Part shown: one piece after another, positions 1-64,000 of the stretch | Layout of the letters: every line of letters begins with the position of its first letter | How positions within the stretch are numbered: position 1 is the stretch's first letter | Program-made: the position numbers and the translations under genes | Notes under the pieces: generated by a model | The model's database searches: none | The model's input: only the letters and a program-made list of their open reading frames with translations | What the model was told of the DNA's origin: nothing | Assembly: GCA_040880465.1 (NCBI GenBank) | Contig: JBBDIK010000007.1 | Location: 40,342-104,341 of the forward strand | Direction of reading: 5' to 3' | Origin: Actinomycetota bacterium | Lineage (GTDB): Bacteria; Actinomycetota; UBA4738; JBBDHU01 | Length of the DNA: 64,000 bases

Positions 1-73
1 GCAGGTAGGCGGCATACAGCCCGCCGATCACGAGCCACACGTCCCAGTGCAGGTGCCAGCCGGGAAGTCCCAT
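1..73 (-). CDS. CtaG-like cytochrome c oxidase assembly membrane protein (5' end only, continues past window start)
   Basis: ATG at 73..71 overlaps the ctaF stop (ATGA). The first 24 codons, MGLPGWHLHWDVWLVIGGLYAAYL, are hydrophobic and resemble Caa3_CtaG N-termini. Position directly after ctaCDEF fits. Confidence 0.45.
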   Translation of the reverse strand, partial: MGLPGWHLHWDVWLVIGGLYAAYL

Positions 74-450
74 CAGGAGAACACGCCGAACGTCAACAGG
101 ACGATGACGTAGACCGTCGCGGCCAGTGCGAGTCCGGTCGCGAAGATCCGGCCGTAGCCGGGGTTATCGAACCGCACGTGCATGAACCACAGCACGACGA
201 GCGCGAACTTGACGACCATCATCCCGAGCAGCAGGAAGACCAGCAGGTCGCGCAGCGATTCGACGTAATAGACACCGACTTCCGCGGCGGTGATCAGGCC
301 GAGGATCGCGGCGATCGTCACGTACTGCTTGGGGCCCGGATGATGGGTCTCGGTGTGCTCTCGGGCCCGCAACGGGGTCCCGACCCCCGAACCTTCCTCT
401 TCGGCGACGGGCGCCGGCGGCTTCGTCTTCTCGGGCTCCTGCCGCATCAT
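73..450 (-). CDS. ctaF: cytochrome c oxidase subunit IV (small hydrophobic COX4_pro-type subunit), 125 aa
   Basis: Internal ATG-ATG start at 450 inside ORF 73..999. Sequence HPGPKQYVTIAAILGLITAAEVGVYY...VVKFALVVLWFMHV is typical of prokaryotic subunit IV. The start overlaps the ctaE stop. Confidence 0.8.
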   Translation of the reverse strand: MMRQEPEKTKPPAPVAEEEGSGVGTPLRAREHTETHHPGPKQYVTIAAILGLITAAEVGVYYVESLRDLLVFLLLGMMVVKFALVVLWFMHVRFDNPGYGRIFATGLALAATVYVIVLLTFGVFS

Positions 451-1076
451 GAGAACGTCACCTGCCCGCTGGAAGGATCGGGGATCAGATAGATCACCGT
501 GAAGATGATGATCCAGACGATGTCGACGAAGTGCCAGTACAGCCCAACCATCTCGACACCGAGTGCCTTCTCCTTCGGCAGCTTCCCGAGGAACGACAGC
601 CCGACCAGCGTGAGCAGCATCAGGATTCCGACCGTCACGTGCGCCCCGTGGAAACCGGTCAGGGTGAAGAAGGTGCTTCCGAACAGGTTCGTGTTGAGCT
701 TCAGGCCCTCCTTGGCGAACGTCGCGAACTCGTAGATCTGGCCACCGATGAAGGTCACCCCGAGCAGCGCGGTCGTAAGCGTCCAGATGCGGAACCTGCG
801 GATCTCGCCTCGCTGGAGGGCGGACAGGGACAGCACCATCGTGAGCGAGCTGAACAGCAGGACGAACGAGCTGACCGACGTGTAGGGGATGTCGAAGACG
901 TCGTGCGGATACGGCCCGACCGTGCTCCGGCCGCGGTAGAGCAGGTACGTCGAGATCAGCGCGCCGAAGAGCAAGCACTCGGACGAGAGGAAGATCCACA
1001 TCGCGATCTTGGTGGTGGGCAAGCCGGTGGAGGTGTGCTCCTCGTGTTCACCCGACAGGACCCTGGCCTCTTCCAC
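447..1076 (-). CDS. ctaE: cytochrome c oxidase subunit III
   Basis: Motifs WIFLSSECLLFGALI, FFTLTGFHGAHVTVG and YWHFVDIVWI. The GTG at 1076 lies 2 nt after the ctaD stop, so I prefer it over the ORF-track start at 1217, which would overlap ctaD. Confidence 0.85.
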   Translation of the reverse strand: MEEARVLSGEHEEHTSTGLPTTKIAMWIFLSSECLLFGALISTYLLYRGRSTVGPYPHDVFDIPYTSVSSFVLLFSSLTMVLSLSALQRGEIRRFRIWTLTTALLGVTFIGGQIYEFATFAKEGLKLNTNLFGSTFFTLTGFHGAHVTVGILMLLTLVGLSFLGKLPKEKALGVEMVGLYWHFVDIVWIIIFTVIYLIPDPSSGQVTFS

Positions 1077-1078
1077 CG

Positions 1079-2998
1079 CTACTCCTCCACCGACGGCTCG
1101 AGGACCCAGCCGTAGAGTCCGACGATCATGATGGCACCGCCGAGGAACGCCATCCACCAGCCGTACAGGATGCCGTAGCCGATCAAGGGGAGTCCGGCCG
1201 CGGCGACGATCGGCCAATAGGACGGACTCGGCAGATGGATCCCATGGCCACCTCCGTGATCCGCATCAGCTCCCTCGCCGTGGTCGCCCGCATGGCCGCC
1301 GCCGTACGAACCTTTGGCCGCGGCGTCCGATGCCCCCGACTGCACCGGGACGAGTTCGCCGTCCTTCGAGTGCGCGTACTTGCGGTACCAGAACTCATCC
1401 AGGGAGTGGACGACTGGCACTTCCTCGAAGTTGTACTCGGGCGGCGGCGACGAGGTGGTCCACTCCAGCGTTCGTGCGTCCCAGGGGTCGTTGCCGGCGT
1501 CCTTCGGCTTTCGGAACGTGGCGATCACGTTCCAGGTGAAGACGGCCATGCCGACCGCCATCAGGAGCGCACCGACGGTGGCGACCATGTTCATGAAGTC
1601 CCACCCGTGACCGGCCGGGTAGGTGTAGATCCGTCGCGGCATCCCTTGCATGCCCAGGAGGTGGAACGGCCCGAACGTCAGGTTCATGCCGATGAAGAAC
1701 AACCAGAAGTGGATCTTCCCGAGCTTCTCGTTGAGCAGGCGCCCGAACGCTTTCGGGAACCAGTAGTACACGCCGCCGAAGAGCCCGAAGATGGCGCCGC
1801 CGAAGAGCACGTAGTGGAAGTGCGCGACGACGTAGTACGTGTCGTGCTGCTGGTAGTCCGACGGCACGACGGCGTGCGTGACGCCCGACAACCCGCCGAT
1901 CACGAAGAGCGCGACGAACCCGATCGCGAACAGCATCGGTGTCGGGAATCGGATGTCGCCCTTCCAGAGCGTTCCGAGCCAGTTGAAGATCTTCACGCCG
2001 GTCGGCACGGCGATGAACATCGTCGTGATGGCGAACGCGGAGTTCGCGACCGGTCCGAGCCCGTCCGTGAACATGTGGTGCGCCCACACGCCCCACCCCA
2101 TGAACCCGATCGCGATCCCCGAGAACACGATGAACGCGTATCCGAACAATGGACGCCGCGAGAACACCGGCAGGATCTCGGAGACGATCCCCATCGCCGG
2201 CAGCACCAGGATGTAGACCTCGGGATGTCCGAAGAGCCAGAACAGGTGCTGCCACAGGATCGGGTCGGCGCCGTGCCCCGCATCGAAGAAGAACGTTCCG
2301 AATTGCCGGTCGAAGAGGAGCTCGACCAGCGCGATCGTGATGACGGGCAAAGCAAAGATCAGCAGGAACTGCACCACCAGCGTCATCCAGATGAACACCG
2401 GCATCCGCATCAGCGTCATCCCGGGCGCGCGCATGTTGATGATCGTGACGGCCAGGTTCACGGCCGAGACGGTAGAGGCGATCCCCAGGATGATCAGGCC
2501 GATCGCGTAGAAGCTCATATTGTCGCCCGCGGTAGCGACACTGTTCGGCGCGTAGCCGAACCACCCGCCGTTCGGCGCCCCGCCGAGAACGAAACTCGAG
2601 TACAAGAAGATGCCGCCGAACAAGAAGATCCAGTAACTCAACGCGTTCAGTCGCGGGAACGCGACGTCCCGCGTGCCGATCATCAATGGCACGAGGTAGT
2701 TCGTGAACGCGGCGCCGAGGGGCATGACGACCAGGAAGATCATGGTCAGTCCGTGCATCGTGAACATCTGGTTGTACGTGGCGGCGTCGAGCACCTGTCC
2801 GTTCGGCTGCGCGAGCTGGGCGCGGATCAACATCGCCTCGAAGCCGCCCACGATCAGGAAGATCAGTGCTGTCGCGCCGTAGAGGATGCCGATCTTCTTG
2901 TGATCGACCGTGACGATCCAGCCCCAGACACCGCCGGTGGCGGTCGGCCGACGGAACAGACCCCCGGACCTCTGGTTCGGCATCGCTGCGGTCGACAT
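1079..2998 (-). CDS. ctaD: cytochrome c oxidase subunit I (heme-copper oxidase) with C-terminal His/Gly-rich linker and two extra TM helices
   Basis: 639 aa. Motifs WFFGHPEVYILVLP, HHMF and VAHFHYVL match the canonical HCO subunit I. Confidence 0.95.
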   Translation of the reverse strand: MSTAAMPNQRSGGLFRRPTATGGVWGWIVTVDHKKIGILYGATALIFLIVGGFEAMLIRAQLAQPNGQVLDAATYNQMFTMHGLTMIFLVVMPLGAAFTNYLVPLMIGTRDVAFPRLNALSYWIFLFGGIFLYSSFVLGGAPNGGWFGYAPNSVATAGDNMSFYAIGLIILGIASTVSAVNLAVTIINMRAPGMTLMRMPVFIWMTLVVQFLLIFALPVITIALVELLFDRQFGTFFFDAGHGADPILWQHLFWLFGHPEVYILVLPAMGIVSEILPVFSRRPLFGYAFIVFSGIAIGFMGWGVWAHHMFTDGLGPVANSAFAITTMFIAVPTGVKIFNWLGTLWKGDIRFPTPMLFAIGFVALFVIGGLSGVTHAVVPSDYQQHDTYYVVAHFHYVLFGGAIFGLFGGVYYWFPKAFGRLLNEKLGKIHFWLFFIGMNLTFGPFHLLGMQGMPRRIYTYPAGHGWDFMNMVATVGALLMAVGMAVFTWNVIATFRKPKDAGNDPWDARTLEWTTSSPPPEYNFEEVPVVHSLDEFWYRKYAHSKDGELVPVQSGASDAAAKGSYGGGHAGDHGEGADADHGGGHGIHLPSPSYWPIVAAAGLPLIGYGILYGWWMAFLGGAIMIVGLYGWVLEPSVEE

Positions 2999-3006
2999 CT
3001 ACGTCC

Positions 3007-4149
3007 TCACGTCAGGCTCTGGAGGTAGGCGATGAGCGCCTCGACCTCGTCGGGCTTCAGATGATAGTTGGGCATCCATGAGCCGGGCTTGACGGCTGGG
3101 GGGTCTTCGAGCCACGCCTTCATCGCCTCGGCGTTGAAGCTGCCGTCCTCGTTGTACGTCGGGAACATGCACCCTGCGAAGCAATCGCGGCTCGCGAAAT
3201 GAGTCAGGTCCGGACCCTGCACCGCGGCCGCGCCCTCGACGCCCTTGATCGCGTGGCAGCCGATACAGGAGCCGTTCGCGAAGTCCTGCATCCCCTTGTC
3301 AGCGAGGCTCCCGGCCCCCGGCACGGCCGCTTCGGCCTGCTGCTCCGTGAGCCAGGCGCTGAACTCCTCCGGGCTCACCGCCTTGACCTGGAACCGCATG
3401 TTCGCGTGCGACCAGTCGCAATATTCGGCACACTGACCCGGGTACAGACCCGGTTCGTCCGCGCTGAGGTACATCTCGTTCGTGCGGCCGGGGACGACAT
3501 CCTGCTTGCCGGCCAGGCGCGGCACCCAGAAGGCGTGGATCACGGCGTTCCCGAGGTTCGGGGCGGGGTCGACGCACGGAGCGCCCAGGGCGGGGCCGCT
3601 CGCCTGCGGACCGACGCCTCCATCGGGGTTCGCCGTCTTCGGGTTCGCCGCGCCGCTCGCGCCAGCCGCGCAGAGGCGGATCGAGATCTGCGTCCCGGTC
3701 GGTATGACCAGTTCGTTGGCTGTGACGAGCTCCTGGTCCGGGTACCGGAACTCCCACCACCACTGGTGACCGACCACATCAACCTGGATGACGTCGGGTC
3801 CCGTGGGCGTCTCGGCGAGGTCCCAGATGCCGGTGATAGTCGGGACGGTGATCACGGCGAGCAACACCGCCGGCGCGATCGTCCACCCGATCTCGAGCTT
3901 GGTGTTGCCATGGACGCCGGACGGCTTCGCGCCCGGACGGTGACGGTACTTCCAAACGAAGAGGACGAGCGCCCCTTCGACCACGACGAAAACGGCGACC
4001 GCGAGCCAGAAGACGAACTGGAACAGGTCCTCCTGCTTCTGGGCAACGGGACCGGCGGGGTTCAGGGTGCTCTGGTCCAGGGAGTCGCTGCACGCGGCCA
4101 GCAGGAGGACCGCCACGATCGAGCCTCCGATGAGCTTCAGCTTGCGCAC
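3007..4149 (-). CDS. ctaC: cytochrome c oxidase subunit II fused to a C-terminal cytochrome c domain (caa3-type)
   Basis: Lipoprotein-like signal (LLAAC). CuA site HAFWVP...CAEYCDWSHANM. C-terminal heme c motif CIGCH. GTG start preceded by GGGAAGGAAG. Confidence 0.9.
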   Translation of the reverse strand: MRKLKLIGGSIVAVLLLAACSDSLDQSTLNPAGPVAQKQEDLFQFVFWLAVAVFVVVEGALVLFVWKYRHRPGAKPSGVHGNTKLEIGWTIAPAVLLAVITVPTITGIWDLAETPTGPDVIQVDVVGHQWWWEFRYPDQELVTANELVIPTGTQISIRLCAAGASGAANPKTANPDGGVGPQASGPALGAPCVDPAPNLGNAVIHAFWVPRLAGKQDVVPGRTNEMYLSADEPGLYPGQCAEYCDWSHANMRFQVKAVSPEEFSAWLTEQQAEAAVPGAGSLADKGMQDFANGSCIGCHAIKGVEGAAAVQGPDLTHFASRDCFAGCMFPTYNEDGSFNAEAMKAWLEDPPAVKPGSWMPNYHLKPDEVEALIAYLQSLT

Positions 4150-4166
4150 GGCATGCTTCCTTCCCT

Positions 4167-4224
4167 GAACGTGGCCCCAACCTTGGCCCCGAACGTGGCC
4201 CCGGGCGCCGCCCCGGGCGCTCCC
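4167..4224. repeat. tandem 12-nt periodic repeat in the resC-ctaC spacer
   Basis: Units are GAACGTGGCCCC / AACCTTGGCCCC / GAACGTGGCCCC / GGGCGCCGCCCC / GGGCGCTCCC. Units 1 and 3 are identical and every unit ends in CCC(C). Confidence 0.6.
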
Positions 4225-4273
4225 TGGGGCTCAGGCGGGCACACGATAGCAGCCCGATCCAGGCACGACCCGC

Positions 4274-5299
4274 TCACGACACCCCCGCGTACGAATGGAG
4301 CCCGACGATGAAGATGTTGACCACGTAGTAGGTGAACAGGACCACCACGAACCCGACCGAGGCGAGGAGAGCCGCGCGGGTTCCCTTCCACCCAGCCGTC
4401 GCGCGCGCATGCAGGTAGCCGGCGAACACGACCCAGGTGATGAATGCCCACACCTCCTTCGGATCCCAACCCCAGTACCGCCCCCAGGCCCGCTGAGCCC
4501 AGATCGCGCCTGCGATCACCGCGAACGTCCAGACGACGAATCCAACGGCGATCGTCCGGTACGCGAGCCGGTCCAGAGTCTCGGACGGGGGCAGGATCCC
4601 GCGCTTCGCGAGCAGCGGCGAACCCGCGCCCGGCGGAGCTGTGGCGGCCGCGGCCACGGTAGCCGTCGCCGTTGCGGCCATCGATGCAGACCCGACCGGC
4701 TCGTCCGCACCGGGCTCGAATCCCGGCGGGTCGTCCGCCGTTGCCCCCTCGGACTCGCCTCGCGGCACCCGGGTCGCACCGATCGCCGCTGCCCCCCTCC
4801 GCTCCTGTCGAACCTTGACCAGGAAGAGAGGACTCAGTACCCCCGCACCGAGCATGAGCAATGCGGAAGCGGTGATGACCAGGATCACGTGGATCATCAG
4901 CCAGGCGGAGTCGAGCGCCGGAACGAGCGGTCCCGGGTCGCGGTAGAGCGCCGTGCCGGCGATCAACATCGTGGCGACGGCGGCCAGCAGCACGAAGCCG
5001 GCAACCGTCCTGACCTTGTATCGGAGCTCCACAACGAGCTTCTCGACAGCCACCATGATCAGCGCAACGATCGAGGAGTACTCGTACATGTTCCCCCACG
5101 GCAGGTGACCCGCCGCGATCCCGCGCGTGACGACCGAAACCGCCTGCACCGCAAGCCCGGCCCACGACAGGACGTTCGCGATCTTCCAGGCGCCTTCCCG
5201 TCGGAAACCGAGGTAGTAGAAGTCGAACACCATCGCGACGGCGTAGAGGCAAAGCGCGGTCCAGAACGCGATGTTCGAGATCTGTGAGAGTTGCTCCAC
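4274..5299 (-). CDS. ccsB: cytochrome c biogenesis protein CcsB/ResC (System II heme handling)
   Basis: W-rich motif WGRYWGWDPKEVWAFITW, multiple TM helices, and an Ala/Pro-rich insertion. Adjacent to resB. Confidence 0.9.
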   Translation of the reverse strand: MEQLSQISNIAFWTALCLYAVAMVFDFYYLGFRREGAWKIANVLSWAGLAVQAVSVVTRGIAAGHLPWGNMYEYSSIVALIMVAVEKLVVELRYKVRTVAGFVLLAAVATMLIAGTALYRDPGPLVPALDSAWLMIHVILVITASALLMLGAGVLSPLFLVKVRQERRGAAAIGATRVPRGESEGATADDPPGFEPGADEPVGSASMAATATATVAAAATAPPGAGSPLLAKRGILPPSETLDRLAYRTIAVGFVVWTFAVIAGAIWAQRAWGRYWGWDPKEVWAFITWVVFAGYLHARATAGWKGTRAALLASVGFVVVLFTYYVVNIFIVGLHSYAGVS

Positions 5300-5300
5300 G

Positions 5301-6848
5301 TCAGGTCCTCTCGGTCTCGCTTTCGATCGCGCTCGCGTGGTCGGTCGCGCGCGCCATGGCCTCCACGAGGCGGGCGAACTCCTCTTCGAACTCCGACCGC
5401 CGCTGGAGCGCGAACCCGCCGACCTTCAACACCGAACCATGCGGTGCAGGGTCCGCCCGAACCCAGACCCGGCGCCGCGAGGAATAGAGGGCAGGCAGGA
5501 GACCGCCGAGGATCAGGATCGCCGCCAGCAGCATGATACCGACGCCGGCATCGCGCCCTACCTGCAGGACCGTGTACTCCCGCAGCTCCGGGAACGACAC
5601 CGTGACCCCACCCCCGATCCTGACGTCCTCCCCGAGTGGCACGATGCCAGATCTTCGCTCCTGCAACCCGACGGGATCGAGCTCGGTCACGCGCTGGGCG
5701 ACATCCAGGCGAAGGTCACCCTCGAATACCCGGAGCGCCAGGACCGGGTGGCTCGGCTTCAGCACGGGGATCGGTTCATCCGTCATCTCCGAGACGAGCG
5801 CCGTCTCGGGGTCGGGCAGTAACCGGAACGCGACCCCCACCTGCGGACGCAGTGACGGAAGCTTGACCGCTCCGGTCCAGGGCATCGCCGCCTGGCTGAT
5901 CCCTTTCGGCGCTCGATCCTGTTCGAAGATCACCGGCCCCGAGAACAGGATCTCCCCGTCGGCATCGGTCACCTCGATCACAGGGGCCCACCCGTACCCG
6001 TACTGGTAGAAGTCGACACCGTCGACAGACCCCGGCGCGTTCAGCTCGATGTCGGCCGTCCCCGCGCTCGTCCCGTCTCCGTGGAGCAGCTCGGCCGTCG
6101 TCGTGAACTCCTGTGGGGTCCCGTCGGGCTCGTAGACAACGGTGAACTCCTCCACGCGCACTTGAGCCCCTGTGTGGTTCTCGTTGAAGAACCGGCCTTC
6201 TCGCGCGGTGCCGTCATAGTTCGCGTGGGCTTCGGTCCAGGTCGTCCCCTCGGGGATCACGGCATACCCGGTGAACCCGGTCCCCTTCCCGTAGAAGATG
6301 CCGATCACGATGAGGAAGAACGCCCAGTGGAACAGCAGGCTACCCGCCTCACGGGCGATACCCTTGTCCGCCGCGACCTGCGGCACCGCCCCACCGACGC
6401 GGTCCACCCGGAACCGCTTGCGGCGTAATATGTTCGCGGACCTGTCGAGGACCGTCCCCGGCGGCACCGCGACCGATCGTTCCACGTAGAGCCGCATGGA
6501 ATCCAACTCGCGCGCCGGTTGCGGACGGGTACGGAGCGTGCGCAGCAGCGCGCGGGTCCGCGGGAAGAGACACGCTGCTAGCGAGGTCAACAGGAGCGCG
6601 TAGATGAGCGTGAACCACCAGGAGCCGTACACGTCGAAGAGCCCCGTCGCCTCGTAGACCGTCGCGCGCAGCGGGTGATCGACGAACATCTGGCTGATCT
6701 TGTCGTCCGAGATCCCGACCTGCGGGATGAGGGAACCGGCCACGGCCCCCACCGCCAGCAGCAGCAGCAGGATCAGTGCCGTTCGCATCGATCGCAAGGA
6801 TCGCCACACGACGGCAACCGACTGCCGGACCGTCGGGCGAGCACTCAC
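5301..6848 (-). CDS. resB: cytochrome c biogenesis protein ResB/Ccs1
   Basis: N-terminal VWRSLRSMRTALILLLLLAVGAVAGSLIPQ is typical of ResB. I chose the GTG at 6848 so the gene does not overlap ccdA. The ORF track extends to 6935. Confidence 0.85.
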   Translation of the reverse strand: MSARPTVRQSVAVVWRSLRSMRTALILLLLLAVGAVAGSLIPQVGISDDKISQMFVDHPLRATVYEATGLFDVYGSWWFTLIYALLLTSLAACLFPRTRALLRTLRTRPQPARELDSMRLYVERSVAVPPGTVLDRSANILRRKRFRVDRVGGAVPQVAADKGIAREAGSLLFHWAFFLIVIGIFYGKGTGFTGYAVIPEGTTWTEAHANYDGTAREGRFFNENHTGAQVRVEEFTVVYEPDGTPQEFTTTAELLHGDGTSAGTADIELNAPGSVDGVDFYQYGYGWAPVIEVTDADGEILFSGPVIFEQDRAPKGISQAAMPWTGAVKLPSLRPQVGVAFRLLPDPETALVSEMTDEPIPVLKPSHPVLALRVFEGDLRLDVAQRVTELDPVGLQERRSGIVPLGEDVRIGGGVTVSFPELREYTVLQVGRDAGVGIMLLAAILILGGLLPALYSSRRRVWVRADPAPHGSVLKVGGFALQRRSEFEEEFARLVEAMARATDHASAIESETERT

Positions 6849-6864
6849 TCGGTCACCGCCATCC

Positions 6865-7602
6865 TCAGAGCGCCGGCGTGAAGCCGCGGACCCATTGAAG
6901 GACCGGATTGAGGAGCTCCAGCCACAGACCCGCAACCATCAGGACACCGATGAACACCATCAAGCCACCAGAGACCCCGGCGATCCATCGGTAGTTGCGC
7001 TTGATCCAGCTCAGACCGCGAACCATCTTGCCGAGCCCGAGCCCGACCAGCAGGAACGGCAGTCCGAGCCCCACGGAATAGACGAAGAGCAGCCACCCGC
7101 CCCGCACCGAACCGCCTTGCGCGCCTGCGATCGCGATGACGCCCGCCAGAACGGGTCCGATACACGGCGTCCAACCTGCAGCGAACGCCATCCCCAAGGG
7201 GAACGCCCCGGCTCGCCCCGGCTTGACCTTCGCCAAGAAGGGTCGGCGCTCGGCGTAGAGGCCTGGGTTCCCGAGGCGAAGGGCGTACAAGATCATGACC
7301 ACCCCGAACCCGAGGATGACGAGGCCGGCTAGGCGCAGGCCCCACTCGGAGCGGAAGATGGGCACGAAGACTCTGCTTGCAGCCCCGATCACCGTGAACA
7401 CGGCTGAGAATCCACCGATGAAGAGCAATACCGGGACGAGCGGGCGCGGTTCCTCCTCCGTCTGAGAGCCGGTCACGAAGGCGACATAGCCCGGGACCAG
7501 CGGGAACACGCATGGCGACGCGAAGGAGACGATCCCGGCCAGGAACGCCAATGCCGGCGCCCACCAGGAGGTGAGGCCCGTCTGTACGAGGTCGGCGACC
7601 AC
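6865..7602 (-). CDS. ccdA: cytochrome c biogenesis thiol-disulfide transporter CcdA (DsbD family)
   Basis: FLAGIVSFASPCVFPLVPGY and WTPCIGPVL motifs, six TM helices. Confidence 0.9.
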   Translation of the reverse strand: MVADLVQTGLTSWWAPALAFLAGIVSFASPCVFPLVPGYVAFVTGSQTEEEPRPLVPVLLFIGGFSAVFTVIGAASRVFVPIFRSEWGLRLAGLVILGFGVVMILYALRLGNPGLYAERRPFLAKVKPGRAGAFPLGMAFAAGWTPCIGPVLAGVIAIAGAQGGSVRGGWLLFVYSVGLGLPFLLVGLGLGKMVRGLSWIKRNYRWIAGVSGGLMVFIGVLMVAGLWLELLNPVLQWVRGFTPAL

Positions 7603-7663
7603 GGCGCAAGTGTACGGACCTCACGCGCACGGACCCCCCAGGGGCCATCGTTGCCCGCGGCCC

Positions 7664-7681
7664 TTGTGAAGCGCTTCACAA
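7664..7681. promoter_or_regulatory. Rex operator (ROP) palindrome in the divergent ccdA / bc-operon promoter region
   Basis: TTGTGAA-GCGC-TTCACAA is a perfect inverted repeat (20 nt if 7663 and 7682 are included). It matches the TTGTGAA-N4-TTCACAA operator described for Streptomyces coelicolor Rex. A rex gene is present at 16187..16864. Confidence 0.75.
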
Positions 7682-7766
7682 GGTGGCCGGGGAAGGAGCA
7701 GAAACCTGCAGGTCATACGCACGCGTGTCAGCGTGCGTGACCGGGGTTTAGGATGAGGCCCGCCCT

Positions 7767-8132
7767 ATGAAAGAACGAGTCGAGACGTTCCTCAAGGAAT
7801 TCGAATGGACCTGGACGACCGCCGTCCTCGCGTCCCTAGGGCTCACGTTCATCATGCTGATCAGCGCGGTGATCGTCCCGTCGTTCATCATCTACTTCTC
7901 CGAGCAGCAGTTCGGGTGGGCCGGCGCCACCGACCTCGAGGGGTTCATCAACGAGCTCGTCTCCGACGGGCCCTTCAACCCGGAGATGATGAAGGAGGTC
8001 AGGGACGCTGTCGCGATGGGGGTCACCACCGTCGCGTTCGCGATGCCCTTCGTCATCGCCACCATCCTCCAGAACAAGCGACGCAAGCTCCGCGGCGGAT
8101 CCGACAAGCGTCCGACCGGGGGGTACCGCTAG
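7767..8132 (+). CDS. small two-TM membrane protein, first gene of the bc-type operon
   Basis: 121 aa with two hydrophobic helices. Its stop TAG directly abuts the GTG of the ferredoxin gene. Confidence 0.6.
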   Translation: MKERVETFLKEFEWTWTTAVLASLGLTFIMLISAVIVPSFIIYFSEQQFGWAGATDLEGFINELVSDGPFNPEMMKEVRDAVAMGVTTVAFAMPFVIATILQNKRRKLRGGSDKRPTGGYR

Positions 8133-8528
8133 GTGCCCTTCACGAAGACTGAGGTCGAGATCCACGGCGACTACCTGGTCGAGGGCGTCGACGCCGCCTG
8201 GCTGCAGCAGGGCGTCAGGTCACCCAAGCACCTCATGCTCGACCCGGAGCCCTGCATCCTGTGCCGGGCCTGCGAAGACGTGTGCCCGTGGAACTGCATC
8301 TTCATGCTCGACCCAGGGATCGTCGAGGGGACGCAGGACCCGACCGTCGGCGCCGACGTCCACAGTGCGACCGCCATCTTCGTGGTCGACGACAACGCCT
8401 GCACCCGCTGCTCCGTATGCGTGGAGCGCTGCCCCAGCGATTGCCTGTACTATGCGCGGCTGCCGGAGGACACCGGCGGGAAGCGTGAGATGGGGTCCGT
8501 TCCGACAACCCAGGCCGCCGCGGAGTAG
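8133..8528 (+). CDS. 2x[4Fe-4S] ferredoxin-type protein
   Basis: Two complete CxxCxxCxxxCP motifs: CILCRACEDVCP and CTRCSVCVERCP. GTG start immediately follows the upstream stop. Confidence 0.8.
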   Translation: MPFTKTEVEIHGDYLVEGVDAAWLQQGVRSPKHLMLDPEPCILCRACEDVCPWNCIFMLDPGIVEGTQDPTVGADVHSATAIFVVDDNACTRCSVCVERCPSDCLYYARLPEDTGGKREMGSVPTTQAAAE

Positions 8529-8543
8529 GAGAACGACAGCGAC

Positions 8544-9314
8544 GTGAAGATCAAGCCGCCATCGCCGAGCCACATGTTCGACCGCGTGCGCGAGTCGGAG
8601 TTCTGGAAGTCGATCTTCCGGCCGGGATCGTTGTTCCGCAAGGGGTACAAGGACACCAGCCGCGACCGCGCGATGGCGGCCATGAACAACGTCCTCTACC
8701 ACCTGCACCCGGTGAAGGTGAAGCGGCACGGCCTCAAGCTCACCTACACGTTCTGCCTGGGCGGGCTGTCGTTCTTCCTGTTCATCCTGCTGACGATCAC
8801 CGGCATCTATCTGATGTTCTTCTACCGGCCGACGGCCACGATCGCCTCATCACAGGCCTATTCCGACATGCAGAACATCACGACGTCCGTGTTCTTCGGC
8901 GACATGGTCCGCAACCTGCACCGGTGGGGCGCCCACCTCATGGTGTTCACCGTCACACTCCACATGGCACGGGTGTTCTATACGGGCGCGTACAAGCCGC
9001 CCCGGGAGTTCAACTGGGTCGTCGGTGTCGTCCTGCTGTTCCTGACCTTGGGATTGTCGTTCACCGGCTACTTGCTGCCGTGGGACCAGCTCTCGATCTG
9101 GGCGGTCACCGTCGGGACGAGCCTCGCGGCGTACTCGCCGCTGATCGCCAAGCAGGCGAACTTCCTCTTGCTCGGGGGCGCTATCGTCGGCCCCGAGACG
9201 TTGCTGCGTTGGTACGTGCTGCACGTGATCGCGTTGCCGTTCGTCACCGTCCTGTTCCTCTCCGTGCACTTCTGGCGGATCCGCAAGGACGGCGGCATCT
9301 CGGGACCACTGTAA
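8544..9314 (+). CDS. cytochrome b6-type protein (N-terminal cytochrome b domain only, split cytochrome b)
   Basis: Heme-ligand helices RNLHRWGAHLMVFTVTLHMARVF and RWYVLHVIALPFVTVLFLSVHF. Also carries a TFCLGG motif. The protein ends after helix D. Confidence 0.9.
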   Translation: MKIKPPSPSHMFDRVRESEFWKSIFRPGSLFRKGYKDTSRDRAMAAMNNVLYHLHPVKVKRHGLKLTYTFCLGGLSFFLFILLTITGIYLMFFYRPTATIASSQAYSDMQNITTSVFFGDMVRNLHRWGAHLMVFTVTLHMARVFYTGAYKPPREFNWVVGVVLLFLTLGLSFTGYLLPWDQLSIWAVTVGTSLAAYSPLIAKQANFLLLGGAIVGPETLLRWYVLHVIALPFVTVLFLSVHFWRIRKDGGISGPL

Positions 9315-9322
9315 GGAGCGGG

Positions 9323-10165
9323 ATGGCAGAAGCGCCGGAGATGGACCAGGGGGTCTTCGAGTCGACGCTCGAGGCCGAGCTGGCCAAGGGTACCGACCGC
9401 CGCGTGGCCGAGGGGCGCGCGAGATCGGCCGGGATACGCGCGTACCGGAAGGTCCACGGAGGCGGTGAGGGAGCCGCCGCGCCGGCCGCGACTTCGGCCG
9501 TCCCCTCGACGCCGGACGCGGGAAGTGCCGTCCCATCCCCAGCCGCCTCTCCAGTGCCCGCGCCCGCTGCTGCCGCCGCCGCGGTCGCCGTAGCCGCTCC
9601 GGCCCCCGGGGTTCCGCGTCAGGCCCCGCCGCCGACCGGGAAACCACCGTCGCCGGCCAAGCCCGGTGCGCCCGACAAGCATCGGCTGCTGGCGCTCGTC
9701 CAGCCCGAAGGTGTCCAGGCCGTCGAACGCGACCAAGGCGACAGGGCGAACACGTTCCCGCACCTGTTCATCGAGGAGTTCATCGCGCTGTTCGTCCTCC
9801 TCGCGTTCCTCACGATCTACTCCACGTTCCTGAACGCGCCGCTGCGGGAACTGGCCAACCCGAACCTGACCCCGAACCCCTCGAAGGCCCCGTGGTACTT
9901 CATGGGCCTCCAAGAGCTCCTCCGCTACTTCCACCCCATGGTGGCCGGCATCATCATCCCGACGTTCATCCTGGTTGGGCTCGGCGCCGTCCCCTACGTC
10001 GACCGAAATCCCAGCACCCGTCCGGGCGACCGCAAGCTCGCGATCACCCTGTTCACGATCCTGTTCATGTTCGGGGCAACCTTGACGATCATCGGTTCGT
10101 TCTTCCGGGGCCCGGGCTACAACTGGATCTGGCCATGGACCCAAGGCGTCTACTTCGACCTATGA
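9323..10165 (+). CDS. cytochrome b C-terminal domain protein (b6f subunit-IV-like) with a long Ala/Pro-rich N-terminal extension
   Basis: The ATG at 9323 is in frame within ORF 8924..10165. PSKAPWYFMGLQELLRY corresponds to the PEWY-type Qo motif. Three TM helices. Confidence 0.85.
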   Translation: MAEAPEMDQGVFESTLEAELAKGTDRRVAEGRARSAGIRAYRKVHGGGEGAAAPAATSAVPSTPDAGSAVPSPAASPVPAPAAAAAAVAVAAPAPGVPRQAPPPTGKPPSPAKPGAPDKHRLLALVQPEGVQAVERDQGDRANTFPHLFIEEFIALFVLLAFLTIYSTFLNAPLRELANPNLTPNPSKAPWYFMGLQELLRYFHPMVAGIIIPTFILVGLGAVPYVDRNPSTRPGDRKLAITLFTILFMFGATLTIIGSFFRGPGYNWIWPWTQGVYFDL

Positions 10166-10920
10166 CGATGCTCGCCGCTCTGTCCACGGGAACCCTCGTC
10201 GCGATCGTCGTCGTGGTGCTCTTCGACATCTTCGTGGTCGTCCTCGCGGTGTCGTTCTTGCGCGCCCGCCGGGCGGCGCGCGCCATGGAGGAGGCGGCCG
10301 CGGGTGGCCCGCTTCCGGACGCCGAGCAGGGCCTCGCCGCTCCGGCAGCCGCGAAGGCTCCCAAGCTCGTCTCGCGCCGGGAGTTCTTCCGCAAGTCCTG
10401 GCTCGCATCGCTCGGCGTGTTCGCGGCGGCATTCGGAGCTTCGACGATCGCGTTCCTGTGGCCGAACCTCAAAGGTGGCTTCGGCGGAACCTTCGAGGTG
10501 GGGACCGTCGAGGACATCGTTTCGCAGATCAACGCGACCGGCCAGCCCTACTACTACGGCGCCGGACGCTTCTACATCGTTCAGTACGACGGGACGGGGG
10601 TCGACGAAGATCTCGGCGTCGACTACGAAACGCAAGAAGTGCTGGCCGATGGGCTGATGGCGCTCTACCAGCGGTGCGTACACCTGGGCTGCCGGGTGCC
10701 GTTCTGCCAGGTCTCCCAGTGGTTCGAATGCCCGTGCCACGGCTCCAAGTACAGCCGCGCGGGTGAGTACAAGCAGGGCCCGGCCCCGCGTGGTCTCGAC
10801 CGGTTCACGATCAAGGTTGACGGCGGCCAGGTGATGGTCGACACCTCCGTCGTGCAGCTAGGTCCGCCACGAGGCACCGACACGACCAACCAGAACCCGG
10901 AAGGACCGTTCTGCGTCTGA
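10162..10920 (+). CDS. Rieske 2Fe-2S subunit
   Basis: CVHLGC and CPCHGS boxes, RREFF Tat-like motif, and an extra N-terminal TM helix. The ATG overlaps the upstream stop (ATGA). Confidence 0.9.
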   Translation: MTMLAALSTGTLVAIVVVVLFDIFVVVLAVSFLRARRAARAMEEAAAGGPLPDAEQGLAAPAAAKAPKLVSRREFFRKSWLASLGVFAAAFGASTIAFLWPNLKGGFGGTFEVGTVEDIVSQINATGQPYYYGAGRFYIVQYDGTGVDEDLGVDYETQEVLADGLMALYQRCVHLGCRVPFCQVSQWFECPCHGSKYSRAGEYKQGPAPRGLDRFTIKVDGGQVMVDTSVVQLGPPRGTDTTNQNPEGPFCV

Positions 10921-11615
10921 TGCTTGCCCTTTCACAAACCGCGGGGATCGTGATGGCCGGGATCGGCCTGGCCATCGTCGTCGTCATCGTTGCCCTCGTC
11001 GTCGCCCGCGTCCGGCACGCCGAGGACAAGGGGCCGGACATCCCCCCGGCGATGAGTCCCGGACCATCCGATCCGAACCTCGAGAAGCCGATCCTCGAAC
11101 GTCTCCAGGGATGGGGCGTGATCCTGGTCGCGTTCATGGCGGTCTGGATCGCCGCGTACTGGTTCTTCGAGCCCGGAACGAACAAGAAGCAGGAGGAACA
11201 TCGCGTCGAATCGGCCACCGAGCACGGCGCCCACATCGTCGAGCTCTTCGATGAACACTCCAACCCGGCCGGCGCCGGCTGCGTCCAGTGTCACGGCCCC
11301 GAGCTACGCGGGCAGGAGTTCGTTCGCGGCGGCGACATCTTCCGATCGGCAAACCTAACCACCGTCTGTGAGCGCCTCACCATGGAGGAGATGTTCCAGA
11401 CGATCGCAGAGGGCCGGGAGAGCGCCGGGATGCCCTCGTGGAGCGTCGAGTACAAGGGCGCGATGAACGATCAACAGATCATGGACGTGGTGCAGTACCT
11501 CGTGACGGTGAACGAGGAAACCGTACCGTTCGAGAAGAACAAGTGCATCAACGAGGAAGCCGCCTCGCCCGCCCCGGCACCATCGCCGGAAGCTTCTCCG
11601 ACGGAGGCGCCGTGA
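10920..11615 (+). CDS. membrane-anchored monoheme cytochrome c
   Basis: Single CVQCH heme motif with a distal Met region (AGMPSW), and two N-terminal TM helices. The start overlaps the Rieske stop. Confidence 0.85.
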   Translation: MLALSQTAGIVMAGIGLAIVVVIVALVVARVRHAEDKGPDIPPAMSPGPSDPNLEKPILERLQGWGVILVAFMAVWIAAYWFFEPGTNKKQEEHRVESATEHGAHIVELFDEHSNPAGAGCVQCHGPELRGQEFVRGGDIFRSANLTTVCERLTMEEMFQTIAEGRESAGMPSWSVEYKGAMNDQQIMDVVQYLVTVNEETVPFEKNKCINEEAASPAPAPSPEASPTEAP

Positions 11616-12421
11616 TGCGGACGCTCGCGCTCTTCGACTGGCCGTTGTTCATCAAGGGAACGCTGACGGTCATCATGGCCTTCATCCTGTTCATCGGCAG
11701 CGTCTACCTCCTGCTCTCGGCGGTCATGGGCAAGAAGCTCGGCTACCTCGTCCTTGCGGTGTCGTTCTTCGGATGGATGGTCCTGCTCTCGGCGATCTGG
11801 GCGTTCGGGTTCTACTCGCAGGGTCTCGAAACCCCGGTCAACCTCGGCCCGAAGGGGGTCGAGCCCCACTGGCTACCGGTGGACGGCGGGTTCGAGGCCG
11901 CCTCCGCGACCTACCCGCTGGCGGACGCCTATCCGGGCGGCGAGTGGCGGGTCCCGAGCGAGAAGGAGGAAAGCTCGGTCGACCCGGTCTCGACGTCGAT
12001 CAAGGAGTTCCTCGCCACTCAAGCCAACGAAGAGGCCGGCATCGAGCCGGTCGAAGCCGTCCCTGAACACGCCAGCGGAACCCTTGAGACCGAGGCGCAG
12101 AGGGTCGAGGACGAACTGATCGAGTCGGGGCAGCACATGTTCATCCCTGAGGACTTCATCGTGCAGGACGTACGCTTCGCCACCGCAGAAGATGGCGAGA
12201 CGTCGCTGGCGGCCGCGCGCGTCTTCTACCAGGACGGCGGGCCGGAGTTCACCGTCGTCGCCTACCACGACAGCGGGAACGTCCCGATCTACTCGTACAT
12301 CTTCCTGGCCCTGTCGATCGTAGGGTTGCTGGTGCACCTGCCGTTCCTCGACCGGGTCGAGGCCAAGCGCAAGGACATCCTTACCGGCGGCACGGCGCCC
12401 GTGTGGCGCGGGCCGGCCTAG
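11615..12421 (+). CDS. multi-TM membrane protein with an acidic soluble domain, bc-operon associated, unknown function
   Basis: The ATG at 11615 overlaps the cytochrome c stop (GTGATG). Three N-terminal TM helices and one C-terminal TM helix. Confidence 0.6.
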   Translation: MRTLALFDWPLFIKGTLTVIMAFILFIGSVYLLLSAVMGKKLGYLVLAVSFFGWMVLLSAIWAFGFYSQGLETPVNLGPKGVEPHWLPVDGGFEAASATYPLADAYPGGEWRVPSEKEESSVDPVSTSIKEFLATQANEEAGIEPVEAVPEHASGTLETEAQRVEDELIESGQHMFIPEDFIVQDVRFATAEDGETSLAAARVFYQDGGPEFTVVAYHDSGNVPIYSYIFLALSIVGLLVHLPFLDRVEAKRKDILTGGTAPVWRGPA

Positions 12422-12442
12422 GCAAGAGGAGGAGCGGAGACG

Positions 12443-12547
12443 ATGCTGGGACTGGGACTGCTCGACCAAGGAAGCGTTCAGTTCATCCTGTTCGGCGTGA
12501 TGATCATCGCAACCTATATCGTGCTGAGATCCACCAGCGCGAAGTAG
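12443..12547 (+). CDS. 34-aa single-TM mini-protein (MLGLGLLDQGSVQFILFGVMIIATYIVLRSTSAK)
   Basis: Too short for the ORF track. AGGAGGAG Shine-Dalgarno at 12427..12434 lies 8 nt before the ATG. Sits 21 nt after the previous gene and has a hydrophobic core. Confidence 0.5.
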   Translation: MLGLGLLDQGSVQFILFGVMIIATYIVLRSTSAK

Positions 12548-12580
12548 GCCACGCGCGTCGCGACGTCCGCTGCGGCGTCC

Positions 12581-13858
12581 TCACACCCGATCCAACGCCG
12601 TGTCCACCCCATCCAGGGTTCGCTCGACCTCGGCGCCGCCATGAGCCGCCGAGAGGAACCAACCCTCGTACCCCGACGGCGGCAGCAGGATGCCGGCTTC
12701 GAGCATCCCGTGGAAGAACTTCGCGTACCGCTCGTGGTCCGCCGCGCGCGCGCCTTCATAGTCCGTCACGTCGTCTCCCGTGAAGAAGAGGGAGAACAGG
12801 GATCCGACGCGGTTGATGCGGTGGTCGATGCCTCGTTCGGTGAGTCGTTCGCCGAGACCGTGACAGAGTGCGGCGGCCGAAACTTCGAGGCCTGCGTACG
12901 GTGGCTCGCTTCCGACGAGGCCGAGCGCGGCGAGACCCGCCGCGACGGCGACCGGGTTCCCGGAGAGCGTCCCCGCCTGATACACCGGACCCTCCGGAGC
13001 CAGCGCCTCCATGATGTCGGCGCGTCCCCCGAACGCCGCGCACGGCATCCCGCCTCCCATCACCTTGCCCATCGTCGTGAGGTCGGCCGCCACACCCAGC
13101 CGCTCCTGCGCGCCGCCCTCGCCGAGCCGGAACCCCGTGATCACCTCGTCGATGACCAGAAGCACGCCATGGGCAGTGCATGCCTCGCGCAAACCTTCGA
13201 GGAAGCCTTCCGCCGGAGGAACCACACCCATGTTCGCTGCGACGGGTTCGACGATGACACAGGCGATGTCGCCGCCGCGTTCGGCCAGCAGGACGCGAAC
13301 CGCCTCGAGGTCGTTGAACGGCACGACGAACGTGTCCTGCGCGGCCGCCCCCGTTACGCCCGGCGAGTCGGGCAGTCCGAACGTCGCGAGCCCCGATCCG
13401 GCCTTGGCGAGCAACGCGTCCGAGTGACCGTGATAGCAGCCTGCGAACTTCACGACCCCCGGCCGCCCGGTGGCTCCACGCGCCAGCCGGACCGCGCTCA
13501 TGCATGCCTCCGTCCCAGAGGACACGAGCCGGACGCGCTCGACGGTCGGAGCGAGTTCGACGATGCGCTCGGCGAGACGGATCTCCGCCTCGGTCGGGGC
13601 ACCGAAGGAAGTGCCCAGGCGAGCTGCCGCTTCGATGGCGGCAACGACTTCGGGGCGCGCGTGGCCGAACAGGAGTGCCCCCCAGGACTGGACGTAGTCC
13701 ACGTACTCCCGGCCGTCGACGTCGGTAACGAGGGCGCCACGGCCGGATGCCAGGAAGCGCGGAACGCCGCCAACCGATCCGTAGGCTCGGACCGGTGAAT
13801 TCACCCCGCCGGGGATGATCGCGCGCGCTTCATCGAACAACTCATCTGACCTGCTCAC
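12581..13858 (-). CDS. hemL: glutamate-1-semialdehyde 2,1-aminomutase
   Basis: N-terminal [19 protein letters not shown], a class-III aminotransferase fold, and length of 425 aa. Confidence 0.95.
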
Positions 13859-13921
13859 GAGCGGTGAGCCTAACAGTGGGGGGTTTCGTCCGGGTTGAGT
13901 CCGCGGCCGGGTCGCTCGGCG

Positions 13922-14851
13922 CTACGGAGCCGGAGCCGGCGGCACCGGCGCGACCGGTTGCCAATCGGGCAGCTCGTCGGTCCGGCCGTTCTCCATCACC
14001 GGCACCAGGCCCGTCCCGTCGGCGGCAACGGTTGTGATCTCCAGGTCGCCGCCGCCCTTGTCGCTGGAGAACGCGATGCGCGTGCCGTCAGGCGACCAGA
14101 CCGCCTGAACGTCGTCCTTGTTGTTCTCGGTGAGTTTGGTCTCCACGCCGGTCAGCAGGTTCCTGATGTACAGCTCCCGATCCCCCGCGCCGTAGGCCTC
14201 GAACACCACCGATGTGCCGTCGGGCGACCACGACGGCGCGGCGTCAGGGCGCTTCCCGCTGGTGATCTGCTTCGCCTTGCCCGTCGACAAGCGCAGGGAG
14301 TAGAGATCGCGCCGGCCGGTGCGGCTGCTCGAGAAGACGATCTGGGTGCCGTCGGGCGACCAGTCGGGCGCGTCGTCGTCCACCTTGTTGTCCGTCAGGT
14401 ACTTGATCTTCCCCGAGCCGTCGGCGTTCGCCACGGCCAGATCGACGTCTCTGCTCATCTGCCGCTGGAACACGAGCCGGGTACCGTCCGGCGACCACGA
14501 CGGCCGGGTATCGACCCCCCGCGAGCGTGTGATCCGGTCCTGCGCCGTGCCGTCGGCGCTCATCACGAACAGCTCGTAGTTACCGCCGCCGACGTCGCGG
14601 GAGAACGCGATGCGCGTTCCGTCGGGCGACCATGCCGCCCCGAAGTCGTCCACCAGGTTGTCGGTCAGCCGCGTCTGATCTCCGGTCACCGGATCGACGA
14701 CGTAGATCTCGTAGTTGCCGAGGTCGAACTGCCGGTCGAAGGCGATCAGCCCGTTGCCGCCGGGAAGGGTGGCCCCCGCCGGCTGCGCAACCGGACCCGC
14801 GATCCCCGCGAGAACCGAGGCCAGCATGATGAGGACCACCGATACGCGCAT
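13922..14851 (-). CDS. secreted TolB-like beta-propeller protein (PD40/WD40-like repeats)
   Basis: Signal peptide followed by six or more WSPDGT repeats. Confidence 0.8.
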   Translation of the reverse strand: MRVSVVLIMLASVLAGIAGPVAQPAGATLPGGNGLIAFDRQFDLGNYEIYVVDPVTGDQTRLTDNLVDDFGAAWSPDGTRIAFSRDVGGGNYELFVMSADGTAQDRITRSRGVDTRPSWSPDGTRLVFQRQMSRDVDLAVANADGSGKIKYLTDNKVDDDAPDWSPDGTQIVFSSSRTGRRDLYSLRLSTGKAKQITSGKRPDAAPSWSPDGTSVVFEAYGAGDRELYIRNLLTGVETKLTENNKDDVQAVWSPDGTRIAFSSDKGGGDLEITTVAADGTGLVPVMENGRTDELPDWQPVAPVPPAPAP

Positions 14852-14914
14852 CTCACTTGAATGGTCGGCATCCAGGGAGGCCGGACCGATAGCACGAACG
14901 GGCGGTTCCGGTGT

Positions 14915-16179
14915 CTACGGTTCCTGGCCCGAACGGGGGGTCGGTTCATCCAGCCCGAAGAGTGCGCGCAAGGCATCCGCCTGGGCTTCGCTCTGCTTCG
15001 CGCGCACCATCGGCTCGTGCAGCAGCTTGTTGACGGCGCCCCGGAGTGTGGCTTCGACCGCCTCGCGCTGTTCCGAGGTCAGATCCCGGAGCTTGCCCGA
15101 CATGCGGCGGAGTTCGGCGACCCGGACCTGTTCGCCCCGATCGTGCAACGCCTTGAGCAACGGCGCGAGCGCCGCGTTCCGGCGCCAGGCGGCGAAGTTC
15201 GCCACCTCCTCCGCGATGACGGCGCGGGCCTTCGTGATCTCCCCCTCGTCGCCGCCGCCGATCGACCGCCCGAGATCGTCGACGTTCGCGACATCGACCC
15301 CGGGCAGGTCCCCGACGGCCGACTCCACATCACGGGGGACCGCCAGGTCCAGGAAGAACAATGGTCGGTCGGGTCGGCCGGCAAGCGCGGATGCGACCGT
15401 CTCCGCATCGACGATGGTGCCGCTCGCCCCTGTCGAGCACACCACCAAGTCCGCACGTGCAAGGGCGTCGGGTAGGTTGGCGAGCTGCTCGGCGCTCCCG
15501 CCCGTCCGGCGAGCCAGCGCTTGCGCGTGGCCGAGGCTCCGGTTGAGTACCTTCACGCGAACGACACCACGCTCTTGAAGTGCTTGCGCCGCAAGGGTCG
15601 CCATCTGCCCCGCGCCGAGCACCAGGAGCTCGATGTCGGCGAGATCACCCAGGGTTCGCTCCGCCAGCGCAAGGCCCGCTTCGATGAACGCCCCGGGGGC
15701 GGCGGAGATCCCGGTCTCGGCCCGAGCCCTGCGTCCGGCGCGTACCGCGTGCCGGAACAGCGAATCGAGCTGCGGCCTCGCGGCACCCTCCGCCTTAGCT
15801 TCGCGGATCGCCGCCCGAACCTGGGTCAGGATCTGCGGCTCACCGGCGACCATGGAATCGATCCCGGCAGCGACGTCGAAGAGATGCTCAGCGGCCTGGT
15901 CCTCGTAGTGCGAGTACAGCGGCTCGGCGAACACCTCGGGCGCTACTTCGCGCGACTCCGCGAGGAACCCCTTCAGTTCCTGGAACCCGGCATGGTAGCT
16001 CTCCACGTCCGCCACGATCTCCACACGGTTACAGGTCGACAGGATGACCGCGCCGTCGACCGACGGCAGCCGGGTGAGATGGTCGTAGGCCTTCTGAAGG
16101 TCTTCCTCCGGGAACCCGAGCTGCTCGAGCAGCTCGACCGGGGCGGATCGGGACGAGACACCGAGGACAGGATCGCCAT
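14915..16179 (-). CDS. hemA: glutamyl-tRNA reductase, with an apparent 1-nt frameshift within the first ~5 codons
   Basis: ORF 14915..16024 is HemA-like. The same frame continues upstream to 16186 as VLGVSSRSAPVELLEQL...ILSTCNRVEI, which includes the catalytic Cys motif, but has no start codon there. The only ATG (16179) is in another frame. Confidence 0.8.
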
Positions 16180-16186
16180 GCCGAGC

Positions 16187-16864
16187 TCAGACCACCGCCA
16201 TCGTCTTCGCCCGGCCCTGTTTCACGTCGTCCAGCGCGGCTTTGCGCTGTTCGTAGAACGCCAGGATCTGCAGTTCGATGGAGAGGTCGACCTTGCGAAG
16301 GGATACGTCGTCGGGAACGGTGATCACCGCGGGGGCGAAGTTCAGGATCGATTGGATGCCGGCCTCGACCATGCGGTCGGCCACCTCTTGGGCCACCTGC
16401 CCGGGCGTGCACACCATCCCGATCGCCACGTCGTGCTCTCGCACGATCCGCGGTAGGTTCTCCACGGCCTCGATCGGGAGCCCGTTCACCTTCTCCCCCA
16501 CTTTCTTCGGATCCGCGTCGATCAGCGCAACCACCTCGAAGCCGCGTTCGCCGAACCCCTTGTAGTTCGCGAGCGCGTGACCGAGGTTCCCGACGCCGGC
16601 GATCACGACCGGCCAGTGCTGGGTCAGGCCCAACTCCCGGCGGATCTGATGGATCAGGTAGGCCACGTCGTAGCCGACCCCGCGGGTTCCGTACGAGCCG
16701 AGGTGGGACAGATCCTTGCGGACCTTGGCCGAGTTCACCCCGGACGCATCCGCGAGGGTCTCCGACGAGACGACGCTGCCTCCATCCTCGGCCATCTCCA
16801 CGAGCGCGCGCAGGTACACGGGGAGGCGTCCGACGGTGGCTTCGGGGATGGGCCGCTTGCTCAT
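16187..16864 (-). CDS. rex: redox-sensing transcriptional repressor Rex
   Basis: MSKRPIPEATVGRLPVYLRAL... winged helix followed by a Rossmann GVGNLGHAL motif. Internal ATG at 16864. Confidence 0.9.
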   Translation of the reverse strand: MSKRPIPEATVGRLPVYLRALVEMAEDGGSVVSSETLADASGVNSAKVRKDLSHLGSYGTRGVGYDVAYLIHQIRRELGLTQHWPVVIAGVGNLGHALANYKGFGERGFEVVALIDADPKKVGEKVNGLPIEAVENLPRIVREHDVAIGMVCTPGQVAQEVADRMVEAGIQSILNFAPAVITVPDDVSLRKVDLSIELQILAFYEQRKAALDDVKQGRAKTMAVV

Positions 16865-16916
16865 GGATCCGGCACGGCGTTGTCGGGAGCCGTGAGGTTC
16901 ACCGAGGTTAGCGCAT

Positions 16917-16934
16917 ATGTGAAATCGTTCACAA
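16917..16934. promoter_or_regulatory. Rex operator upstream of rex-hemA (autoregulatory site)
   Basis: ATGTGAA-ATCG-TTCACAA. The core TGTGAA-N4-TTCACA is a perfect inverted repeat about 53 nt upstream of the rex ATG. Confidence 0.7.
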
Positions 16935-16953
16935 CCGCACAAGGTGAGGGCGT

Positions 16954-17205
16954 TCAGGCACGCGAGCGAACCGCTCTGGCGAAGAGCCGAGGATCGACGT
17001 TGTACTCGAACAGCTCCTCGCCGCCGACCAGCACCACCGGGATCCGGATGCCGTACTCACGCTCCAGGTCGTCGTCGCCCTCGATCGATATCTCTTCGTA
17101 CTCGAACGGGTTGCGTACGCGCTCGGCGAGGATGACCTCCCTCGCCTCGTCGCACAGCCCACACCGCGGGCGCGAGTACATCGTCACGAGCGCCTGTTCT
17201 CCCAT
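16954..17205 (-). CDS. glutaredoxin-like small thiol protein
   Basis: YSRPRCGLCDEA CxxC motif and thioredoxin-fold length. Start is uncertain (17205 or 17241). Confidence 0.7.
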   Translation of the reverse strand: MGEQALVTMYSRPRCGLCDEAREVILAERVRNPFEYEEISIEGDDDLEREYGIRIPVVLVGGEELFEYNVDPRLFARAVRSRA

Positions 17206-17255
17206 TCCGCGCCCAGTATGGACGGCGGGAACGCCGAGCATGGCGGCGCGCCCCC

Positions 17256-17846
17256 GTGTCCTGTAGAACTGAGCGCGTGCAGGAGGATGCTGGCCGTGAC
17301 CTGGAGCTGCACCGGCGCCTGAAGGGCGGGGACGCCGGGGCCTTCGAGGAGCTGTACAAGATCTACTCCCGCCCTGTCTACGGCATCGCGCTGCGGGTGG
17401 CCGGTCACGACGGCATCGCCCAGGAGGTCGTGCACGACGCCTTCATGGCTCTCTGGCGAGCCCCGGAGGCCTTCGACCCAACCCGGGGCAGCCTGCGGAC
17501 CTTCCTTCTGAGCCTGACCCACCACCGGGCCGTCGACGCGGTCCGTAGGGAGGAACGCCTGCGCCAGCGCAACATCCGGGCATCGAACCTTGAGCCTCGT
17601 CAGGGCGAAGATGTAGCGGAGGACGTGGTCGAGGGAGCCCTCCTCGACCAAAGGAGCAAGGAGGTCAGAGAGGCGCTCGTGACGCTCCCCGACGACCAGC
17701 GAACGGTGCTGGAGATGGCATATTTCGGAAGCAGGACACAGGTCCAGATCGCAGAGGAGCTCGGTATCCCCTTGGGAACGGTGAAGACACGGACCCTGGC
17801 GGCGATGCGCAAGCTCCGGCGAACGCTGCAACGGGTGGAAGCATGA
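17256..17846 (+). CDS. ECF (sigma-70 family) RNA polymerase sigma factor, SigK-like
   Basis: Region 2 (FEELYKIYSRPVYGIALRV) and region 4 (YFGSRTQVQIAEELGIPLGTVKTR). Stop overlaps the anti-sigma start. Confidence 0.85.
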   Translation: MSCRTERVQEDAGRDLELHRRLKGGDAGAFEELYKIYSRPVYGIALRVAGHDGIAQEVVHDAFMALWRAPEAFDPTRGSLRTFLLSLTHHRAVDAVRREERLRQRNIRASNLEPRQGEDVAEDVVEGALLDQRSKEVREALVTLPDDQRTVLEMAYFGSRTQVQIAEELGIPLGTVKTRTLAAMRKLRRTLQRVEA

Positions 17847-18574
17847 TCCAAGACCACGATCGTATCGACGAGTTGCTCGCAGGCTACGTCCTGCAGGGCC
17901 TGGAAGGCGACGACGCCCGCGAAGCCGATCGGCTCCTGGTCGAACACGTTCCCGACTGCGCCGTGTGCAAGGAAACGCTCGCCGCCTTCCAGGCGGTAAC
18001 CGGCGACCTGGCACTGGCCGCCGACCCGATCGATCCTCCGGACCTGCTGTGGCCGCAGATCCGGCGTTCGATGGGCGAGGAGCCGGTGGGCCGCGGTCGC
18101 AAGCTCGCGCTCCTGGCCGTCGCCGCATCGATCGTTGCGATCTTCGCACTCGCCGGCTGGAACGTCTTGCTGAACGGGCGCATCTCCGATGAGTCCGGCC
18201 ACAAGCAGCAACTCGCCAGCATGCTCGCCGACATGACGGGCGACGACGGCCGACGGATGGTCTCGCTGGAGGATCCCGACCACGAGCCGACGATGCTCAT
18301 CTCCTACCTGCCCGGCTACCCGGCGACCCGCTTCGTCGGAGTGAACGTTCCCGATCCGGCCGAGGGCCACGTCTACCGCGTCTGGCTGATCGACCACGGC
18401 GACTCCACGCAACTCGCGGACTTCGTCCCGTCCGAAGGTGTCGTGATGATCGAGTCGAACATCGACCTGTCGACCTTCGACGAGGTCGTTATCACCGAGG
18501 AGCCGGGCTCCGCTTCGGCGACGTTCGCACCGGGTGGCACCGTCCGCTGGAGCGGGAACGTCTTCGCTACCTAG
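17843..18574 (+). CDS. anti-sigma factor, RskA-type (zf-HC2 N-terminus, one TM, extracytoplasmic RskA domain)
   Basis: HVPDCAVCKE motif, a central TM helix, and C-terminal YRVWLI. ATGA overlap with the sigma gene. Confidence 0.8.
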   Translation: MIQDHDRIDELLAGYVLQGLEGDDAREADRLLVEHVPDCAVCKETLAAFQAVTGDLALAADPIDPPDLLWPQIRRSMGEEPVGRGRKLALLAVAASIVAIFALAGWNVLLNGRISDESGHKQQLASMLADMTGDDGRRMVSLEDPDHEPTMLISYLPGYPATRFVGVNVPDPAEGHVYRVWLIDHGDSTQLADFVPSEGVVMIESNIDLSTFDEVVITEEPGSASATFAPGGTVRWSGNVFAT

Positions 18575-19314
18575 GCGGTCGGCTCGGCGGCCGGTGTGGG
18601 TGCAGGTGCCGGCCCGGACGCGGACGCTTTCAGGAACCCGAGGAACATCACGCTGATCCCCGCCAACAGCGTCAGCGAGAATCCGACCAGGATGCCCGTC
18701 GCCGCGAACGCAGACCCGCCGGCGACGATGGTCGCGCCGAGGGCGATCAGCAGCGTTCCCCAGAACCGGCCGCGCAGGTCCGGCGCCCTACGCATCTTCC
18801 ACGCCGACCACCCCGTGCCGGCCAGCAGGATCGCATACGCCGTGTAGGAGGAGACCCTGGCGAGCGTGATCGCGACCGCGGGCGGGCCGAAGACATCCAC
18901 CCCTCTCGGGAGGTCAAGCGTGAACGGGACGAAGACGTGGCCCTCTGCCCGGGTGAATGGGTCGCTGAAGGCACCGAACGCTTCGAGGTAGACCACGTAG
19001 GCCGCACCCAGCGCCAACAACGTGAGCGCCGTCACCGTCACGGCGCGCCGCCCGGGGAACAGCAGCACGAACTCGCCCGCGGCCAAGGCCGGAACCGTGA
19101 GGATCGCGCCGAAGAGCCAGTAGGCCGCGAACAGCTCCACGCTCCAACCGAACGAGACCCCGGCGAAGAGCGCGACGGACGCCAGCGCGTACATGCCCAT
19201 CGCGATCGCCCAGAGGAGCTGGTACGTCTGCCTGCGAGCCACGAACCGGCGGACCAGCGCCGCGCAGAACACCCCGGCCACGATCGCTGCCGCAAGCGGA
19301 AAGATCCCGATCAC
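18571..19314 (-). CDS. polytopic membrane protein, unknown function
   Basis: 247-aa ORF with at least six hydrophobic helices. Confidence 0.55.
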   Translation of the reverse strand: MIGIFPLAAAIVAGVFCAALVRRFVARRQTYQLLWAIAMGMYALASVALFAGVSFGWSVELFAAYWLFGAILTVPALAAGEFVLLFPGRRAVTVTALTLLALGAAYVVYLEAFGAFSDPFTRAEGHVFVPFTLDLPRGVDVFGPPAVAITLARVSSYTAYAILLAGTGWSAWKMRRAPDLRGRFWGTLLIALGATIVAGGSAFAATGILVGFSLTLLAGISVMFLGFLKASASGPAPAPTPAAEPTA

Positions 19315-19394
19315 GCACCGCCCCCGTTACGTTGAGATTCCGTGCCGTTCATCGCCCGGAGCATATCCCGGGTGTAGCATCCCTTCCGCGACCC

Positions 19395-20177
19395 ATGGAC
19401 TTCCCTGCCCCTTCACTCGTGTTCTCGACGGCCCCCTTCTTCCGGCGGCCGGTCCGCGAAGCCATGGAGACCGCCGCTCGCGCCGGCTTCGAGGGCGTCG
19501 AGGTCATGGTCAGTAAAGACCCCGACACGCAGGACGCCGAGCGGCTCTCGGAACTCGCGAACGACTACGACCTGCGGATCGGCGCCATCCACGCCCCGTT
19601 CCTCGTCTTCACCCGCCGCGTCTTCGGCACCGACCCTGTTCGCAAGGTCGAGCGGTCGGTCGATCTGGCCGAGGCCGTCGGCGCTCCGATCGTCGTCGCC
19701 CACCCCCCCTATCGCTGGCAGGGTCACTACCGGCGCTGGCTCGACACCGAACTTCCCCGCATCTCCCACGAACGCGATGTGACCGTCGCAGTCGAGAACA
19801 TGTTCCCGCTCGGGTTCGCGTTCCACGGCCATCACCGGATGGACGAACTGGCCCGCTACCCGGACCTCACCCTCGACACGAGCCACGCCGCCGTCTCGGG
19901 CCTCGACCTCATCGACGTCGCCACTCACCACAGCGAACGCCTCCGCCACATCCACCTATCGAACAACCGCGGACGAGGATGGGACTCGCACCTCCCCGTC
20001 GACGAGGGCGTGCTCCCCATCCCCGAGTTCCTCGAGTCCCTCGCGGACCAGCGTTTCACCGGGAGCATCTCCCTGGAACTCGACCTCCGCCGCTGGCTCG
20101 CAGACCCCTCCGCGCTCCACGAAGTCCTCGTCGCCAACCGCCGCACCTGCGAACGCCGCCTCCCCGCGCTGGCGTGA
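19395..20177 (+). CDS. sugar phosphate isomerase/epimerase (xylose-isomerase-like TIM barrel)
   Basis: GFEGVEV, IHAPF and VAVENMF motifs. Internal ATG at 19395. Confidence 0.7.
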   Translation: MDFPAPSLVFSTAPFFRRPVREAMETAARAGFEGVEVMVSKDPDTQDAERLSELANDYDLRIGAIHAPFLVFTRRVFGTDPVRKVERSVDLAEAVGAPIVVAHPPYRWQGHYRRWLDTELPRISHERDVTVAVENMFPLGFAFHGHHRMDELARYPDLTLDTSHAAVSGLDLIDVATHHSERLRHIHLSNNRGRGWDSHLPVDEGVLPIPEFLESLADQRFTGSISLELDLRRWLADPSALHEVLVANRRTCERRLPALA

Positions 20178-20393
20178 AAATCGTTTGGTAGCCTCCGGCC
20201 GTGCGCCGAGGAACCCTGATCACGCTCATCGTCCTGCTCGCGGCCATCGCCATCGTCGCGCTCGTGCAGTTGTCCCTGGGTTCTTCGGGAGGCCCGACGT
20301 GCCCCGGTCCGACCTCGAACCCGACCGCCCTCCCGGCGCCGGGAACGACCCTGGAATGCGAGTGAAGCAGCTACAGCAGCTGGGAAGGCGCTC

Positions 20394-20930
20394 ATGAATC
20401 CGCAGGACCGAGGTCCGCTCATCATCGCCGGCGGTATCGTCATCGCCGGGCTGTTCATCGCCATCGCGATCTACCTCTCGCGCGGCCCTGCGGATGTGGC
20501 TACCGCCCCGGCGCCCACGCACTCGCCCCGACCTGCGATCAGCGTGAGCCCGACCGCCGCACCCGAACCCAACACCGCCGAGCAGGATCGCGAGACGAAG
20601 GACAACCTCGAGGAGGCGATCGGGGCCGCTACGAAGATCTACGAGGACGGTGGCGACTTCTCGGCGGCGGACAGCTTCTCGATGGCTCAGGCGTTCCCGC
20701 GCTTCACGTACCAGGAATCGATCCGAGATTCGACCGACCCTCAGGACATCAGCGTGTACGCGACCGACACCGAGTGGTCCGCGGCGGCGGCCTCAGGATC
20801 GGAGAGCTGCTTCTGGATCAAGGTAGCGGTCGAGGCCGCGGGCGACGAGCCACAGGTTTCCTACGGGGCGGGATCGCCGTGCACCGGTCGCGCCGCATCA
20901 TCGGCCACGGCGGGCAACTGGCCGGCGTGA
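20394..20930 (+). CDS. membrane-anchored hypothetical protein
   Basis: 178 aa with an N-terminal TM helix, a Pro/Ala linker and a soluble domain. Confidence 0.55.
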   Translation: MNPQDRGPLIIAGGIVIAGLFIAIAIYLSRGPADVATAPAPTHSPRPAISVSPTAAPEPNTAEQDRETKDNLEEAIGAATKIYEDGGDFSAADSFSMAQAFPRFTYQESIRDSTDPQDISVYATDTEWSAAAASGSESCFWIKVAVEAAGDEPQVSYGAGSPCTGRAASSATAGNWPA

Positions 20931-20953
20931 AACGGACCTGAGAACGGGAGGGT

Positions 20954-21055
20954 CTAGCGACCCTGCTGTCGGCGCGCCCAGCGCGTCTTCTTCAGAAGCT
21001 TCTTGTGCTTCTTCTTGCGCATCTTCTTACGACGCTTCTTGACGAGCGACGGCAC
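20954..21055 (-). CDS. bS22-type mini ribosomal protein, 33 aa (MPSLVKKRRKKMRKKKHKKLLKKTRWARRQQGR)
   Basis: Below the ORF-track size cut-off. GTG start preceded by GGAAGGAAG. Closely resembles the actinobacterial bS22 pattern ..KKRRKRM.KKKHRKLLR.TR.QRR. Confidence 0.75.
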   Translation of the reverse strand: MPSLVKKRRKKMRKKKHKKLLKKTRWARRQQGR

Positions 21056-21076
21056 ACGCTTCCTTCCTCTTCGATG

Positions 21077-21967
21077 TCAGGTGGTTCCGAACAGACCGTT
21101 CAGGTCAACCCGCCTGGTGTCGAACCCCTCATCCAGGCGAACGCTCCCCAGTCTAAGGGCCCGAGGCGCCTCCGCCACCGGCGAGACCAGGCGCATGACC
21201 CCCTCGTCCGCAGCGTACTCAAGATACCCGAGACCGAGGTAGGCGCCCGCTCCGTCCGAGAGACCCACCAGGAGCCGGTCGAGCTGCGCGAGGTCGAACA
21301 AGGGCGGAACGGCAGGCATGAAGACGGTCGGCTTGACGCGCCAACGCTGGAGCGAGCCCGAGAAGTACGTCGTGAAGGCGGCGACCCGGTCCGCGACGCG
21401 CTGGTCCGGGGTGGTCGGCACGACCGAGGGATGGACAGGGAGCGAGACGACCTCGGCGTCGAAGAAGCGCTGCACGATCCCCAGGAGTGGCTCTAGTTCG
21501 CCGCCGCGCTGCAGCCCCACGACCAGGTCCGGCTGGATCAGTTCGAACTTGTGGTACTTGAGCGACTGACCCTCCAAGCCGGAGACGAGACCGCTGGTGT
21601 CGACGACGACGATGTCCGCGCCTGCCTGCTTCGCGCGTGCGACCGAACGGCCGGTCCCGGCGACGACCTGCAGCAGATGACCCTGGGGCGAGGATGAGCC
21701 GACGAACTGCAATGAATCGGGATGGGCCAGCCCCTCCGGCTCGATGTCATGCGGCGAGCGGATCAGCTTGAGTCCGACGGTCGCCGGGGGGCCGCTGGCC
21801 GGCTGTGCAACGTCGGCATCGACGAGGGCGCCCATGCGGCCGGCCTCGGCCGCCGCGCGCAGGATGCTCTTCGCGATCGTGGTCTTGCCCGCGTCCAAGC
21901 CACCGACCAGCGCAACCGTGTGCGCCGATGCAGCCGCTCGTTCGACGAGCGCGTCGTGGTCGTCCAT
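21077..21967 (-). CDS. Clp1/Grc3-like P-loop polynucleotide kinase family protein
   Basis: Walker A VGGLDAGKTT followed by LVDADVAQPASGPPATVGL, which resembles the Clp1 P-loop domain signature D.D.GQ....PG. Also VVVDTSG. Confidence 0.6.
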   Translation of the reverse strand: MDDHDALVERAAASAHTVALVGGLDAGKTTIAKSILRAAAEAGRMGALVDADVAQPASGPPATVGLKLIRSPHDIEPEGLAHPDSLQFVGSSSPQGHLLQVVAGTGRSVARAKQAGADIVVVDTSGLVSGLEGQSLKYHKFELIQPDLVVGLQRGGELEPLLGIVQRFFDAEVVSLPVHPSVVPTTPDQRVADRVAAFTTYFSGSLQRWRVKPTVFMPAVPPLFDLAQLDRLLVGLSDGAGAYLGLGYLEYAADEGVMRLVSPVAEAPRALRLGSVRLDEGFDTRRVDLNGLFGTT

Positions 21968-22230
21968 GTCGCCTCCGGGCCTCGGCCCCGAGACGTCGTT
22001 CAGCTCGCGCGTGCGCTATCCGGCGATCGCCGGCGCGTTCCGGGTCCTCCTGGTGGTCGGTCCTGCCTCACACACGGTCACGAACGAAGCGTCTCATCGT
22101 CGGGTTCTCGTCATATTCCCTCTCGGGCCGCTGATTGTACGCCGGACCCGCGTGGGCCGTTCAGTCGTGCCCGCTACCGCCGGACCCGCTCGGGCAGGAC
22201 CCGCATCCGGCGGAACCCGGCCGGTAGGCT

Positions 22231-23031
22231 GTGCGGACCGTGGAGATCGCCGGAACTATCGCCGTCGTGACCGGGGCTTCGTCAGGCCTCGGTTGGTACT
22301 CATCACTTGCCCTCGCCGACCGGGGCGCCACGGTCGTCGTCGCGGCCCGCCGGATGGATCGACTCGAGGAGTTGGTCCAGCACATCGAGCAGCGCGACGG
22401 GCGGGCACTGGCGGTCCGGTGCGACGTCGCGGCGCCTGAGCAGATCGAGGCACTCGCCGCCGAGGTCGACGGCGCGTTCGGCCGGTGCGACATCCTCGTG
22501 AACAACGCGGGCCTGCCCGGCGGGGGCCTGTTCGCCGACCGGACGCCGGAGGAGATCGAACGCCTGGTCCGCGTCAACATCCTGGGCGTGATGCACGGGT
22601 GCCGCGTGTTCCTCCCGATGATGCTGGCGGCGGGGCGCGGCCACATCCTGAACATCGCCTCGATCGCCGGCCGTCACGCGGCGCCGACGGCCGCCCTCTA
22701 CTCGTCGACCAAACACGCGGTCAGCGCGTTCTCCGAGTCGCTCTCGCACGAGCTGATCGACCACGGCATCCTCGTCACGTCGATGAACCCGGGGTTCGCC
22801 GCGACGGAAGGGTTCCCACAGGGCGACCTTCCCAGGCATCTCGTGATGCGGGCAGGAACGGTCGCTCGCGCGGTGGTCCGGGCCGTGGAACGAGATGCCG
22901 GACCCCAGATCACCGTCCCGCGGTGGGCCGGCACCCTGGAAGTGTTCCGGATCCTCGGACCGCTCTACTGGTGGGGCATGCGCAGGCTGATCAAGGTGCG
23001 CTCGCGCCCGTCGCCAACCCGCCCAGCCTAG
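22231..23031 (+). CDS. short-chain dehydrogenase/reductase (SDR)
   Basis: TGASSGLG cofactor motif, NNAG, and YSSTK catalytic motif. Confidence 0.9.
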   Translation: MRTVEIAGTIAVVTGASSGLGWYSSLALADRGATVVVAARRMDRLEELVQHIEQRDGRALAVRCDVAAPEQIEALAAEVDGAFGRCDILVNNAGLPGGGLFADRTPEEIERLVRVNILGVMHGCRVFLPMMLAAGRGHILNIASIAGRHAAPTAALYSSTKHAVSAFSESLSHELIDHGILVTSMNPGFAATEGFPQGDLPRHLVMRAGTVARAVVRAVERDAGPQITVPRWAGTLEVFRILGPLYWWGMRRLIKVRSRPSPTRPA

Positions 23032-23054
23032 CGGTCGGCTATCGTGCCGGGGTC

Positions 23055-24326
23055 ATGCTGAAGATCATCAACCTCAGAGCAGGCGAGGAGCTACCGGGTC
23101 CATCCCCGGTCGCGCTGGACGATGACGTCCTGGCCGGAACCCGCGCCATCATCGAACGTGTTCGCAGCGAGGGAGACGCAGCCCTCGTTGCGCTCACGCG
23201 CGAGTTCGACGGCGCCGACATCGCAGGCCGCATCGCACTGGATGATGACGAACTGGACTCGGCGGCAGGCGAACTCGACCCGGCGCTCCGCGACGCGCTC
23301 GACCGGATGGCCGACCGACTGCGAGCGTTCCACGCGCGACAGCTCCCCCTGGCCTGGGATGCCGAGCGCGACGGCGTCCGCTACGGCGAGATCGTCAAGC
23401 CGCTATCGGCGGCGGGCTGCTACGTGCCGGGCGGACGGGCGTCGTACCCATCGACGGTGTTGATGACCGTCATACCCGCTCGGGTGGCCGGGGTCGAGCG
23501 CGTCGTGGTGACGACCCCCTGCGATGAGAATACGGACGTGCCGCCCGCCGTTCGGTACGCGGCGCGGGTCGCGGAGGTCGACGCCGTCTTTCGGGTCGGC
23601 GGGGCACAGGCGATCGCCGCGCTCGCATACGGAACGGAGAGCGTGCCGCGCGTCGACAAGGTCGTCGGACCCGGAAACGTGTGGGTGACGGCGGCGAAGG
23701 CACTCCTGGTCGGCACGGTCGGGATCGACTCGCTGGCCGGCCCCAGCGAGCTGGTCATCATCGCGGATGCGAACGCCGATCCGGCCGCACTCGCGGTCGA
23801 CTTGGTCGCGCAAGCCGAGCACGATCCGATGGCGCGTGCGGTGCTCGTCACCACGGACGGGTCCCTGGCGGCCGCGGTCGCCGACCGGCTGGCGGACGAA
23901 GTCATGGCGTCCCCCCGTCGCGAGATCGTCGAGACCGCGATGGCGCACGGATCGATCGTTATCGCGCGTGATGAGACCGAGGCGGCGGCTGTTATCGACA
24001 GCATCGCCCCCGAGCACCTCCAGATCGTGACGGCGGACCCCCCGGCCACGCTCTCCCGGGTCCGAGCGTACGGGGCCGCGTTCCTCGGATCGTCGACGCC
24101 GGTTTCGTTCGGCGACTACGGGGTCGGCTCCAACCACGTGCTCCCAACCATGGGGAACGCGCGATTCGCATCGGGTCTGCGCGCCGCAGACTTCGTCACC
24201 ATCTCCAGTTTCACCGAGGCTTCCCCGGAAGGGGCAGCGACACTGGGACCGGAGATCGAAGCGGTCGCCGAGGCGGAGGGACTCCCTGCACACGCCCGCG
24301 CGTCCCGCATCAGGCGCTCCCCCTAG
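23055..24326 (+). CDS. hisD: histidinol dehydrogenase
   Basis: The ATG at 23055 is in frame within ORF 22485..24326. Motifs GCYVPGGRASYPSTVLM, AGPSE, QAEHD and GDY. Confidence 0.9.
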   Translation: MLKIINLRAGEELPGPSPVALDDDVLAGTRAIIERVRSEGDAALVALTREFDGADIAGRIALDDDELDSAAGELDPALRDALDRMADRLRAFHARQLPLAWDAERDGVRYGEIVKPLSAAGCYVPGGRASYPSTVLMTVIPARVAGVERVVVTTPCDENTDVPPAVRYAARVAEVDAVFRVGGAQAIAALAYGTESVPRVDKVVGPGNVWVTAAKALLVGTVGIDSLAGPSELVIIADANADPAALAVDLVAQAEHDPMARAVLVTTDGSLAAAVADRLADEVMASPRREIVETAMAHGSIVIARDETEAAAVIDSIAPEHLQIVTADPPATLSRVRAYGAAFLGSSTPVSFGDYGVGSNHVLPTMGNARFASGLRAADFVTISSFTEASPEGAATLGPEIEAVAEAEGLPAHARASRIRRSP

Positions 24327-24335
24327 AGGCGTCGG

Positions 24336-24665
24336 CTATCCAACGTTGATCCGGCCGGTCATCCCCGCGTGTATGTTGCACCGGTACCGGTAGGTCCCGT
24401 TCGAGTTGAACGTGAAGCCCGTATGCCCGCCTGCCTGGATACTCGAGTTCTTGTTCCAGTTGTTGCTGGTCGCAGTCACCGTGTGCCGTCGAGAGCTAAC
24501 GTTATTCCACACGACGCGTTCCCCGCGATTCACGCTCACCGACGACGGGCTGAACGTATTGGAGTTCCGGGCCCGGATAACCTGCCTTGCGTCTGCAGTA
24601 CTGGGCAGCATGAGCACCAGGCTCGCGGCAAGCAGCGCGACGATGGAGATCCTCTTCACTCGCAA
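24336..24665 (-). CDS. small secreted blue-copper protein (plastocyanin/azurin-like cupredoxin)
   Basis: Signal peptide. Type-1 Cu ligands H (RRHTV) and C-x2-H-x2-M (CNIHAGM). Confidence 0.8.
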   Translation of the reverse strand: MRVKRISIVALLAASLVLMLPSTADARQVIRARNSNTFSPSSVSVNRGERVVWNNVSSRRHTVTATSNNWNKNSSIQAGGHTGFTFNSNGTYRYRCNIHAGMTGRINVG

Positions 24666-24776
24666 CCACCCTCCTTGCGGGAAGCAGGTGACCCCACTCT
24701 CGCACGGAAGCGCGGATACCTCAAACGGGGAAGGGGTGGCCGAGTGACCAGCCTTGGCCGACGATGATCCTGCCGA

Positions 24777-25820
24777 TCATCCCGGCTGATCGGAGAACGT
24801 CGATGGAACCGACCCACCTGCACGCGCCTCCGCCCGCTCAACCCAGGCGCTCGGGAGTTCGTCGGGAACGGCCTCACCACACATCTCAGAGAAGTACAGG
24901 GTCCAGGCCCGCGGAACCACGCGCGCCCACTGATAGCCGCCTCCGCCGGTCGCCACCCAGCGCCCGTTCGTGAGCTCGTGCACGAGGGCGTGGAGTTCCT
25001 TGCCGGCGGCGCGGTACGCTGCGGTCGTCAGCGAAAGCGAAGCAAGCGGGTCCGAGACATGGGTGTCGCACCCCAGTTGCGTGACGAGCACATCGGGTTC
25101 GAAGCCCCGGACCGCGGGAAGCACCTCGGACCGCAGCACATCGAGCCACTCGTTATCCCTGGTCCCGGCATCGAGAGGAGCGTTGATCGCAGTCCCGACG
25201 CTCTCACCGCCGGTCCCCGGGAAGAACCAGGGGCCGTACTCGTGGATCGACGCGGTCAGGACACGGTCGTCGCCCTGGAAGATGGCCTCCGGGCCGTCCC
25301 CATGGTGTACGTCGATGTCCACGTATGCGACCCGCGCCGCCCCGAGCTCCAGCAGCCGGGCGATGCCGACCGCGGCATCGTCGTAGACGCAGAAGCCGGA
25401 CGCACGAGACGGCATCGCGTGATGAAGGCCGCCCGCGGCGTTGAAGGCGTGCTCGACCGCACCCGACCAGACGGCCTCGGCGCACGCCAGCGTTCCCCCG
25501 ACGCCGAGCACCGCCGCCTCGTGCATGTTCGGGAAGATCGGGTTATCGCCCGGCCCGTACCCGAACGCAGCGTAGTCGCCGGGCACCCCGTGGCCTGCGT
25601 TCCTCGTGGCCTCGAGGAACTCCGGCGAGTGAACCAGCCGCAGATCCTCGTCGGAGGCGGAGCGGCACCCGATCACGTCGACGTTCGGAAGACGGTCCAG
25701 CCCAAGGGCCTCGATCAGGTCCCAGGTGAGCAGGAATCGCTCGGGCCTGAGGGGGTGCTGTGGGCCGTGGTCGTAGGCTCCGGCCTCGCGGCACACGTAC
25801 AAACCTACGCGCTCACTCAT
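24777..25820 (-). CDS. histone deacetylase-family amidohydrolase (AcuC / acetylpolyamine-deacetylase-like)
   Basis: GGLHHAMPSRASGFCVYDD and DIDVHHGDG motifs. ATGA overlap with the upstream gene. Confidence 0.85.
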   Translation of the reverse strand: MSERVGLYVCREAGAYDHGPQHPLRPERFLLTWDLIEALGLDRLPNVDVIGCRSASDEDLRLVHSPEFLEATRNAGHGVPGDYAAFGYGPGDNPIFPNMHEAAVLGVGGTLACAEAVWSGAVEHAFNAAGGLHHAMPSRASGFCVYDDAAVGIARLLELGAARVAYVDIDVHHGDGPEAIFQGDDRVLTASIHEYGPWFFPGTGGESVGTAINAPLDAGTRDNEWLDVLRSEVLPAVRGFEPDVLVTQLGCDTHVSDPLASLSLTTAAYRAAGKELHALVHELTNGRWVATGGGGYQWARVVPRAWTLYFSEMCGEAVPDELPSAWVERAEARAGGSVPSTFSDQPG

Positions 25821-27124
25821 CCGACCGAGCGGATGGCCCCCGCCGTTCGCTCGACGATCTCGGTCACGATCTCGCCGGAGAGCGCGAACGGCGGGCCCAG
25901 CATCACGAGGTCACCGTTCACCCCATCTGCACACCCGGTACTCGGGTACAGCAGGAGTCCGAGATCCCTCGCCGTCCGAACGACCTGTTCGGCCACGTGC
26001 TGGTCCCGCTGAAAGGCCTCCTTCGTCGCGCGATCGCGGACCAGTTCGATGCCGATCATCAGTCCCTTCCCACGGATGTCTCCGACGATCGCATCGTCGG
26101 CCAGCGCGTCACGGAGCCCATCGATCAGCAGTTCGCCGTTCGCGCGGCACGCCTCGACCAGGTCACCCTCGATCAGCTGGTGGAGCACCGCGAGCCCCAC
26201 CGCCGTCCCGACCGCATTGTGCGAATACGTGAACCCGTGCACGAATCCGGACTCGGCCACAGCCCGTCCGACGTGGCCGCTCGCGATGGCGAGCCCGAGC
26301 GGCCAGTAGCCGCTGGACGCGCCCTTGCCGGCCGTGATGATGTCGGGCCGCACCCCCCAGTGATCGACCCCGAACCACATCCCGGTTCTGCCGAACCCGG
26401 TCATCACCTCGTCGGCGATCACCAGCACACCGTGACGGCGGCAAACCTCGACCACCGCGGGCCAATAGTCGTCGGGCGGAACGGCCGCGCCGAGGGTCGC
26501 ACCGGCGATCGGCTCTGCGATGAACGCGGCGACCGTTTCCGGTCCCTCGGCCTCGATCACTCGCTCGAGTTCTTCCGCGTGCGCCTGCCCGCATGACTCC
26601 GGGTGCTCGTTCATCGGGCAGCGGTACTCGTACACCGGCGGCACGTGGATCGACTTGTCGAGCCACGGTTGGTAGGGGGCCCGGAGCGGCATCCGGCCGC
26701 TGGCGTCGAGCGCCCCCCGCGTATTGCCGTGGTACGAACCCCAGCGCGAGACGATCTTGTGGCGGCCGTCGGCACCTTGCGCCAGGTGGAACGCCCGCGC
26801 CATCTTGAACGCGGTCTCTACGGCCTCGCTTCCGCCCGAGACGGGGTAGACCATCGGGTCGTCCATCGGCAGGAGTGGTGCCAGCTCATCGGCGTACCGC
26901 TCCAACGGTTCGGCGGTGAACTGCGAGCCATGCACGTAGGAGAACCTCGCCATCTGCTCCGAGACGGCCGCTGCGACGGCGCCGTCTCCGTGACCGATGT
27001 TGACGACGATCGCACCACCGGCGGCGTCGATATACCGCTTCCCGCCCTCGTCCTCGATCCAGACGCCCTCCGCACTAACGGCCTTGGGGAGGGCTCCGGC
27101 CACACGCGGGAAGACGTGGCTCAT
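25817..27124 (-). CDS. class-III (omega) aminotransferase
   Basis: SGGSEAVETAFKMAR and DEVMTGFGRTG...AGKGASSGYWPLG (PLP-Lys region). Confidence 0.85.
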   Translation of the reverse strand: MSHVFPRVAGALPKAVSAEGVWIEDEGGKRYIDAAGGAIVVNIGHGDGAVAAAVSEQMARFSYVHGSQFTAEPLERYADELAPLLPMDDPMVYPVSGGSEAVETAFKMARAFHLAQGADGRHKIVSRWGSYHGNTRGALDASGRMPLRAPYQPWLDKSIHVPPVYEYRCPMNEHPESCGQAHAEELERVIEAEGPETVAAFIAEPIAGATLGAAVPPDDYWPAVVEVCRRHGVLVIADEVMTGFGRTGMWFGVDHWGVRPDIITAGKGASSGYWPLGLAIASGHVGRAVAESGFVHGFTYSHNAVGTAVGLAVLHQLIEGDLVEACRANGELLIDGLRDALADDAIVGDIRGKGLMIGIELVRDRATKEAFQRDQHVAEQVVRTARDLGLLLYPSTGCADGVNGDLVMLGPPFALSGEIVTEIVERTAGAIRSVG

Positions 27125-27891
27125 CGCGAGTAGACCCCCTCGGGGTCCAGCTCCTCGCGGATCAGACGGAGTTCCTCGTCGGTAGGGGCCGGCGTCTCAC
27201 GGACATCGTCGGCGACCTTCATCTCCCAACCGGTGTTCTCACGGATATCCCCCAGCGTGACGCCGGCGTGCATCGAGACCAGCGTCATCTCACCGCTCTT
27301 CTCGTCGAACCGGTACTCCCCGAGGTCGGTGATGACCACGTACGGCCCCGCGCCCAGCCAGCCGCGGGCCTGCTCCACCGCCGGGTCGGATGCATGGCCA
27401 GGCGATGTCTGGAACGACAGCTCCTCGACGAAGGAGCGCTTCTTCTGCGGCATGATGATGAACACCCGCCGCGCGTTCATCGCGATCTCGACCGCGCCAC
27501 CCGAGCCGGGCAACCGTACCTTCGGACGCGCGTAGTCCCCGATCACGGTCGTGTTCAGGTTCCCGTGACGGTCGATCTCGGCCCCCTGCAGGAAACCGAC
27601 GTCGATCAGCCCGGCTTGCAGGTAGAACGCGAACAGGTCGAACTGGCTCGTGACCGCGGTCGCGCCCGTCACCAGCGTCGGATCTCCGATCGAAAGAGCC
27701 AGCCGCATCGGTTCGGCGCCGAAAACGCCGGCCTCGTAGACCATCTGGATGTCGGGCGAGACCGTTCGCTTGGCTAGGTTGACCGCGATGTTCGGCATAC
27801 CGACGCCGACGAAGCAGATCTTCTCGCCCTCGAGCCATCGCGCACTCTGCACGATCATCATCTCGTTCCGCGAGAAACCCAGGTCGGTCAT
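27121..27891 (-). CDS. CoA-transferase subunit B (family I, glutaconate/3-oxoacid type)
   Basis: FVGVGMPN and SGGAVEI motifs. The internal ATG at 27891 overlaps the subunit A stop. Confidence 0.8.
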   Translation of the reverse strand: MTDLGFSRNEMMIVQSARWLEGEKICFVGVGMPNIAVNLAKRTVSPDIQMVYEAGVFGAEPMRLALSIGDPTLVTGATAVTSQFDLFAFYLQAGLIDVGFLQGAEIDRHGNLNTTVIGDYARPKVRLPGSGGAVEIAMNARRVFIIMPQKKRSFVEELSFQTSPGHASDPAVEQARGWLGAGPYVVITDLGEYRFDEKSGEMTLVSMHAGVTLGDIRENTGWEMKVADDVRETPAPTDEELRLIREELDPEGVYSR

Positions 27892-28808
27892 GCGTACTCC
27901 CCGTAGTCGACCTCGCCCGACAGCGCTTCGCCCGTGGGGCGCAACGAGTCCCAATGAGCGTCGCCCCACTTCTCGACGTAGTCCTTGTGGCTCGACAGGT
28001 CGTAGACCCACTCCTTCAGCCAGCCGTCGAACGCCTCCGAGTCGCGGGCGATCGCGTCCCAGTCGAGGTAGAACCGGTTATCGCGGTCGTAATAGCCCTG
28101 CACATAGCTCGGATGGCATGCGAGCGGTTCCTCGACGACCGCATCGACCTTGATGCCGGGGATGACGGTGCGGTTGGGGTCGGCGCGGACGACGTCGCCG
28201 GCGACGACCTCCTCAACCACGACGATCACCCGCTTCGAGGCGAACGCCACCTCCTTCTGCGAACCGAGCAGTCCCCAGATCTGGGTGTTCCCCTCGTCGT
28301 CGGCGCGCTGCGCGTGGATGATGGCGACGTCCGGGTTGAGCGGCGGCACCACGGCGATGGGCCCATCCCCGTACGGCGAGTCCACCGTCCGGATCTTGGG
28401 GTTCACCTTCGGGATGTCGGACTCCTCGTAGCTCCGCAAGGGGAAGAACGGCAGGTTCGCAGCTCCGGCCGTGTAGCGCGAGACCATCCCGAAGTGGCTG
28501 TACTCCTCGATCTGCAGGGGGGCGGGGTCGTGCTTCTCGATCCGGCGCCGGATGGCGTGGAGCGAGCCGACGCCGGGGTTCCCGAGCCAGGAGAAGATGA
28601 GCTTGGTCGCGACACCCGCCCCGATCATCTGGTCGTAGATGACGTCGGGCGTCATCCGGGCCAGCGTGAGGTCCTTGCGGCCCTGGCGGATGATCTCGTG
28701 GCCGGCGGCGAAGCAGATCAGGTGCGTGAAGCCCTCGATCGCAACCGTGTCGCCGTCGCCGACCAGCTCCGCGACCGCATCGCGCATCGAGACGACCTTG
28801 CGTGTCAT
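27888..28808 (-). CDS. CoA-transferase subunit A
   Basis: DGDTVAIEGF and the length/fold pattern of GctA/AtoD-like subunits. Coupled to subunit B. Confidence 0.8.
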   Translation of the reverse strand: MTRKVVSMRDAVAELVGDGDTVAIEGFTHLICFAAGHEIIRQGRKDLTLARMTPDVIYDQMIGAGVATKLIFSWLGNPGVGSLHAIRRRIEKHDPAPLQIEEYSHFGMVSRYTAGAANLPFFPLRSYEESDIPKVNPKIRTVDSPYGDGPIAVVPPLNPDVAIIHAQRADDEGNTQIWGLLGSQKEVAFASKRVIVVVEEVVAGDVVRADPNRTVIPGIKVDAVVEEPLACHPSYVQGYYDRDNRFYLDWDAIARDSEAFDGWLKEWVYDLSSHKDYVEKWGDAHWDSLRPTGEALSGEVDYGEYA

Positions 28809-28817
28809 GGCCGGAGC

Positions 28818-30167
28818 CTACCGGCCCGCGACGTCGGCGACCGCGTCCTCGAACAGGCGAAGCGAGGTCTCGGCCTGGTCCTCCCGGAACACCAGCGGCG
28901 GAGACATCCGGATCGCGTCGTCGCCGCATCCGAGCATCAGCAACCCGCGGCGGAACGCCGCCTTCTCGACGGCGTCGGCCGAGTCGTGGTCGGGGAACTC
29001 GATCCCGATCATCAGGCCGAGCCCGCGCACCTCGCGGATCGCGTCCTGCCGGGACTGGATGTCCCGCAAGCCGTTCAGCATGACGTTGCCGACCTTCTCG
29101 GCGTTCTGCATCAGCCCATTCTCGATCAGGTCGATCGACGCCAACGCCGCCGCACACGAGGTCGGCGAACCCCCGTAGGTCGAACCGTGCGCACCGAGCT
29201 CCCAACTCATCAGATGCTCCTTGGCGATCATCGCGCCGAGCGGCATCCCCGACGCGATGCCCTTGCCCGAGAGTACGACGTCGGGCTCGACACCGAAGTG
29301 CTCGATCGCCCACATCTTGCCGGTGCGCCCCATCCCCGACTGCACCTCGTCGGCGACCAGCAGGATCCCGTGGCGATCGCACAGTTCACGGAGCGCCTGG
29401 AGCCAGCCGTCCGGCGGAACGATGTAGCCGCCCTCGCCCAGGATCGGCTCGACGATGATCGCCGCCACTTCATCGGCCGCGACGACCCGCTTGAACAGGA
29501 TCTTCTCGATGTAGCCGATCGTCGGAAACCCGTACTCGCCGCTGGCGTCGGCCAACTCGAGCCCCCAGCCGTGACCGTCGCCGTAGGGCGCATGGAAGAT
29601 GCCTGGGAGCATCGGGCCGAACTTCGCGCGGTAGATGGTCTTGGACGCCGTGACCGAGACGCTGCCGTAGCTGCGTCCGTGGAACGCCCCATAGAACCCG
29701 ATGATGTTCTGCCGCCCGGTGACGTACCGCGCCAGTTTGATCGACGCCTCGACCGCCTCCGTTCCGCTGTTGGTCAGGAACGCACGGACCGAACCGGACA
29801 TCGGCGCGACCGAATCGAGGCGCGCGCAGACCTCGCTGTAGATCGGCAGGAAGAAGTCCGAGGCCGAATAGTGGATCAGTTCGGCCGCTTGCCGCTGGAT
29901 CGCCTCGACAACCTTCGGATGCGAGTGGCCGGTGGAGTTCACGGCGATGCCGGCGTTCAGATCCAGGAACAGGTTCCCGTCGACGTCCTCGACCACGCTG
30001 CCACTGCCGCGCCGCGGCACGAACTCGTACGCCCGCGGGAGCGACGGGGACGTGACCGACGCGTCGCGAGCGATGACTGCCTGTGCCTCCGGCCCCGGCA
30101 GCGATCCCGAAACGCGAGGCTCGGAAACGGCCGCGAGTTCCTCGACACTGAGTTCGGCGGTCGTCAC
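28818..30167 (-). CDS. class-III aminotransferase, 4-aminobutyrate aminotransferase-like
   Basis: SGTEAVEASIKLAR and DEVQSGMGRTGKMWAIEHF...SGKGIASGMPLG. GTG start overlaps the ALDH stop. Confidence 0.85.
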   Translation of the reverse strand: MTTAELSVEELAAVSEPRVSGSLPGPEAQAVIARDASVTSPSLPRAYEFVPRRGSGSVVEDVDGNLFLDLNAGIAVNSTGHSHPKVVEAIQRQAAELIHYSASDFFLPIYSEVCARLDSVAPMSGSVRAFLTNSGTEAVEASIKLARYVTGRQNIIGFYGAFHGRSYGSVSVTASKTIYRAKFGPMLPGIFHAPYGDGHGWGLELADASGEYGFPTIGYIEKILFKRVVAADEVAAIIVEPILGEGGYIVPPDGWLQALRELCDRHGILLVADEVQSGMGRTGKMWAIEHFGVEPDVVLSGKGIASGMPLGAMIAKEHLMSWELGAHGSTYGGSPTSCAAALASIDLIENGLMQNAEKVGNVMLNGLRDIQSRQDAIREVRGLGLMIGIEFPDHDSADAVEKAAFRRGLLMLGCGDDAIRMSPPLVFREDQAETSLRLFEDAVADVAGR

Positions 30168-31726
30168 TCGATCACCGTCCGGGACTGCTCACGCATGTAC
30201 TGCAGCACGTAGTACGGTCCGCCCGACGCCTTGCCGGTGGTTCCGGAGCCCTTCCATCCACCGAAAGGCTGCGCGCCCGGCCACGCGCCGGTGGTCGACC
30301 CCGCCGGCCGGTTCACGTAGACGACGCCGGCCTCGATCTCGCTGAGGAAGCGGTCGACCTCCTTGTCGTCCTCGCTGTAGAAGCCTGCGGTCAGACCGTA
30401 TTCCGTATCGTTGGCCAACTCCAGGGCCTCGTCGAGCGAGTCCACCGGACCTACTGCCACGAACGGAACGAACAGCTCGCGCCTCCAGATCCACGAGTCG
30501 CGCGGGACCGCGGCCACCGTCGGCTTCACGTAGTTGCCCCGCGCGAGGTCGCCGTCGGTCACGCGCTCACCGCCGGTGATGATCTCGCCGCTGTTGCGAG
30601 CTTCCTGCGAGGCCTCCTCGTAGGTCTTCAGCGCCGCCTCGTTGATGACCGGACCGAGGTAGACGTCCTTGTCCAGCGGGTTCCCGAGCTTGATCCTGTC
30701 GGTCTTGTCCTTGAGCTGGGCGACGAAGTCCTCGTACACCTCGCGCTCGACGTAGACCCGGGAGTTCGCCGAGCATTTCTGACCCTGCAAGCCGAACGCG
30801 CTGCGCATCACGCCGTCCGTCGCCTTGTCCAGGTCGGCGTTCTTCGTGACGATCGTCGGGTTCTTACCGCCCATCTCGCAGATGACCGGCTTCGGGTACT
30901 CCTTGGCGAAGTTCTTGTAGATCGACATCCCGACCGTGTACGAGCCCGTGAAGGTGAGGCCTCCGACGTCGGGGCTGCTGACGAACTCGTCGCCGACCTC
31001 ACTGCCCGGACCGCTGACGTAGTGGAACGCCCCGGCCGGAACACCGGCGTCGCGATAGATCTCGAAGAGCCGGATGCCCGTCGCCGCACCGGCGTTGGAG
31101 GGCTTGAACACCACGCAGTTGCCAGCGGCCAGCGCCGCGCTGGACGGACCGGCCGACAGCGCCATCGGGAAGTTGAACGGGCTGATGATGGCCCAGACCC
31201 CATAGGGCCGCATGACGTCGTAGTACTCACCGGGTGCCCCGAGCTGCTGCATCGGCTCGCGGAACCCGTTGTGCTCTTCCATCGCGTGGCAGTTCCAGCG
31301 GATGAGGTCAGCGGACTCCTCGATGTCGCCGAGCGCCTCGAGGCGGTTCTTGCCGACCTCCATCGCCATCAGTGCCGACAGTTCGTTGCGGTTCTCGCTG
31401 ATCAGGTCGGCGGCCTTGTTCAGGATGCGGACGCGCTCTTCCCACGGCGTCGCCGCCCAGATCGGCGCGAAGTCCTTCGCCGCAGCGATGGCGTCCTTGG
31501 CGTCCTGGCGCGTTCCCTGCGCGAACTCGCCGATGATCAGCTCGCTGTCGACCGGGCTGACCTCGGCGTGATACCCGGTTCCCTCACGGGCCTCGCCGTT
31601 GACGTAGAACGGATGCTTCCGGCCGATCCACGCCTTAGCCTTCTCGATGCCCTCGTCGTAGAGCTTGTGCATCTCCTCGTCGTCCGCCGACATGGTCGCG
31701 TACGTAACGCGGAAGCCTTCTGCCAT
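30164..31726 (-). CDS. aldehyde dehydrogenase, 1-pyrroline-5-carboxylate / glutamate-semialdehyde dehydrogenase-like
   Basis: 520 aa. Motifs FTGSYTVG, EMGGKNP and a QKCSA catalytic Cys region. Confidence 0.8.
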   Translation of the reverse strand: MAEGFRVTYATMSADDEEMHKLYDEGIEKAKAWIGRKHPFYVNGEAREGTGYHAEVSPVDSELIIGEFAQGTRQDAKDAIAAAKDFAPIWAATPWEERVRILNKAADLISENRNELSALMAMEVGKNRLEALGDIEESADLIRWNCHAMEEHNGFREPMQQLGAPGEYYDVMRPYGVWAIISPFNFPMALSAGPSSAALAAGNCVVFKPSNAGAATGIRLFEIYRDAGVPAGAFHYVSGPGSEVGDEFVSSPDVGGLTFTGSYTVGMSIYKNFAKEYPKPVICEMGGKNPTIVTKNADLDKATDGVMRSAFGLQGQKCSANSRVYVEREVYEDFVAQLKDKTDRIKLGNPLDKDVYLGPVINEAALKTYEEASQEARNSGEIITGGERVTDGDLARGNYVKPTVAAVPRDSWIWRRELFVPFVAVGPVDSLDEALELANDTEYGLTAGFYSEDDKEVDRFLSEIEAGVVYVNRPAGSTTGAWPGAQPFGGWKGSGTTGKASGGPYYVLQYMREQSRTVIE

Positions 31727-31795
31727 CTCAGATCGCCCCCTGAAAGCTGTGGCCTGTTCGGTTCCCTATGGTAACGCGCCGACGATTCAAGGGCC

Positions 31796-31835
31796 AAACC
31801 CCCTGCCGACGGTGTGAATTTTCGGCGAGGGGTTT
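31796..31835. promoter_or_regulatory. imperfect 14-nt-arm inverted repeat in the divergent ALDH-operon / FAH promoter region
   Basis: AAACCCCCTGCCGA-N11-TCGGCGAGGGGTTT: arms of 7 bp plus 5 bp, separated by a 2-nt mismatch. Confidence 0.3.
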
Positions 31836-31877
31836 CTGCTGAATCCGCCTCCGCGTGGGAGTATCATCGCCCTCCCG

Positions 31878-32633
31878 GTGAGGCTTGTCACGTTCGAGCG
31901 GAGGGGGCACCGGCGTCTGGGGGCAGTCGCCGGCACCAGGATCGTGGATCTGTCCGGAGCTGTCGGACATCCCGCCTTCCCCTCCACGATGGAAGCCCTC
32001 GTCGCGCGACCGCGCGGCACCGTCCTGGATGCCGCACGTGCGTCGTTGGACCGCTACGACGTCAAGGAGTGGATGCCGCGGAACCCGCACGTCGTCGCGC
32101 CGATCCTGCCGCCTTCGCTCGGCGCCGACCAGCACCGTTGGGTCGTCGGGCCCGACGCTGAGCTCCCCCGCCCGCCCGGCAACGGCGACGTCGTGTTCGA
32201 ACCGTCCATCGCGGCGGTGGTGTTCTCGCCGAACAAGAAACTGAAGAAGCGCGAGGCGGCGGAGTGCATCTTCGGCTACACGTTGATGACGTACTGGTCC
32301 CGCGGAGACGAGTTCGCGGCGTCGCTGGGGCCGTGGATCGTGACGGCCGACGAGTTCGATCCCGAGACCGAGCTGGAGGTTCGGGTCAACGGGAAACTGT
32401 GGGCCCAGGGAACGCTGAACGATGCAGAGGCGTCGTTCGGGGAGACGGTGTGGGCGGCGGCGAAGCAAGCACCGCTGCTGTCAGGCGATGTGTTCTGGTC
32501 CGGCGTCCTCGGCCCTCGGCGCAAACTGGCCAAGGCACCACGTTCAGGTTCCGTCGTCGAGCTTTCCGCCGAGGGCCTCGGGACCTTGACCAACACCGTC
32601 GGTCCCCGGGTCCGGCGCCGCGCCGCCAGCTAG
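31878..32633 (+). CDS. fumarylacetoacetate hydrolase (FAH) family protein
   Basis: N-terminal MRLVTFERRG..LGAV.G..IVDL pattern and C-terminal GDV..SG..G are typical of the FAH fold. Assignment is by eye only. Confidence 0.55.
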   Translation: MRLVTFERRGHRRLGAVAGTRIVDLSGAVGHPAFPSTMEALVARPRGTVLDAARASLDRYDVKEWMPRNPHVVAPILPPSLGADQHRWVVGPDAELPRPPGNGDVVFEPSIAAVVFSPNKKLKKREAAECIFGYTLMTYWSRGDEFAASLGPWIVTADEFDPETELEVRVNGKLWAQGTLNDAEASFGETVWAAAKQAPLLSGDVFWSGVLGPRRKLAKAPRSGSVVELSAEGLGTLTNTVGPRVRRRAAS

Positions 32634-32941
32634 CTCTCGGCGGAAGTCTTTGCCGGCTGGACGACCTTCGGGTCCCGGCCCCTCGATGCTCTCCTGACGA
32701 CCACGATGAGCAGCGCTGTTCCCGAGACCGCGGCGACCGGGGCTGCCGGCCACATCAACAGTGCCCGATCCAACAGGATGCGTGTCGTGCGACCCCCGTG
32801 GATCGCGAACATGAGGGCGAAGAAGAATGCCAGGATGACCGAGAGGGTAATCACGAAGCTCACAACGGCAAGGACCGCCAGTCCGCCAACAAGGACGGAC
32901 TGGCTCTCGACCCGACGCTCCTTACCCACGGACCGAAGCAT
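32630..32941 (-). CDS. small two/three-TM membrane protein
   Basis: Internal ATG at 32941. Hydrophobic stretches VLVGGLAVLAVVSFVITLSVILAFFFALMFAI and AAPVAAVSGTALLIVVV. Confidence 0.4.
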   Translation of the reverse strand: MLRSVGKERRVESQSVLVGGLAVLAVVSFVITLSVILAFFFALMFAIHGGRTTRILLDRALLMWPAAPVAAVSGTALLIVVVRRASRGRDPKVVQPAKTSAES

Positions 32942-33035
32942 GTGCCATCTGACCGGGATCCCGCAACAGATGCGCTCATTCACTGGCCATCTGGTCGTCC
33001 ATCGCGAACAACTCGAACGCTGGCTCAGGAGCCGC

Positions 33036-33470
33036 TCACAACGTCCCGCTCCCGGGGCGGCGCAGGAAGTTGAGAGGACGTTCGGGCTCGGTCGTCGAAG
33101 GGTGGTCGAGGAACGGCAGGACGTCGGCCGGCAGATCAACGGCGGGTACCACCTGAAACCCGAGGCGTTCGTAGAAGCCGATCCGCTGGTCCCGGCACTC
33201 CGTCCACCACTCGGCATCCCGCGAGCCCAGCACATGGCTCATCAGCTCGGAACCGATGCCCTGGCCTCGACGGGCCTCCCCTACAACCGCCACCGCCACC
33301 ACGACCCGCGCCGAGTCGAGTTCGATGAGTTCCACGGCGCCGACGACTTCATCGCCATCTCGTGCGACCCAGAGTTCGCCGCCGGAGACAGCTTCGTCCA
33401 TCCAGCCGTACTCGTGGTGCAGCGCCAGGACGGCTGGGTGCGCCTCCGCACCCGCCCGCCCGTGGTCCAT
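33036..33470 (-). CDS. GNAT family N-acetyltransferase
   Basis: ARRGQGIGSELM acetyl-CoA-binding motif and FYERLGF. Confidence 0.8.
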   Translation of the reverse strand: MDHGRAGAEAHPAVLALHHEYGWMDEAVSGGELWVARDGDEVVGAVELIELDSARVVVAVAVVGEARRGQGIGSELMSHVLGSRDAEWWTECRDQRIGFYERLGFQVVPAVDLPADVLPFLDHPSTTEPERPLNFLRRPGSGTL

Positions 33471-33472
33471 CG

Positions 33473-33589
33473 CTACTTGGCGGCCTTGCGCCCCTCGCCC
33501 TTGGCGAGCGCCTTGCGCTTCTCCCGGTCTTTCTTCGAACGGATGCGGTCCTTGGACCAGCGGACCTTGTTGCGATCTCCTCGACCCAT
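33473..33589 (-). CDS. 38-aa Lys/Arg-rich mini-protein (MGRGDRNKVRWSKDRIRSKKDREKRKALAKGEGRKAAK)
   Basis: Below the ORF-track cut-off. AGGAG Shine-Dalgarno lies 7 nt before the ATG and overlaps the proC stop (TAGGAG). Confidence 0.45.
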   Translation of the reverse strand: MGRGDRNKVRWSKDRIRSKKDREKRKALAKGEGRKAAK

Positions 33590-33599
33590 CAGTCGGCTC

Positions 33600-34430
33600 C
33601 TATTCGTCCTCGGCTTCGGCGCCCTTGGCCAGCTCCTGGGAGCGGTCACGGGCGGCGGAGATTGCGTTCAGGAACGCCGCACGGATGCCGGCGTTCTCCA
33701 ACTCCCGGATCGCCTCGATGGTCGTGCCGCCGGGCGACGTCACCATCTCACGCAGGATCACGGGGTGCTTGTTCGTGTCACGGAGCATCTTGGCCGACCC
33801 GAGCATCGTCTGGATGATCAACTCGGTCGCGACGTCGCGCGAGAGGCCCAGCAGGATGCACGCGTCGATCATCGCCTCAGCCAGCAGGAAGAAATACGCG
33901 GGGCCCGAGCCGCTGGTCGCCGTGATCGCGTCCAGGTGCTTCTCGGGCAGGCGCATCACCCGCCCGACGTTCGACAGCAGCTCCTCCGTCATGGTCAGGT
34001 GCTCATCATCGGCGCTCGAGCCCGTCGCGATCACCGACATCGCCTCGTCGACCAAGACGGCGACGTTCGACATGACGCGGACGACCGCCGTGCCATCCGG
34101 GCAGGCTGCCTCGACGAACGACGTCCGGATACCGGCGGCGAAGGAGATGACGAGCTGGTCGGCGCGGACCGAGCCCTTGATCTGCTCCAGCAGGGTGTCC
34201 ATGTCCTGGGGCTTCACGGATAGGACCAGCACGTCGGCCCACTCGACGGCTTCCGGGTTCGACAGGGTCGCCGCGATGCCGTATCGATCGGCCAGCTCGT
34301 TCACCCGCTTGCCACGGCGGCAGGTGACCATAATCTCGTCCTCGGTCCATCCGCCGGAGCGGATGAGCCCCGAGACGAGGGCCTCGCCCATCTTGCCGCC
34401 ACCCAGGAAGGCGACCTTGCGTCCGATCAT
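33600..34430 (-). CDS. proC: pyrroline-5-carboxylate reductase
   Basis: Internal ATG at 34430 preceded by GGAGGAA. Motifs FLGGGKMGEAL and SPGGTTIEAIRELE. Confidence 0.9.
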   Translation of the reverse strand: MIGRKVAFLGGGKMGEALVSGLIRSGGWTEDEIMVTCRRGKRVNELADRYGIAATLSNPEAVEWADVLVLSVKPQDMDTLLEQIKGSVRADQLVISFAAGIRTSFVEAACPDGTAVVRVMSNVAVLVDEAMSVIATGSSADDEHLTMTEELLSNVGRVMRLPEKHLDAITATSGSGPAYFFLLAEAMIDACILLGLSRDVATELIIQTMLGSAKMLRDTNKHPVILREMVTSPGGTTIEAIRELENAGIRAAFLNAISAARDRSQELAKGAEAEDE

Positions 34431-34440
34431 CCGAGATTCC

Positions 34441-34880
34441 TCCGAACCCGTTGGGCCCCTAGGGTAGCGAAGTCGGACGGTGGCAGGCGCCACAGGCCTT
34501 CGGCGGGCCGCGAGCATGGCCAGCGGGGAGGGCGGTGGAAAAGAAAGAACCCGAGAGACCTTCCGGCTCGTTGGTGACCGAAGCCACCAACCACCTTCTG
34601 GCCTCTCGGGCTCTAGGTGCCCCAAGCAACCTCGGCGGCGGGTCGGGGTGCGCCCCGACCGGTAGGCCCTTTCGTTGGGCTTTGGGGCCTTCCAAGCCTC
34701 TCCACCCGCACAGCTAGTTGGCCTTCCCAACCGTACGAGCAGGTGCGCCTAGTCGGCCTTACGGCTTTCCCAGGGGCCCCCGTTCGGTTCCCTGACTCCT
34801 TGCCGCTCTCGGCTGCTTGGAGCGAGACGGAATCTACCGACCGGCCTAGGCCGGGTCAACCCTGCAAACCCGCAGGTCAG
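34441..34880 (-). ncRNA. candidate structured RNA or long structured proC leader (unclassified)
   Basis: No credible ORF in any frame. On the minus strand there is an 8-bp hairpin capped by C(UUCG)G (34571..34590). It is enclosed by an 11-bp helix containing one G-U pair (34600..34610 with 34550..34560). A further 8-9-bp hairpin lies at 34639..34661. The wobble pairs form only on the minus strand. Confidence 0.3.
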
Positions 34881-35314
34881 AGTACATATGCCCAGGTAGA
34901 GGGCCTAGGAAGAAGTGTGACAAGAACTCGGCTTCTTTCCGTCACCCGGATCACCATCGCCGCGACGCAGATGGTGAGTGCCGATCGTCGCGCACGATCC
35001 GCGAAAGAGATCGCGTGCGAACACGCGACACGAACGCATCACCGGTTCGTGACCCGTCACGGACAACGCGCGCCGCGTCATCGCTCGCGTCCACCGGAAG
35101 CACGGCAGCGCGCAACGACGTCGTGGTGTGGGAACACCGTCGCGAGGGACTGCGCGGCACGACAACGACAGCCACGCGTTGAGAGAGTCCGGGCGCGCCC
35201 CCGTCGCCGCGGGCGGTCGAAGTCGGCGATCCACATGCCGCCGCGCCCCGGCCGAAGCGCGGCCGATCGACATCACGGGTCCGTCAGACGCTGGGCGTGT
35301 GGAACGGACCGCTG

Positions 35315-35854
35315 CTACGCCTCAACCACCCATCGGGCTTGCGCTGCAAGGCACTCGGCGCGTTGCACGCTCATGAAGAACCGGTCGCCCCACCGGCCTT
35401 CCTTGAAGGAACGCTGACGCAACGTAGCCTCCATGACGAACCCACACTTCTCGTACGCGCGGATCGCGGGATCGTTGCCGACAAGTCCCCACAACTCGAC
35501 CTGATGCAGGTCAAGCCGGTCGAACGCGTACGCGAGCAACGTCATGATCGCGTCGGTCCCGAACCCCCTCTCCCGATACGGCGCATCGCCGATGAAGACG
35601 TACAGCGAACAGATGCGATCGCGGCGCCGGAACTGATTCAACCCGATGCGACCGATAGCGACGCCGTCGACCTCGATGACGAACGGGTGCCCTTCGAGTC
35701 GCGCGCTCGCTTCGCTCACCTTGATGTCATCGATCGTGAACGGACGCTCGTAGTCCATCTGGAAGAACACGTCCGGTTCGTTCTGCCACTCGACGATCAG
35801 CGGATAATCGTCTTCCTCGACGGGCCGAAGGACCACGTTCCGGCCGCGGATCAT
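35315..35854 (-). CDS. GNAT N-acetyltransferase (RimJ/RimL-like)
   Basis: YRERGFGTDAI and AIRAYEKCGF motifs. ATGA overlap with the mshA stop. Confidence 0.8.
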   Translation of the reverse strand: MIRGRNVVLRPVEEDDYPLIVEWQNEPDVFFQMDYERPFTIDDIKVSEASARLEGHPFVIEVDGVAIGRIGLNQFRRRDRICSLYVFIGDAPYRERGFGTDAIMTLLAYAFDRLDLHQVELWGLVGNDPAIRAYEKCGFVMEATLRQRSFKEGRWGDRFFMSVQRAECLAAQARWVVEA

Positions 35855-37125
35855 GCCGCCCTTCCTCCCGCCGAGATCTCCCGATAGACCGACAAGATCT
35901 CGCTCGCGGTCGCATCCCACGAGAATCTGATCGAGTGAACGACGCCGGCTTCGCCCATCCGGCGAGCCCCAACCGGATCCGAAAAGAGTGACAAGATCCG
36001 GTCGGCGTAGTCACCGGGATCATGCCCTTGCACGAGGAACCCACTCACGCCGTCCACGACGACGTGCCTGAGACCTCCCGTCGCGGACGCGACGACCGGG
36101 ATGCCCGTGGCCTGCGCTTCCAAGGCGACCAATCCGAAGGATTCGGATCGAGAGGGCACGAGAACGACCTCGGCCGCTGCGTAGAAGTCTGCCAATCGCG
36201 ATTGGGGCTGCGGAGGGAACAGGACCACTCGCTCTGCGACGCCGAGTGCCGAGGCAAGATCCATGAGGTGGGCAACCTCGGCCCCGTGCTCGGTTCCGCT
36301 CGGGCCTCCAACGATGGCCAGCATCAGATCCTGCGTGCCTGCCGGATCGGTCGCGATGGCCTCGGCGATCGCGCGCACGGCGATATCCGGACCCTTGTGC
36401 GCTTGGAGTCGCCCGACGAAGAGCACCAGCCGGCCGCCGGCGAGGTGCAGCCGGGTCTTGGCATTCTCACGGTCCCGCGGGAAGAACAGCTCGTGATCCA
36501 CCCCCGGGGGCACGACCCGGATCCGCTCCGGATCGGCGCCGTAGAGGCCGACGAGTTGCGCGGCCTCGGCCGGGGTCGGGGCCAGGATCCGGTCGGACCC
36601 GAGGATGATGCGCTCCTCCCCGACCAAGCGAGCTTCGGGTTCGACCGACTCGGCCCGCCCACGCAGATGGTTCTTGACCTTGCCGAGGGTGTGGAAGGAC
36701 GCGACCAACGGCACCCCCCAGATCTCCTTCGTACTCCGACCGACCCATCCGGACAGCCAATAGTGGCTGTGGACGATGTCGTACCCTTCCCCTTCGCGCC
36801 GCTCATGTTCGAGCACCCCGCCGAGGAACGCCGGGAGGAACCGGGGAAGATCGGGCTTCGGTACGTGCACGCGAGGACCTGCAACGACCTTGATCATCCG
36901 GTTGCCGGGGCCGACCTCGAGAACCTCTGGGCCCGCCTGACCGCCATCCCGCGTGAAGACGTCGACCTCCATACCCTGGCCTGCCAGCCGCTCGGCGACG
37001 GCGCGGATGTAGACGTTCATCCCGCCGGAGTCACCGGTCCCGGGCTGATCCAGGGGCGACGTGTGGAAGCTGATGATCGCCGCACGCGGCCGCTCGTGCT
37101 TGCGCTGCTTGCCGTCCTGCTCCAT
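35851..37125 (-). CDS. mshA: D-inositol-3-phosphate glycosyltransferase (mycothiol biosynthesis), GT4
   Basis: FHTSPLDQPGTGDSGGMNVY signature and a C-terminal E-x7-E GT4 region. Confidence 0.85.
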   Translation of the reverse strand: MEQDGKQRKHERPRAAIISFHTSPLDQPGTGDSGGMNVYIRAVAERLAGQGMEVDVFTRDGGQAGPEVLEVGPGNRMIKVVAGPRVHVPKPDLPRFLPAFLGGVLEHERREGEGYDIVHSHYWLSGWVGRSTKEIWGVPLVASFHTLGKVKNHLRGRAESVEPEARLVGEERIILGSDRILAPTPAEAAQLVGLYGADPERIRVVPPGVDHELFFPRDRENAKTRLHLAGGRLVLFVGRLQAHKGPDIAVRAIAEAIATDPAGTQDLMLAIVGGPSGTEHGAEVAHLMDLASALGVAERVVLFPPQPQSRLADFYAAAEVVLVPSRSESFGLVALEAQATGIPVVASATGGLRHVVVDGVSGFLVQGHDPGDYADRILSLFSDPVGARRMGEAGVVHSIRFSWDATASEILSVYREISAGGRAA

Positions 37126-37152
37126 CCCATGAACTGTACCCCTGGGTCGGAG

Positions 37153-37929
37153 TTAGATCCGCGTAGCACGGACCGGGGAACCCGTGCCTGAGCTGCCCTT
37201 CGCAGAACCGACCGCCGCAGCGGGGGCCGGTGAACCGTCCTTCGTCAGCCGCAGGAACGCATCAACGACCCCCGGGTCGAACTGACTACCCCTGCCCCGT
37301 GTCAGCTCCTCGAAGGCCTCTCCCTCGGCCATCGCCCGGCGGTACGGGCGATCGCTGGTCATCGCGTCGAACGCGTCGACGACGGAGAAGATCCGCGCCG
37401 GTAGGGGGATCAACTCTCCGTTCAGGCCCGACGGATAGCCCGTACCGTCGAACCGTTCGTGGTGGTACATGATCACCTGCGCAGCGTCGCCCAAGAACGT
37501 CATCGGCCGCACCAGCTCGGCTCCGAGCAACGGATGCCGGCGCATCTCGAACCATTCCTCGTCGGTCAGGGGTCCCTCCTTCGCGAGGATCTGCTCCGGG
37601 ATCCCCATGACCCCGATGTCATGGAGGAGGAACCCGGCGCTCAGGTCGGCTGCATCGGCGAGCTCCGGCTCGACCTGCCGGGTGAGCTCCATCGCGAGAT
37701 CGCGTAGGCGTTCGAGGTGCCCCCCTTCCTTCGACGGCTCACGTACCTCGACCAACGACGCCAGCGTCTGGATCGTGGACGCATGGGTTTCCTCGAGTTC
37801 CCTCAGGGCCCGCTTCAGCTCATCACTGTGGAGTCGCTGGGACCGATACAGATCCCCGAACTCTTTCGCGAACACGACAAGCTGTTCCTGCAGCGGTTGT
37901 TCAGGTCCGTATGCGGTGGGGTCGTCCAT
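37153..37929 (-). CDS. HD-GYP domain phosphohydrolase (putative c-di-GMP phosphodiesterase)
   Basis: LLHDIG, HHERFDGTGYP and DAFDAMTSDRPYR motifs. Internal ATG at 37929. Confidence 0.85.
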   Translation of the reverse strand: MDDPTAYGPEQPLQEQLVVFAKEFGDLYRSQRLHSDELKRALRELEETHASTIQTLASLVEVREPSKEGGHLERLRDLAMELTRQVEPELADAADLSAGFLLHDIGVMGIPEQILAKEGPLTDEEWFEMRRHPLLGAELVRPMTFLGDAAQVIMYHHERFDGTGYPSGLNGELIPLPARIFSVVDAFDAMTSDRPYRRAMAEGEAFEELTRGRGSQFDPGVVDAFLRLTKDGSPAPAAAVGSAKGSSGTGSPVRATRI

Positions 37930-38116
37930 GGAGGCACCCTGTCTCCGGTCGCCCTGCAAGGGGATGATGCGGTTGCGCTTCAGCCTGGCCCGAACGGATG
38001 GTGCGGTCCATAGACAGTCCGGATGAGTTCTGCGTGGCGAAACGTGACCAGGAACGGGTCGGCCGGACTGCGAGCCTGCCGTGGTCAAGCGGGGGACGAA
38101 GCGTCGGCCGTTGGCC

Positions 38117-38665
38117 CTATCCGCGGAGCCCCTCGGCGGCCAGCCGGTCCCGGTAGCGGCGCTTGACCTCCTCCTGGAGAGCGTCGTGAAGGTCCAGCAC
38201 CCTGCGACGCGTGTCCGACACGCCCCGCTCCTCGGTTTCCAGACTCTCGATGGCAGCTTCCAGGTCGTCGTCCGAGAGCGCTCCCGGGTTAGAGAAAGCG
38301 GCGGTGTTGAGGATCCGCTCGACGCGCCGCCTGGCGAGCGTCATCTCTTCCTCGGGCAACTCGACACGGAGGGCCTCGCCGCGACCCGGCCCCTGCGGGG
38401 TTTCCTGGGCGAAGAGCTCGGCAAGCTTCTCCTCGATCGGCCGCTCATCGAGGCTGCGTCCCTCCGCCCTCGCCGCATGCTGATCCTTGAGGATCTCGAG
38501 CCGCCCCTGCAGCAGCCGGCGCAAGTACGAGAGGAACTCTCGCTCGGCGAGGCAATCGTCTCGGCGTTCGCGAACCTCCTCGATGGGGAGGTCTCCAAGC
38601 CCGTCCCCGAACCCCGGTTCCAGGATCCGGTCGAGTCGGCGCCGCCTCTGGTCGTCCGTGTTCAC
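38117..38665 (-). CDS. coiled-coil protein resembling the c-di-GMP-binding anti-sigma factor RsiG
   Basis: Two helices with partial E-x3-S-x2-R-x3-Q-x3-D motifs: EFLSYLRRLLQGRLE and ERGVSDTRRRVLDLHD. GTG start chosen at 38665; the ORF track extends to 38728. Confidence 0.4.
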   Translation of the reverse strand: MNTDDQRRRRLDRILEPGFGDGLGDLPIEEVRERRDDCLAEREFLSYLRRLLQGRLEILKDQHAARAEGRSLDERPIEEKLAELFAQETPQGPGRGEALRVELPEEEMTLARRRVERILNTAAFSNPGALSDDDLEAAIESLETEERGVSDTRRRVLDLHDALQEEVKRRYRDRLAAEGLRG

Positions 38666-38747
38666 GCCCACAGTATGTCTGGTTCGGCAGGCGACGGCGA
38701 ATCCTTGAGCGACCGAGCCGGAGCCCACCGCGCCGGGAGCCGGAACC

Positions 38748-39842
38748 TCAGCAGACTTGGAGCAGGTATGGGTAGGGATTCACGGCGCCGCCCCCACCCG
38801 GGTAGTAGCCGAAGTGCAGGTGGTTCGTCCCAGCGGCGTTCCCGGTGTCCCCGACGTAGCCGATGATCGTGCCCGCCGAGACCGAGCCGGAAGCGTTCGA
38901 ATATCCGTTCATGTGCGCGTAGTACGTGCGGTCGCCGTTGGACGCCGTAACCGTCGCGGTGATCCCTCCGAGGGGGTCGCCGCCGTGCGCGACCGAGCCC
39001 GACTGAGCGGCGGCGACGGGGGTACCCTTGGCGGCCAGCAAGTCGGTCCCCTCGTGCGTGCGGCCCCCGGAACGCGGATCGCCCCATGAGTCGGTGAAGG
39101 AGTTGCCGCCCGCCACCGGACATGCCCCGAAGGGACTCCCGCCGGATGGCGGAGGTGCCCCTCCTCCGCCTCCTCCTCCAGACGTCTCTTCCTCAGCCGC
39201 CGCCTGCGCGGCAACCTTCTCGGCTGCGCGTTCGGCGGCACGTTCGGCGGCGAGCTGCTCGCGGTACCGTTGCTCGAGATCCTCCAACTCGGCGTTCAAT
39301 TGTTCGATCTTCGCGGCGACGTCCTGCTTCTGCTGTTCGAGGTCCTCGAGAGCCTGCTCCTGTTCGGCCGTCAGGGCGGCGAGGTCATCTTGGCGCCACT
39401 CGAGCTCTTGACGCGTATCTGCGGTCCGGGTGACCAACCCCTGATCCGCCTCCGCGAGACGGTCCAGGAAGAAGACCCGATCCGAGAACTCGTTGAAGTC
39501 TCCGCCTGTGAAGATCGCGGAAAGCGTCGTCCCCGGGCCGTTCACGTAGGCGACCCGGACATGGTCACCGAGCTGCTGCTCCAGCCCGTCGAGCCGTTCC
39601 CTCGTTTCATCGACGGTGGCCTTGGTCTCGCTGAGCTGGTCCTGGATCTCGGCCAGCCTCGCCTCCGCGTCCGAATAGGCCGCGGTCGCGGCGTCCAGGG
39701 CATCCTGCGCCTCCGCGATCTGGGCACGCTTGGCCTCGAGGTCGGCCTCGGTGATCGCGGCGGCGGGGGTTGCCATCATCGCCCCGGCGACCAGGGCCAG
39801 CACGAGCGGAACTATGGGGAGTTTTCGGGGGCTTACCTTCAC
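38748..39842 (-). CDS. secreted M23 family metallopeptidase with an N-terminal coiled coil
   Basis: Signal peptide, a long Ala/Glu coiled coil, HEGTDL, and a GTNHLHFG (HxH) M23 catalytic motif. Confidence 0.85.
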   Translation of the reverse strand: MKVSPRKLPIVPLVLALVAGAMMATPAAAITEADLEAKRAQIAEAQDALDAATAAYSDAEARLAEIQDQLSETKATVDETRERLDGLEQQLGDHVRVAYVNGPGTTLSAIFTGGDFNEFSDRVFFLDRLAEADQGLVTRTADTRQELEWRQDDLAALTAEQEQALEDLEQQKQDVAAKIEQLNAELEDLEQRYREQLAAERAAERAAEKVAAQAAAEEETSGGGGGGGAPPPSGGSPFGACPVAGGNSFTDSWGDPRSGGRTHEGTDLLAAKGTPVAAAQSGSVAHGGDPLGGITATVTASNGDRTYYAHMNGYSNASGSVSAGTIIGYVGDTGNAAGTNHLHFGYYPGGGGAVNPYPYLLQVC

Positions 39843-39951
39843 GACATCCCTCTCATGGGGGAGCGTTCACGGTCCCTCAAGGCTACTAGCGGACCTGGGA
39901 AGGGGCAAAGACCCCGGTCAGCGTGCGGGGAACCCCGGATAGGATGCGCGC

Positions 39952-40506
39952 ATGCCTGCCGAGGGACCGTCCGCCCGCCGCTCGCCGCTGGACGGCGAAC
40001 TGATCCGGTTGCGCGCGCTGACGGAGGCGGACGCCGAACCCCTGAACCCGAAGTTCAGTGACCTGGACGTGCTCCTCGGCCTCGGGAAGATCCCGTTCCC
40101 CCAATCGCTCGACGGGTTCCGCGAGTTCGTCCGGCGCCAAAGCGAGGACGACACCCAGATCCATCTCGTCATCGAGACCCTCGACGGCTGCCCGATCGGC
40201 ATCTGCGGCCTGATGGATCTGGACCGGCACTCCCGCCAAGGGAAGGCGGGGATCTGGATCGCCCGGGATCACTGGAACGCAGGTGCCGGGACCGACGCGA
40301 TGCGCACGCTCTGCCGTTGGGGGTTCGGCGAACTGAACCTGCATCGGATCTGGCTCCTCGTTCACTCAACGAACCCTAGGGCGATACGCGCCTACGAGAA
40401 GGTCGGTTTCGTGAAGGAAGGAACCCAGCGTGACGACCACTTCATCGACGGACGGTTCATCGACACGCATGTCATGGGCTTGCTCGAGCACGAATCCGAT
40501 GGATAG
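39952..40506 (+). CDS. GNAT N-acetyltransferase (RimJ/RimL-like)
   Basis: WNAGAGTDAMR and AIRAYEKVGF motifs. Confidence 0.8.
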   Translation: MPAEGPSARRSPLDGELIRLRALTEADAEPLNPKFSDLDVLLGLGKIPFPQSLDGFREFVRRQSEDDTQIHLVIETLDGCPIGICGLMDLDRHSRQGKAGIWIARDHWNAGAGTDAMRTLCRWGFGELNLHRIWLLVHSTNPRAIRAYEKVGFVKEGTQRDDHFIDGRFIDTHVMGLLEHESDG

Positions 40507-40885
40507 GCAACCGATGGAGCCGAGGCGCGTCGACAAGCCGTGGGGCCATGAGGTCATCTGGGCCGATACGCCCGCCTATGTCGGGAAGATCTTGGTCATC
40601 GAAGCGGGCAAGCGACTCTCGCTGCAGTACCACGAGGTCAAGGACGAAACGATCCTGGTGATCTCCGGACGCCTCCGGCTGCACCTGGCCGACGAGGGCG
40701 GCGAGGCCGGCGAGGTTGCCGTGACCGTGCTCGGACCGGGCGAGTCACGCCACGTTCCGCCCCGAGCCGTTCACCGATACGAGGCCATCGAGCGCACGGA
40801 ACTCGCGGAGGTTTCGACGCCGGAACTCGACGACGTCGTCAGGGTCGAGGACGACTTCGGTCGCGAGGGGACCAGCGAAGCCTAA
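40499..40885 (+). CDS. cupin-domain protein (mannose-6-phosphate isomerase type II C-terminal-like)
   Basis: KPWGHEVIWA, SLQYHEVKDE and VHRYEA cupin motifs. The ATG overlaps the end of the GNAT gene. Confidence 0.75.
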   Translation: MDRQPMEPRRVDKPWGHEVIWADTPAYVGKILVIEAGKRLSLQYHEVKDETILVISGRLRLHLADEGGEAGEVAVTVLGPGESRHVPPRAVHRYEAIERTELAEVSTPELDDVVRVEDDFGREGTSEA

Positions 40886-41382
40886 GCCTCCCTCGTCCCC
40901 TCGGTTTCGCCCTGCAATCCCCGTATCCACTCGAGCGCCACCATGTCCTTGGGCCGGCGTGACGCGCGCTTCATCCGCGCGAGGTCATCGAGAGAGGCCA
41001 CCCTGACGGTCGCCACCCCGATCCCTTCGTCGCTCGCCCCGGCGTTCAGGTCATCGAAGCCGAACGTGCCGCTGGGGGTCGCGAGACAGTCGAGGGAACC
41101 CTTGTCAGTAACGAACGTGAACGAGTCCCCGGCGAGAAGCGTCTTCCGGTCGAGTTGGAACGGCACCTCCTCGTCGACGCCTCGAAGTCTCGCGCGCAGT
41201 TCGATCAAGGCGTCGCACAAGCGACTGAGGTTCTCCGTCTCCCGGGAGTAGCAGATATCTAGATCACCGGTGAGCATCGGCGAGCCACGGAGGGCGGCTG
41301 CATATCCGCCGATCAAGACGAACCGGACCTTGTGATCCAGCAGCGTCAGGAGCATGCCGATCGGATCGAAACTCGAGGTCAT
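40882..41382 (-). CDS. minimal nucleotidyltransferase-fold protein
   Basis: GGYAAALRGSPMLTGDLDI contains the G-S...D-x-D NTase signature. ATGA overlap with the upstream HTH gene. Confidence 0.6.
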   Translation of the reverse strand: MTSSFDPIGMLLTLLDHKVRFVLIGGYAAALRGSPMLTGDLDICYSRETENLSRLCDALIELRARLRGVDEEVPFQLDRKTLLAGDSFTFVTDKGSLDCLATPSGTFGFDDLNAGASDEGIGVATVRVASLDDLARMKRASRRPKDMVALEWIRGLQGETEGTREA

Positions 41383-41696
41383 CCGGCCCTCCTGAACGGA
41401 GCCGTCCGCTCCCATTCCTCAGCCGCCCGAACCGCGCGCTGCTCGGGCGTCCACGAAAGCCACTCCCGGATCAGGGACCGGTCAACGTCGTCCTCTCGGG
41501 CCTGGTCCTCGACCACCAGTTCCATCCCGCATGCCTCCAGCAACCGGTCAAGTGTGTCGAACGTAGGGACCGTCTTGCCGCGCTCGATCCGGGACACCGT
41601 GGGCTGCGGCACGCCGGCCAGTTCCGCGAGCTCACGCTGGGTGAGCCCGGCCCTACGCCGGGCCATGTTCAGGATCCGGTCGACCTTCATGCCCAT
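41379..41696 (-). CDS. XRE-family helix-turn-helix protein
   Basis: AGLTQRELAELAGVPQPTVSRIERGK. Confidence 0.8.
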   Translation of the reverse strand: MGMKVDRILNMARRRAGLTQRELAELAGVPQPTVSRIERGKTVPTFDTLDRLLEACGMELVVEDQAREDDVDRSLIREWLSWTPEQRAVRAAEEWERTAPFRRAG

Positions 41697-41787
41697 CGTG
41701 CAGGAAGTATATCACTTACGCTATACCCGATGATAGCTATTCGCCTATCGACGCGGACAGTCCGCAGCCTCCAGAAGGTCCTGCCGG

Positions 41788-42966
41788 CTACTTCCTCTGC
41801 ATCGCCTCGATGAGGATGTCGGCCACTTCGGGACGGCTGAACTCCTGCGGAGGACGCTCCCCGTTGCCCAGCATCTCGCGCACCTTGGTGCCCGACAGGA
41901 ACACGCGGTCCTCGGCGCCGTGCGGACAGGTCTTCGCCGAGCCCATGCCCTCGCACTTGTTGCACCAGAAGGAGTGCTCGAAGTTCAGGGTCTGGATGCC
42001 GAGTTCACCGGGCTCGAACTCCTCGAAGATCTGCTGTGCGTCGTAGGTACCGTAGTAATCGCCGACGCCCGCGTGGTCACGACCCACGATGAAGTGCGTG
42101 CAGCCGTAGTTCTTGCGGGCGATCGCGTGCCAGATAGCCTCACGTGGCCCTGCGTAACGCATCGCGGCTGGGAACACGCTGACCATGGCACGGTCCTTCG
42201 GGTAGTAGCCCTCGAAGAGCGCCTCGTAACAGCGCATCCGCACGTCGGGTGGCACGTCATCCGACTTGGTCGCACCCATCAGCGGATGAACCAGGAGCCC
42301 ATCCACGATCTCGAGCGCGCATTTCTGCAGGTACTCGTGCGCGCGGTGGATCGGGTTGCGCGTCTGGAACCCGACCACGGTCCTCCAGCCTCGCTCCTGG
42401 AACGCCGCCCGCGTCTGAGCTGGCGTCATCCGGTACTCCAGGAAGTCCTCGTATACCGGGAGGGACAGAACCTGAAGCGGCCCGGCGATGCAGTAGTCGC
42501 CCGCGGCGTAGACGGCCGCGACCCCGGGGTGTTCCTGGTCCTCGGTCCGATAGACGTTGATCGACTCGGAGGAACGGTCGCGCTTGTAGATCTCTTCGAC
42601 CGTGATGATGGCGAGCGGCTCGTCGGACCCTTCACGGACCAGCACGACCCGCTCGGAGCCTCCGATGCGCTTCACGTCTTCGTCGGTGGCACTCAGGGTC
42701 ACGGGGATCGCCCAGGCGAGACCGCTCGTCAGGTGCATGGTTTCGAGCACGCTGCGGTAGTCGGCTTCGTTCTGGAAGCCGGTCAGGGGTGAGAGGGCGC
42801 CGGTCGCGAGCATCTCCAGGTCGGAGGTCTCCCTCTCGTTCACCGTGAGCTTCGGCAGGTTGCCGGCCTCGGCCCTGAGTGCGTCTGCGTCGGAGGCGGA
42901 AACGAGCAGGTCAACGAGGGTGCCGCCGTGCGGCTCGATGGGGAGGTTCGGGTTGAACGCGGACAT
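41788..42966 (-). CDS. sat: sulfate adenylyltransferase (ATP sulfurylase)
   Basis: Internal ATG at 42966. Motifs QTRNPIHRAHE and GRDHAGVG. Confidence 0.9.
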   Translation of the reverse strand: MSAFNPNLPIEPHGGTLVDLLVSASDADALRAEAGNLPKLTVNERETSDLEMLATGALSPLTGFQNEADYRSVLETMHLTSGLAWAIPVTLSATDEDVKRIGGSERVVLVREGSDEPLAIITVEEIYKRDRSSESINVYRTEDQEHPGVAAVYAAGDYCIAGPLQVLSLPVYEDFLEYRMTPAQTRAAFQERGWRTVVGFQTRNPIHRAHEYLQKCALEIVDGLLVHPLMGATKSDDVPPDVRMRCYEALFEGYYPKDRAMVSVFPAAMRYAGPREAIWHAIARKNYGCTHFIVGRDHAGVGDYYGTYDAQQIFEEFEPGELGIQTLNFEHSFWCNKCEGMGSAKTCPHGAEDRVFLSGTKVREMLGNGERPPQEFSRPEVADILIEAMQRK

Positions 42967-43027
42967 GCCTGAACGCCTTTCGGGTCGGGTTTCGACCGTC
43001 AGCATACCGGGCGAACGACACTCCCGG

Positions 43028-43963
43028 TTAGGCGACGACCCAAAGAGCGTCGCGGACGAGCTGGACATCGAGGGCTTCGAACTCGCCCACGTATTCTCCG
43101 TCGAGCTGGACCGGGAACGCGCGTGGCGAGGCGATCTCGATGCGCTCGACGTCGTGCTCGTACTGGACGTACCGGCTCCGCTCGAGGTTGCCGCCGACGA
43201 ACAGCTCGTAGGTGATCTTCGGGCCCGCGATCCGCGGCAACTCCTGGATGGCGAGGACATCGAGTCCCTTCATGAGCTCCGCGCGCGGGTGCACCTTGAG
43301 GCCCCAACTCTTGAAGAACGCGTAGGGATGCGCCTTGGCGATCATGACCGAGACGGCCGTGAGCTGGAGATGTTCGTCGATCCGCAACGTCAGGTCCCGC
43401 GACTGCCGCCCGATGTAGCGGTTGGCCTCGGTCATCGCAGCGAAGAACGCCTCACGCTCATGCCCGACCTTCGACCGCGGCGCGCGGCGCTCGACCTTGC
43501 GCATGACCGCCGCGTCCAGCCCGATCCCGCAGTTCATCACGAAGATGCGGTCGTTGGCGCTTCCGACCGGGATGCGCCGCGCCCGGCCGGCTATCGCCAG
43601 CTCGATCAGCTGCCCGGTGGCCTCGATCGGGTCGTTCGGGATCCCCAGGATGCGGGCGTAGACGTTCGTGGCGCCGCCCGGGATAATCCCCAGCGCCACC
43701 TCGGAACCGGACAGGCCGTTGACCACTTCATTGATGGTGCCGTCGCCGCTGAAGACGACGACGATCTCGAACCCGGCGTCGATGGCCTCGTGGCCGACTT
43801 CAGCGCCGTGCCCCCGGCCCGCGGTGTGACGCAGCTCCACTTCGAAATCGGTGGCGAGCGCTCGCCGGATCACCTCGACCGTCGAACGCGAGTAGCTCCG
43901 CGCGCGAGGATTAACCAGGAAGAGGAGGCGACGAGCGGCACTCGAGCCCCGGCGAGGGCTCAT
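43028..43963 (-). CDS. diacylglycerol/lipid kinase family protein (DAGK catalytic domain)
   Basis: VVFSGDGTINEVVNGL and IIPGGATN motifs. The internal ATG at 43963 overlaps the upstream stop. Confidence 0.8.
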   Translation of the reverse strand: MSPRRGSSAARRLLFLVNPRARSYSRSTVEVIRRALATDFEVELRHTAGRGHGAEVGHEAIDAGFEIVVVFSGDGTINEVVNGLSGSEVALGIIPGGATNVYARILGIPNDPIEATGQLIELAIAGRARRIPVGSANDRIFVMNCGIGLDAAVMRKVERRAPRSKVGHEREAFFAAMTEANRYIGRQSRDLTLRIDEHLQLTAVSVMIAKAHPYAFFKSWGLKVHPRAELMKGLDVLAIQELPRIAGPKITYELFVGGNLERSRYVQYEHDVERIEIASPRAFPVQLDGEYVGEFEALDVQLVRDALWVVA

Positions 43964-44199
43964 CCGCCGGACACCGGAGGAAGGATGGCGACCTCCTCGC
44001 CGCCAGCGAGCTCCACATCCAGCGATGCCCGCTCGCCATCGACCACCACCGAGCTTCGCTCCGCGATCGCCGTGAATCGCTCCCCGAACCGATCGCAGAG
44101 TTGCTGAACGACCTGCTCGACGGTGTCGCCGTCGGCCTGGACCTCGGAGGAACCGGCGAGTTCCCGGAGCACCGCGAAGAGACGAACCTGAGTCATCAC
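43960..44199 (-). CDS. MoaD/ThiS-family sulfur-carrier-like protein
   Basis: 79 aa, beta-grasp-type sequence ending in the C-terminal diglycine ...ILPPVSGG. Confidence 0.7.
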   Translation of the reverse strand: MMTQVRLFAVLRELAGSSEVQADGDTVEQVVQQLCDRFGERFTAIAERSSVVVDGERASLDVELAGGEEVAILPPVSGG

Positions 44200-44244
44200 G
44201 GGTCAGCCTACCCGGGCTGCTAGGCTCGGCCGAGAGGGAGGAGC

Positions 44245-44907
44245 GTGGCCGCGTACCTGTTGCTGACCGATGGATCGGCGGAGACGGCACTCCCCGCGAG
44301 CCGAACGGCAGGCGCCGACATCAAGGTGGAGCCGCTCTCGCTGCCCCCGTCGCGGATCGTCGAGGTGGCCCCGCTCGCGGTGCTCGTGGACGCGACCGCC
44401 GACCCCGGCGCTGCGTTCTCCCTGCTCAGCGACCTGCGAACCCGAGACCCCGGGCTACAGTCCGCGGTGATCGCGGCCGACCCAGAGATACAACGGTACC
44501 CATGGCACGAAGTCACGGACGAACTCATCCGGCCCGAGGCCACGGAGTCGGAACTGCGCCTCCGGCTCTCCTTGCTGCGCCGGCGCGGCGGCGGCGGAGA
44601 CGAGGGCGACGTCCGCCTGGGATCGCTGACGCTGAACACACAAACCTACCGGGTGGCGGTCGACGGACGCCCGATGGATCTGACGTACAAGGAATTCGAA
44701 CTCCTGAGGTTCCTCGCCTCACGCCCGGGGCGGGTGTTCACGCGCGAATCGCTGCTGCGCGAGGTCTGGGGCTACGACTTCTACGGCGGGGCCCGGACGG
44801 TCGACGTCCACGTTCGGCGGCTCCGCGCCAAGCTCGGACCGGAGCACGAGCACCTGATCGAGACGGTGCGCGGCGTCGGCTACCGGGCGTCCGACCTCCT
44901 CGTCTGA
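44245..44907 (+). CDS. orphan OmpR/PhoB-type winged-helix regulator with an atypical receiver domain (GlnR-like)
   Basis: C-terminal [12 protein letters not shown]...[13 protein letters not shown]. The receiver lacks the canonical KP (it has RP). GTG start preceded by GAGGGAGGAG. No kinase gene is adjacent. Confidence 0.75.
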
Positions 44908-44912
44908 AGCGG

Positions 44913-45824
44913 ATGGGGGCCGCGGCCGCAGGACTCGCCCTCATCGTGACGCTGGCCGCGGCCCCCATGCCCGGTGCTTCCGCTGCGGAGCCTGTGGCTG
45001 GAGAGGCCCTGGACCCCGCGCCCGAGCCGGCGGCCCCGAGTCTGCTCCCCTACCGGGGCCTCGGCGCGTGGATCGACATCTACGACGGCTGGGCGTTCAA
45101 CAGCCCGGCCGCCACCATGAAGCGGCTGAAGCAACACGGCGTCGACACGGTCTTCATCGAGACGGGCAACTACGCGAGCAGCAGCGGTGTGTACCGGGCA
45201 GACGACATGGCCGACCTGATCAAGGGCGCGCACACCCGCGGGATGAAGGTCGTCGCGTGGTACCTCCCCGGCTTCCAGAACGTGGCGTTCGACTTCCGGC
45301 GGAGCATGGCCGCGATCCGGTTCCACCGGAACGGCCAGCGGTTCGACTCCTTCGGTCTCGACATCGAGTCACCCCTGGTCAAGTCCCAGGATGTCCGTTC
45401 CCGCCGCCTGATCGCTCTCTCCCGGCGGATCGATGCGCACACACCCGCCTCCTACGCGCTGGGCGCCATCATCCCGTCGCCGCGAGGCATGCAGCTCGTC
45501 GAGCACTACTGGGAGCGCTTCCCCTATCAGCAGATCGAGCCGTTCTACGACGTCTGGCTACCGATGGGCTACTACACGTACCGCTACAGCGGGAAGCAGG
45601 CCGCCTACGACTACACCCGTCTGAACACCCAGATCCTCCGCGCCGAGGTCGATCCGGCGGTCGAGATCCACCCACTCGGCGGCATCGCCCACAAGTCCTC
45701 CGATGGGGAGACCGAGGGATTCGTTGATGCCGTCCTGGACGACGCCCTCATCGGCGGCGGACTGTACGACGTGGGGACATCGGGACCGGAGGACTGGCGG
45801 GAGCTACAACGCCTCTCCGTCTGA
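44913..45824 (+). CDS. secreted hypothetical protein, possibly a glycoside-hydrolase-like TIM barrel
   Basis: Internal ATG at 44913 and a signal peptide (AAPMPGASA). Family assignment is tentative. Confidence 0.5.
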   Translation: MGAAAAGLALIVTLAAAPMPGASAAEPVAGEALDPAPEPAAPSLLPYRGLGAWIDIYDGWAFNSPAATMKRLKQHGVDTVFIETGNYASSSGVYRADDMADLIKGAHTRGMKVVAWYLPGFQNVAFDFRRSMAAIRFHRNGQRFDSFGLDIESPLVKSQDVRSRRLIALSRRIDAHTPASYALGAIIPSPRGMQLVEHYWERFPYQQIEPFYDVWLPMGYYTYRYSGKQAAYDYTRLNTQILRAEVDPAVEIHPLGGIAHKSSDGETEGFVDAVLDDALIGGGLYDVGTSGPEDWRELQRLSV

Positions 45825-45864
45825 CCCCGATCGATCTGATCCCCGTCCGATCGGACGCGCAGAT

Positions 45865-45880
45865 TTAACGCGAGCGAAAC
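45865..45880. promoter_or_regulatory. GlnR-box-like motif upstream of glnA
   Basis: TTAAC-N6-GAAAC fits the gTnAc-n6-GaAAc a/b-site pattern described for Streptomyces GlnR. It lies 66 nt before the glnA ATG. Confidence 0.4.
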
Positions 45881-45945
45881 CAAGCACGACCGAGCCCCGT
45901 CTACGCTGACGGACATCCACGCGCGAGAGGAAAGGGGAAACCTCG

Positions 45946-47376
45946 ATGACCACGTCCAGTGAGGTCCTGGCGATGGCGGCCGATGCCGACGCCCAGATCG
46001 TCGACCTGCGGTTCTGCGACCTGCCCGGCCTGATGCAGCACTTCTCGATCCCGATCGGCCAGTTCAACGAAGACCTGTTCGCCGAAGGGATCGGATTCGA
46101 CGGTTCCTCGATCCGTGGCTTCCAGGAGATCCAGGAATCGGACATGCTCCTCACGCTCGACCCGGACACGGCCTTCATCGACCCGTTCACCCAGCACCCG
46201 ACCCTCGTGATCAACTGCTTCGTCAAGGACCCGGTCACGGGCGAGAGGTATAGCCGCGACCCGCGCCACATCGCCCAGAAGGCCGAGCTGTACCTGCAGC
46301 AGACCGGCATCGCCGACACCTCGTTCTGGGGCCCCGAGGTCGAGTTCTTCATCTTCGACTCCGTCCGCTTCGACCAGAACCAGCACGAGGGGTACTACTT
46401 CATCGACGCCGTGGAGGGCGTGTGGAACTCCGGTTCCGAGGACGGCGGTGACGGGACCCCGAACCGTGGCTACAAGCCCCGGTACAAGGAGGGATACTTC
46501 CCGCTCCCGCCCATGGACCACTACCAGGACCTGCGCAGTGAGATGATCCTGAACCTGGACAAGGTCGGCATCGAGATCGAGGTCCACCACCACGAGGTCG
46601 GCACCGCCGGCCAGGCCGAGATCGACATGCGCTACGACACGCTCCTGTCCGCCGCCGACAAGGTGATGAAGTACAAGTACGTGGTCAAGCAGACGGCGTG
46701 GCAGGCCGGAAAGACCGTCACCTTCATGCCGAAGCCGATCTTCCAGGACAACGGGTCGGGCATGCACACGCACCAGTCGCTATGGGCCGATGGCACCAAC
46801 CTGTTCTTCGACGAGAACGGGTACGCCGGGCTCTCGGACACGGCCCGTTGGTACATAGGTGGCCTCTTGCAGCACGCACCGGCGATCCTGGCGTTCTCGA
46901 ACCCGACGACGAACTCGTACCGCCGGCTCGTGCCGGGCTACGAGGCGCCGATCAACCTGGTCTACTCGCAGCGGAACCGCAGCGCGTGCATCCGCATCCC
47001 GCTGTTCTTCACGTCGCCGGCTGCGAAGCGGCTGGAGTTCCGGACGCCCGATCCGTCGTGCAACCCGTACCTTTCGTTCTCGGCGCAGCTCCTGGCGGGG
47101 CTCGACGGGGTCAAGAACAAGATCGAGCCGCCGGATCCGATGGACAAGGACCTGTACGACCTGCCGCCCGAGGAGAAGGCCGGCATCAAGCAAGTCCCCG
47201 GTTCTCTGGAGGAGGTCCTTGACGCGCTCGAGGCCGACCACCAGTTCCTGTTGGAGGGCGGCGTGTTCACGCAGGACGTGATCGACACGTGGATCGAGTA
47301 CAAGCGGGTGCATGAACTCGATGCGGTCCGGTTGCGGCCGCACCCGTACGAGTTCTACCTGTACTACGACCTCTAG
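45946..47376 (+). CDS. glnA: glutamine synthetase type I (adenylylation-site containing)
   Basis: FDGSSIRGF and [18 protein letters not shown] motifs. The NLYDLPPEE-type adenylylation Tyr is present as [10 protein letters not shown]. Confidence 0.95.
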
Positions 47377-47426
47377 ACCGAGGAACGGTCCGCGCGCATC
47401 TCCCGGTGTGCCGGTAGCATCGTCCC

Positions 47427-48815
47427 ATGACCAGACGGGCTCGCCTCACCGCCACCCTCTTGGTGGCCACGGTCACCGCATCGTCGATGGGCGCCACGCA
47501 GGCGGCCCCTCCGACGCCGAGTGCGCGCGTCTCCGGCCAACCCAGCATCGTCCTGATCGTCACCGACGACCAGCGCTGGGACACCCTGTGGGCGATGCCG
47601 CGCGTTCAGGAACTGCTGGTCGACCAGGGACTGACCTTCCAGAACTCGTTCGTCGTCAATCCCGTGTGCTGCCCCAGCCGCACGAGCATGCTGACCGGCC
47701 AGTACTCACATTCGAGCGGTGTCTACAGCAACGAGTTCCCGTACGGGATCGAGGCGTTCGATCCTGACGAAACCATCGCCACATGGCTACGTGCGGACGG
47801 CTACGACACCGCCCTGATCGGCAAGTACCTCAACCGCTATGCGGGGAGGCGGATCCCCCCCGGCTGGTCCCACTGGGCCGTGCAATGGGATGGGAAGGAC
47901 GTCGAGTACTACGACTACACCATGAACATCGACGGGAAGATCGTCCGTTACGGCTCCGATCCCGCCGACTATTCGACCCGCGCGTGGAGCCGGCTGTCGA
48001 CCGACTTCATACGCGATACCGCAGGCCCCCTGTTCCTGATGTTCGCGCCGAAAGCGCCGCACGACCCGGGGACCCCTGCGCCTACGGACAAGCGGGCCTT
48101 CAAAGGGCTCGGGACATGGCGTCCGGCGAGCTACAACGAGCTCGATGTGTCGGACAAGCCGGCGTGGGTTCAGCAGCTCCCGGTCCTGGATGCCGAGGCG
48201 AGCCGGGTGATCGACCGATTCCGCAAGTCCCAATATCGCTCGCTCCTGGCTGTCGATCGGGCCGTCGCGGACATCGTGGACGCACTTCAGGACACCGGAC
48301 GTCTCGGCAACACCATGATCGTGTTCACGTCGGACAACGGCATGCTCTGGGGCGAGCATCGGTGGCGGGGCAAGCTCGCTCCGTACGAGGAAAGTATCCG
48401 CGTACCGCTGGTGGTGCGCTATGACCCCCTGACGTCCGTGCCGGGAACCGACACCCACCTCGTCGCCAACATCGATCTGACACCGACCTTCGCCGAACTG
48501 GCGGGAGTGCCCACGATGGGGGTCGACGGCGCAAGCCTGGTGCCGCTCCTTTCGCCACCGGCAGGAGGGTGGCGTACCGACTTCCTCATCGAGCACATCA
48601 ACCACGTGGTCCCGACCTACTGCGCCGTCCGCAACGAAGGGTTCCTCTACGTCGACTACGACAACGGTGACGAGGAGTTCTACGACCTCGCCGCCGATCC
48701 GCTGCAGATGGACAACATCGTGACGGACCCTGGGTACGCGGCGACGCTCTCCGCGATGCAGGCCCGACTGGCACAGCTGTGCGTCCCACCGCCACCCGGT
48801 TCTAGCCTGCCCTAG
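47427..48815 (+). CDS. secreted sulfatase (formylglycine-dependent)
   Basis: Signal peptide, VLIVTDDQRWD, and CCPSRTSMLTG (C-x-P-x-R motif). Confidence 0.85.
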   Translation: MTRRARLTATLLVATVTASSMGATQAAPPTPSARVSGQPSIVLIVTDDQRWDTLWAMPRVQELLVDQGLTFQNSFVVNPVCCPSRTSMLTGQYSHSSGVYSNEFPYGIEAFDPDETIATWLRADGYDTALIGKYLNRYAGRRIPPGWSHWAVQWDGKDVEYYDYTMNIDGKIVRYGSDPADYSTRAWSRLSTDFIRDTAGPLFLMFAPKAPHDPGTPAPTDKRAFKGLGTWRPASYNELDVSDKPAWVQQLPVLDAEASRVIDRFRKSQYRSLLAVDRAVADIVDALQDTGRLGNTMIVFTSDNGMLWGEHRWRGKLAPYEESIRVPLVVRYDPLTSVPGTDTHLVANIDLTPTFAELAGVPTMGVDGASLVPLLSPPAGGWRTDFLIEHINHVVPTYCAVRNEGFLYVDYDNGDEEFYDLAADPLQMDNIVTDPGYAATLSAMQARLAQLCVPPPPGSSLP

Positions 48816-48819
48816 TCGG

Positions 48820-49116
48820 TCAGGCCTTCCAGCTCGCTTCGCCGCCTTGGTGTTCGTCTAGGTACTCGATGTAGATGGGGCGCAAGGCGTCCGCTAGGTC
48901 ACCCTCGTCGGCATGCAGGAGGTCGCGGACCCGCTCCATCAGGCTGTGCACGTCCATCGTCGCCTCGTCGACGTTGCCGGCGGCGGCCTCCGCTGCGGGG
49001 ATCGCCTTCAACAGGCTCCAGAAGAACCCGACGTCGACGCGATGCTTGGCCAAGGACATGGCGCGCTCGGCGAGTTCCTCGGAGGAGAGTTCGTCGAATT
49101 CTTCACGGGTCGGCAT
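48820..49116 (-). CDS. small acidic hypothetical protein
   Basis: 98-aa ORF with no recognisable motif. Confidence 0.45.
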   Translation of the reverse strand: MPTREEFDELSSEELAERAMSLAKHRVDVGFFWSLLKAIPAAEAAAGNVDEATMDVHSLMERVRDLLHADEGDLADALRPIYIEYLDEHQGGEASWKA

Positions 49117-49136
49117 GCGCCAAACCTAGCACGGAC

Positions 49137-51815
49137 TCACACCGTAGGACCCTCATCGAACTCTTCGACCTCTGCGAAGACCCGCTCCATCGCGCGCCGC
49201 GAACGCTGCGTGATCCGGAGGTAGTCCTCGAGGAAGCTCTGACGCGGGTACTCCTCGTACCCGAGCCTCCGGGCGAGGGCCGTCTGTTCCTCCGGCGACG
49301 CGGGGAGGGCCTCGGCGGGGATCCGCCGGTCCATCTCGGAAGCGTTCTTGACCTCGGTCAGGAACACGAACGCCCGCGCCAGGGCGTGGGCCGCCCCGTC
49401 TTCCAGGACATGCGCAGCCGCCAGTGCCTCGATGGCCTCCAGCGTTCCGCGCGCCCGGACCTCCGGGAGCCGACCCCCGTGGCGCATCAGCGAGACCTCG
49501 ACCGCGAACTGCACATCTGCGAGCCCACCGTGGCCCAGTTTGAAGTGGAACCGGCGCGCATCGGCCGGCTTCACCCGCTCGCTCTCGATACGGCCGCGCA
49601 TCCGCAGGATCTCAGCCGCGCGCTCGACCGGAAGCACCTCCGGGTACGCGAGGTCGGCCGCGTTGGACTCGAAGCGCCGGCCGAGGCCCTCGTCACCCGC
49701 GATCGCTCGCGTCCGCAGGAGCGCCTGGAACTCCCAGGTCTCGGCCCATCGCTGCCAGTACTCGAGATAGCTGGTGAGGCTGCGCGCGAGCGGACCATTG
49801 CGCCCCTCGGGCCGCAGGTCGGCGTCCGGCTCCCACCCGGCCGCCCGGATGCCGACGAGCACCGCCTCCGCGATCTCCCGCGCCCGGCGCAGATCCTCGC
49901 CTCCCTCGCCCTCGTACACGAACATCACGTCTAGATCCGACGCGAAGTTGAGTTCGTGCGCACCGAGCTTCCCGAATCCCATGACCGCGAAGGGGATAGC
50001 GGGAGACGCCGCCTCCAGGGCCCCAGCGATCACGTCGTCGGCGATATCGGCCAGCGACCGTCCCACACCGGGGGCGTCGAGTTCCCGGGCCGAATAGGCC
50101 GCTACGACGGAGACGAGCCGGGTTGCCGAACCCTCGGGCTCCTCCATGGCGACGGCCCGGACCCGGTCGGGTTCGGCAACGAGCAGGTCGGTCGCGAACG
50201 AGGAGGCACCCGCGACGTGCGCGAGCCGTCGGACCGACGACGGATCGCGGGCCATGTCGTCGGCGAGCCGACTATCGGCCGCGACGGACCCGATGATGCG
50301 CTGGAACCTGCGGAGCGCCGCGTCGGGGTCGGCGGACAGGGCGAGGACCGGAGCGATCACGGGGAAGACATGGGCAAGCACCTTGCCCATCCGCAGGGAG
50401 GGATCGACAAGTTCCTCGAGCGAGCCGTACGCGGCGTCCGGCTGCCGGAACCCGAGACTGCCGAGCAATTCCTCGGTCGGCACCCGATCCAGTCCGGACC
50501 GCGACGCGGCGGCGCCGGCGAAGGCTTCGAGCAGTGGGCGATAGAAGAGCTGCTCGTGGAGCCCCCGCACGAGCGACGTCTGCCGTTCGAACTCGGCGGT
50601 CAGCGACTCCGGACCATCCATCCCCAGGGAACGCGCGAGCACCCTCAACGTGGCGGGGTCCGTCGGCAGATCGTGGGTCTGGAGGTCGCGCACGATCTGC
50701 AATCGATGCTCCAGGGTCCGTAGGAAGCGATACGCCTCCGCGAGCTGCTCCGCGTCGTCCTCCGCGACGTAGCCCTCGGCGGCCAGCACGGTCAGCGCCG
50801 CCAGGGTGTTCGGCTCCCGCAGGCGTTCGTCGCGACGCCCGTGGACCAACTGCAGGAGTTGCACCGCGAACTCGACATCGCGGATCCCGCCGCGACCGCG
50901 CTTCACCTCGATGGAGGCCTTGCCGCGTGCGCGGATGTACTCCTCCAGACGCACCTTGGTCTGTCGGACCTCTTCGATGGCCGCCGGGGCCAACTCATCC
51001 GGATACACGGACGGGGCCACGCCCGCCATGAATGCATCGCCCAGCGCACGATCGCCCGCGACCGGCCGGGCCTTGATCATGGCCTGGCGCTCCCAGGTCG
51101 CCGCTTCCTCCTCGTAGTAGGCGAGGGTTCCCTCGAGCGAACGCGAGAGCGCACCGCCGCGTCCGCCGGGGCGCAGCGCAGGATCGACCCGAAGCGCGAT
51201 GCCTTCCGAGGTCGGCTCGGACAGCGATCGGATCAGGCGAGCCGCTCCGGACTCCATCTGTTGCTGACGTTCGGGGCCCGAGCCGTCGTGCACGAACAGC
51301 AGGTCGACGTCCGACGAGTAGTTCAGCTCCGCACCGCCCAGCTTGCCGAGACCGATGACGGCGAACCCCCCATCCGGAGCCGTCTCGGCGGCCGCTCGAG
51401 CCAAGCAGACAGAGGCGACATCGCTGATCTCACCGACGATGCTCTCCAAGCTGTCGGCGCCGAGGAGATCCCGCGCCGCGATCCGCATCATCGCTCGGCG
51501 GCGGAATCGGCGGAGCGCGTCTTCGAGGGCATACGACTCTGCGTCGCGCCGCGATTCCTCCTCGAGAGCGGCGCGAGAACGCGGCGCGAGATCCGCCAGC
51601 GCGTGCACCTCATCGGGATGGGCGACCAAGAAGTCAGCGGCGGCGCTCGAGTAGCCGAGGAGCCGGGTAGCGGCCGGCAGGACTTCCGGCGACATCAGGA
51701 GAGCCCGAGCCTCTGGATCCTCGCCAACGCGCGAGAGCGCGACTCGGGCACGTTCCGGATCGGGCGCGACGACGAGGGCGCCGTCCAACTCCTCAGACCC
51801 CGGGCCTCCGCTCAC
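49137..51815 (-). CDS. glnE: bifunctional glutamine synthetase adenylyltransferase / adenylyl-removing enzyme
   Basis: 892 aa. Two NTase modules: GKLGGAELNYSSDVDL and GKLGAHELNFASDLDV. Confidence 0.95.
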   Translation of the reverse strand: MSGGPGSEELDGALVVAPDPERARVALSRVGEDPEARALLMSPEVLPAATRLLGYSSAAADFLVAHPDEVHALADLAPRSRAALEEESRRDAESYALEDALRRFRRRAMMRIAARDLLGADSLESIVGEISDVASVCLARAAAETAPDGGFAVIGLGKLGGAELNYSSDVDLLFVHDGSGPERQQQMESGAARLIRSLSEPTSEGIALRVDPALRPGGRGGALSRSLEGTLAYYEEEAATWERQAMIKARPVAGDRALGDAFMAGVAPSVYPDELAPAAIEEVRQTKVRLEEYIRARGKASIEVKRGRGGIRDVEFAVQLLQLVHGRRDERLREPNTLAALTVLAAEGYVAEDDAEQLAEAYRFLRTLEHRLQIVRDLQTHDLPTDPATLRVLARSLGMDGPESLTAEFERQTSLVRGLHEQLFYRPLLEAFAGAAASRSGLDRVPTEELLGSLGFRQPDAAYGSLEELVDPSLRMGKVLAHVFPVIAPVLALSADPDAALRRFQRIIGSVAADSRLADDMARDPSSVRRLAHVAGASSFATDLLVAEPDRVRAVAMEEPEGSATRLVSVVAAYSARELDAPGVGRSLADIADDVIAGALEAASPAIPFAVMGFGKLGAHELNFASDLDVMFVYEGEGGEDLRRAREIAEAVLVGIRAAGWEPDADLRPEGRNGPLARSLTSYLEYWQRWAETWEFQALLRTRAIAGDEGLGRRFESNAADLAYPEVLPVERAAEILRMRGRIESERVKPADARRFHFKLGHGGLADVQFAVEVSLMRHGGRLPEVRARGTLEAIEALAAAHVLEDGAAHALARAFVFLTEVKNASEMDRRIPAEALPASPEEQTALARRLGYEEYPRQSFLEDYLRITQRSRRAMERVFAEVEEFDEGPTV

Positions 51816-51851
51816 CGTGCGAATCGTACCCAGGAGGCGGCGCCCGAAGCG

Positions 51852-52997
51852 TCAGTCCGACTGATCCGCCTCCGGAGAGGGGTATCCGCTCTTCGGTGCT
51901 TCCGTCGCACTGTCGGTGTTGGCTTCGCCGCCGGTCGCCTCGTCGGGGGGAGCGACGGGCGCCGTGTAGCGAACCTGCTCCCACGCCTTCTCGATGTCGG
52001 CTTGAGTAGGAGGCTCCCAGAAGCCCGACACCGACATCCGATACACGACCTCGTCGTATGTCCAGTACAGCGTGTACCACGACAGCCGCCCGGCGACCCC
52101 TTCCTTCCACAGCTCGGCCTTGTCCGTCGTCGGGAAGCCGGACACCTTGGTTCCTCGCGGGATCTCGGTCGGCCGGGTGCTGACCTCGATCAAGCCGTAA
52201 GGATCGCCATCGACCGACGACCCCTGGAACGCACGGCCGGGGATCACGATCATCGAATCGAGGTGATACGCGTCGGTATCGGGGATCCACGCGGTCACGA
52301 TCTGCGCCTGGTCGGCCGCCTTCTGCGCGCACTCCTCGGTCATCGAGTCTCGGCAGATGACCGCCGACTGGGCAACCTGCTTCCCGGAATAGAAGTCCTT
52401 CAGCTTGGCCGCCAAGGTAGTCGCCTGCGAGAAGAAGAGGAGGAGCGCCGCCGTCATGGCCACGCTGATCAGAACGACCACGACGATGCTCGTCGCGGCG
52501 TCACCCTTCTTCTTGCGCTTCGCGTGTTTCGTACGACGCTCGATCGCATGTCCGGCCAGGCCCGCGATCGCGCCACCGACGGCCGCTGCGGGAACCGCGA
52601 GCAGGCCCGCGGAGAGCGTCGGCAGGAAGAATGCCGGCCCGAAGACGAGCACGATGGCGAAGACGAAGGTCCACGATCCACCGGTGACGGCGCCGCGGTC
52701 GCCCGCGCGCCGAAGGGCGATCCAGGCTCCCGCAGCCGTCCACGCCGGCAAGGTGCCGAAGAGCACGGCGTAGGGGATCAACAACTTGAGGGACGCACAT
52801 CCGAGGAGGGCGATCGCACCGAGTGCCGCCCCGATCGCGCCACCGATCGCCGCGGGTACGAAGGCCGCGAGACGCGAGGTCGGCGTGTCCTGGTCTGCCG
52901 CAGCCTCGGGAGGAGTGTCGTCTCCGGATGCCTCGGACTCTTGAGCCGAGGGCTCGGAGGTCGCCTCGGGCTCGTCCCCGCGCTCATCGGATGGCAT
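51852..52997 (-). CDS. polytopic membrane protein with an extracytoplasmic C-terminal domain, unknown function
   Basis: 381 aa with an acidic N-terminus, about five TM helices and a soluble domain. Confidence 0.55.
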   Translation of the reverse strand: MPSDERGDEPEATSEPSAQESEASGDDTPPEAAADQDTPTSRLAAFVPAAIGGAIGAALGAIALLGCASLKLLIPYAVLFGTLPAWTAAGAWIALRRAGDRGAVTGGSWTFVFAIVLVFGPAFFLPTLSAGLLAVPAAAVGGAIAGLAGHAIERRTKHAKRKKKGDAATSIVVVVLISVAMTAALLLFFSQATTLAAKLKDFYSGKQVAQSAVICRDSMTEECAQKAADQAQIVTAWIPDTDAYHLDSMIVIPGRAFQGSSVDGDPYGLIEVSTRPTEIPRGTKVSGFPTTDKAELWKEGVAGRLSWYTLYWTYDEVVYRMSVSGFWEPPTQADIEKAWEQVRYTAPVAPPDEATGGEANTDSATEAPKSGYPSPEADQSD

Positions 52998-53032
52998 GAG
53001 GAGAATCCTCTCACACCGTCCCGCGGCGGAAT

Positions 53033-53048
53033 TAACCCGGGCGTAACC
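53033..53048. promoter_or_regulatory. GlnR-box-like motif upstream of glnA2
   Basis: TTAAC-N6-GTAAC has the same architecture as the site upstream of glnA. It lies 34 nt before the ATG. Confidence 0.35.
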
Positions 53049-53081
53049 GAAGGCGGGTCAGGCGCGGCTAGCCTGGCTCGC

Positions 53082-54407
53082 ATGGCCCTGACCGAAGAAG
53101 CGCAGTACGTCCTGCGCGCCGTCGAGGAACGAGGGATCCGGTTCATCCGTCTCTGGTTCACCGACGTGCTCGGGTTCTTGAAGGCGTTCACGATCCCGTC
53201 CCAAGAACTCGAGGCGGCGTTCGCCGACGGCATGGGGTTCGACGGCTCGTCGATCGAAGGATTCAGCCGTATCCAGGAGTCCGACATGATCGCCGTCCCC
53301 GACCCATCGACGTTCCAGGTAGTCCCGTGGCGAGGTGAAGACACCGTCGCCCGGATGTTCTGCGACGTGATCGATCCCGACGGCGACCCGTTCGACGGCG
53401 ACCCGCGCCACGTCCTGAAACGCCAGCTCAAGCGCGCCGCCGACCTGGGATACACCTTCTACGTCGGCCCTGAACTCGAGTACTTCTATTTCCGCAGCGC
53501 CGAGAAGCCCGAGTTCCTGGATCGGGGCGGCTACTTCGACGAGACGCTCGACGTCGCCCCCGATTTCCGGCGCCGGACGGTCGAGTACCTGGAGGCGATG
53601 GGCATCCCCGTGGAGTACGTGCACCACGAGGTCGCGCCCTCGCAGCACGAGATCGATCTCCGGTATACCGATGCCCTGACGATGGCCGACAACGTGATGA
53701 CCTACCGGCTCACGGTCAAGGAGGTCGCGGCCGAGTTCGATGTGTACGCCACTTTCATGCCGAAGCCCGTCGCGGGAGTGAACGGCAGTGGGATGCATAC
53801 GCACCAATCGCTGTTCACCGGCGACCGGAACGCGTTCTTCGACTCCGACGACGAGTGCCACCTCTCGGAGACCGGGAAGGCTTACATCGCCGGCATCCTT
53901 CGGCACGCGCCCGAGATCACGCTCGTCACCAACCAGTGGGTGAACTCGTACAAGCGTCTGGTCCCTGGATACGAAGCGCCGGTGTACGTCTGCTGGGCGC
54001 GCCGGAACCGAAGCGCCTTGGTCCGCGTGCCGATGTACAAGCCGGGCAAGGAACAGGCGACCCGAATCGAGTACCGCTCCCCCGACCCGGCCTGCAACCC
54101 CTACCTGGCGTTCGCGGCGATGCTGGCCGCCGGCCTCGAGGGCGTCGAGAACAGCTACGAACTCCCGCCGGAGGCGTCGAACAACATCTTCGAGATGAGC
54201 GAAGAGGAGCGGCGGCTCGCCGGGATCGCATCGCTGCCCGAGGACCTGCACGAGGCGATCGGGCTCGCGGACGGATCCAAGGTCCTGCGCGACGCCCTCG
54301 GGGACCACGTCCACGAGTACTTGATCAGGAACAAGCGCGAGGAGTGGGACGGGTACAAGACCTACGTCACCCCGTACGAACTGGAACGCTACCTCCCCAT
54401 CCTGTAG
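53082..54407 (+). CDS. glnA: glutamine synthetase type I paralog (GlnA2-like)
   Basis: The ATG at 53082 is in frame within ORF 50841..54407. Motifs FDGSSIEGF and [18 protein letters not shown]. Confidence 0.9.
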   Translation: MALTEEAQYVLRAVEERGIRFIRLWFTDVLGFLKAFTIPSQELEAAFADGMGFDGSSIEGFSRIQESDMIAVPDPSTFQVVPWRGEDTVARMFCDVIDPDGDPFDGDPRHVLKRQLKRAADLGYTFYVGPELEYFYFRSAEKPEFLDRGGYFDETLDVAPDFRRRTVEYLEAMGIPVEYVHHEVAPSQHEIDLRYTDALTMADNVMTYRLTVKEVAAEFDVYATFMPKPVAGVNGSGMHTHQSLFTGDRNAFFDSDDECHLSETGKAYIAGILRHAPEITLVTNQWVNSYKRLVPGYEAPVYVCWARRNRSALVRVPMYKPGKEQATRIEYRSPDPACNPYLAFAAMLAAGLEGVENSYELPPEASNNIFEMSEEERRLAGIASLPEDLHEAIGLADGSKVLRDALGDHVHEYLIRNKREEWDGYKTYVTPYELERYLPIL

Positions 54408-54437
54408 CCTCGCCCGCACCCGGATCGGGGAGGGATC

Positions 54438-54935
54438 ATGGAGGCGTACAACGGCTGGGTCTTGCTGCACATCATCGGGGTTGCGGGGTTCCTGACGGCG
54501 CACGGCGCCTCGACGATGCTCACGTTCCGTGTCCGGAAGGGATCCGACCCCGCCAAGCTCGGCGCGCTGCTCGAGTTCTCCGGGTCGACCACGGCCGTCA
54601 TGGGCGTATCGCTCCTGCTCTTACTGGTGGGTGGCGTCGTAGCGGCGTTCCTGCATCAACTCTGGGGCCAGTGGTGGCTGTGGAGCTCGCTCGTGCTCCT
54701 GATCCTCATGTCGGCAGTGATGACGCCGCTGGCTGCGGGCTACTTCAACCAGGTTCGAGAGGCGGTCGGCGTCCAGACCTACCAGCAGAAGAAGAAGGGT
54801 ATCGAGCCCTCCGCGCCGGATCCGGAGCGGCTGGCGACGCTCCAGGCGTCGAACCGCCCGATGCTGATCGCCGCCGTCGGTCTCGGCGGCCTGCTGCTCA
54901 TCCTGTTCCTGATGGTGTACAAGCCGGGCTCCTGA
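54438..54935 (+). CDS. four-TM integral membrane protein, unknown function
   Basis: 165-aa hydrophobic ORF. Confidence 0.55.
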   Translation: MEAYNGWVLLHIIGVAGFLTAHGASTMLTFRVRKGSDPAKLGALLEFSGSTTAVMGVSLLLLLVGGVVAAFLHQLWGQWWLWSSLVLLILMSAVMTPLAAGYFNQVREAVGVQTYQQKKKGIEPSAPDPERLATLQASNRPMLIAAVGLGGLLLILFLMVYKPGS

Positions 54936-54961
54936 CGAACCGGGAGCGCTAGGCTGGCTCC

Positions 54962-56635
54962 ATGGTTCGGGTCGCGCTGGCGCAGATCAACCCGACGGTC
55001 GGAGACCTCGACGGCAACGTCGGCCTGATCATCGAATGGGCTGCGAAGGCGACGGCCGAGGGTGCCGACGTCATCTGCTTCCCGGAACTCGCCGTCACCG
55101 GCTATCCACCCGAGGACTTGGTCCTTCGACCCGAGTTCGTCCAGGACAACCTCGACGCGCTGGACCGGCTCGCGTTCGAGACCCGATACGGCAGTCCGAT
55201 CCTCGTCGGCTTCGTCGATCGGAGTTTCGCGGGTGTCCACAACGCGGCCGCCCTGCTGCACGGAGGGGGCACCGTCAAGCGCTATCACAAGATGCGACTC
55301 CCGAACTACGGCGTATTCGACGAACGCCGTACCTTCGCCGCGGGCGAAGCGCCGTGTCCGGTCAGGATCGCGTCGGCCGCGTTCGGCGTGTCGATCTGCG
55401 AGGACGCGTGGCAGGGCGGACCGCCGTTCGATGAGTACGCCCGCCTGGGCGCGCGCGTGATCGTGAACATCAACGGCTCGCCCTACCACCGCGGAAAGAT
55501 CTCCGAACGGATCGAGATCTGCCGAGCCCGCGCCGCCGAAACGGGGGCATGGATCGTGTACGTGAACATGGTCGGCGGCCAAGACGAGCTGGTGTTCGAC
55601 GGCGGCAGCATGGTCGTCGCGCCGGACAGCGAGGTCACGTGGCGCTCTCCGATGTTCGAGGAGGACCTCCTCATCGTGGATCTGGATGTTCCGGCCGCAT
55701 CGGATCACTTCCCCGGATCGGGGACCCCGGCGATGGACAAGCGCGGACTCGCGGATCCGGGCTTCCTCGCCTGGCCAGACGAGCCCGCAGACGTCTACGA
55801 CGCGCTGGTGCTCGGGCTCCGCGACTACGTCCGAAAGAATGGGTTCGCGGAGGTCGTCCTCGGGCTGTCGGGAGGTATCGATTCGGCGCTGGTCGCGACC
55901 CTCGCGGTCGATGCACTCGGTGCCGAGTCGGTCCACGCGCTCGCGATGCCGTCGCGCTACTCGTCACCCGAGAGCCTCGAGGACGCGACGGAGGTCGCAG
56001 CTCGCCTCGGGATCAAGCTCGACACGGTATCGATCGACGACGTGTTCACGTCGTACCTCCAGACGCTCGAGCCGATGTTCGGCGGAACGCCTGAAGGACT
56101 GGCCGAGGAGAACGTCCAGGCGCGCATCCGCGGCAACCTGCTGATGGCCCTTTCGAACAAGTTCGGATCCCTGGTGCTGGCGACGGGGAACAAGAGTGAA
56201 TACGCGGTCGGCTTCAGCACGCTCTACGGCGATATGGCCGGCGGATTCGCACCCATCAAGGATGTGCCGAAGGCGCTCGTGTACGAGCTGTGCGCGTGGC
56301 GCAACGAGAACGGCGTCGGTGGGTCGGCGATCCCCGAACGCGTCATGACCAAGGCCCCGTCGGCGGAGCTGCGCCCGGACCAGAAGGACACGGATTCGCT
56401 GCCGCCCTACTCGGAGCTCGACCCGGTCATCGAAGCGTATGTGGAGCACGACCGGTCGCCCGACGAGATCATCATGGACGGGTTCGACCCGGCGCTGGTC
56501 GCGTACGTCGTGCAGATGATCGATCGCGCCGAGTACAAGCGGCGGCAGGCGCCTCCCGGCGTGAAGATCACGCCGAAGGCGTTCGGCCGTGACCGGCGCC
56601 TGCCGATCACCAACCGCTACGGGCAGAACCGCTGA
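54962..56635 (+). CDS. nadE: glutamine-dependent NAD+ synthetase (nitrilase-type glutaminase domain fused to the synthetase domain)
   Basis: N-terminal CN-hydrolase motifs (FPELAVTGY, CED) and C-terminal SGGIDS PP-loop. Confidence 0.95.
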   Translation: MVRVALAQINPTVGDLDGNVGLIIEWAAKATAEGADVICFPELAVTGYPPEDLVLRPEFVQDNLDALDRLAFETRYGSPILVGFVDRSFAGVHNAAALLHGGGTVKRYHKMRLPNYGVFDERRTFAAGEAPCPVRIASAAFGVSICEDAWQGGPPFDEYARLGARVIVNINGSPYHRGKISERIEICRARAAETGAWIVYVNMVGGQDELVFDGGSMVVAPDSEVTWRSPMFEEDLLIVDLDVPAASDHFPGSGTPAMDKRGLADPGFLAWPDEPADVYDALVLGLRDYVRKNGFAEVVLGLSGGIDSALVATLAVDALGAESVHALAMPSRYSSPESLEDATEVAARLGIKLDTVSIDDVFTSYLQTLEPMFGGTPEGLAEENVQARIRGNLLMALSNKFGSLVLATGNKSEYAVGFSTLYGDMAGGFAPIKDVPKALVYELCAWRNENGVGGSAIPERVMTKAPSAELRPDQKDTDSLPPYSELDPVIEAYVEHDRSPDEIIMDGFDPALVAYVVQMIDRAEYKRRQAPPGVKITPKAFGRDRRLPITNRYGQNR

Positions 56636-57385
56636 TCAGTCATCGAGTTCGTAGACCACGGTCACGGTGACGCGGGTTTCGACGTCCCCGGGTGAGATCT
56701 TGAATTCCTCATAGGAATCCGAGCTGGCCCCGGCGAGCAGCATGCCCTGGTTCGCCAGCTGCTGGCGATACGGCTGGAACTCGGCGTTGGTCTCGTCGAT
56801 CAGTATGACCTCACCCACCTCGGCGTCGGCGGCGGTCGCCATGGCCTCCGCCTTCCCGCGCGCACCTTCGATCGCCTCGGTCAACGCCTCCTCTCTAGCG
56901 CCGGTCTGGTTCCCCAGCCGGAACTCGATGCCACCGACCACGTTTGCGCCGGCGCCGACCGCCCGGGCAGCGATCTCGCCGGCGTCGTTCAACTCCCGGA
57001 TCGTCACGTCGAACTCGGTCTCAGCGGTGAAGTAGGTCCGCTCCTTCGGGGTGTTGCGATCCGCCACGCGCTTGTTGAGCCGCAGGTCGGTGGTGGCGAT
57101 GTCGTCGTCGGAGACCCCCGCCGCCTTCAGTTCGGCGAACACGGCGTCGGTACGTTCGGCCTTCGCCGCGAACGCCTCCTCGGCGGTTTCGCCGTCGCTA
57201 CGAACTCCGAGGTTCAGGATCGCTTGATCAGGTGCGGAGCTGACGGTCGCGGTGCCAGAGACCGTGATCGTCTCGGGGATCTGCCCCGGTCCAGCGCCAT
57301 CTCCATCACCGCCGAGCACCTTCGCGAGCGCGACACCCGCGATCAGACCCACGACCAGCACGACGACACCAGCAGACTTGCCCAT
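56636..57385 (-). CDS. SIMPL-domain (DUF541) secreted/periplasmic protein
   Basis: Internal ATG at 57385 and an N-terminal anchor. The pattern (ITVSGTATVS.APD, RLNKRVADR...) is typical of SIMPL. Confidence 0.7.
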   Translation of the reverse strand: MGKSAGVVVLVVGLIAGVALAKVLGGDGDGAGPGQIPETITVSGTATVSSAPDQAILNLGVRSDGETAEEAFAAKAERTDAVFAELKAAGVSDDDIATTDLRLNKRVADRNTPKERTYFTAETEFDVTIRELNDAGEIAARAVGAGANVVGGIEFRLGNQTGAREEALTEAIEGARGKAEAMATAADAEVGEVILIDETNAEFQPYRQQLANQGMLLAGASSDSYEEFKISPGDVETRVTVTVVYELDD

Positions 57386-57457
57386 GACACGACCCCTTCC
57401 GGAAGGACTATCCATTGGACGGCCCCTGCGCCTCCAGGGTTCCATAGAATCCAGGCG

Positions 57458-57532
57458 GGGCCGGTAGCTCAGCCTGGTCAGAGCAGGGGGCTTTTAACCC
57501 TCGTGTCGTGGGTTCGAATCCCGCCCGGCCCA
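57458..57532 (+). tRNA. tRNA-Lys (anticodon UUU)
   Basis: Manual cloverleaf: acceptor GGGCCGG/CCGGCCC, D stem GCTC/GAGC, anticodon loop CTTTTAA, T arm GTGGG-TTCGAAT-CCCGC, discriminator A. Confidence 0.9.
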
Positions 57533-57557
57533 CCCCTGGCATGGAAGGAAGGCTGGA

Positions 57558-60500
57558 TTGGGAGGCGACCACAGGCATATCGTCGCCATCGCGATCGCAT
57601 GTGTCGTCGTCACGATCGGCGCAACCCTGGCTGCCTGCACGCCCCACGGGCCACCCGAGGAGTCTGTCCGGACGGATTCTTTCAGCGAGCCGGTCCGGCT
57701 GTCGAGCGACGACGGCGTCCTCGAGGTCACGCTGACGGCCCACCAGGACACGATCGCGCTGGACACCGTCGACCGGCCCGTGACGAACGCCCTGGTGTTC
57801 GCCTACGAGCTGCAGCAGGGCAGCGCCTCCAACGGCGAGCGGTCGGCGGCCTCCAACTACCCGGCTCCGACCCTTCACGTCGCACCCGGCGAGACCCTCA
57901 TCGTCCACTTGGCGAACGACCTCAAGGGCCTGTCGATCCGTGACTTCTACGACCCCGCCTTCACTCCGAAAGGAACGCAGGTTCCCCTGTACCCACAGCA
58001 ACTGACGGAGGCGCCCTTCAACCTGCACACGCACGGCCTGCACGTGAGCCCGTCCGGCAACTCTGACAACGTCCTGCTGGACATCCCCCCGGGCTACACC
58101 AACACCTACACCTACCGGATCCCCGGCGACATGCCGCAGGGCCTCTATTGGTACCACGGACACCGGCACACGCTGACGGCGCAGGAGACGTACCTCGGTC
58201 TGGCCGGACTCCTGGAGATCGGCGAACCGAGCGGGGACATCCCCCTCGTGAAGCAGCACGACCTGCCGGTCCGGACGATGGCCTTGCAGTACAACTACGT
58301 CTTCGATCGCGCCGGCGGATCGGCGCAGCTGAACGACGCGAACTGGCCCCAGTACGTCAGCACCCGGACGCAGCCGCAGGACGGGCAGCTCGCGGACGGC
58401 ACCTACGAGCCGCTCCTGACACCGGTGAACTTCGGCGAGACGGCCCGGGGAACGCAGTCCATCACCAACTGGTACGCGGGAAAACTGTCGGTTCACAACG
58501 ACCGCGGACGGTTCCAGTTCCTGCCGAGCAACGAACTGGCATTCACTCCGGAACCCGGGGCGACGGGGGTGGCTGCGGTTCCGGTCGAGGCGGAGCCGGA
58601 ACTCCCCGCGGACCGGCGCGACGTCCAGTTCACCGTCAACGGCGACTTCCAACCCCGGATCGCCGCGGCCCCGGGCCAGACCGAGATCTGGGTCCTGGCC
58701 AACGTCAGCGACTTCGCCTACATCAACGTCACGCTCACCGAAACCGCCACCGGCGAACACCCGCCCATCGCCGTTGTCGGTCAGGACGGGAACCCCTACC
58801 CGGCCGTCCACGTCCCGGACACCCCGGGCGGGGCGCAACTGCTGATCCCGCCAGGTTCCCGCTACGCGATCGCGGTGACGATGCCAGACCACGGCGATCT
58901 CGTCCTGGAGATGCCCCCGATGCGGAAAGGCATGGGTGCGCACGGTCCCGGGATCTCCTACGTGAACGACGGCACCGGTCACCCGCCGGCCGCCGTCGGG
59001 ACGATCGACGTGCCGCGGGAGGCCATCAGCTACGTCGACGGCTTCTTCCTGTTCCCGACCCAGGAGCTGGTCCGGATGACCCCGGCACCGGGCCGGGAAA
59101 CACCCGTCGCGTTCGCGGAAGGCCAGGTGCTGGACGCCTACACCTCCTTCTACGACACGCGCGGCATCGAGCCCGACGTGCGGCGACGCCTGGTGATCTC
59201 CGGAGGCTTCGACGACGAGTACGCGAGCATCCAGGACCCGAAGGCCTTCACGTACCAGTTCGACGGCAACATCTTCCCGTACATGCCGCTGCTGCAGCCT
59301 CGCGTGGGGTCCGTCGAGCAGTGGACGATCGTGAACCGGAACAACGATCAGCACCCGATCCACATCCACGTGAACGACTTCCAGGTGACGGACCTCGTCG
59401 ACCCGGTCGCAGGCACGCACGTCCGCTTCCAGCCGTGGGGGCAGGACAACGCGAATACACCCGCGCCCCGCATGGACGCGGCGGGCAACATACTCGCCCC
59501 CGGGATCCTGTCCGTGCGGACCCACTTCGATCGCTATACCGGCACATACGTGATGCACTGCCATCGGCTGAACCACGAGGACAACGGCCTGATGGCCATC
59601 GTGAACGTGATCCCAGCACGCTCCACCTACGCGGTAGCAACGAGCGGAACGGGAACCGATCCGGGGCCCGTCATCGAGGTCCGCGACCAGGCCGGACCCG
59701 TCGCCGAGGTCACGCCCTTCCAAGGAGCGACGGGAGCACCGAGCCTGGCGATGGGCGACGTCGACGGGGACAACGTGCTGGACCTGCTGGCGGGTTCTCC
59801 CGATGACGCACAGGTGGTCGCCTACGCCGGCGCCGGCGAACGGCCGTTCACCCGGGAGCTGGCGCGATTCGATGCGTTCGACGACGCGCAGACGGGAGGC
59901 ATCAGCGTGGCGGCCGCGGACATCGACGGCAACTCGCTGGCCGACAACATCATCGTCGGGAACGGCCCGGGCACGCCTTCGCAGGTGCGCGTGTTCGCGT
60001 CGACTCTGCCCGAGCCCGGCGGCGCGCCCGCGCTCTTCTCGAGCTTCTCCCCGAATGGATCGGACGCGCACGGTACCGACGTGACCGCCGGCCTGGTGGA
60101 TCTGGCAACGGGCCGGAACGGCATCGTCACCGTGCCGGGGCCGGGGACGGCCGGCGTGGTCAAGGTGTTCACCTTCAGTCTGTTCACCGAGAACGGGGCC
60201 CCGACGGCTGGTCCCCAGGCGCCACCGGAGCAGACCGCCGCGGCGTTCGAGCCCTTCCCCGGCTACACCGGCGGACTGTCGCTGGCGACCGGTTGGGTGG
60301 CCGGAGAGCTGGGCGGCGCCGAGCGCATCGTCGTCGGCCAGGCCGCAGCACCCGGTCGTGTGAGGGTGTTCTCCAGCGGCTCGGCGATGGACGGACATCC
60401 GACGATGTACCTGGACAGCCCCGATGCCATGGAACCAGCGACGTTCCAGGAGATGGCGTCACTGGCCCCCGGCGGGGCCGGGCGGACGAGCGGTGTGCAA

Positions 60501-60632
60501 GTAGCGACGGCCAGCACGACCACGGGGGCGGACCTCCTGGTGACGACACCAGGTCCCGAAGACGACACGGTTCGCTACACGCTGCAGCGAACCGCCGACG
60601 GCTCGCGCCTTCGGTGGGAGAGCACGATCTGA
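57558..60632 (+). CDS. lipoprotein fusing a multicopper oxidase to C-terminal FG-GAP/VCBS-like repeats
   Basis: TTG start after GGAAGGAAGG and an LAAC lipobox. All four MCO copper motifs are present: HTHGLH, WYHGHRH, HPIHIH and HCHRLNHEDNGLM. C-terminal repeats include GDVDGDNVLDLLAG and ADIDGNSLADNIIVG. Confidence 0.85.
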   Translation: MGGDHRHIVAIAIACVVVTIGATLAACTPHGPPEESVRTDSFSEPVRLSSDDGVLEVTLTAHQDTIALDTVDRPVTNALVFAYELQQGSASNGERSAASNYPAPTLHVAPGETLIVHLANDLKGLSIRDFYDPAFTPKGTQVPLYPQQLTEAPFNLHTHGLHVSPSGNSDNVLLDIPPGYTNTYTYRIPGDMPQGLYWYHGHRHTLTAQETYLGLAGLLEIGEPSGDIPLVKQHDLPVRTMALQYNYVFDRAGGSAQLNDANWPQYVSTRTQPQDGQLADGTYEPLLTPVNFGETARGTQSITNWYAGKLSVHNDRGRFQFLPSNELAFTPEPGATGVAAVPVEAEPELPADRRDVQFTVNGDFQPRIAAAPGQTEIWVLANVSDFAYINVTLTETATGEHPPIAVVGQDGNPYPAVHVPDTPGGAQLLIPPGSRYAIAVTMPDHGDLVLEMPPMRKGMGAHGPGISYVNDGTGHPPAAVGTIDVPREAISYVDGFFLFPTQELVRMTPAPGRETPVAFAEGQVLDAYTSFYDTRGIEPDVRRRLVISGGFDDEYASIQDPKAFTYQFDGNIFPYMPLLQPRVGSVEQWTIVNRNNDQHPIHIHVNDFQVTDLVDPVAGTHVRFQPWGQDNANTPAPRMDAAGNILAPGILSVRTHFDRYTGTYVMHCHRLNHEDNGLMAIVNVIPARSTYAVATSGTGTDPGPVIEVRDQAGPVAEVTPFQGATGAPSLAMGDVDGDNVLDLLAGSPDDAQVVAYAGAGERPFTRELARFDAFDDAQTGGISVAAADIDGNSLADNIIVGNGPGTPSQVRVFASTLPEPGGAPALFSSFSPNGSDAHGTDVTAGLVDLATGRNGIVTVPGPGTAGVVKVFTFSLFTENGAPTAGPQAPPEQTAAAFEPFPGYTGGLSLATGWVAGELGGAERIVVGQAAAPGRVRVFSSGSAMDGHPTMYLDSPDAMEPATFQEMASLAPGGAGRTSGVQVATASTTTGADLLVTTPGPEDDTVRYTLQRTADGSRLRWESTI

Positions 60633-60672
60633 CGACGCCGTCGGGGATGATCCCCCACTGTCGGCCGGTCCG

Positions 60673-62019
60673 CTACGGGATCGTGACCACACCGACTCCG
60701 CCGTCGGCGGCGACGGACGTACCGAACGGCTCGGACATCGCCGCGAGACGCTTCAGGATGTCGGCGCCGCGTTCGGGTTCGGCGATGCGCGGGATCCCGC
60801 TCTCGGTCAGGCGCTTGCCCCGACCCAGGTCGACCGGGTGCAACCGCAGGCTCGCCGCGCGTCCTCCCTCGAACGCCACCTGGGCGATGATCGACTCGAA
60901 GTAGCGGTCGTCGTCGAACCCCTGGGCGTTCAGGAGCGCGCTCACGTCGGCATCGGTGGCCCGTGACGGGTCGACGCCCGCCTTCTCCAACAGATCCCGT
61001 CCTTCCTCGTAGAGGCTGCGCGTGACGGGCTCCTGGATGTCACTGAAGATGAAGTTGCCGAGCCCGTAGAAGATCGGCCGGCCTTCGTAGATCTCGATCG
61101 GCCACATCCGGTGGATCCCGTGTCCGACGAACACGTCGGCCCCGGCGTCGATCGCCGCGTGGGCGACGTCGATGAGGAACGGCGGCGGCCTGTCAGGGCC
61201 AGGGCCTTCTTCATGGACGTGTGCGGAGACAACTACCAGGTCGGAATGTTGTTTTCCGAGCCGGATGCTCCGGAGGTTCGCCGCGAGGTCTCCGGCGTCG
61301 ACCTCGTAGCGGAGCGAAAGCTCGTCCCCGGGCTCGAACCTCGCTTCGAACAGGCTCAGGTGGTCGGCGCCCGGGCGCGTCGCGAGGTCCTGACCCATCG
61401 CGGCCGGATCCATCAACCGTCCGAGCTCGCGGAGTCCGGTCATCTGGTCCGGAGGCACGGTGAAGGTCTGCCGCACTCGCAGCGCGTTGATGCCCGGGCG
61501 GCCGGGAACCTCGCCGAACTGATCGAGCGCCGCCGCCGGATCGAACCGTCCGGTCGGTGCGAGGGACACCAGTCCGACGCGCCCTCCCGCCGTCTCGACG
61601 TATCGTGCGGCTCGCGCCGACGCCAGCACCTCTCCGGCTCCCGCGTGCACGAGTCCGGCGTCGTCCAGATGACGCGCCGTCTCGCGCAACCCCTCGATCC
61701 CCCAGTCCAGGCCGTGGTTGTTGGCGCGCGACACGATGTCGAATCCGAGGGCGATCAGGTCCTCGATCACCGTGGGCGGCGCGGCCATGTCCCAGTCACC
61801 CCACGTCCGTGGGCTTCCCCGGAATCCGCGGATGTCGATGACCGACGTTTCGAGGTTCCCGAAAGTCGTCGTCGCGTCGCGCAGGATGTCGATCGCGTTC
61901 GCGAACCCCGCGTCACGCTGGAGCGTCGGCACGAGCGGTCGCGACGTGATGCAATCACCGACCGCGGCCAGCGTGAACCCGTCCGTCACCCCGATCCCAG
62001 GCAGATCTTCGGAGCTCAT
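60673..62019 (-). CDS. CapA-family metallophosphoesterase-like protein (poly-gamma-glutamate synthesis protein family)
   Basis: Internal ATG at 62019. Motifs AAVGDC, GNLE, ANNH and HVH. Confidence 0.75.
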   Translation of the reverse strand: MSSEDLPGIGVTDGFTLAAVGDCITSRPLVPTLQRDAGFANAIDILRDATTTFGNLETSVIDIRGFRGSPRTWGDWDMAAPPTVIEDLIALGFDIVSRANNHGLDWGIEGLRETARHLDDAGLVHAGAGEVLASARAARYVETAGGRVGLVSLAPTGRFDPAAALDQFGEVPGRPGINALRVRQTFTVPPDQMTGLRELGRLMDPAAMGQDLATRPGADHLSLFEARFEPGDELSLRYEVDAGDLAANLRSIRLGKQHSDLVVVSAHVHEEGPGPDRPPPFLIDVAHAAIDAGADVFVGHGIHRMWPIEIYEGRPIFYGLGNFIFSDIQEPVTRSLYEEGRDLLEKAGVDPSRATDADVSALLNAQGFDDDRYFESIIAQVAFEGGRAASLRLHPVDLGRGKRLTESGIPRIAEPERGADILKRLAAMSEPFGTSVAADGGVGVVTIP

Positions 62020-62080
62020 AGCGCCAATCCTACCGACCGGGCGTTCCCTGCGTGTCGGACCCCGTGAGTAGGATCGGGGG

Positions 62081-62383
62081 GTGACTTCGATCAGCGTTGC
62101 GAGGACGCGGGCGGAGCGGATGCGAGGACTCAGAAGTCGAGCCGGCCTTGAACCAGGAGAAGCCTTGCTCATCCCCAACTGCCGAGCGGTCCACACGTTC
62201 GGGATGCGCTTCCCGATCGCGGTGGCCTACCTCGACCGCGACTTGCGCATCCTGGAGGTCGTCCGCATGCCACCGAACCGGCTGGGCCGGCCGCGATTTC
62301 GCGCTCGCCACGTGCTGGAAGTCGCGGAGGACTCGCCCCTCGCCCTGGGTGACCGGGTCGGCCCGGACGCCCGGCGGTCATGA
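62081..62383 (+). CDS. DUF192-family small protein
   Basis: RMRGL...GEALLIPNCRAVHTFGMRFPI is typical of DUF192. Confidence 0.7.
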   Translation: MTSISVARTRAERMRGLRSRAGLEPGEALLIPNCRAVHTFGMRFPIAVAYLDRDLRILEVVRMPPNRLGRPRFRARHVLEVAEDSPLALGDRVGPDARRS

Positions 62384-62454
62384 GCCGGCCAGCGTCTGGA
62401 CCCGGCCGGGCGCTCGCTATACTTGTGCGCGGCTGCCCCTTGTGGTGCGAACCC

Positions 62455-62527
62455 GCCCCCATCGTCTAGCGGCCTAGGATGTCGCCCTTTCAAGGCGGAG
62501 ACACGGGTTCGAATCCCGTTGGGGGCA
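62455..62527 (+). tRNA. tRNA-Glu (anticodon UUC)
   Basis: Acceptor GCCCCCA/TGGGGGC, anticodon loop CTTTCAA, T loop TTCGAAT. Confidence 0.9.
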
Positions 62528-62538
62528 CGGAAAGCTAT

Positions 62539-62617
62539 GGTCCCGTGGTGTAGTCAGGTTTAACACGCCGCCCTGTCAAGGCGGAGATCGCCGGTTCGAA
62601 TCCGGTCGGGACCGCCA
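62539..62617 (+). tRNA. tRNA-Asp (anticodon GUC), CCA encoded
   Basis: Acceptor GGTCCCG/CGGGACC, anticodon loop CTGTCAA, T arm GCCGG-TTCGAAT-CCGGT, discriminator G followed by CCA. Confidence 0.9.
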
Positions 62618-62647
62618 CCATGTGTCCACTCGGCGCTGAGGCCCTGG

Positions 62648-63046
62648 CTACGACTCGGCGGCGTACGGGTCGTAGTACACAGCAAGCGCGTAGATGACGA
62701 CCACATCCAAGGCGATGATGACGAGGGACCAGAGCGGGTGGGCATCCACGTTGCCGAGGTGCGCGAGCAGGTTGAGTCCCGCCAGCCCGATGCCGACCGC
62801 GCGCGCCCACGTCTGCACCGCCATCACACCGATCCCCGCGAGGGCGATCAGCACGCCGAGGACCAATTGGACGAACCCCCACGTGGAGACGTCGGCGATC
62901 AGCGCCCCGCTGGCGCCGGCGGTAGCGGCCTCGGGGTCGATCAGCGCGATAAGTCCGGCGAACGCGTTCGCCGCCCCGACGAGAACCATGATGACCCCGG
63001 CGAACAGCACCCATCCGCCCATCCGCATGTTCGCCTGCCTGGACAT
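62648..63046 (-). CDS. four-TM small membrane protein, unknown function
   Basis: Internal ATG at 63046 (MSRQANMRMGGWVLFAG...), with hydrophobic helices throughout. Confidence 0.5.
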   Translation of the reverse strand: MSRQANMRMGGWVLFAGVIMVLVGAANAFAGLIALIDPEAATAGASGALIADVSTWGFVQLVLGVLIALAGIGVMAVQTWARAVGIGLAGLNLLAHLGNVDAHPLWSLVIIALDVVVIYALAVYYDPYAAES

Positions 63047-63202
63047 CGTTACCCCCCCATGACCAAGGGACCCGCGATCCCACTGCATCGCCCACCCGGG
63101 TCCTCGACAGGATGAAGGCTACCCGCACGGAAGGGACGGGGCCAGTTGACTGCCCCCTCAGCCCCTTGACCGCGACGGCAGGGTTTCCTACTCTCCCTGC
63201 TG

Positions 63203-63571
63203 ATGCGTGTCGCTCGCCTCGCCATCTCACTCGCCGCCGGCCTCGGGCTGCTCCTCCTCGACGCACCTGCAGTCGACGCCCACAACGTGAAGGCGAACGC
63301 GAACGCGACCATCACGGGGACCAGCGTCAACGGTGGGACCATGACCGTCGACGTCAGGGTGCGCATCAAGAACCGAGCGCGGAAGAAGCGCGACATCGGC
63401 TGCGGCTTCACGATCCGACGCGACGACAACAACACGGCCGTCGGCACCGGCTTCGCTGGCGCGTTCATCCGAGGCGACCGGGCCAAGACCATCGATACCC
63501 AGGTGTTCAAGTCCGATCCCGGTACCAACCAGCTCCACGCCACGATCGATCACTGCCACACGTACAACTGA
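63203..63571 (+). CDS. small secreted hypothetical protein
   Basis: Signal peptide (LLLLDAPAVDA-HN), 122 aa, two Cys residues. Confidence 0.5.
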   Translation: MRVARLAISLAAGLGLLLLDAPAVDAHNVKANANATITGTSVNGGTMTVDVRVRIKNRARKKRDIGCGFTIRRDDNNTAVGTGFAGAFIRGDRAKTIDTQVFKSDPGTNQLHATIDHCHTYN

Positions 63572-63574
63572 GAT

Positions 63575-64000
63575 CTAGCCGCCCTCCGCGTCCGTGGCGC
63601 CGTACTCCGCAAGCAGCCTGCGCTCCTCGTCCCTCTTCGGGAACCGGAAGAACACGAGCGCCGCACCGAGGACGATCGTGACGATCCCGGCCAGGTAGGC
63701 CCACTTGTCCCCAGCCAGGAACGATGCCTTGGCGGCCGCCTCGATCTGACTCGCATACGCGGGGTGCTGGGCGGCGATCGCCTCCGCCCCAGCGAACGAC
63801 ATCACCAAGCTGTCCCTCGTGGTGCTCGTGACCTCGGCAACTGCCGACGAACCCGCGATCGCCGCGGCCATCGTCGCGACGTATCCTGCCGTCAATACCG
63901 CCCCCATGAGCGACTGCATGATCGCGCCACCGAGGTCTCGTTGCAGGTCCGCCGTCCCCGATGCCATCCCGGCACGGGCGACCGGCACGGAGCTCGTGAG
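63575..64000 (-). CDS. MFS transporter, C-terminal portion only (gene continues past window end)
   Basis: The reading frame is open to the window edge. TM-rich C-terminus with GTADLQRDLGGAIMQSLMGAVL is typical of DHA2-type MFS proteins. Confidence 0.6.
   Translation of the reverse strand, partial: LTSSVPVARAGMASGTADLQRDLGGAIMQSLMGAVLTAGYVATMAAAIAGSSAVAEVTSTTRDSLVMSFAGAEAIAAQHPAYASQIEAAAKASFLAGDKWAYLAGIVTIVLGAALVFFRFPKRDEERRLLAEYGATDAEGG

Follow-up and report, generated by a model that had tools for sequence, protein, structure and literature searches.

A 64,000-nt stretch (the window) of a contig from an uncultured Actinomycetota lineage carries an operon of eight genes that encodes a respiratory complex III with split cytochrome b and, in addition, a 2x[4Fe-4S] ferredoxin. 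Its gene order recurs in several deep actinobacterial lineages, most of them uncultured. By sequence, the core Rieske/cytochrome b complex is of the b6c type and falls in the published "APWY" clade. Because the ferredoxin and its small membrane partners keep their order across deep lineages, the ferredoxin is a probable cytoplasmic-side subunit. We propose, at about an even chance, that the operon is under Rex control and produces a respiratory menaquinol:cytochrome c oxidoreductase with the ferredoxin bound on its n face and electrons flowing inward.

Operon organization

The eight plus-strand genes, O1 to O8, are all present and densely spaced between positions 7767 and 12547 (Table 1). Where neighboring genes neither abut nor overlap, the gaps are 15, 8 and 21 nt (O2/O3, O3/O4 and O7/O8, respectively), and GC3 across the operon ORFs is 0.72–0.92. 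This tight spacing is kept in relatives (median gaps of 12, 28, 10, −4, 14, −1 and 19 nt), which carry all eight ORFs in the same order, O8 being located in 36 loci only. The coordinates, junction motifs and family matches all agree with the layout and identities given in a preliminary description of this DNA. Family profile searches matched Fer4, Cytochrome_B, Cytochrom_B_C, Rieske and class I cytochrome c families among the ORFs, and matched no family for O1, O7 and O8. The eight ORFs are confirmed as a real operon.

Table 1. Features of the operon and its surroundings, with positions in the window
Feature	Position	Strand	Length	Description
COX3	447–1217	-		caa3-type oxidase
COX1	1079–2998	-		caa3-type oxidase; C-terminal subunit-IV-like tail
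COX2	3007–4149	-		caa3-type oxidase; fused cytochrome c
ccsA	4274–5299	-		System II cytochrome c maturation
resB	5301–6935	-		System II cytochrome c maturation
ccdA	6865–7602	-		System II cytochrome c maturation; divergent from operon
Palindrome TTGTGAAGCGCTTCACAA	7664–7681	.		Perfect, Rex-operator-like; ccdA/O1 divergent intergenic region
O1	7767–8132	+	121 aa	Two-TM protein (hydropathy); EWTW motif conserved
O1/O2 junction	8130–8135	+		TAG/GTG
O2	8133–8528	+	131 aa	2x[4Fe-4S] ferredoxin; Fer4 families, two CxxCxxCxxxCP motifs
O3	8544–9314	+	256 aa	Cytochrome b6; Cytochrome_B PF00033, E = 1e-42
O4	9323–10165	+	280 aa	Subunit IV; Cytochrom_B_C; three transmembrane helices
O4/O5 junction	10162–10165	+		ATGA
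O5	10162–10920	+	252 aa	Rieske family; CVHLGC and CPCHGSKY
O5/O6 junction	10918–10922	+		TGATG
O6	10920–11615	+	231 aa	Monoheme class I cytochrome c; CVQCH, membrane-anchored
O6/O7 junction	11612–11617	+		GTGATG
O7	11615–12421	+	268 aa	No known family; three transmembrane helices
O8	12443–12547	+	34 aa	Mini-protein, single helix; AGGAGG ahead of start
hemL	12581–13858			Between operon and rex-like gene
hemA	14915–16024			Between operon and rex-like gene
rex-like	16187–16942	-		Redox-sensing repressor gene
Rex-type site	16917–16934			One mismatch; at rex-like gene

Core subunits and O7 and O8

The cytochrome b6 homolog O3 contains four histidine ligands (H126, H140, H227 and H242) and the heme-ci motif FCLGG (C71). 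Its closest solved relative is plastid b6 (E = 2e-46, alignment from residue 68), and its best NCBIfam match is ExtP (291.5 bits against a cut-off of 290), the model of which begins at O3 residue 47. The N-terminus of O3 is a basic, conserved extension of 50–65 residues, including YHLHPVKVKRH, which is invariant across four lineages and lies outside the ExtP, Bacillus-type and plastid b6 alignments. The subunit IV homolog O4 has the Qo motif APWY (APWYF in 60/60 sequences) and a cytoplasmic N-terminal extension of ~140 aa, in which the ends are conserved and the Ala/Pro linker between them is variable. The Rieske protein O5 carries two hydrophobic segments at its N-terminus and a Tat-like SRREFF motif (RRxF in 54 of 55 sequences), and all 55 sequences contain CPCHGSKY, the S-Y signature. 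A single CxxCH is found in 49 of the 50 O6 homologues. The cytochrome c thus has one heme and the QcrB model reaches 116 bits against a cut-off of 500, which bears out the earlier assignment of the complex to the b6c type rather than the QcrCAB type.

O7 has 595 homologues, all hypothetical, and no Pfam match; in the divergent lineages, homologues occupy the equivalent position. A small alpha/beta domain is predicted on the outer (p) side of O7, and the C-terminus is conserved. The AF2 model (pLDDT 84, pTM 0.70) has no fold match in the PDB (best E = 0.047). O8 was found by tblastn exclusively in the window's own clade, and its relatives are 31–40 aa long with a conserved pattern. O1, O2, O7 and O8 are most likely additional lineage-specific subunits.

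The ferredoxin and its putative membrane partner

Both cluster motifs of O2 are invariant in 82/82 sequences and are separated by 49 residues. O2 aligns with its relatives at 73–84% identity and is second in conservation among the operon products (71–96%, versus 75–99% for b6). An N-terminal extension of ~35 residues is conserved, with invariant residues outside the clusters, as is a C-terminal tail. O2 has no signal, Tat motif or transmembrane helix. The preliminary description gave O2 as a soluble-type diferredoxin, but the extensions and motif spacing set it apart from the plain soluble clostridial type. Matches to NuoI/NdhI-like, NapF-type and other maturation-type ferredoxins are weak, with scores far below the family cut-offs, and the AF2 model is unusable (pLDDT 50).

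O2 is acidic (pI 4.4), and b6 has a pI of 10.2. Three features accompany the ferredoxin, namely the basic extension at the b6 N-terminus, the long one of subunit IV, and the O1 family. O1 ends in a basic, conserved tail (...RPTGGYR) that is predicted to be cytoplasmic, and we propose that O1 is the membrane partner or anchor of O2. By profile comparison the O1 family is common to separate lineages (HHalign against the upstream protein of Acidimicrobiales: probability 95.9%, E = 6e-9). Against binding, no natural O1-ferredoxin or ferredoxin-b6 fusion occurs among the relatives searched.

Conservation of gene order

Among 81 loci selected by their ferredoxin, O1 is present and adjoins the ferredoxin in 81/81, b6 adjoins it in 80/81, and the downstream genes keep their order as far as each contig extends. 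Conversely, 65 of 66 metagenome loci selected by b6 have the ferredoxin directly upstream, the exception (L146) being a b6 without one. The same succession of core genes, from O1 and the ferredoxin through b6, subunit IV, Rieske and cytochrome c to O7, is also found in Acidimicrobiales and two other divergent lineages, the latter with a different cytochrome c maturation system. The synteny of the ferredoxin and accessory ORFs thus holds in both directions, in essentially all relatives and in at least four divergent lineages.

This near-absolute adjacency, across lineages that differ in their other neighbors, makes it highly improbable that the ferredoxin works as a free-standing soluble carrier for other enzymes, merely co-regulated with the respiratory genes in a Rex regulon. 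Further arguments against such a carrier are the conservation of the translationally tight junctions that link the ferredoxin to O1 and b6, and the O2 extensions, which were not observed among free ferredoxins. A carrier of this kind would be consistent with the missing transmembrane segment and with the other exception, L089, in which a ferredoxin relative lies away from any b6 gene.

Neighborhood and regulation

The divergent ccdA gene is found upstream in 80/81 loci, and the arrangement of the oxidase genes is repeated in a second locus (L001). In Acidimicrobiales the operon adjoins nuo. The location of the operon beside genes for cytochrome c maturation and heme synthesis could indicate that O1 and the ferredoxin are co-transcribed biogenesis factors absent from the mature enzyme, for example a NapF-like cytoplasmic Fe-S protein that loads or proof-reads the Tat-exported Rieske protein, or one that takes part in inserting heme ci or clusters. 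The weak NapF-type and maturation-type matches of O2 and the Tat-like motif of O5 are consistent with this proposal, and we know of no described route of heme ci attachment outside cyanobacteria and plastids. We nevertheless consider it quite unlikely, as an assembly factor would not usually be conserved to a degree that only b6 exceeds, the cytoplasmic extensions of b6 and subunit IV, conserved alongside it, suggest a permanent partner and, to our knowledge, no such protein is needed for maturation of the Firmicute and plastid complexes.

The palindrome TTGTGAAGCGCTTCACAA, the consensus of which we take to be the Rex operator, lies 104 nt upstream of O1 as an exact match (0.04 expected by chance). 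With up to two mismatches it is found 73–180 nt upstream of O1 in 67/81 loci, and it is present at Acidimicrobiales loci too. Rex control would tie the operon to redox state, and could fit a bound ferredoxin that exchanges no electrons with outside partners and instead serves in redox or oxygen sensing, structural stabilization or electron buffering, the Qi site in the last case reducing menaquinone in a single two-electron step. Two-electron reduction of quinone is a function already ascribed to heme ci/cn (PMC5600118), and the conserved binding-type extensions also favor this reading. However, a two-cluster ferredoxin buffering a Rieske/b complex is without precedent and the invariance of both full cluster motifs is what an electron wire would require, making this role very unlikely.

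Comparison with known systems

Split cytochrome b with APWY Qo and CxGG heme-ci motifs has been reported in Rubrobacter, Patulibacter, Conexibacter and Ilumatobacter (PMC4122944). The preliminary description, which knew of no biochemical account of such an architecture in the phylum, thus overstated the novelty of the cytochrome b; no published description of the small ferredoxin module was found in the literature. The APWY clade (Kao and Hunte 2014, PMC4122944) corresponds approximately to subfamily G of Dibrova et al. (PMC5600118). It shares with the operon the b6/subunit IV split, both motifs, a mid-to-high-potential Rieske signature and deep-branching Actinobacteria as members, although its usual heme motif is WCMGG rather than FCLGG. 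No member was characterized as of 2014, and that study, which covered cytochrome b and Rieske sequences only, mentions no adjacent 2x[4Fe-4S] ferredoxin, O1 or O7 (PMC4122944). A characterized identical operon was not found in the literature or by sequence search of solved structures.

The Firmicute b6c complex (QcrABC of Bacillus) and b6f resemble the operon in their split cytochrome b, heme ci/cn cysteine, Rieske protein and set of small accessory subunits, and Bacillus also has a caa3-type oxidase partner. Their operons lack a ferredoxin gene, their Qo site reads PDWY or PEWY, and the long cytoplasmic N-terminal extensions of O3 and O4 distinguish the operon from both; in addition, subunit IV of Bacillus is part of a fusion with cytochrome c, and the c-type cytochrome of b6f is cytochrome f. 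That no comparable ferredoxin is needed for heme ci attachment and use in Bacillus and plastid complexes is a counterpoint to a ferredoxin role. QcrCAB, the canonical actinobacterial complex III of the CIII2CIV2 supercomplex, has in common with the operon its phylum, its oxidation of menaquinol and, probably, coupling to an aa3-type oxidase, but its QcrB is unsplit, its QcrC is diheme, and it has neither a heme ci motif nor a ferredoxin. Geobacter ExtOPQ (Cbc5) resembles the operon in its Rieske protein, short cytochrome b and small membrane protein, and its cluster is without a 4Fe-4S ferredoxin (PMC5877670). The ExtQ model scores 56.5 bits here against a cut-off of 150, and the operon has none of the multiheme cytochromes, porin or rhodanese of the Ext cluster.

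The novelty of an Fe-S link was overstated in the preliminary description, as cytoplasmic Fe-S modules on Rieske/b6-type cores are already known from anammox bacteria (Kuste4569-4574 and Kustd1480-1485; PMC12954380, PMC5600118) and provide a precedent for an n-side module. In AF3 models of these complexes a route leads from heme cN by way of [4Fe-4S] clusters (PMC12954380, PMC5600118), and an extra heme is placed on an N-terminal cytochrome b histidine (His43, His62); His62 of O3, 9 residues ahead of the heme-ci cysteine, is invariant. In anammox bacteria the module is a large, FAD-containing NAD(P) oxidoreductase with ~four clusters, accompanied by multiheme cytochromes c in an anaerobe, whereas the operon encodes a 131-aa ferredoxin, a two-helix protein and a monoheme cytochrome c beside an aerobic oxidase.

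Electron bifurcation, the mechanism put forward for how the anammox complexes make NAD(P)H (PMC5600118, PMC12954380), suggests an outward flow through the same architecture. One menaquinol electron would enter the high-potential branch of Rieske protein, cytochrome c and oxidase, and the second would pass through bL, bH and ci to the [4Fe-4S] clusters and a low-potential cytoplasmic acceptor. The invariant S-Y Rieske signature, read as predicting >260 mV (PMC4122944), supports this direction at least as well as the inward one, and together with a low-potential quinone it would imply very low heme b potentials (argument of PMC12954380). The APWY motif, without the usual acidic residue (PMC4122944), and the cytoplasmic Fe-S modules proposed to act in this way within the same cytochrome b subfamily (PMC5600118, PMC12954380) also favor it. 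Yet O2 has no catalytic domain, the operon encodes no acceptor, and diverting the low-potential electron would cost the Q cycle in what appears to be the main aerobic complex III, since the operon adjoins the caa3 oxidase and, in Acidimicrobiales, nuo. We consider outward flow unlikely.

Proposed role of the complex

The preferred reading is a menaquinol:cytochrome c oxidoreductase that receives electrons through its ferredoxin. Its core would comprise b6 with hemes bL, bH and, probably, covalent heme ci, together with subunit IV, the Rieske protein with its high-potential signature and the monoheme cytochrome c, which would pass electrons to the adjoining caa3 oxidase. PsaC and NuoI/NdhI are small dicluster ferredoxins whose extensions tether them to a membrane complex on its cytoplasmic or stromal side. 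O2 could be bound to the n face in a similar manner, kept there by two N-terminal extensions, the basic one of b6 and the long one of subunit IV, and by the basic O1 tail, although the analogy is functional only and the partner complex differs. From conservation, topology and charge, we infer that the ferredoxin is a subunit and conveys low-potential electrons to the quinone-reduction site, as had been suggested. Physical association, proximity of cluster to heme and direction of flow are likewise inferred. The O2 clusters would lengthen the low-potential chain past hemes bH and ci, providing a cytoplasmic electron port for the Qi site.

In the preferred, inward direction, electrons would pass from low-potential cytoplasmic donors through the bound clusters and heme ci to menaquinone. 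A possible donor is ferredoxin reduced by 2-oxoacid:ferredoxin oxidoreductases, none of which is encoded within the window. Inward flow is favored because some Acidimicrobiia lack 2-oxoglutarate dehydrogenase and use a ferredoxin-dependent enzyme instead (PMC12008989).

Operon Architecture and Core Proteins

The operon consists of eight consecutive ORFs, designated O1 to O8 in operon order: a two-transmembrane-helix protein (O1), a ferredoxin (O2), cytochrome b6 (O3), subunit IV (O4), a Rieske protein (O5), a monoheme cytochrome c (O6), a three-transmembrane-helix protein (O7) and a 34-aa mini-protein (O8). The ORFs and junctions listed in the preliminary description are all present (see the table of positions). 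The remaining intergenic gaps, before O3, O4 and O8, measure 15, 8 and 21 nt, and GGAG-type ribosome-binding sequences precede these three starts. Third-position GC of the ORFs is 0.72–0.92, as expected for real genes in a window of 67% GC. O1, O2 and O3 share one reading frame, with TAG stops between them plus five codons before O3; this looks coincidental, because the gaps vary among relatives and the shared frame is not kept there.

ORFs were assigned to families by Pfam and NCBIfam searches followed by inspection of motifs, hydropathy and charge. O3 is a cytochrome b/b6 (PF00033, E = 1e-42) with the His pairs for hemes bL and bH at H126/H140 and H227/H242. It aligns end to end with plastid b6 from O3 residue 68, and the closest solved structure is a plastid or cyanobacterial b6 (E = 2e-46); among the structure sequence matches, none of the operon proteins has a close solved structure. 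All 74 b6 sequences compared contain FCLGG, a motif of the CxGG type. In b6f and Firmicute complexes the CxGG motif carries the covalent heme ci/cn, and FCLGG is a putative attachment site for this heme. O4 is subunit IV by its C-terminal cytochrome b domain (PF00032), and its Qo motif, APWYF, a PxWY-type variant with Pro in second position, occurs in 60/60 sequences. O5 contains the Rieske boxes CVHLGC and CPCHGSKY (CxHxGC and CxCH types), and O6 is a class I cytochrome c with a single CVQCH. An N-terminal helical hairpin is present in both O5 and O6. The split complex of b6c type proposed earlier is therefore borne out by separate b6 and subunit IV genes, a Rieske protein and a single-heme cytochrome c, and there is good support for assigning the operon to a complex III of b6c type and APWY kind.

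Positions of features in the window and in compared loci of relatives
Feature	Sequence	Positions	Strand	Remark
caa3-type oxidase: COX2 with fused cytochrome c domain, COX1, COX3	window			beyond ccdA, resB, ccsA
COX1	window	1079-2998		639 aa
ccdA, resB, ccsA	window			System II cytochrome c maturation; divergent, upstream of operon
Palindrome	window	7664-7681		104 nt upstream of O1
Operon, O1 to O8	window	7767-12547	+	eight ORFs
O1 to O3	window	7767-9314	+	one shared reading frame
O1/O2 junction	window	8130-8135	+	TAG abutting GTG
O3 residues 1-72	window	8544-8760	+	contains YHLHPVKVKRH
O4 start	window	9323	+	subunit IV
O4/O5 junction	window	10162-10165	+	ATGA
O5/O6 junction	window	10918-10922	+	TGATG
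O6/O7 junction	window	11612-11617	+	GTGATG
hemL, PD40 beta-propeller protein, hemA, rex-like repressor gene, glutaredoxin-like gene	window		-	downstream of operon
rex-like ORF, as called	window	16187-16942	-	
Palindrome copy	window	16917-16934		one mismatch
Glutamine synthetase, first	window	45946-47376		
Glutamine synthetase, second	window	50841-54407		1188 aa
tRNA gene	window	57458-57532		
Multicopper oxidase domain protein	window	57558-60632		1024 aa
tRNA gene	window	62455-62614		
b6 gene, no ferredoxin gene upstream	L146	3195-5127		
O7-like gene and nuoA	L082	13133-14517		Acidimicrobiales
O7-like gene and nuoA	L083	13117-14654		Acidimicrobiales
Divergent operon type	L085	1030-7530		58% GC
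Divergent operon type	L086	2656-7528		
Ferredoxin relative away from b6	L089	672-2784		followed by 511-aa no-family protein

The APWY clade of Kao and Hunte 2014 (PMC4122944) is defined by a split cytochrome b, the CxGG motif and a mid-to-high-potential Rieske protein, and the operon shows APWY, FCLGG as its CxGG motif, and the S-Y Rieske signature, within the clade's Mid+ to High range. The members listed for the clade include Rubrobacter, Patulibacter, Conexibacter and Ilumatobacter, none of which had been characterized at that time. That study does not mention a neighboring ferredoxin; its sole 4Fe-4S remark concerns fusions in another clade (PMC4122944). The operon does not encode an actinobacterial QcrCAB complex: NF050120 (QcrB) scores 116.5 bits against a cut-off of 500 and NF050121 29.9 bits against 275, and QcrC is diheme whereas O6 has one CxxCH. 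In Bacillus QcrABC, subunit IV is fused to the cytochrome c domain (QcrC), whereas O4 and O6 are separate genes. Anammox-type Rieske/b complexes combine multiheme cytochromes c with a large Fe-S subunit that binds FAD and NAD(P); the operon has neither, encoding instead a ferredoxin of 131 aa and a cytochrome c with one heme.

The best NCBIfam model for O3 is Geobacter ExtP (291.5 bits, cut-off 290), which lends indirect support to a putative placement of O3 inside the APWY clade. This borderline match also prompted us to consider membership in the Ext (selenite/tellurite) operons. Membership was rejected: ExtQ scores 56.5 bits, below its cut-off of 150, the window has no ExtH-N multiheme or porin neighbors, and the Geobacter Ext cluster, which has a membrane protein besides its Rieske protein and cytochrome b, contains no ferredoxin (PMC5877670).

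The Ferredoxin, O1, O7 and the Cytoplasmic Extensions

O2 gives matches to Fer4 families. Both of its CxxCxxCxxxCP motifs, CILCRACEDVCP and CTRCSVCVERCP, are complete, lie 49 residues apart and are invariant in 82/82 sequences; by its predicted cluster content it is a 2x[4Fe-4S] dicluster ferredoxin. It falls outside the NuoI/NdhI and PsaC families, scoring 35.6 bits against NuoI (TIGR01971, cut-off 113) and 26.5 bits against ndhI (cut-off 302). Its best solved-structure matches are polyferredoxin domains and NdhI, and an AF2 model from a 30-sequence alignment reached a pLDDT of 50, too low to be of use. Within the window's clade the first ~35 residues (KTEV..DY....VD..WL..GV.SPKHLMLDP) and the C-terminal tail (LYYARLPE..GG.R.M..VP.SQ) are nearly invariant, and the N-terminal core DY....VD..WL is common to the Acidimicrobiales.

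The ferredoxin is acidic (pI 4.4) and b6 basic (pI 10.2). By hydropathy and motif inspection the ferredoxin lacks hydrophobic segments as well as Tat and signal motifs. In the b6f topology the N-termini of b6 and subunit IV point into the cytoplasm, which must also be where the acidic ferredoxin lies. Both of these core proteins carry N-terminal extensions. That of b6, W.S.FRPGS.F..GY.D..R.R...N.VLYHLHPVKVKRH, is invariant across four lineages (the window's clade, Acidimicrobiales and the L085 and L086 types) and is not covered by the ExtP model, the Bacillus-type b6 model or the plastid b6 alignment, which begin at residues 47, 53 and 68, respectively. Residues 1-72 of O3 include an invariant YHLHPVKVKRH. 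The extension of subunit IV spans ~140 residues; its ends are conserved, and its Ala/Pro linker varies.

O1, O7 and O8 have no Pfam or NCBIfam match. O1 combines two transmembrane helices with a basic C-terminal tail, and is homologous to the upstream protein of the Acidimicrobiales (HHalign probability 95.9%, E = 6e-9). For O7, the AF2 model (pLDDT 84) displays three transmembrane helices and a small alpha/beta domain; a Foldseek search of the PDB with this model gave no fold match (best E = 0.047, TM 0.14 or less).

Conservation within the Clade and Beyond

A ferredoxin-based scan with one genome per species yielded 394 stretches encoding a relative. The best 80 of these, all from uncultured MAGs labeled Actinomycetota or Actinomycetes bacterium and including one that is 96% identical (L002), were combined with locus L001 into an 81-locus set and searched by tblastn with the window's proteins. 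O1 was found in 81/81 loci and b6 in 80/81; the later genes keep their order wherever the contig is long enough, and ccdA is divergent upstream in 80/81. Median junction lengths are 12, 28, 10, -4, 14, -1 and 19 nt, the lengths being conserved across the set. By sequence identity b6 ranks first (75-99%), followed by the ferredoxin (71-96%), subunit IV and the Rieske protein, with the cytochrome c, O7 and O1 lowest. Natural O1-ferredoxin or ferredoxin-b6 fusions are absent from the 81 loci, and long "fusions" in the representative library proved to be frameshifted assemblies.

In the reverse direction, a b6-based metagenome scan yielded 66 loci in which b6 is preceded by 500 nt or more, and the ferredoxin gene lies directly upstream in 65 of them, a sample biased to extension-bearing b6 since one of the two search patterns falls in the N-terminal extension. 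The exception is L146, a b6 gene with no ferredoxin gene upstream. The expectation that the ferredoxin and accessory ORFs would remain beside the core genes in relatives thus holds whether loci are selected by the ferredoxin or by b6. Two short contigs labeled Planctomycetaceae (L008) and Methanomassiliicoccales (L075) also carry the ferredoxin-b6 pair at 73-77% identity; these labels probably reflect binning contamination.

A profile search of 1.8 billion representatives recovered 711 relatives, of which 103 reached E = 1e-10 or better. At 50% identity clustering the window's type forms one main representative, and a second, larger subfamily of >2100 proteins belongs to the Acidimicrobiales. 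The gene order there is O1-like, ferredoxin, b6, subunit IV, Rieske, a larger cytochrome c and O7-like. In L082 and L083 only 2-3 nt separate the O7-like gene from nuoA and the complex I operon beyond it, so the ferredoxin-b6c and nuo genes may form one transcription unit in Acidimicrobiales. Two more divergent types, L085 and L086, share the operon order and adjoin COX1 and System I (ccmABCDEFH) cytochrome c maturation genes, in contrast to System II (ccdA, resB, ccsA) in the window's clade. O7 homologues are detectable in all four lineages. In one further locus (L089) a ferredoxin relative stands not beside b6 but before a 511-aa protein without a family.

This near-absolute two-way synteny, across lineages whose other neighbors differ, together with the conservation rank of the ferredoxin, the co-conserved cytoplasmic extensions and the charge complementarity, allows the strong inference that O1, the ferredoxin and O7 are subunits of the complex. 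Less likely readings are that the ferredoxin and O1 act as biogenesis factors, or that the ferredoxin serves as a sensor or buffer or as an independent carrier.

Genomic Context and Probable Rex-Type Regulation

The operon is surrounded by a respiratory island of heme, cytochrome c maturation and oxidase genes (see the table), and the remainder of the window encodes general metabolism. Neither a second complex III nor 2-oxoacid:ferredoxin oxidoreductase genes were found within the 64-kb window. The window contains no rRNA, and an Rfam search returned three distant tRNAs only. Residues 571-634 of COX1 match the actinobacterial cytochrome c oxidase subunit IV (PF12270), which suggests a fusion. 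Two glutamine synthetase genes are present; in the second the GS domains are confined to residues 766-1184, and the called start therefore probably lies too far upstream. A large protein with multicopper oxidase domains adjoins tRNA genes.

A perfect palindrome, TTGTGAAGCGCTTCACAA, precedes the operon, with 0.04 such sites expected by chance, and it matches the Rex operator consensus known from Streptomyces. The promoter region has a candidate TTGTGAA-N4-TTCACAA operator, and the window a rex-like gene, as in a Rex regulon. The rex-like gene has a copy with one mismatch at its 5′ end; because this site falls inside the called ORF, the true rex start is probably further downstream. The palindrome (two mismatches or fewer) occurs 73-180 nt upstream of O1 in 67/81 loci, and is present also in Acidimicrobiales loci and L086. 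Given this conservation, a rise in NADH/NAD+ probably lifts repression of the operon, as it does for other respiratory operons.

Proposed Function and Significance

We favor a role in which the ferredoxin clusters would form a cytoplasmic electron port at heme ci. His62 of b6 is invariant and lies 9 residues before the heme-ci Cys. In AF3 models of the anammox complexes an extra inter-monomer heme b is proposed to be held by cytochrome b His43 or His62, of which the YHLHPVKVKRH motif of O3 with its His62 is reminiscent. The same 2025 study (PMC12954380) traces a path in these models that leads from heme cN to FAD by way of four Fe-S clusters. This precedent, together with the invariant S-Y signature of the Rieske protein, makes outward, bifurcating electron flow through the ferredoxin clusters a serious rival to flow in the opposite direction. 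Inward flow, from the ferredoxin side to heme ci, is nevertheless our preference, because it is downhill, leaves the Q cycle intact, and would re-oxidize ferredoxin where ferredoxin-dependent 2-oxoacid oxidoreductases are used, as in some Acidimicrobiia (PMC12008989). Full-text searches of the literature yielded no published account of this small ferredoxin module.

A broader reading, possible but rather doubtful, is that the Acidimicrobiia, along with several sister lineages of uncultured Actinomycetota from soil, groundwater and aquatic habitats, respire aerobically via a new class of Rieske/b6 complex. A permanently bound two-cluster ferredoxin would be wired to heme ci, making the Qi site a true ferredoxin:menaquinone reductase or, reversed, a quinol-driven bifurcating ferredoxin reductase in an aerobe.

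The role of heme ci/cn, and direct injection of electrons from ferredoxin at the quinone-reduction site, have been debated since the b6f structures, and in plants any interaction between ferredoxin and a b6-type complex is transient and difficult to capture. If the broader reading is true, nature would offer here, in minimal form, a model for the ferredoxin-to-heme-cn route of cytochrome b6f. A respiratory b6-type complex with a ferredoxin of its own, anchored by dedicated extensions, would open the question to direct tests by purification, EPR and cryo-EM in cultured Acidimicrobiia. It would also add, beside the anammox complexes, a second and much simpler Rieske/b enzyme with a cytoplasmic Fe-S outlet, and would revise the picture of complex III for a large and environmentally abundant part of the Actinomycetota whose complex III is not the textbook QcrCAB.

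What the first reader, a model, noticed from the sequence alone, without database searches (positions are those of the whole stretch)
34431..35314. 885-nt ORF-free, hairpin-rich region upstream of proC: candidate large structured RNA
In an otherwise tightly packed window this is by far the longest stretch without a plausible CDS. The only ORFs are Arg-rich out-of-frame artefacts.

Reading the minus strand, the same direction as proC and the upstream GNAT gene, the proximal 440 nt contain nested helices:
- an 8-bp stem closed by a C(UUCG)G tetraloop (34571..34590)
- inside an 11-bp helix (CCCGAGAGGCC with GGUCUCUCGGG, 34600..34610 and 34550..34560)
- a GC-rich 8-9-bp hairpin (34639..34661)
- GCCC-AACGAAA-GGGC (34666..34680)
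- CCUGC-GGGUUU-GCAGG (34861..34876)

The two G-U pairs become A-C mismatches on the plus strand, which favours a minus-strand transcript.

The distal part (34881..35314) also has stems, for example CGCGUG-UUCG-CACGCG at 35012..35027. I could not match the region to RNase P, tmRNA, SRP, or the cobalamin, TPP or c-di-AMP riboswitch signatures.
Basis: partly seen in the sequence, partly recalled or inferred. Interest (0 to 1): 0.65.

Follow-up and report, generated by a model that had tools for sequence, protein, structure and literature searches.

The report
Abundant new structured small RNA gene
The third of this gene-free gap next to proC holds a real gene for a structured small RNA (about 286 nt when made, about 207 nt when mature) of a family absent from Rfam; the family is conserved in uncultured soil Actinomycetota and is about as abundant in soil and groundwater RNA data as RNase P RNA of all bacteria combined, while the rest of the gap is ordinary spacer.

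Summary
The gap is real, but it is not one 885-nt RNA. Only window 34538-34823 (minus strand) is an RNA gene. A conserved promoter and upstream boxes reach to about 34924.

- **Gene layout:** -35 TTGACC, -10 TAGATT, start at G34823, a 13-bp closing helix P1, an irregular rod with about 45 invariant loop bases, then a terminator hairpin and U-tract.
- **Structure support:** across 81 non-redundant relatives, 97% of cells pair and 47 of 81 pairs show compensatory changes (0 of 500 shuffles reach this). Conserved G-U pairs fix the strand.
- **Known families:** Rfam 15 gives no match. RNase P RNA and tmRNA lie elsewhere in the genome.
- **Expression:** in eight metatranscriptomes, summed depth over the core reaches 0.03-3.4 million. 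Depth over the terminator is zero or at most a few percent of the core. It is zero over the promoter and 0-23 over the start of proC. DNA runs are flat.
- **Mature form:** the abundant form is the P1-closed rod (about 207 nt here, inferred by homology), with the terminator removed.
- **Junction:** head-to-tail junction contigs occur in RNA runs but in none of 241 million metagenome DNA records. This means either a circular RNA or template switching by reverse transcriptase.
- **Distal part:** 34936-35314 is unconserved, unexpressed and folds no better than chance.

Function is untested. My best guess is a protein-titrating RNA, possibly analogous to 6S or Ms1.

The parts
34912..34924 (-). Conserved upstream box CTTGTCACACTT (consensus TTGTCACTCTTT), about 90 nt upstream of the start. 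Probably a regulator-binding site.
   Evidence: At least 70-90% conserved across 18 genomes from different families (alignment A1). Also present in the f4 variants.
34870..34901 (-). Two direct repeats, CTCTACCTGG (34890-34901) and CTCTGACCTGCGG (34870-34882), about 20 nt apart and just upstream of the -35 box. A candidate operator.
   Evidence: The ACCTG and GACCTGCGG columns are invariant or nearly so in A1 and in the f4 variants.
34831..34859 (-). Sigma-70/sigma-A type promoter: -35 TTGACC (34859-34854), 17-nt spacer, -10 TAGATT (34836-34831).
   Evidence: It is the only promoter-like site in 34400-35350 (0.1 expected). TTGAC is invariant, and TA in the -10 box is kept in at least 90% of sequences.
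34617..34823 (-). Mature RNA, about 207 nt. The 5' end is G34823, 8 nt after the -10 box. P1 pairs 34823-34811 with 34631-34619. The 3' end lies about 2 nt after P1; its position in this genome is inferred by homology.
   Evidence: Covariation. Limits of RNA-run depth on the window and on relative L055. The head-to-tail joint L055 3289->3089 corresponds to alignment columns 39 and 263.
34660..34782 (-). Core module P3-P7, about 123 nt, with about 45 invariant bases (CCCUGGGAAAGCCGUAAGG ... CCAAAGCCCAACGA.AGG). This is the unit that is duplicated in tandem in some relatives.
   Evidence: Alignments A2 and A3. Model R1. Tandem copies in L021 and L071 and in G353.
34641..34659 (-). Genus-specific GC hairpin (GUCGGGG-CGCA-CCCCGAC) within the 3' strand of the large internal loop. 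Most relatives have AGGAAACCGAGAC here instead.
   Evidence: Alignment A2, columns 218-237; coordinates.
34538..34613 (-). Intrinsic terminator. Lower stem 34613-34600 with 34560-34547, a nearly invariant internal loop GGUGG/CGAGCC, an upper stem with a UUCG loop, and a U-tract at 34546-34538. It is part of the precursor and is removed from the abundant form.
   Evidence: 16 of its 24 pairs show compensatory changes. RNA depth over it is zero or at most about 5% of the core. DNA runs cover it evenly.
34936..35314 (.). Distal spacer; not part of the RNA.
   Evidence: No match beyond query position 363 even in the same genus. MFE z = -0.48. RNA depth is 0 at 34842-34980. No Pfam match and no translated similarity.

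Best explanation
Window 34538-34823 (minus strand) is a stand-alone gene for a structured small RNA of a previously undescribed family.

Shown:
- A near-consensus housekeeping promoter starts transcription at G34823.
- The transcript folds into a rod closed by a 13-bp helix (P1) that pairs its 5' end with a segment about 190 nt downstream.
- A long terminator hairpin and U-tract end the primary transcript, which is about 286 nt.
- In environmental RNA the terminator hairpin is missing. The P1-closed rod accumulates to very high levels. It is about 204 nt in relative L055 and 207 nt here by homology.

Inferred:
- The precursor is cut in the 4-5-nt spacer between P1 and the terminator.
- The stable rod works as a ribonucleoprotein RNA. 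About 45 invariant loop bases and the two GGRAACCGA-bearing strands of the large internal loop would bind and titrate a conserved protein.
- The most likely partner is RNA polymerase. That would make this a lineage-specific analogue of 6S, Ms1 or CoRP RNA.
- The conserved upstream boxes would make its synthesis condition-dependent.

My odds:
- Stand-alone, processed, abundant structured sRNA: about 0.95.
- Acts by binding or titrating a protein: about 0.6.
- The protein is RNA polymerase: about 0.3.
For: Conservation:
- A DNA match is found in 53 of 61 genomes of the same order.
- The 19-nt invariant motif is found in at least 119 genome contigs, nearly all from uncultured Actinomycetota.
- The linear form is found in at least 120 metagenome contigs.

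Structure:
- RNAalifold predicts 82 pairs, 47 with compensatory changes.
- 97.0% of cells pair, against 89.0% in shuffles (0 of 500 reach the observed value) and 30-53% in slid controls.

Not a known RNA:
- No Rfam hit at E<=10 on the region or at E<=0.1 on 19 homologous loci.
- RNase P RNA and tmRNA are found elsewhere in the genome.

Own transcription unit:
- The gene has its own promoter and terminator.
- A -10-like CCTATACT lies after the terminator in many relatives (alignment A2).

Expression:
- Summed depth over the core is 0.06-3.3 million, against 0-23 over proC and 0 upstream.
- This equals or exceeds RNase P core depth in three of four runs.
- It is 8-240 times the tmRNA depth.
- DNA runs are flat.

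Ends:
- Depth limits, the head-to-tail joint and snap-back ends all place the 5' end at alignment column 39 and the 3' end at about column 263.

6S-like traits:
- A closing stem, an internal loop of about 18 x 19 nt and a long terminal arm; a mature length of about 200 nt; high abundance.
- RF00013 finds 6S in 133 of 401 genomes of the phylum sample, but above cut-off in none of the 20 strong carriers and in none of the genomes of this order in the sample.
- It has been proposed that each bacterial species has one abundant RNA polymerase-associated RNA, with lineage-specific types in Actinobacteria (PMC11077062).
Against: - No binding partner has been tested.
- 6S RNAs are conserved in shape rather than sequence, whereas this RNA has about 45 invariant bases in its terminal arm. 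That looks more like a specific RNP core, a ligand pocket or a tertiary fold.
- One carrier (G063) also has a full-length, sub-threshold 6S-like hit of 36 bits. Strict replacement of 6S is therefore not shown.
- The complementary distribution rests on very few independent lineages.
- In family f4 the conserved core is replaced by 6-8 GNRA-capped hairpins, while the promoter, P1 and terminator are kept. It is hard to tell which part carries the function.
- Depths are summed contig word depths from many organisms, which is only a rough measure.
- The mature ends were measured on relatives, not on this organism.
Confidence: 0.8

Rival explanations
1. The RNA is a cis-acting riboswitch or attenuator for the downstream proline genes (PRODH-proC; proC alone in this genus). 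On this reading the P1-closed domain is a large aptamer and the terminator is its expression platform.
For: - The RNA is co-directional with, and upstream of, PRODH and/or proC in most loci.
- A closing P1 followed directly by a terminator is the classic OFF-switch layout.
- CUCGGG in the 3' strand of P1 could pair with CCCGAG of the terminator.
- Tandem copies of the core module recall tandem aptamers.
- The invariant internal loops could form a ligand pocket.
Against: - A TetR gene lies between the RNA and the proline genes in many genomes.
- In distant carriers PRODH is on the other strand, while mshA stays immediately upstream.
- A -10-like box follows the terminator.
- The alternative helix is broken (C.A) in exactly the sequences where the terminator covaries: L082, L121 and L131.
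- The RNA accumulates as a trimmed, discrete species at 10^4-10^5 times the depth of the downstream gene.
- Family f4 swaps the supposed aptamer for hairpin arrays but keeps P1 and the terminator.
Confidence: 0.06
2. The RNA is a stand-alone abundant RNA whose role has nothing to do with RNA polymerase. It could be the scaffold of another RNP, a trans-acting ligand-binding or self-assembling 'ornate' RNA (like raiA, OLE or ROOL/GOLLD), or a base-pairing regulator or sponge.
For: - About 45 invariant loop bases and two adjacent invariant internal loops are typical of specific RNP cores or tertiary folds, not of 6S.
- The module is duplicated in tandem.
- The f4 variant carries arrays of GNRA hairpins separated by purine-rich linkers, which looks like a sponge or a set of tertiary contacts.
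- G063 may hold a 6S RNA as well.
Against: No candidate partner, target or ligand emerges from the neighbourhood. The rod shape, large internal loop, size and abundance fit the 6S/Ms1 pattern equally well.
Confidence: 0.45
3. One reading: the whole gap of 885 nt (or the proximal 440 nt) is one large structured RNA.
For: The region is free of ORFs and rich in GC stems.
Against: - Conservation stops at about 34935 outside the genus and at about 34952 within it.
- The distal part folds at chance level (z = -0.48).
- There is no RNA depth beyond 34841 in four metatranscriptomes.
- The promoter lies at 34831-34859.
Confidence: 0.02
4. The region is a decayed protein gene or the remnant of a mobile element.
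For: The spacer in this genus is unusually long, at about 490 nt between the GNAT stop and the RNA start.
Against: - No Pfam match for the longest frames.
- No translated similarity to about 245 related loci.
- Single copy in the genome.
- The conserved part evolves by compensatory base-pair changes, not by codon-like changes.
Confidence: 0.01

Closest known systems
6S RNA (Rfam RF00013)
   Same: - About 200 nt when mature, with 5' and 3' ends paired in a closing stem.
- Rod shape with one large internal loop and a long terminal arm.
- Very abundant, and matured from a longer precursor.
- Recognisable 6S is absent from this order.
   Different: - No match to the 6S model, even at E<=10.
- Strong sequence invariance in the terminal arm.
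- Its own terminator hairpin, which is later removed.
- RNA polymerase binding and product-RNA synthesis are untested.
Ms1 RNA (Mycobacterium; scr3559 in Streptomyces) and CoRP RNA (Corynebacterium)
   Same: - Lineage-specific, highly abundant actinobacterial sRNAs with their own promoter.
- 6S-like folds.
- CoRP is also cleaved into stable pieces (PMC11077062).
   Different: - Ms1 is about 300 nt and CoRP 516 nt.
- Ms1 lies between HAD-IB hydrolase and oxidoreductase genes (PMC9130861), and CoRP lies between tRNA genes. This RNA lies between mshA/GNAT and TetR/PRODH/proC.
- The Rfam scans, which per PMC9130861 include an Ms1 model, gave no hit.
Orphan 'ornate' bacterial RNAs (raiA motif, OLE, ROOL, GOLLD); comparison from my own knowledge
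   Same: Conserved, intricately structured, abundant non-coding RNAs. They have many invariant unpaired bases, a lineage-restricted distribution and no obvious function from gene context.
   Different: No sequence or structure match to any of their Rfam models. This RNA is smaller than OLE, ROOL or GOLLD. Whether it self-assembles or has protein partners is unknown.
Transcription-terminating riboswitches
   Same: A closing helix P1 followed directly by an intrinsic terminator. Invariant internal loops. Tandem domain duplications in some genomes.
   Different: - No conserved antiterminator.
- The downstream genes vary and appear to have their own -10 box.
- The RNA accumulates as a trimmed, stable species.

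Membership tests
6S RNA | Match to covariance model RF00013 | tested here: not met
   No hit in the region at E<=10. No hit in the whole genome at E<=1. No hit above cut-off in any of the genomes of this order in the sample.
6S RNA | Rod of about 160-200 nt with a closing stem, a large central bubble and a terminal stem | tested here: met
   P1 (13 bp) and P2 (6 bp); an internal loop of about 18 x 19 nt; P3-P7. The mature form is about 204-207 nt.
6S RNA | Binds the sigma-A/sigma-70 holoenzyme and templates product RNA | not testable with these tools
   Needs RIP-seq, pull-down or in vitro transcription.
Ms1 RNA | Sequence and structure homology (an Rfam model exists, per PMC9130861) | tested here: not met
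   All-family Rfam scans found nothing. Caveat: that model detects only close relatives of mycobacteria.
Ms1 RNA | Conserved neighbours: HAD-IB hydrolase/SerB-like gene and an oxidoreductase | tested here: not met
   The neighbours here are mshA, GNAT, TetR, PRODH and proC. Compare.
Ms1 RNA | Binds the RNA polymerase core | not testable with these tools
   Experimental.
Riboswitch / transcription attenuator | Mutually exclusive terminator and antiterminator, kept by covariation | tested here: not met
   The candidate helix (A2 columns 254-259 with 270-275) becomes C.A in L082, L121 and L131, where the terminator compensates with A-U.
Riboswitch / transcription attenuator | Lies in the 5' leader of the regulated gene, on one transcript | tested here: not met
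   The downstream gene varies (TetR, PRODH, proC or others) at distances of 19 to more than 700 nt. RNA depth over proC is 10^4-10^5 times lower.
RNase P RNA / tmRNA | Match to RF00010 / RF00023 | tested here: not met
   Both genes are found elsewhere in the genome: C12:77759-78145 at 236 bits and C14:12572-12926 at 150 bits. Neither model hits the region.
Circular RNA | Head-to-tail junction in RNA that is absent from DNA | tested here: met
   The joint L055 3289->3089 occurs in X46 and X47. A second joint, 3274->3106, occurs in X46 and X54. The junction pattern is in 0 metagenome DNA contigs, against at least 120 for the linear control. It is in none of 167 loci. There is no such joint in DNA runs or on tmRNA.
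Circular RNA | Covalently closed molecule (RNase R resistance, no ends), not an artefact of reverse transcription | not testable with these tools
   Only assembled contigs are held. Template switching between ends held together by P1 would produce the same junction.

The most novel reading that the evidence does not exclude
The mature RNA is covalently circularised in the cell. After the terminator is cut off, the 5' and 3' ends held together by P1 are ligated. In a shorter form the ends at the base of P2 are ligated. This would give an exonuclease-proof circular RNA of about 205 nt that accumulates to extreme levels. It would be a chromosomally encoded, abundant circular regulatory or RNP RNA in bacteria, founding a new RNA class in widespread soil Actinomycetota.
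Probability: 0.15. Interest if true: 0.9.

Novelty: categorically new. Interest (0 to 1): 0.8.

Why it matters
- A structured RNA with about 45 invariant bases that is conserved across an order of uncultured soil Actinomycetota, and that rivals RNase P RNA of the whole community in metatranscriptomes, is very likely doing something central in those cells. It is in no database.
- It gives a concrete candidate for the 'missing' abundant RNA polymerase-associated RNA of deep actinobacterial lineages. Alternatively it is a new RNP or ornate RNA class.
- The RNA-only head-to-tail junctions make bacterial RNA circularisation directly testable.
- The RNA is also a sensitive marker for the activity of this lineage in soil RNA data, and it should be added to annotation pipelines.

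Tried and rejected
- **Rfam scans.** At gathering thresholds on the whole window I found only three tRNAs. At E<=10 on the region I found only chance hits of 13-17 bits. At E<=0.1 on 19 homologous loci I found nothing.
- **ARAGORN.** No tRNA or tmRNA in the region.
- **RNase P RNA or tmRNA in disguise.** Rejected: both lie elsewhere in the genome.
- **Repeat or mobile element.** Rejected: single copy in the genome.
- **Pseudogene.** No Pfam match and no translated similarity.
- **Distal part as RNA.** Rejected.
- **Riboswitch.** Rejected as the main reading.
- **Literature search for the invariant motifs.** No paper prints them.
- **Cleaner transcript data.** The single-organism runs X26-X28 and X45 gave only one to three low-depth contigs each, with no ends. 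For the f4 variant, only DNA runs hold it.
- **The junction as a DNA-encoded tandem copy.** Rejected by the metagenome scan and its control.
- **Naming the lineage.** Record titles say only 'Actinomycetota bacterium' or 'uncultured Actinomycetes bacterium'.

Full report
**What is in the gap.** The 884 bases between proC (33600-34430, minus strand; Pfam P5CR_dimer/F420_oxidored) and a GNAT acetyltransferase (35315-35854, minus) contain only ORFs without a Pfam match. Rfam 15 finds nothing there. At gathering thresholds the whole window yields three tRNAs. At E<=10 the region yields three chance hits of 13-17 bits. ARAGORN finds no tRNA or tmRNA there. The region is single-copy in its 1.74-Mb, 86%-complete genome.

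**Conservation divides the gap in two.** A DNA search of 61 genomes of the same order finds a match in 53 of them, at 72-90% identity. The match covers only query positions of about 385-778, which correspond to window positions of about 34537-34930. Even the genome of the same genus stops matching at about 34952. The distal part (about 34936-35314) therefore evolves freely, although the adjacent GNAT protein is 86% identical. The distal part also:
- folds no better than shuffled sequence (z = -0.48);
- has no translated similarity to about 245 related loci;
- has no RNA-run depth over the part laid, 34842-34980.

I read it as spacer.

**Anatomy of the conserved part.** Alignments of 18 and then 81 non-redundant homologues (A1; A2) show the layout below, read on the window's minus strand.
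- An upstream box TTGTCACTCTTT at 34924-34912.
- Two direct repeats of CT(G/A)ACCTG at 34901-34890 and 34882-34870.
- An invariant -35 box TTGACC at 34859-34854, a 17-nt spacer, and a -10 box TAGATT at 34836-34831. This is the only promoter-like site in the region, where 0.1 is expected.
- The RNA itself, starting at G34823.
- P1, a 13-bp helix that pairs 34823-34811 with 34631-34619.
- P2 (6 bp), then an internal loop of about 18 x 19 nt. In most relatives each strand of this loop carries GGRAACCGA.
- An arm, P3-P7, with two adjacent invariant internal loops (CCCUGGGAAAGCCGUAAGG opposite CCAAAGCCCAACGA.AGG).
- After P1, a 4-5-nt spacer and then a long terminator hairpin (34613-34547) with a nearly invariant internal loop GGUGG/CGAGCC.
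- A U-tract at 34546-34538.

**The structure is supported by covariation.** RNAalifold predicts 82 pairs, and 47 of them show compensatory double changes. When the pairs are counted independently, 97.0% of cells are paired, against 89.0% in column shuffles (0 of 500 reach the observed value). Slid controls give 30-53%. Every helix except the invariant UGGG/CCCA helix shows double changes. Seven nearly invariant G-U pairs would be A-C mismatches on the opposite strand, which fixes the transcribed strand.
- two are the terminator;
- one is a genus-specific hairpin in the internal loop (34641-34659);
- one is made of invariant bases whose local pairing cannot be tested;
- one lies in the promoter.

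**It is not a known RNA.** The 19 homologous loci also give no Rfam hit at E<=0.1. According to PMC9130861, Rfam holds an Ms1 model, though that model finds only close relatives of mycobacteria. RNase P RNA (236 bits) and tmRNA (150 bits) lie on other contigs of the same genome. 6S (RF00013) has no hit in this genome at E<=1. No paper in the held library prints the invariant motifs.

**Distribution and variants.**
- The 19-nt invariant motif occurs in at least 119 contigs of species-representative genomes. Nearly all are labelled as uncultured Actinomycetota or Actinomycetes from soil, sediment or groundwater.
- A covariance model of the core module (R1) finds the RNA in 23 of 401 genomes sampled evenly from the phylum. 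Seventeen are in this order, three are strong hits in other families, and three are weak.
- L021, L071 and G353 carry two tandem RNA genes, each with its own promoter and terminator. One of the two genes holds the 125-nt core module twice inside a single P1.
- In several genera of family f4 the promoter boxes, P1 and the terminator are kept. The inside is replaced by 6-8 short hairpins with GCAA or GCGA tetraloops, separated by purine-rich linkers.
- One genome (G424) has a reduced form in which P1 is followed directly by a U-tract.

**Gene neighbourhood.** The usual order, all on one strand, is mshA-like GT4, sometimes a GNAT, the RNA, sometimes a TetR regulator, then proline dehydrogenase and proC. 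In this genus PRODH is missing, and proC follows 101 nt after the approximate RNA end used in that analysis. mshA immediately upstream is the only neighbour kept in the distant carriers. Many relatives show a -10-like CCTATACT between the terminator and the next start codon.

**Expression.** Many soil, sediment, groundwater, wetland and ice metatranscriptomes hold the conserved core.
- On the window at 80% or greater likeness, four RNA runs give a summed contig depth of 0.06-3.3 million over 34653-34799. They give 0-23 over the start of proC and 0 beyond 34841.
- On a consensus-like relative (L055) at 92% or greater likeness, eight runs confine the depth to L055 3088-3289. Seven of them show clear signal, with peaks of 0.03-3.4 million; the eighth (X60) holds a single contig. 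Depth is zero over the terminator in four runs and at most a few percent of the core in three others. It is zero over the promoter and flanks.
- The contigs are short and do not run on into unlike sequence, so this is not a piece of a larger RNA.
- In the same runs, the conserved core of RNase P RNA reaches 0.24-1.35 million. That core attracts contigs from all bacteria.
- tmRNA-like contigs reach 4-85 thousand.
- Four DNA runs cover proC, the terminator, the core, the promoter and the upstream spacer evenly at 5-95x. The RNA pattern is therefore not a mapping artefact.
- Contig word depth summed over organisms is a crude measure. Even so, differences of this size show a very abundant, discrete RNA.

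**Ends and the junction.** L055 3289 corresponds to alignment column 39. This is the first G of P1 and lies 8 nt after the -10 box. L055 3089 corresponds to column 263, two bases after P1. Two independent runs, X46 and X47, contain contigs that join 3289 back to 3089 with one or two extra bases, with 44-48 bases aligned on the shorter side. In RNA sense the junction reads ...GGUUGCUCGGAGCAC-U(U)-GCUCCGAGCAG.... In X47 this contig is the only one that covers the 5' end. Snap-back ends in X18 and X50 mark the same 5' end. A second joint (3274->3106, columns 55 and 244) joins the two ends at the base of P2; it occurs in X46 and X54.

The junction is not encoded in DNA:
- The junction sequence is absent from 241 million metagenome DNA records, while the linear P1-to-terminator sequence is found in at least 120 of them.
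- It is absent from all 167 loci held at that point.
- It does not appear in DNA runs or on tmRNA.

The junction therefore exists only at the RNA level. Either the RNA is circular, or reverse transcriptase switches between ends that P1 holds side by side. Both readings place the mature ends at the two sides of P1. Mapped onto this genome, the mature RNA is 34823-34617 (207 nt), and the 286-nt precursor loses its terminator hairpin.

**How it most likely works.**
- Shown: it is a promoter-to-terminator unit, it has a covariation-supported rod fold, it is trimmed at the 3' end, and it is extremely abundant.
- Inferred: it is a stable RNP RNA that binds and titrates a conserved protein.

RNA polymerase is my first candidate, at about 0.3, for these reasons:
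- The size, the paired ends, the large internal loop and the abundance are those of 6S RNA.
- Actinobacteria are known to use lineage-specific RNAs of this kind, namely Ms1 and CoRP.
- RF00013 detects 6S in 133 of 401 genomes of the phylum, but above cut-off in none of the 20 strong carriers and in none of the genomes of this order in the sample.

Several things count against it:
- The invariant terminal arm is unlike 6S.
- One carrier (G063) has a sub-threshold 6S-like hit.
- The distribution argument rests on few independent lineages.
- The f4 variant exchanges the conserved arm.

A different RNP, a ligand-binding RNA or a self-assembling RNA is about as likely as the RNA polymerase reading.

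A riboswitch for the proline genes is unlikely (about 0.06):
- The candidate antiterminator is not kept where the terminator covaries.
- The downstream gene varies and seems to have its own -10 box.
- The RNA accumulates as a trimmed species at 10^4-10^5 times the depth of proC.

**Relation to earlier notes of this scan.** Three notes on other genomes describe the same family. One follow-up (e1-1388446) reached the same identification: a stand-alone RNA with its own promoter and terminator, absent from Rfam, lying between mshA and proline dehydrogenase. I re-derived those points independently. I add:
- the metatranscriptome abundance and its controls;
- the removal of the terminator and the mature ends;
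- the RNA-only head-to-tail junctions;
- the f4 hairpin-array variant and the reduced variant;
- the cross-tabulation with 6S.

**Verdict.** The proximal third of the gap is a member of a new, highly expressed structured RNA family, and the rest is spacer. The family's function is open and experimentally approachable.

Noticed in passing
window 34870-34924 (minus strand): A conserved box TTGTCACTCTTT and two direct repeats CT(G/A)ACCTG(C/G)GG, about 20 nt apart, lie upstream of the -35 box. They are kept across families and in the f4 variant. This looks like the operator of a response-regulator-type transcription factor that controls the RNA.
   Followed up: partly
L159, L160, L161, L166, L167 (genomes G047, G036, G059, G016, G020): In several genera of family f4 the promoter, P1 and terminator are the same, but the conserved core is replaced by 6-8 short hairpins with GCAA/GCGA tetraloops (..GCCGCAAGGC..). 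The hairpins are separated by purine-rich linkers, and the RNA is about 420 nt. Only DNA runs hold this variant.
   Followed up: partly
L021:800-1500, L071:1-700, L163 (G353:C44:56811-57473): In lower-GC relatives there are two tandem RNA genes, each with its own promoter (TATTGAC-17-TAAATT) and terminator. One of the two genes contains the 125-nt core module twice inside a single P1.
   Followed up: partly
L162 (G424:C1, about 1440500-1440800): A reduced form of the RNA. It lacks the CCCUGGGAAA and CAACGAAAGG loops, and P1 is followed directly by a U-tract with no separate terminator hairpin.
   Followed up: no
L055:3106-3276 in runs X46 and X54: A second head-to-tail joint joins alignment column 244 to column 55, at the base of P2. 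This is as if P1 had been removed on both strands before joining. Its depth is 3863 in X54.
   Followed up: partly
related loci downstream of the RNA (for example L055, L005, L003, L022): Proline dehydrogenase and proC (P5C reductase) sit in one co-directional block, often behind a TetR regulator. This puts a catabolic and a biosynthetic proline enzyme side by side. In the window's own genus PRODH is missing from this site.
   Followed up: partly
window 34936-35314: The spacer between the GNAT gene and the RNA promoter is about 380 nt longer than in most relatives. It is not conserved even within the genus, although both genomes of the genus have a spacer of similar length. Its origin is unexplained.
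   Followed up: partly
phylum sample of 401 genomes: The Rfam 6S model hits 133 of 401 Actinomycetota genomes but none above cut-off in this order. G063 carries both the new RNA and a 36-bit, full-length 6S-like hit.
   Followed up: partly
   Followed up: no
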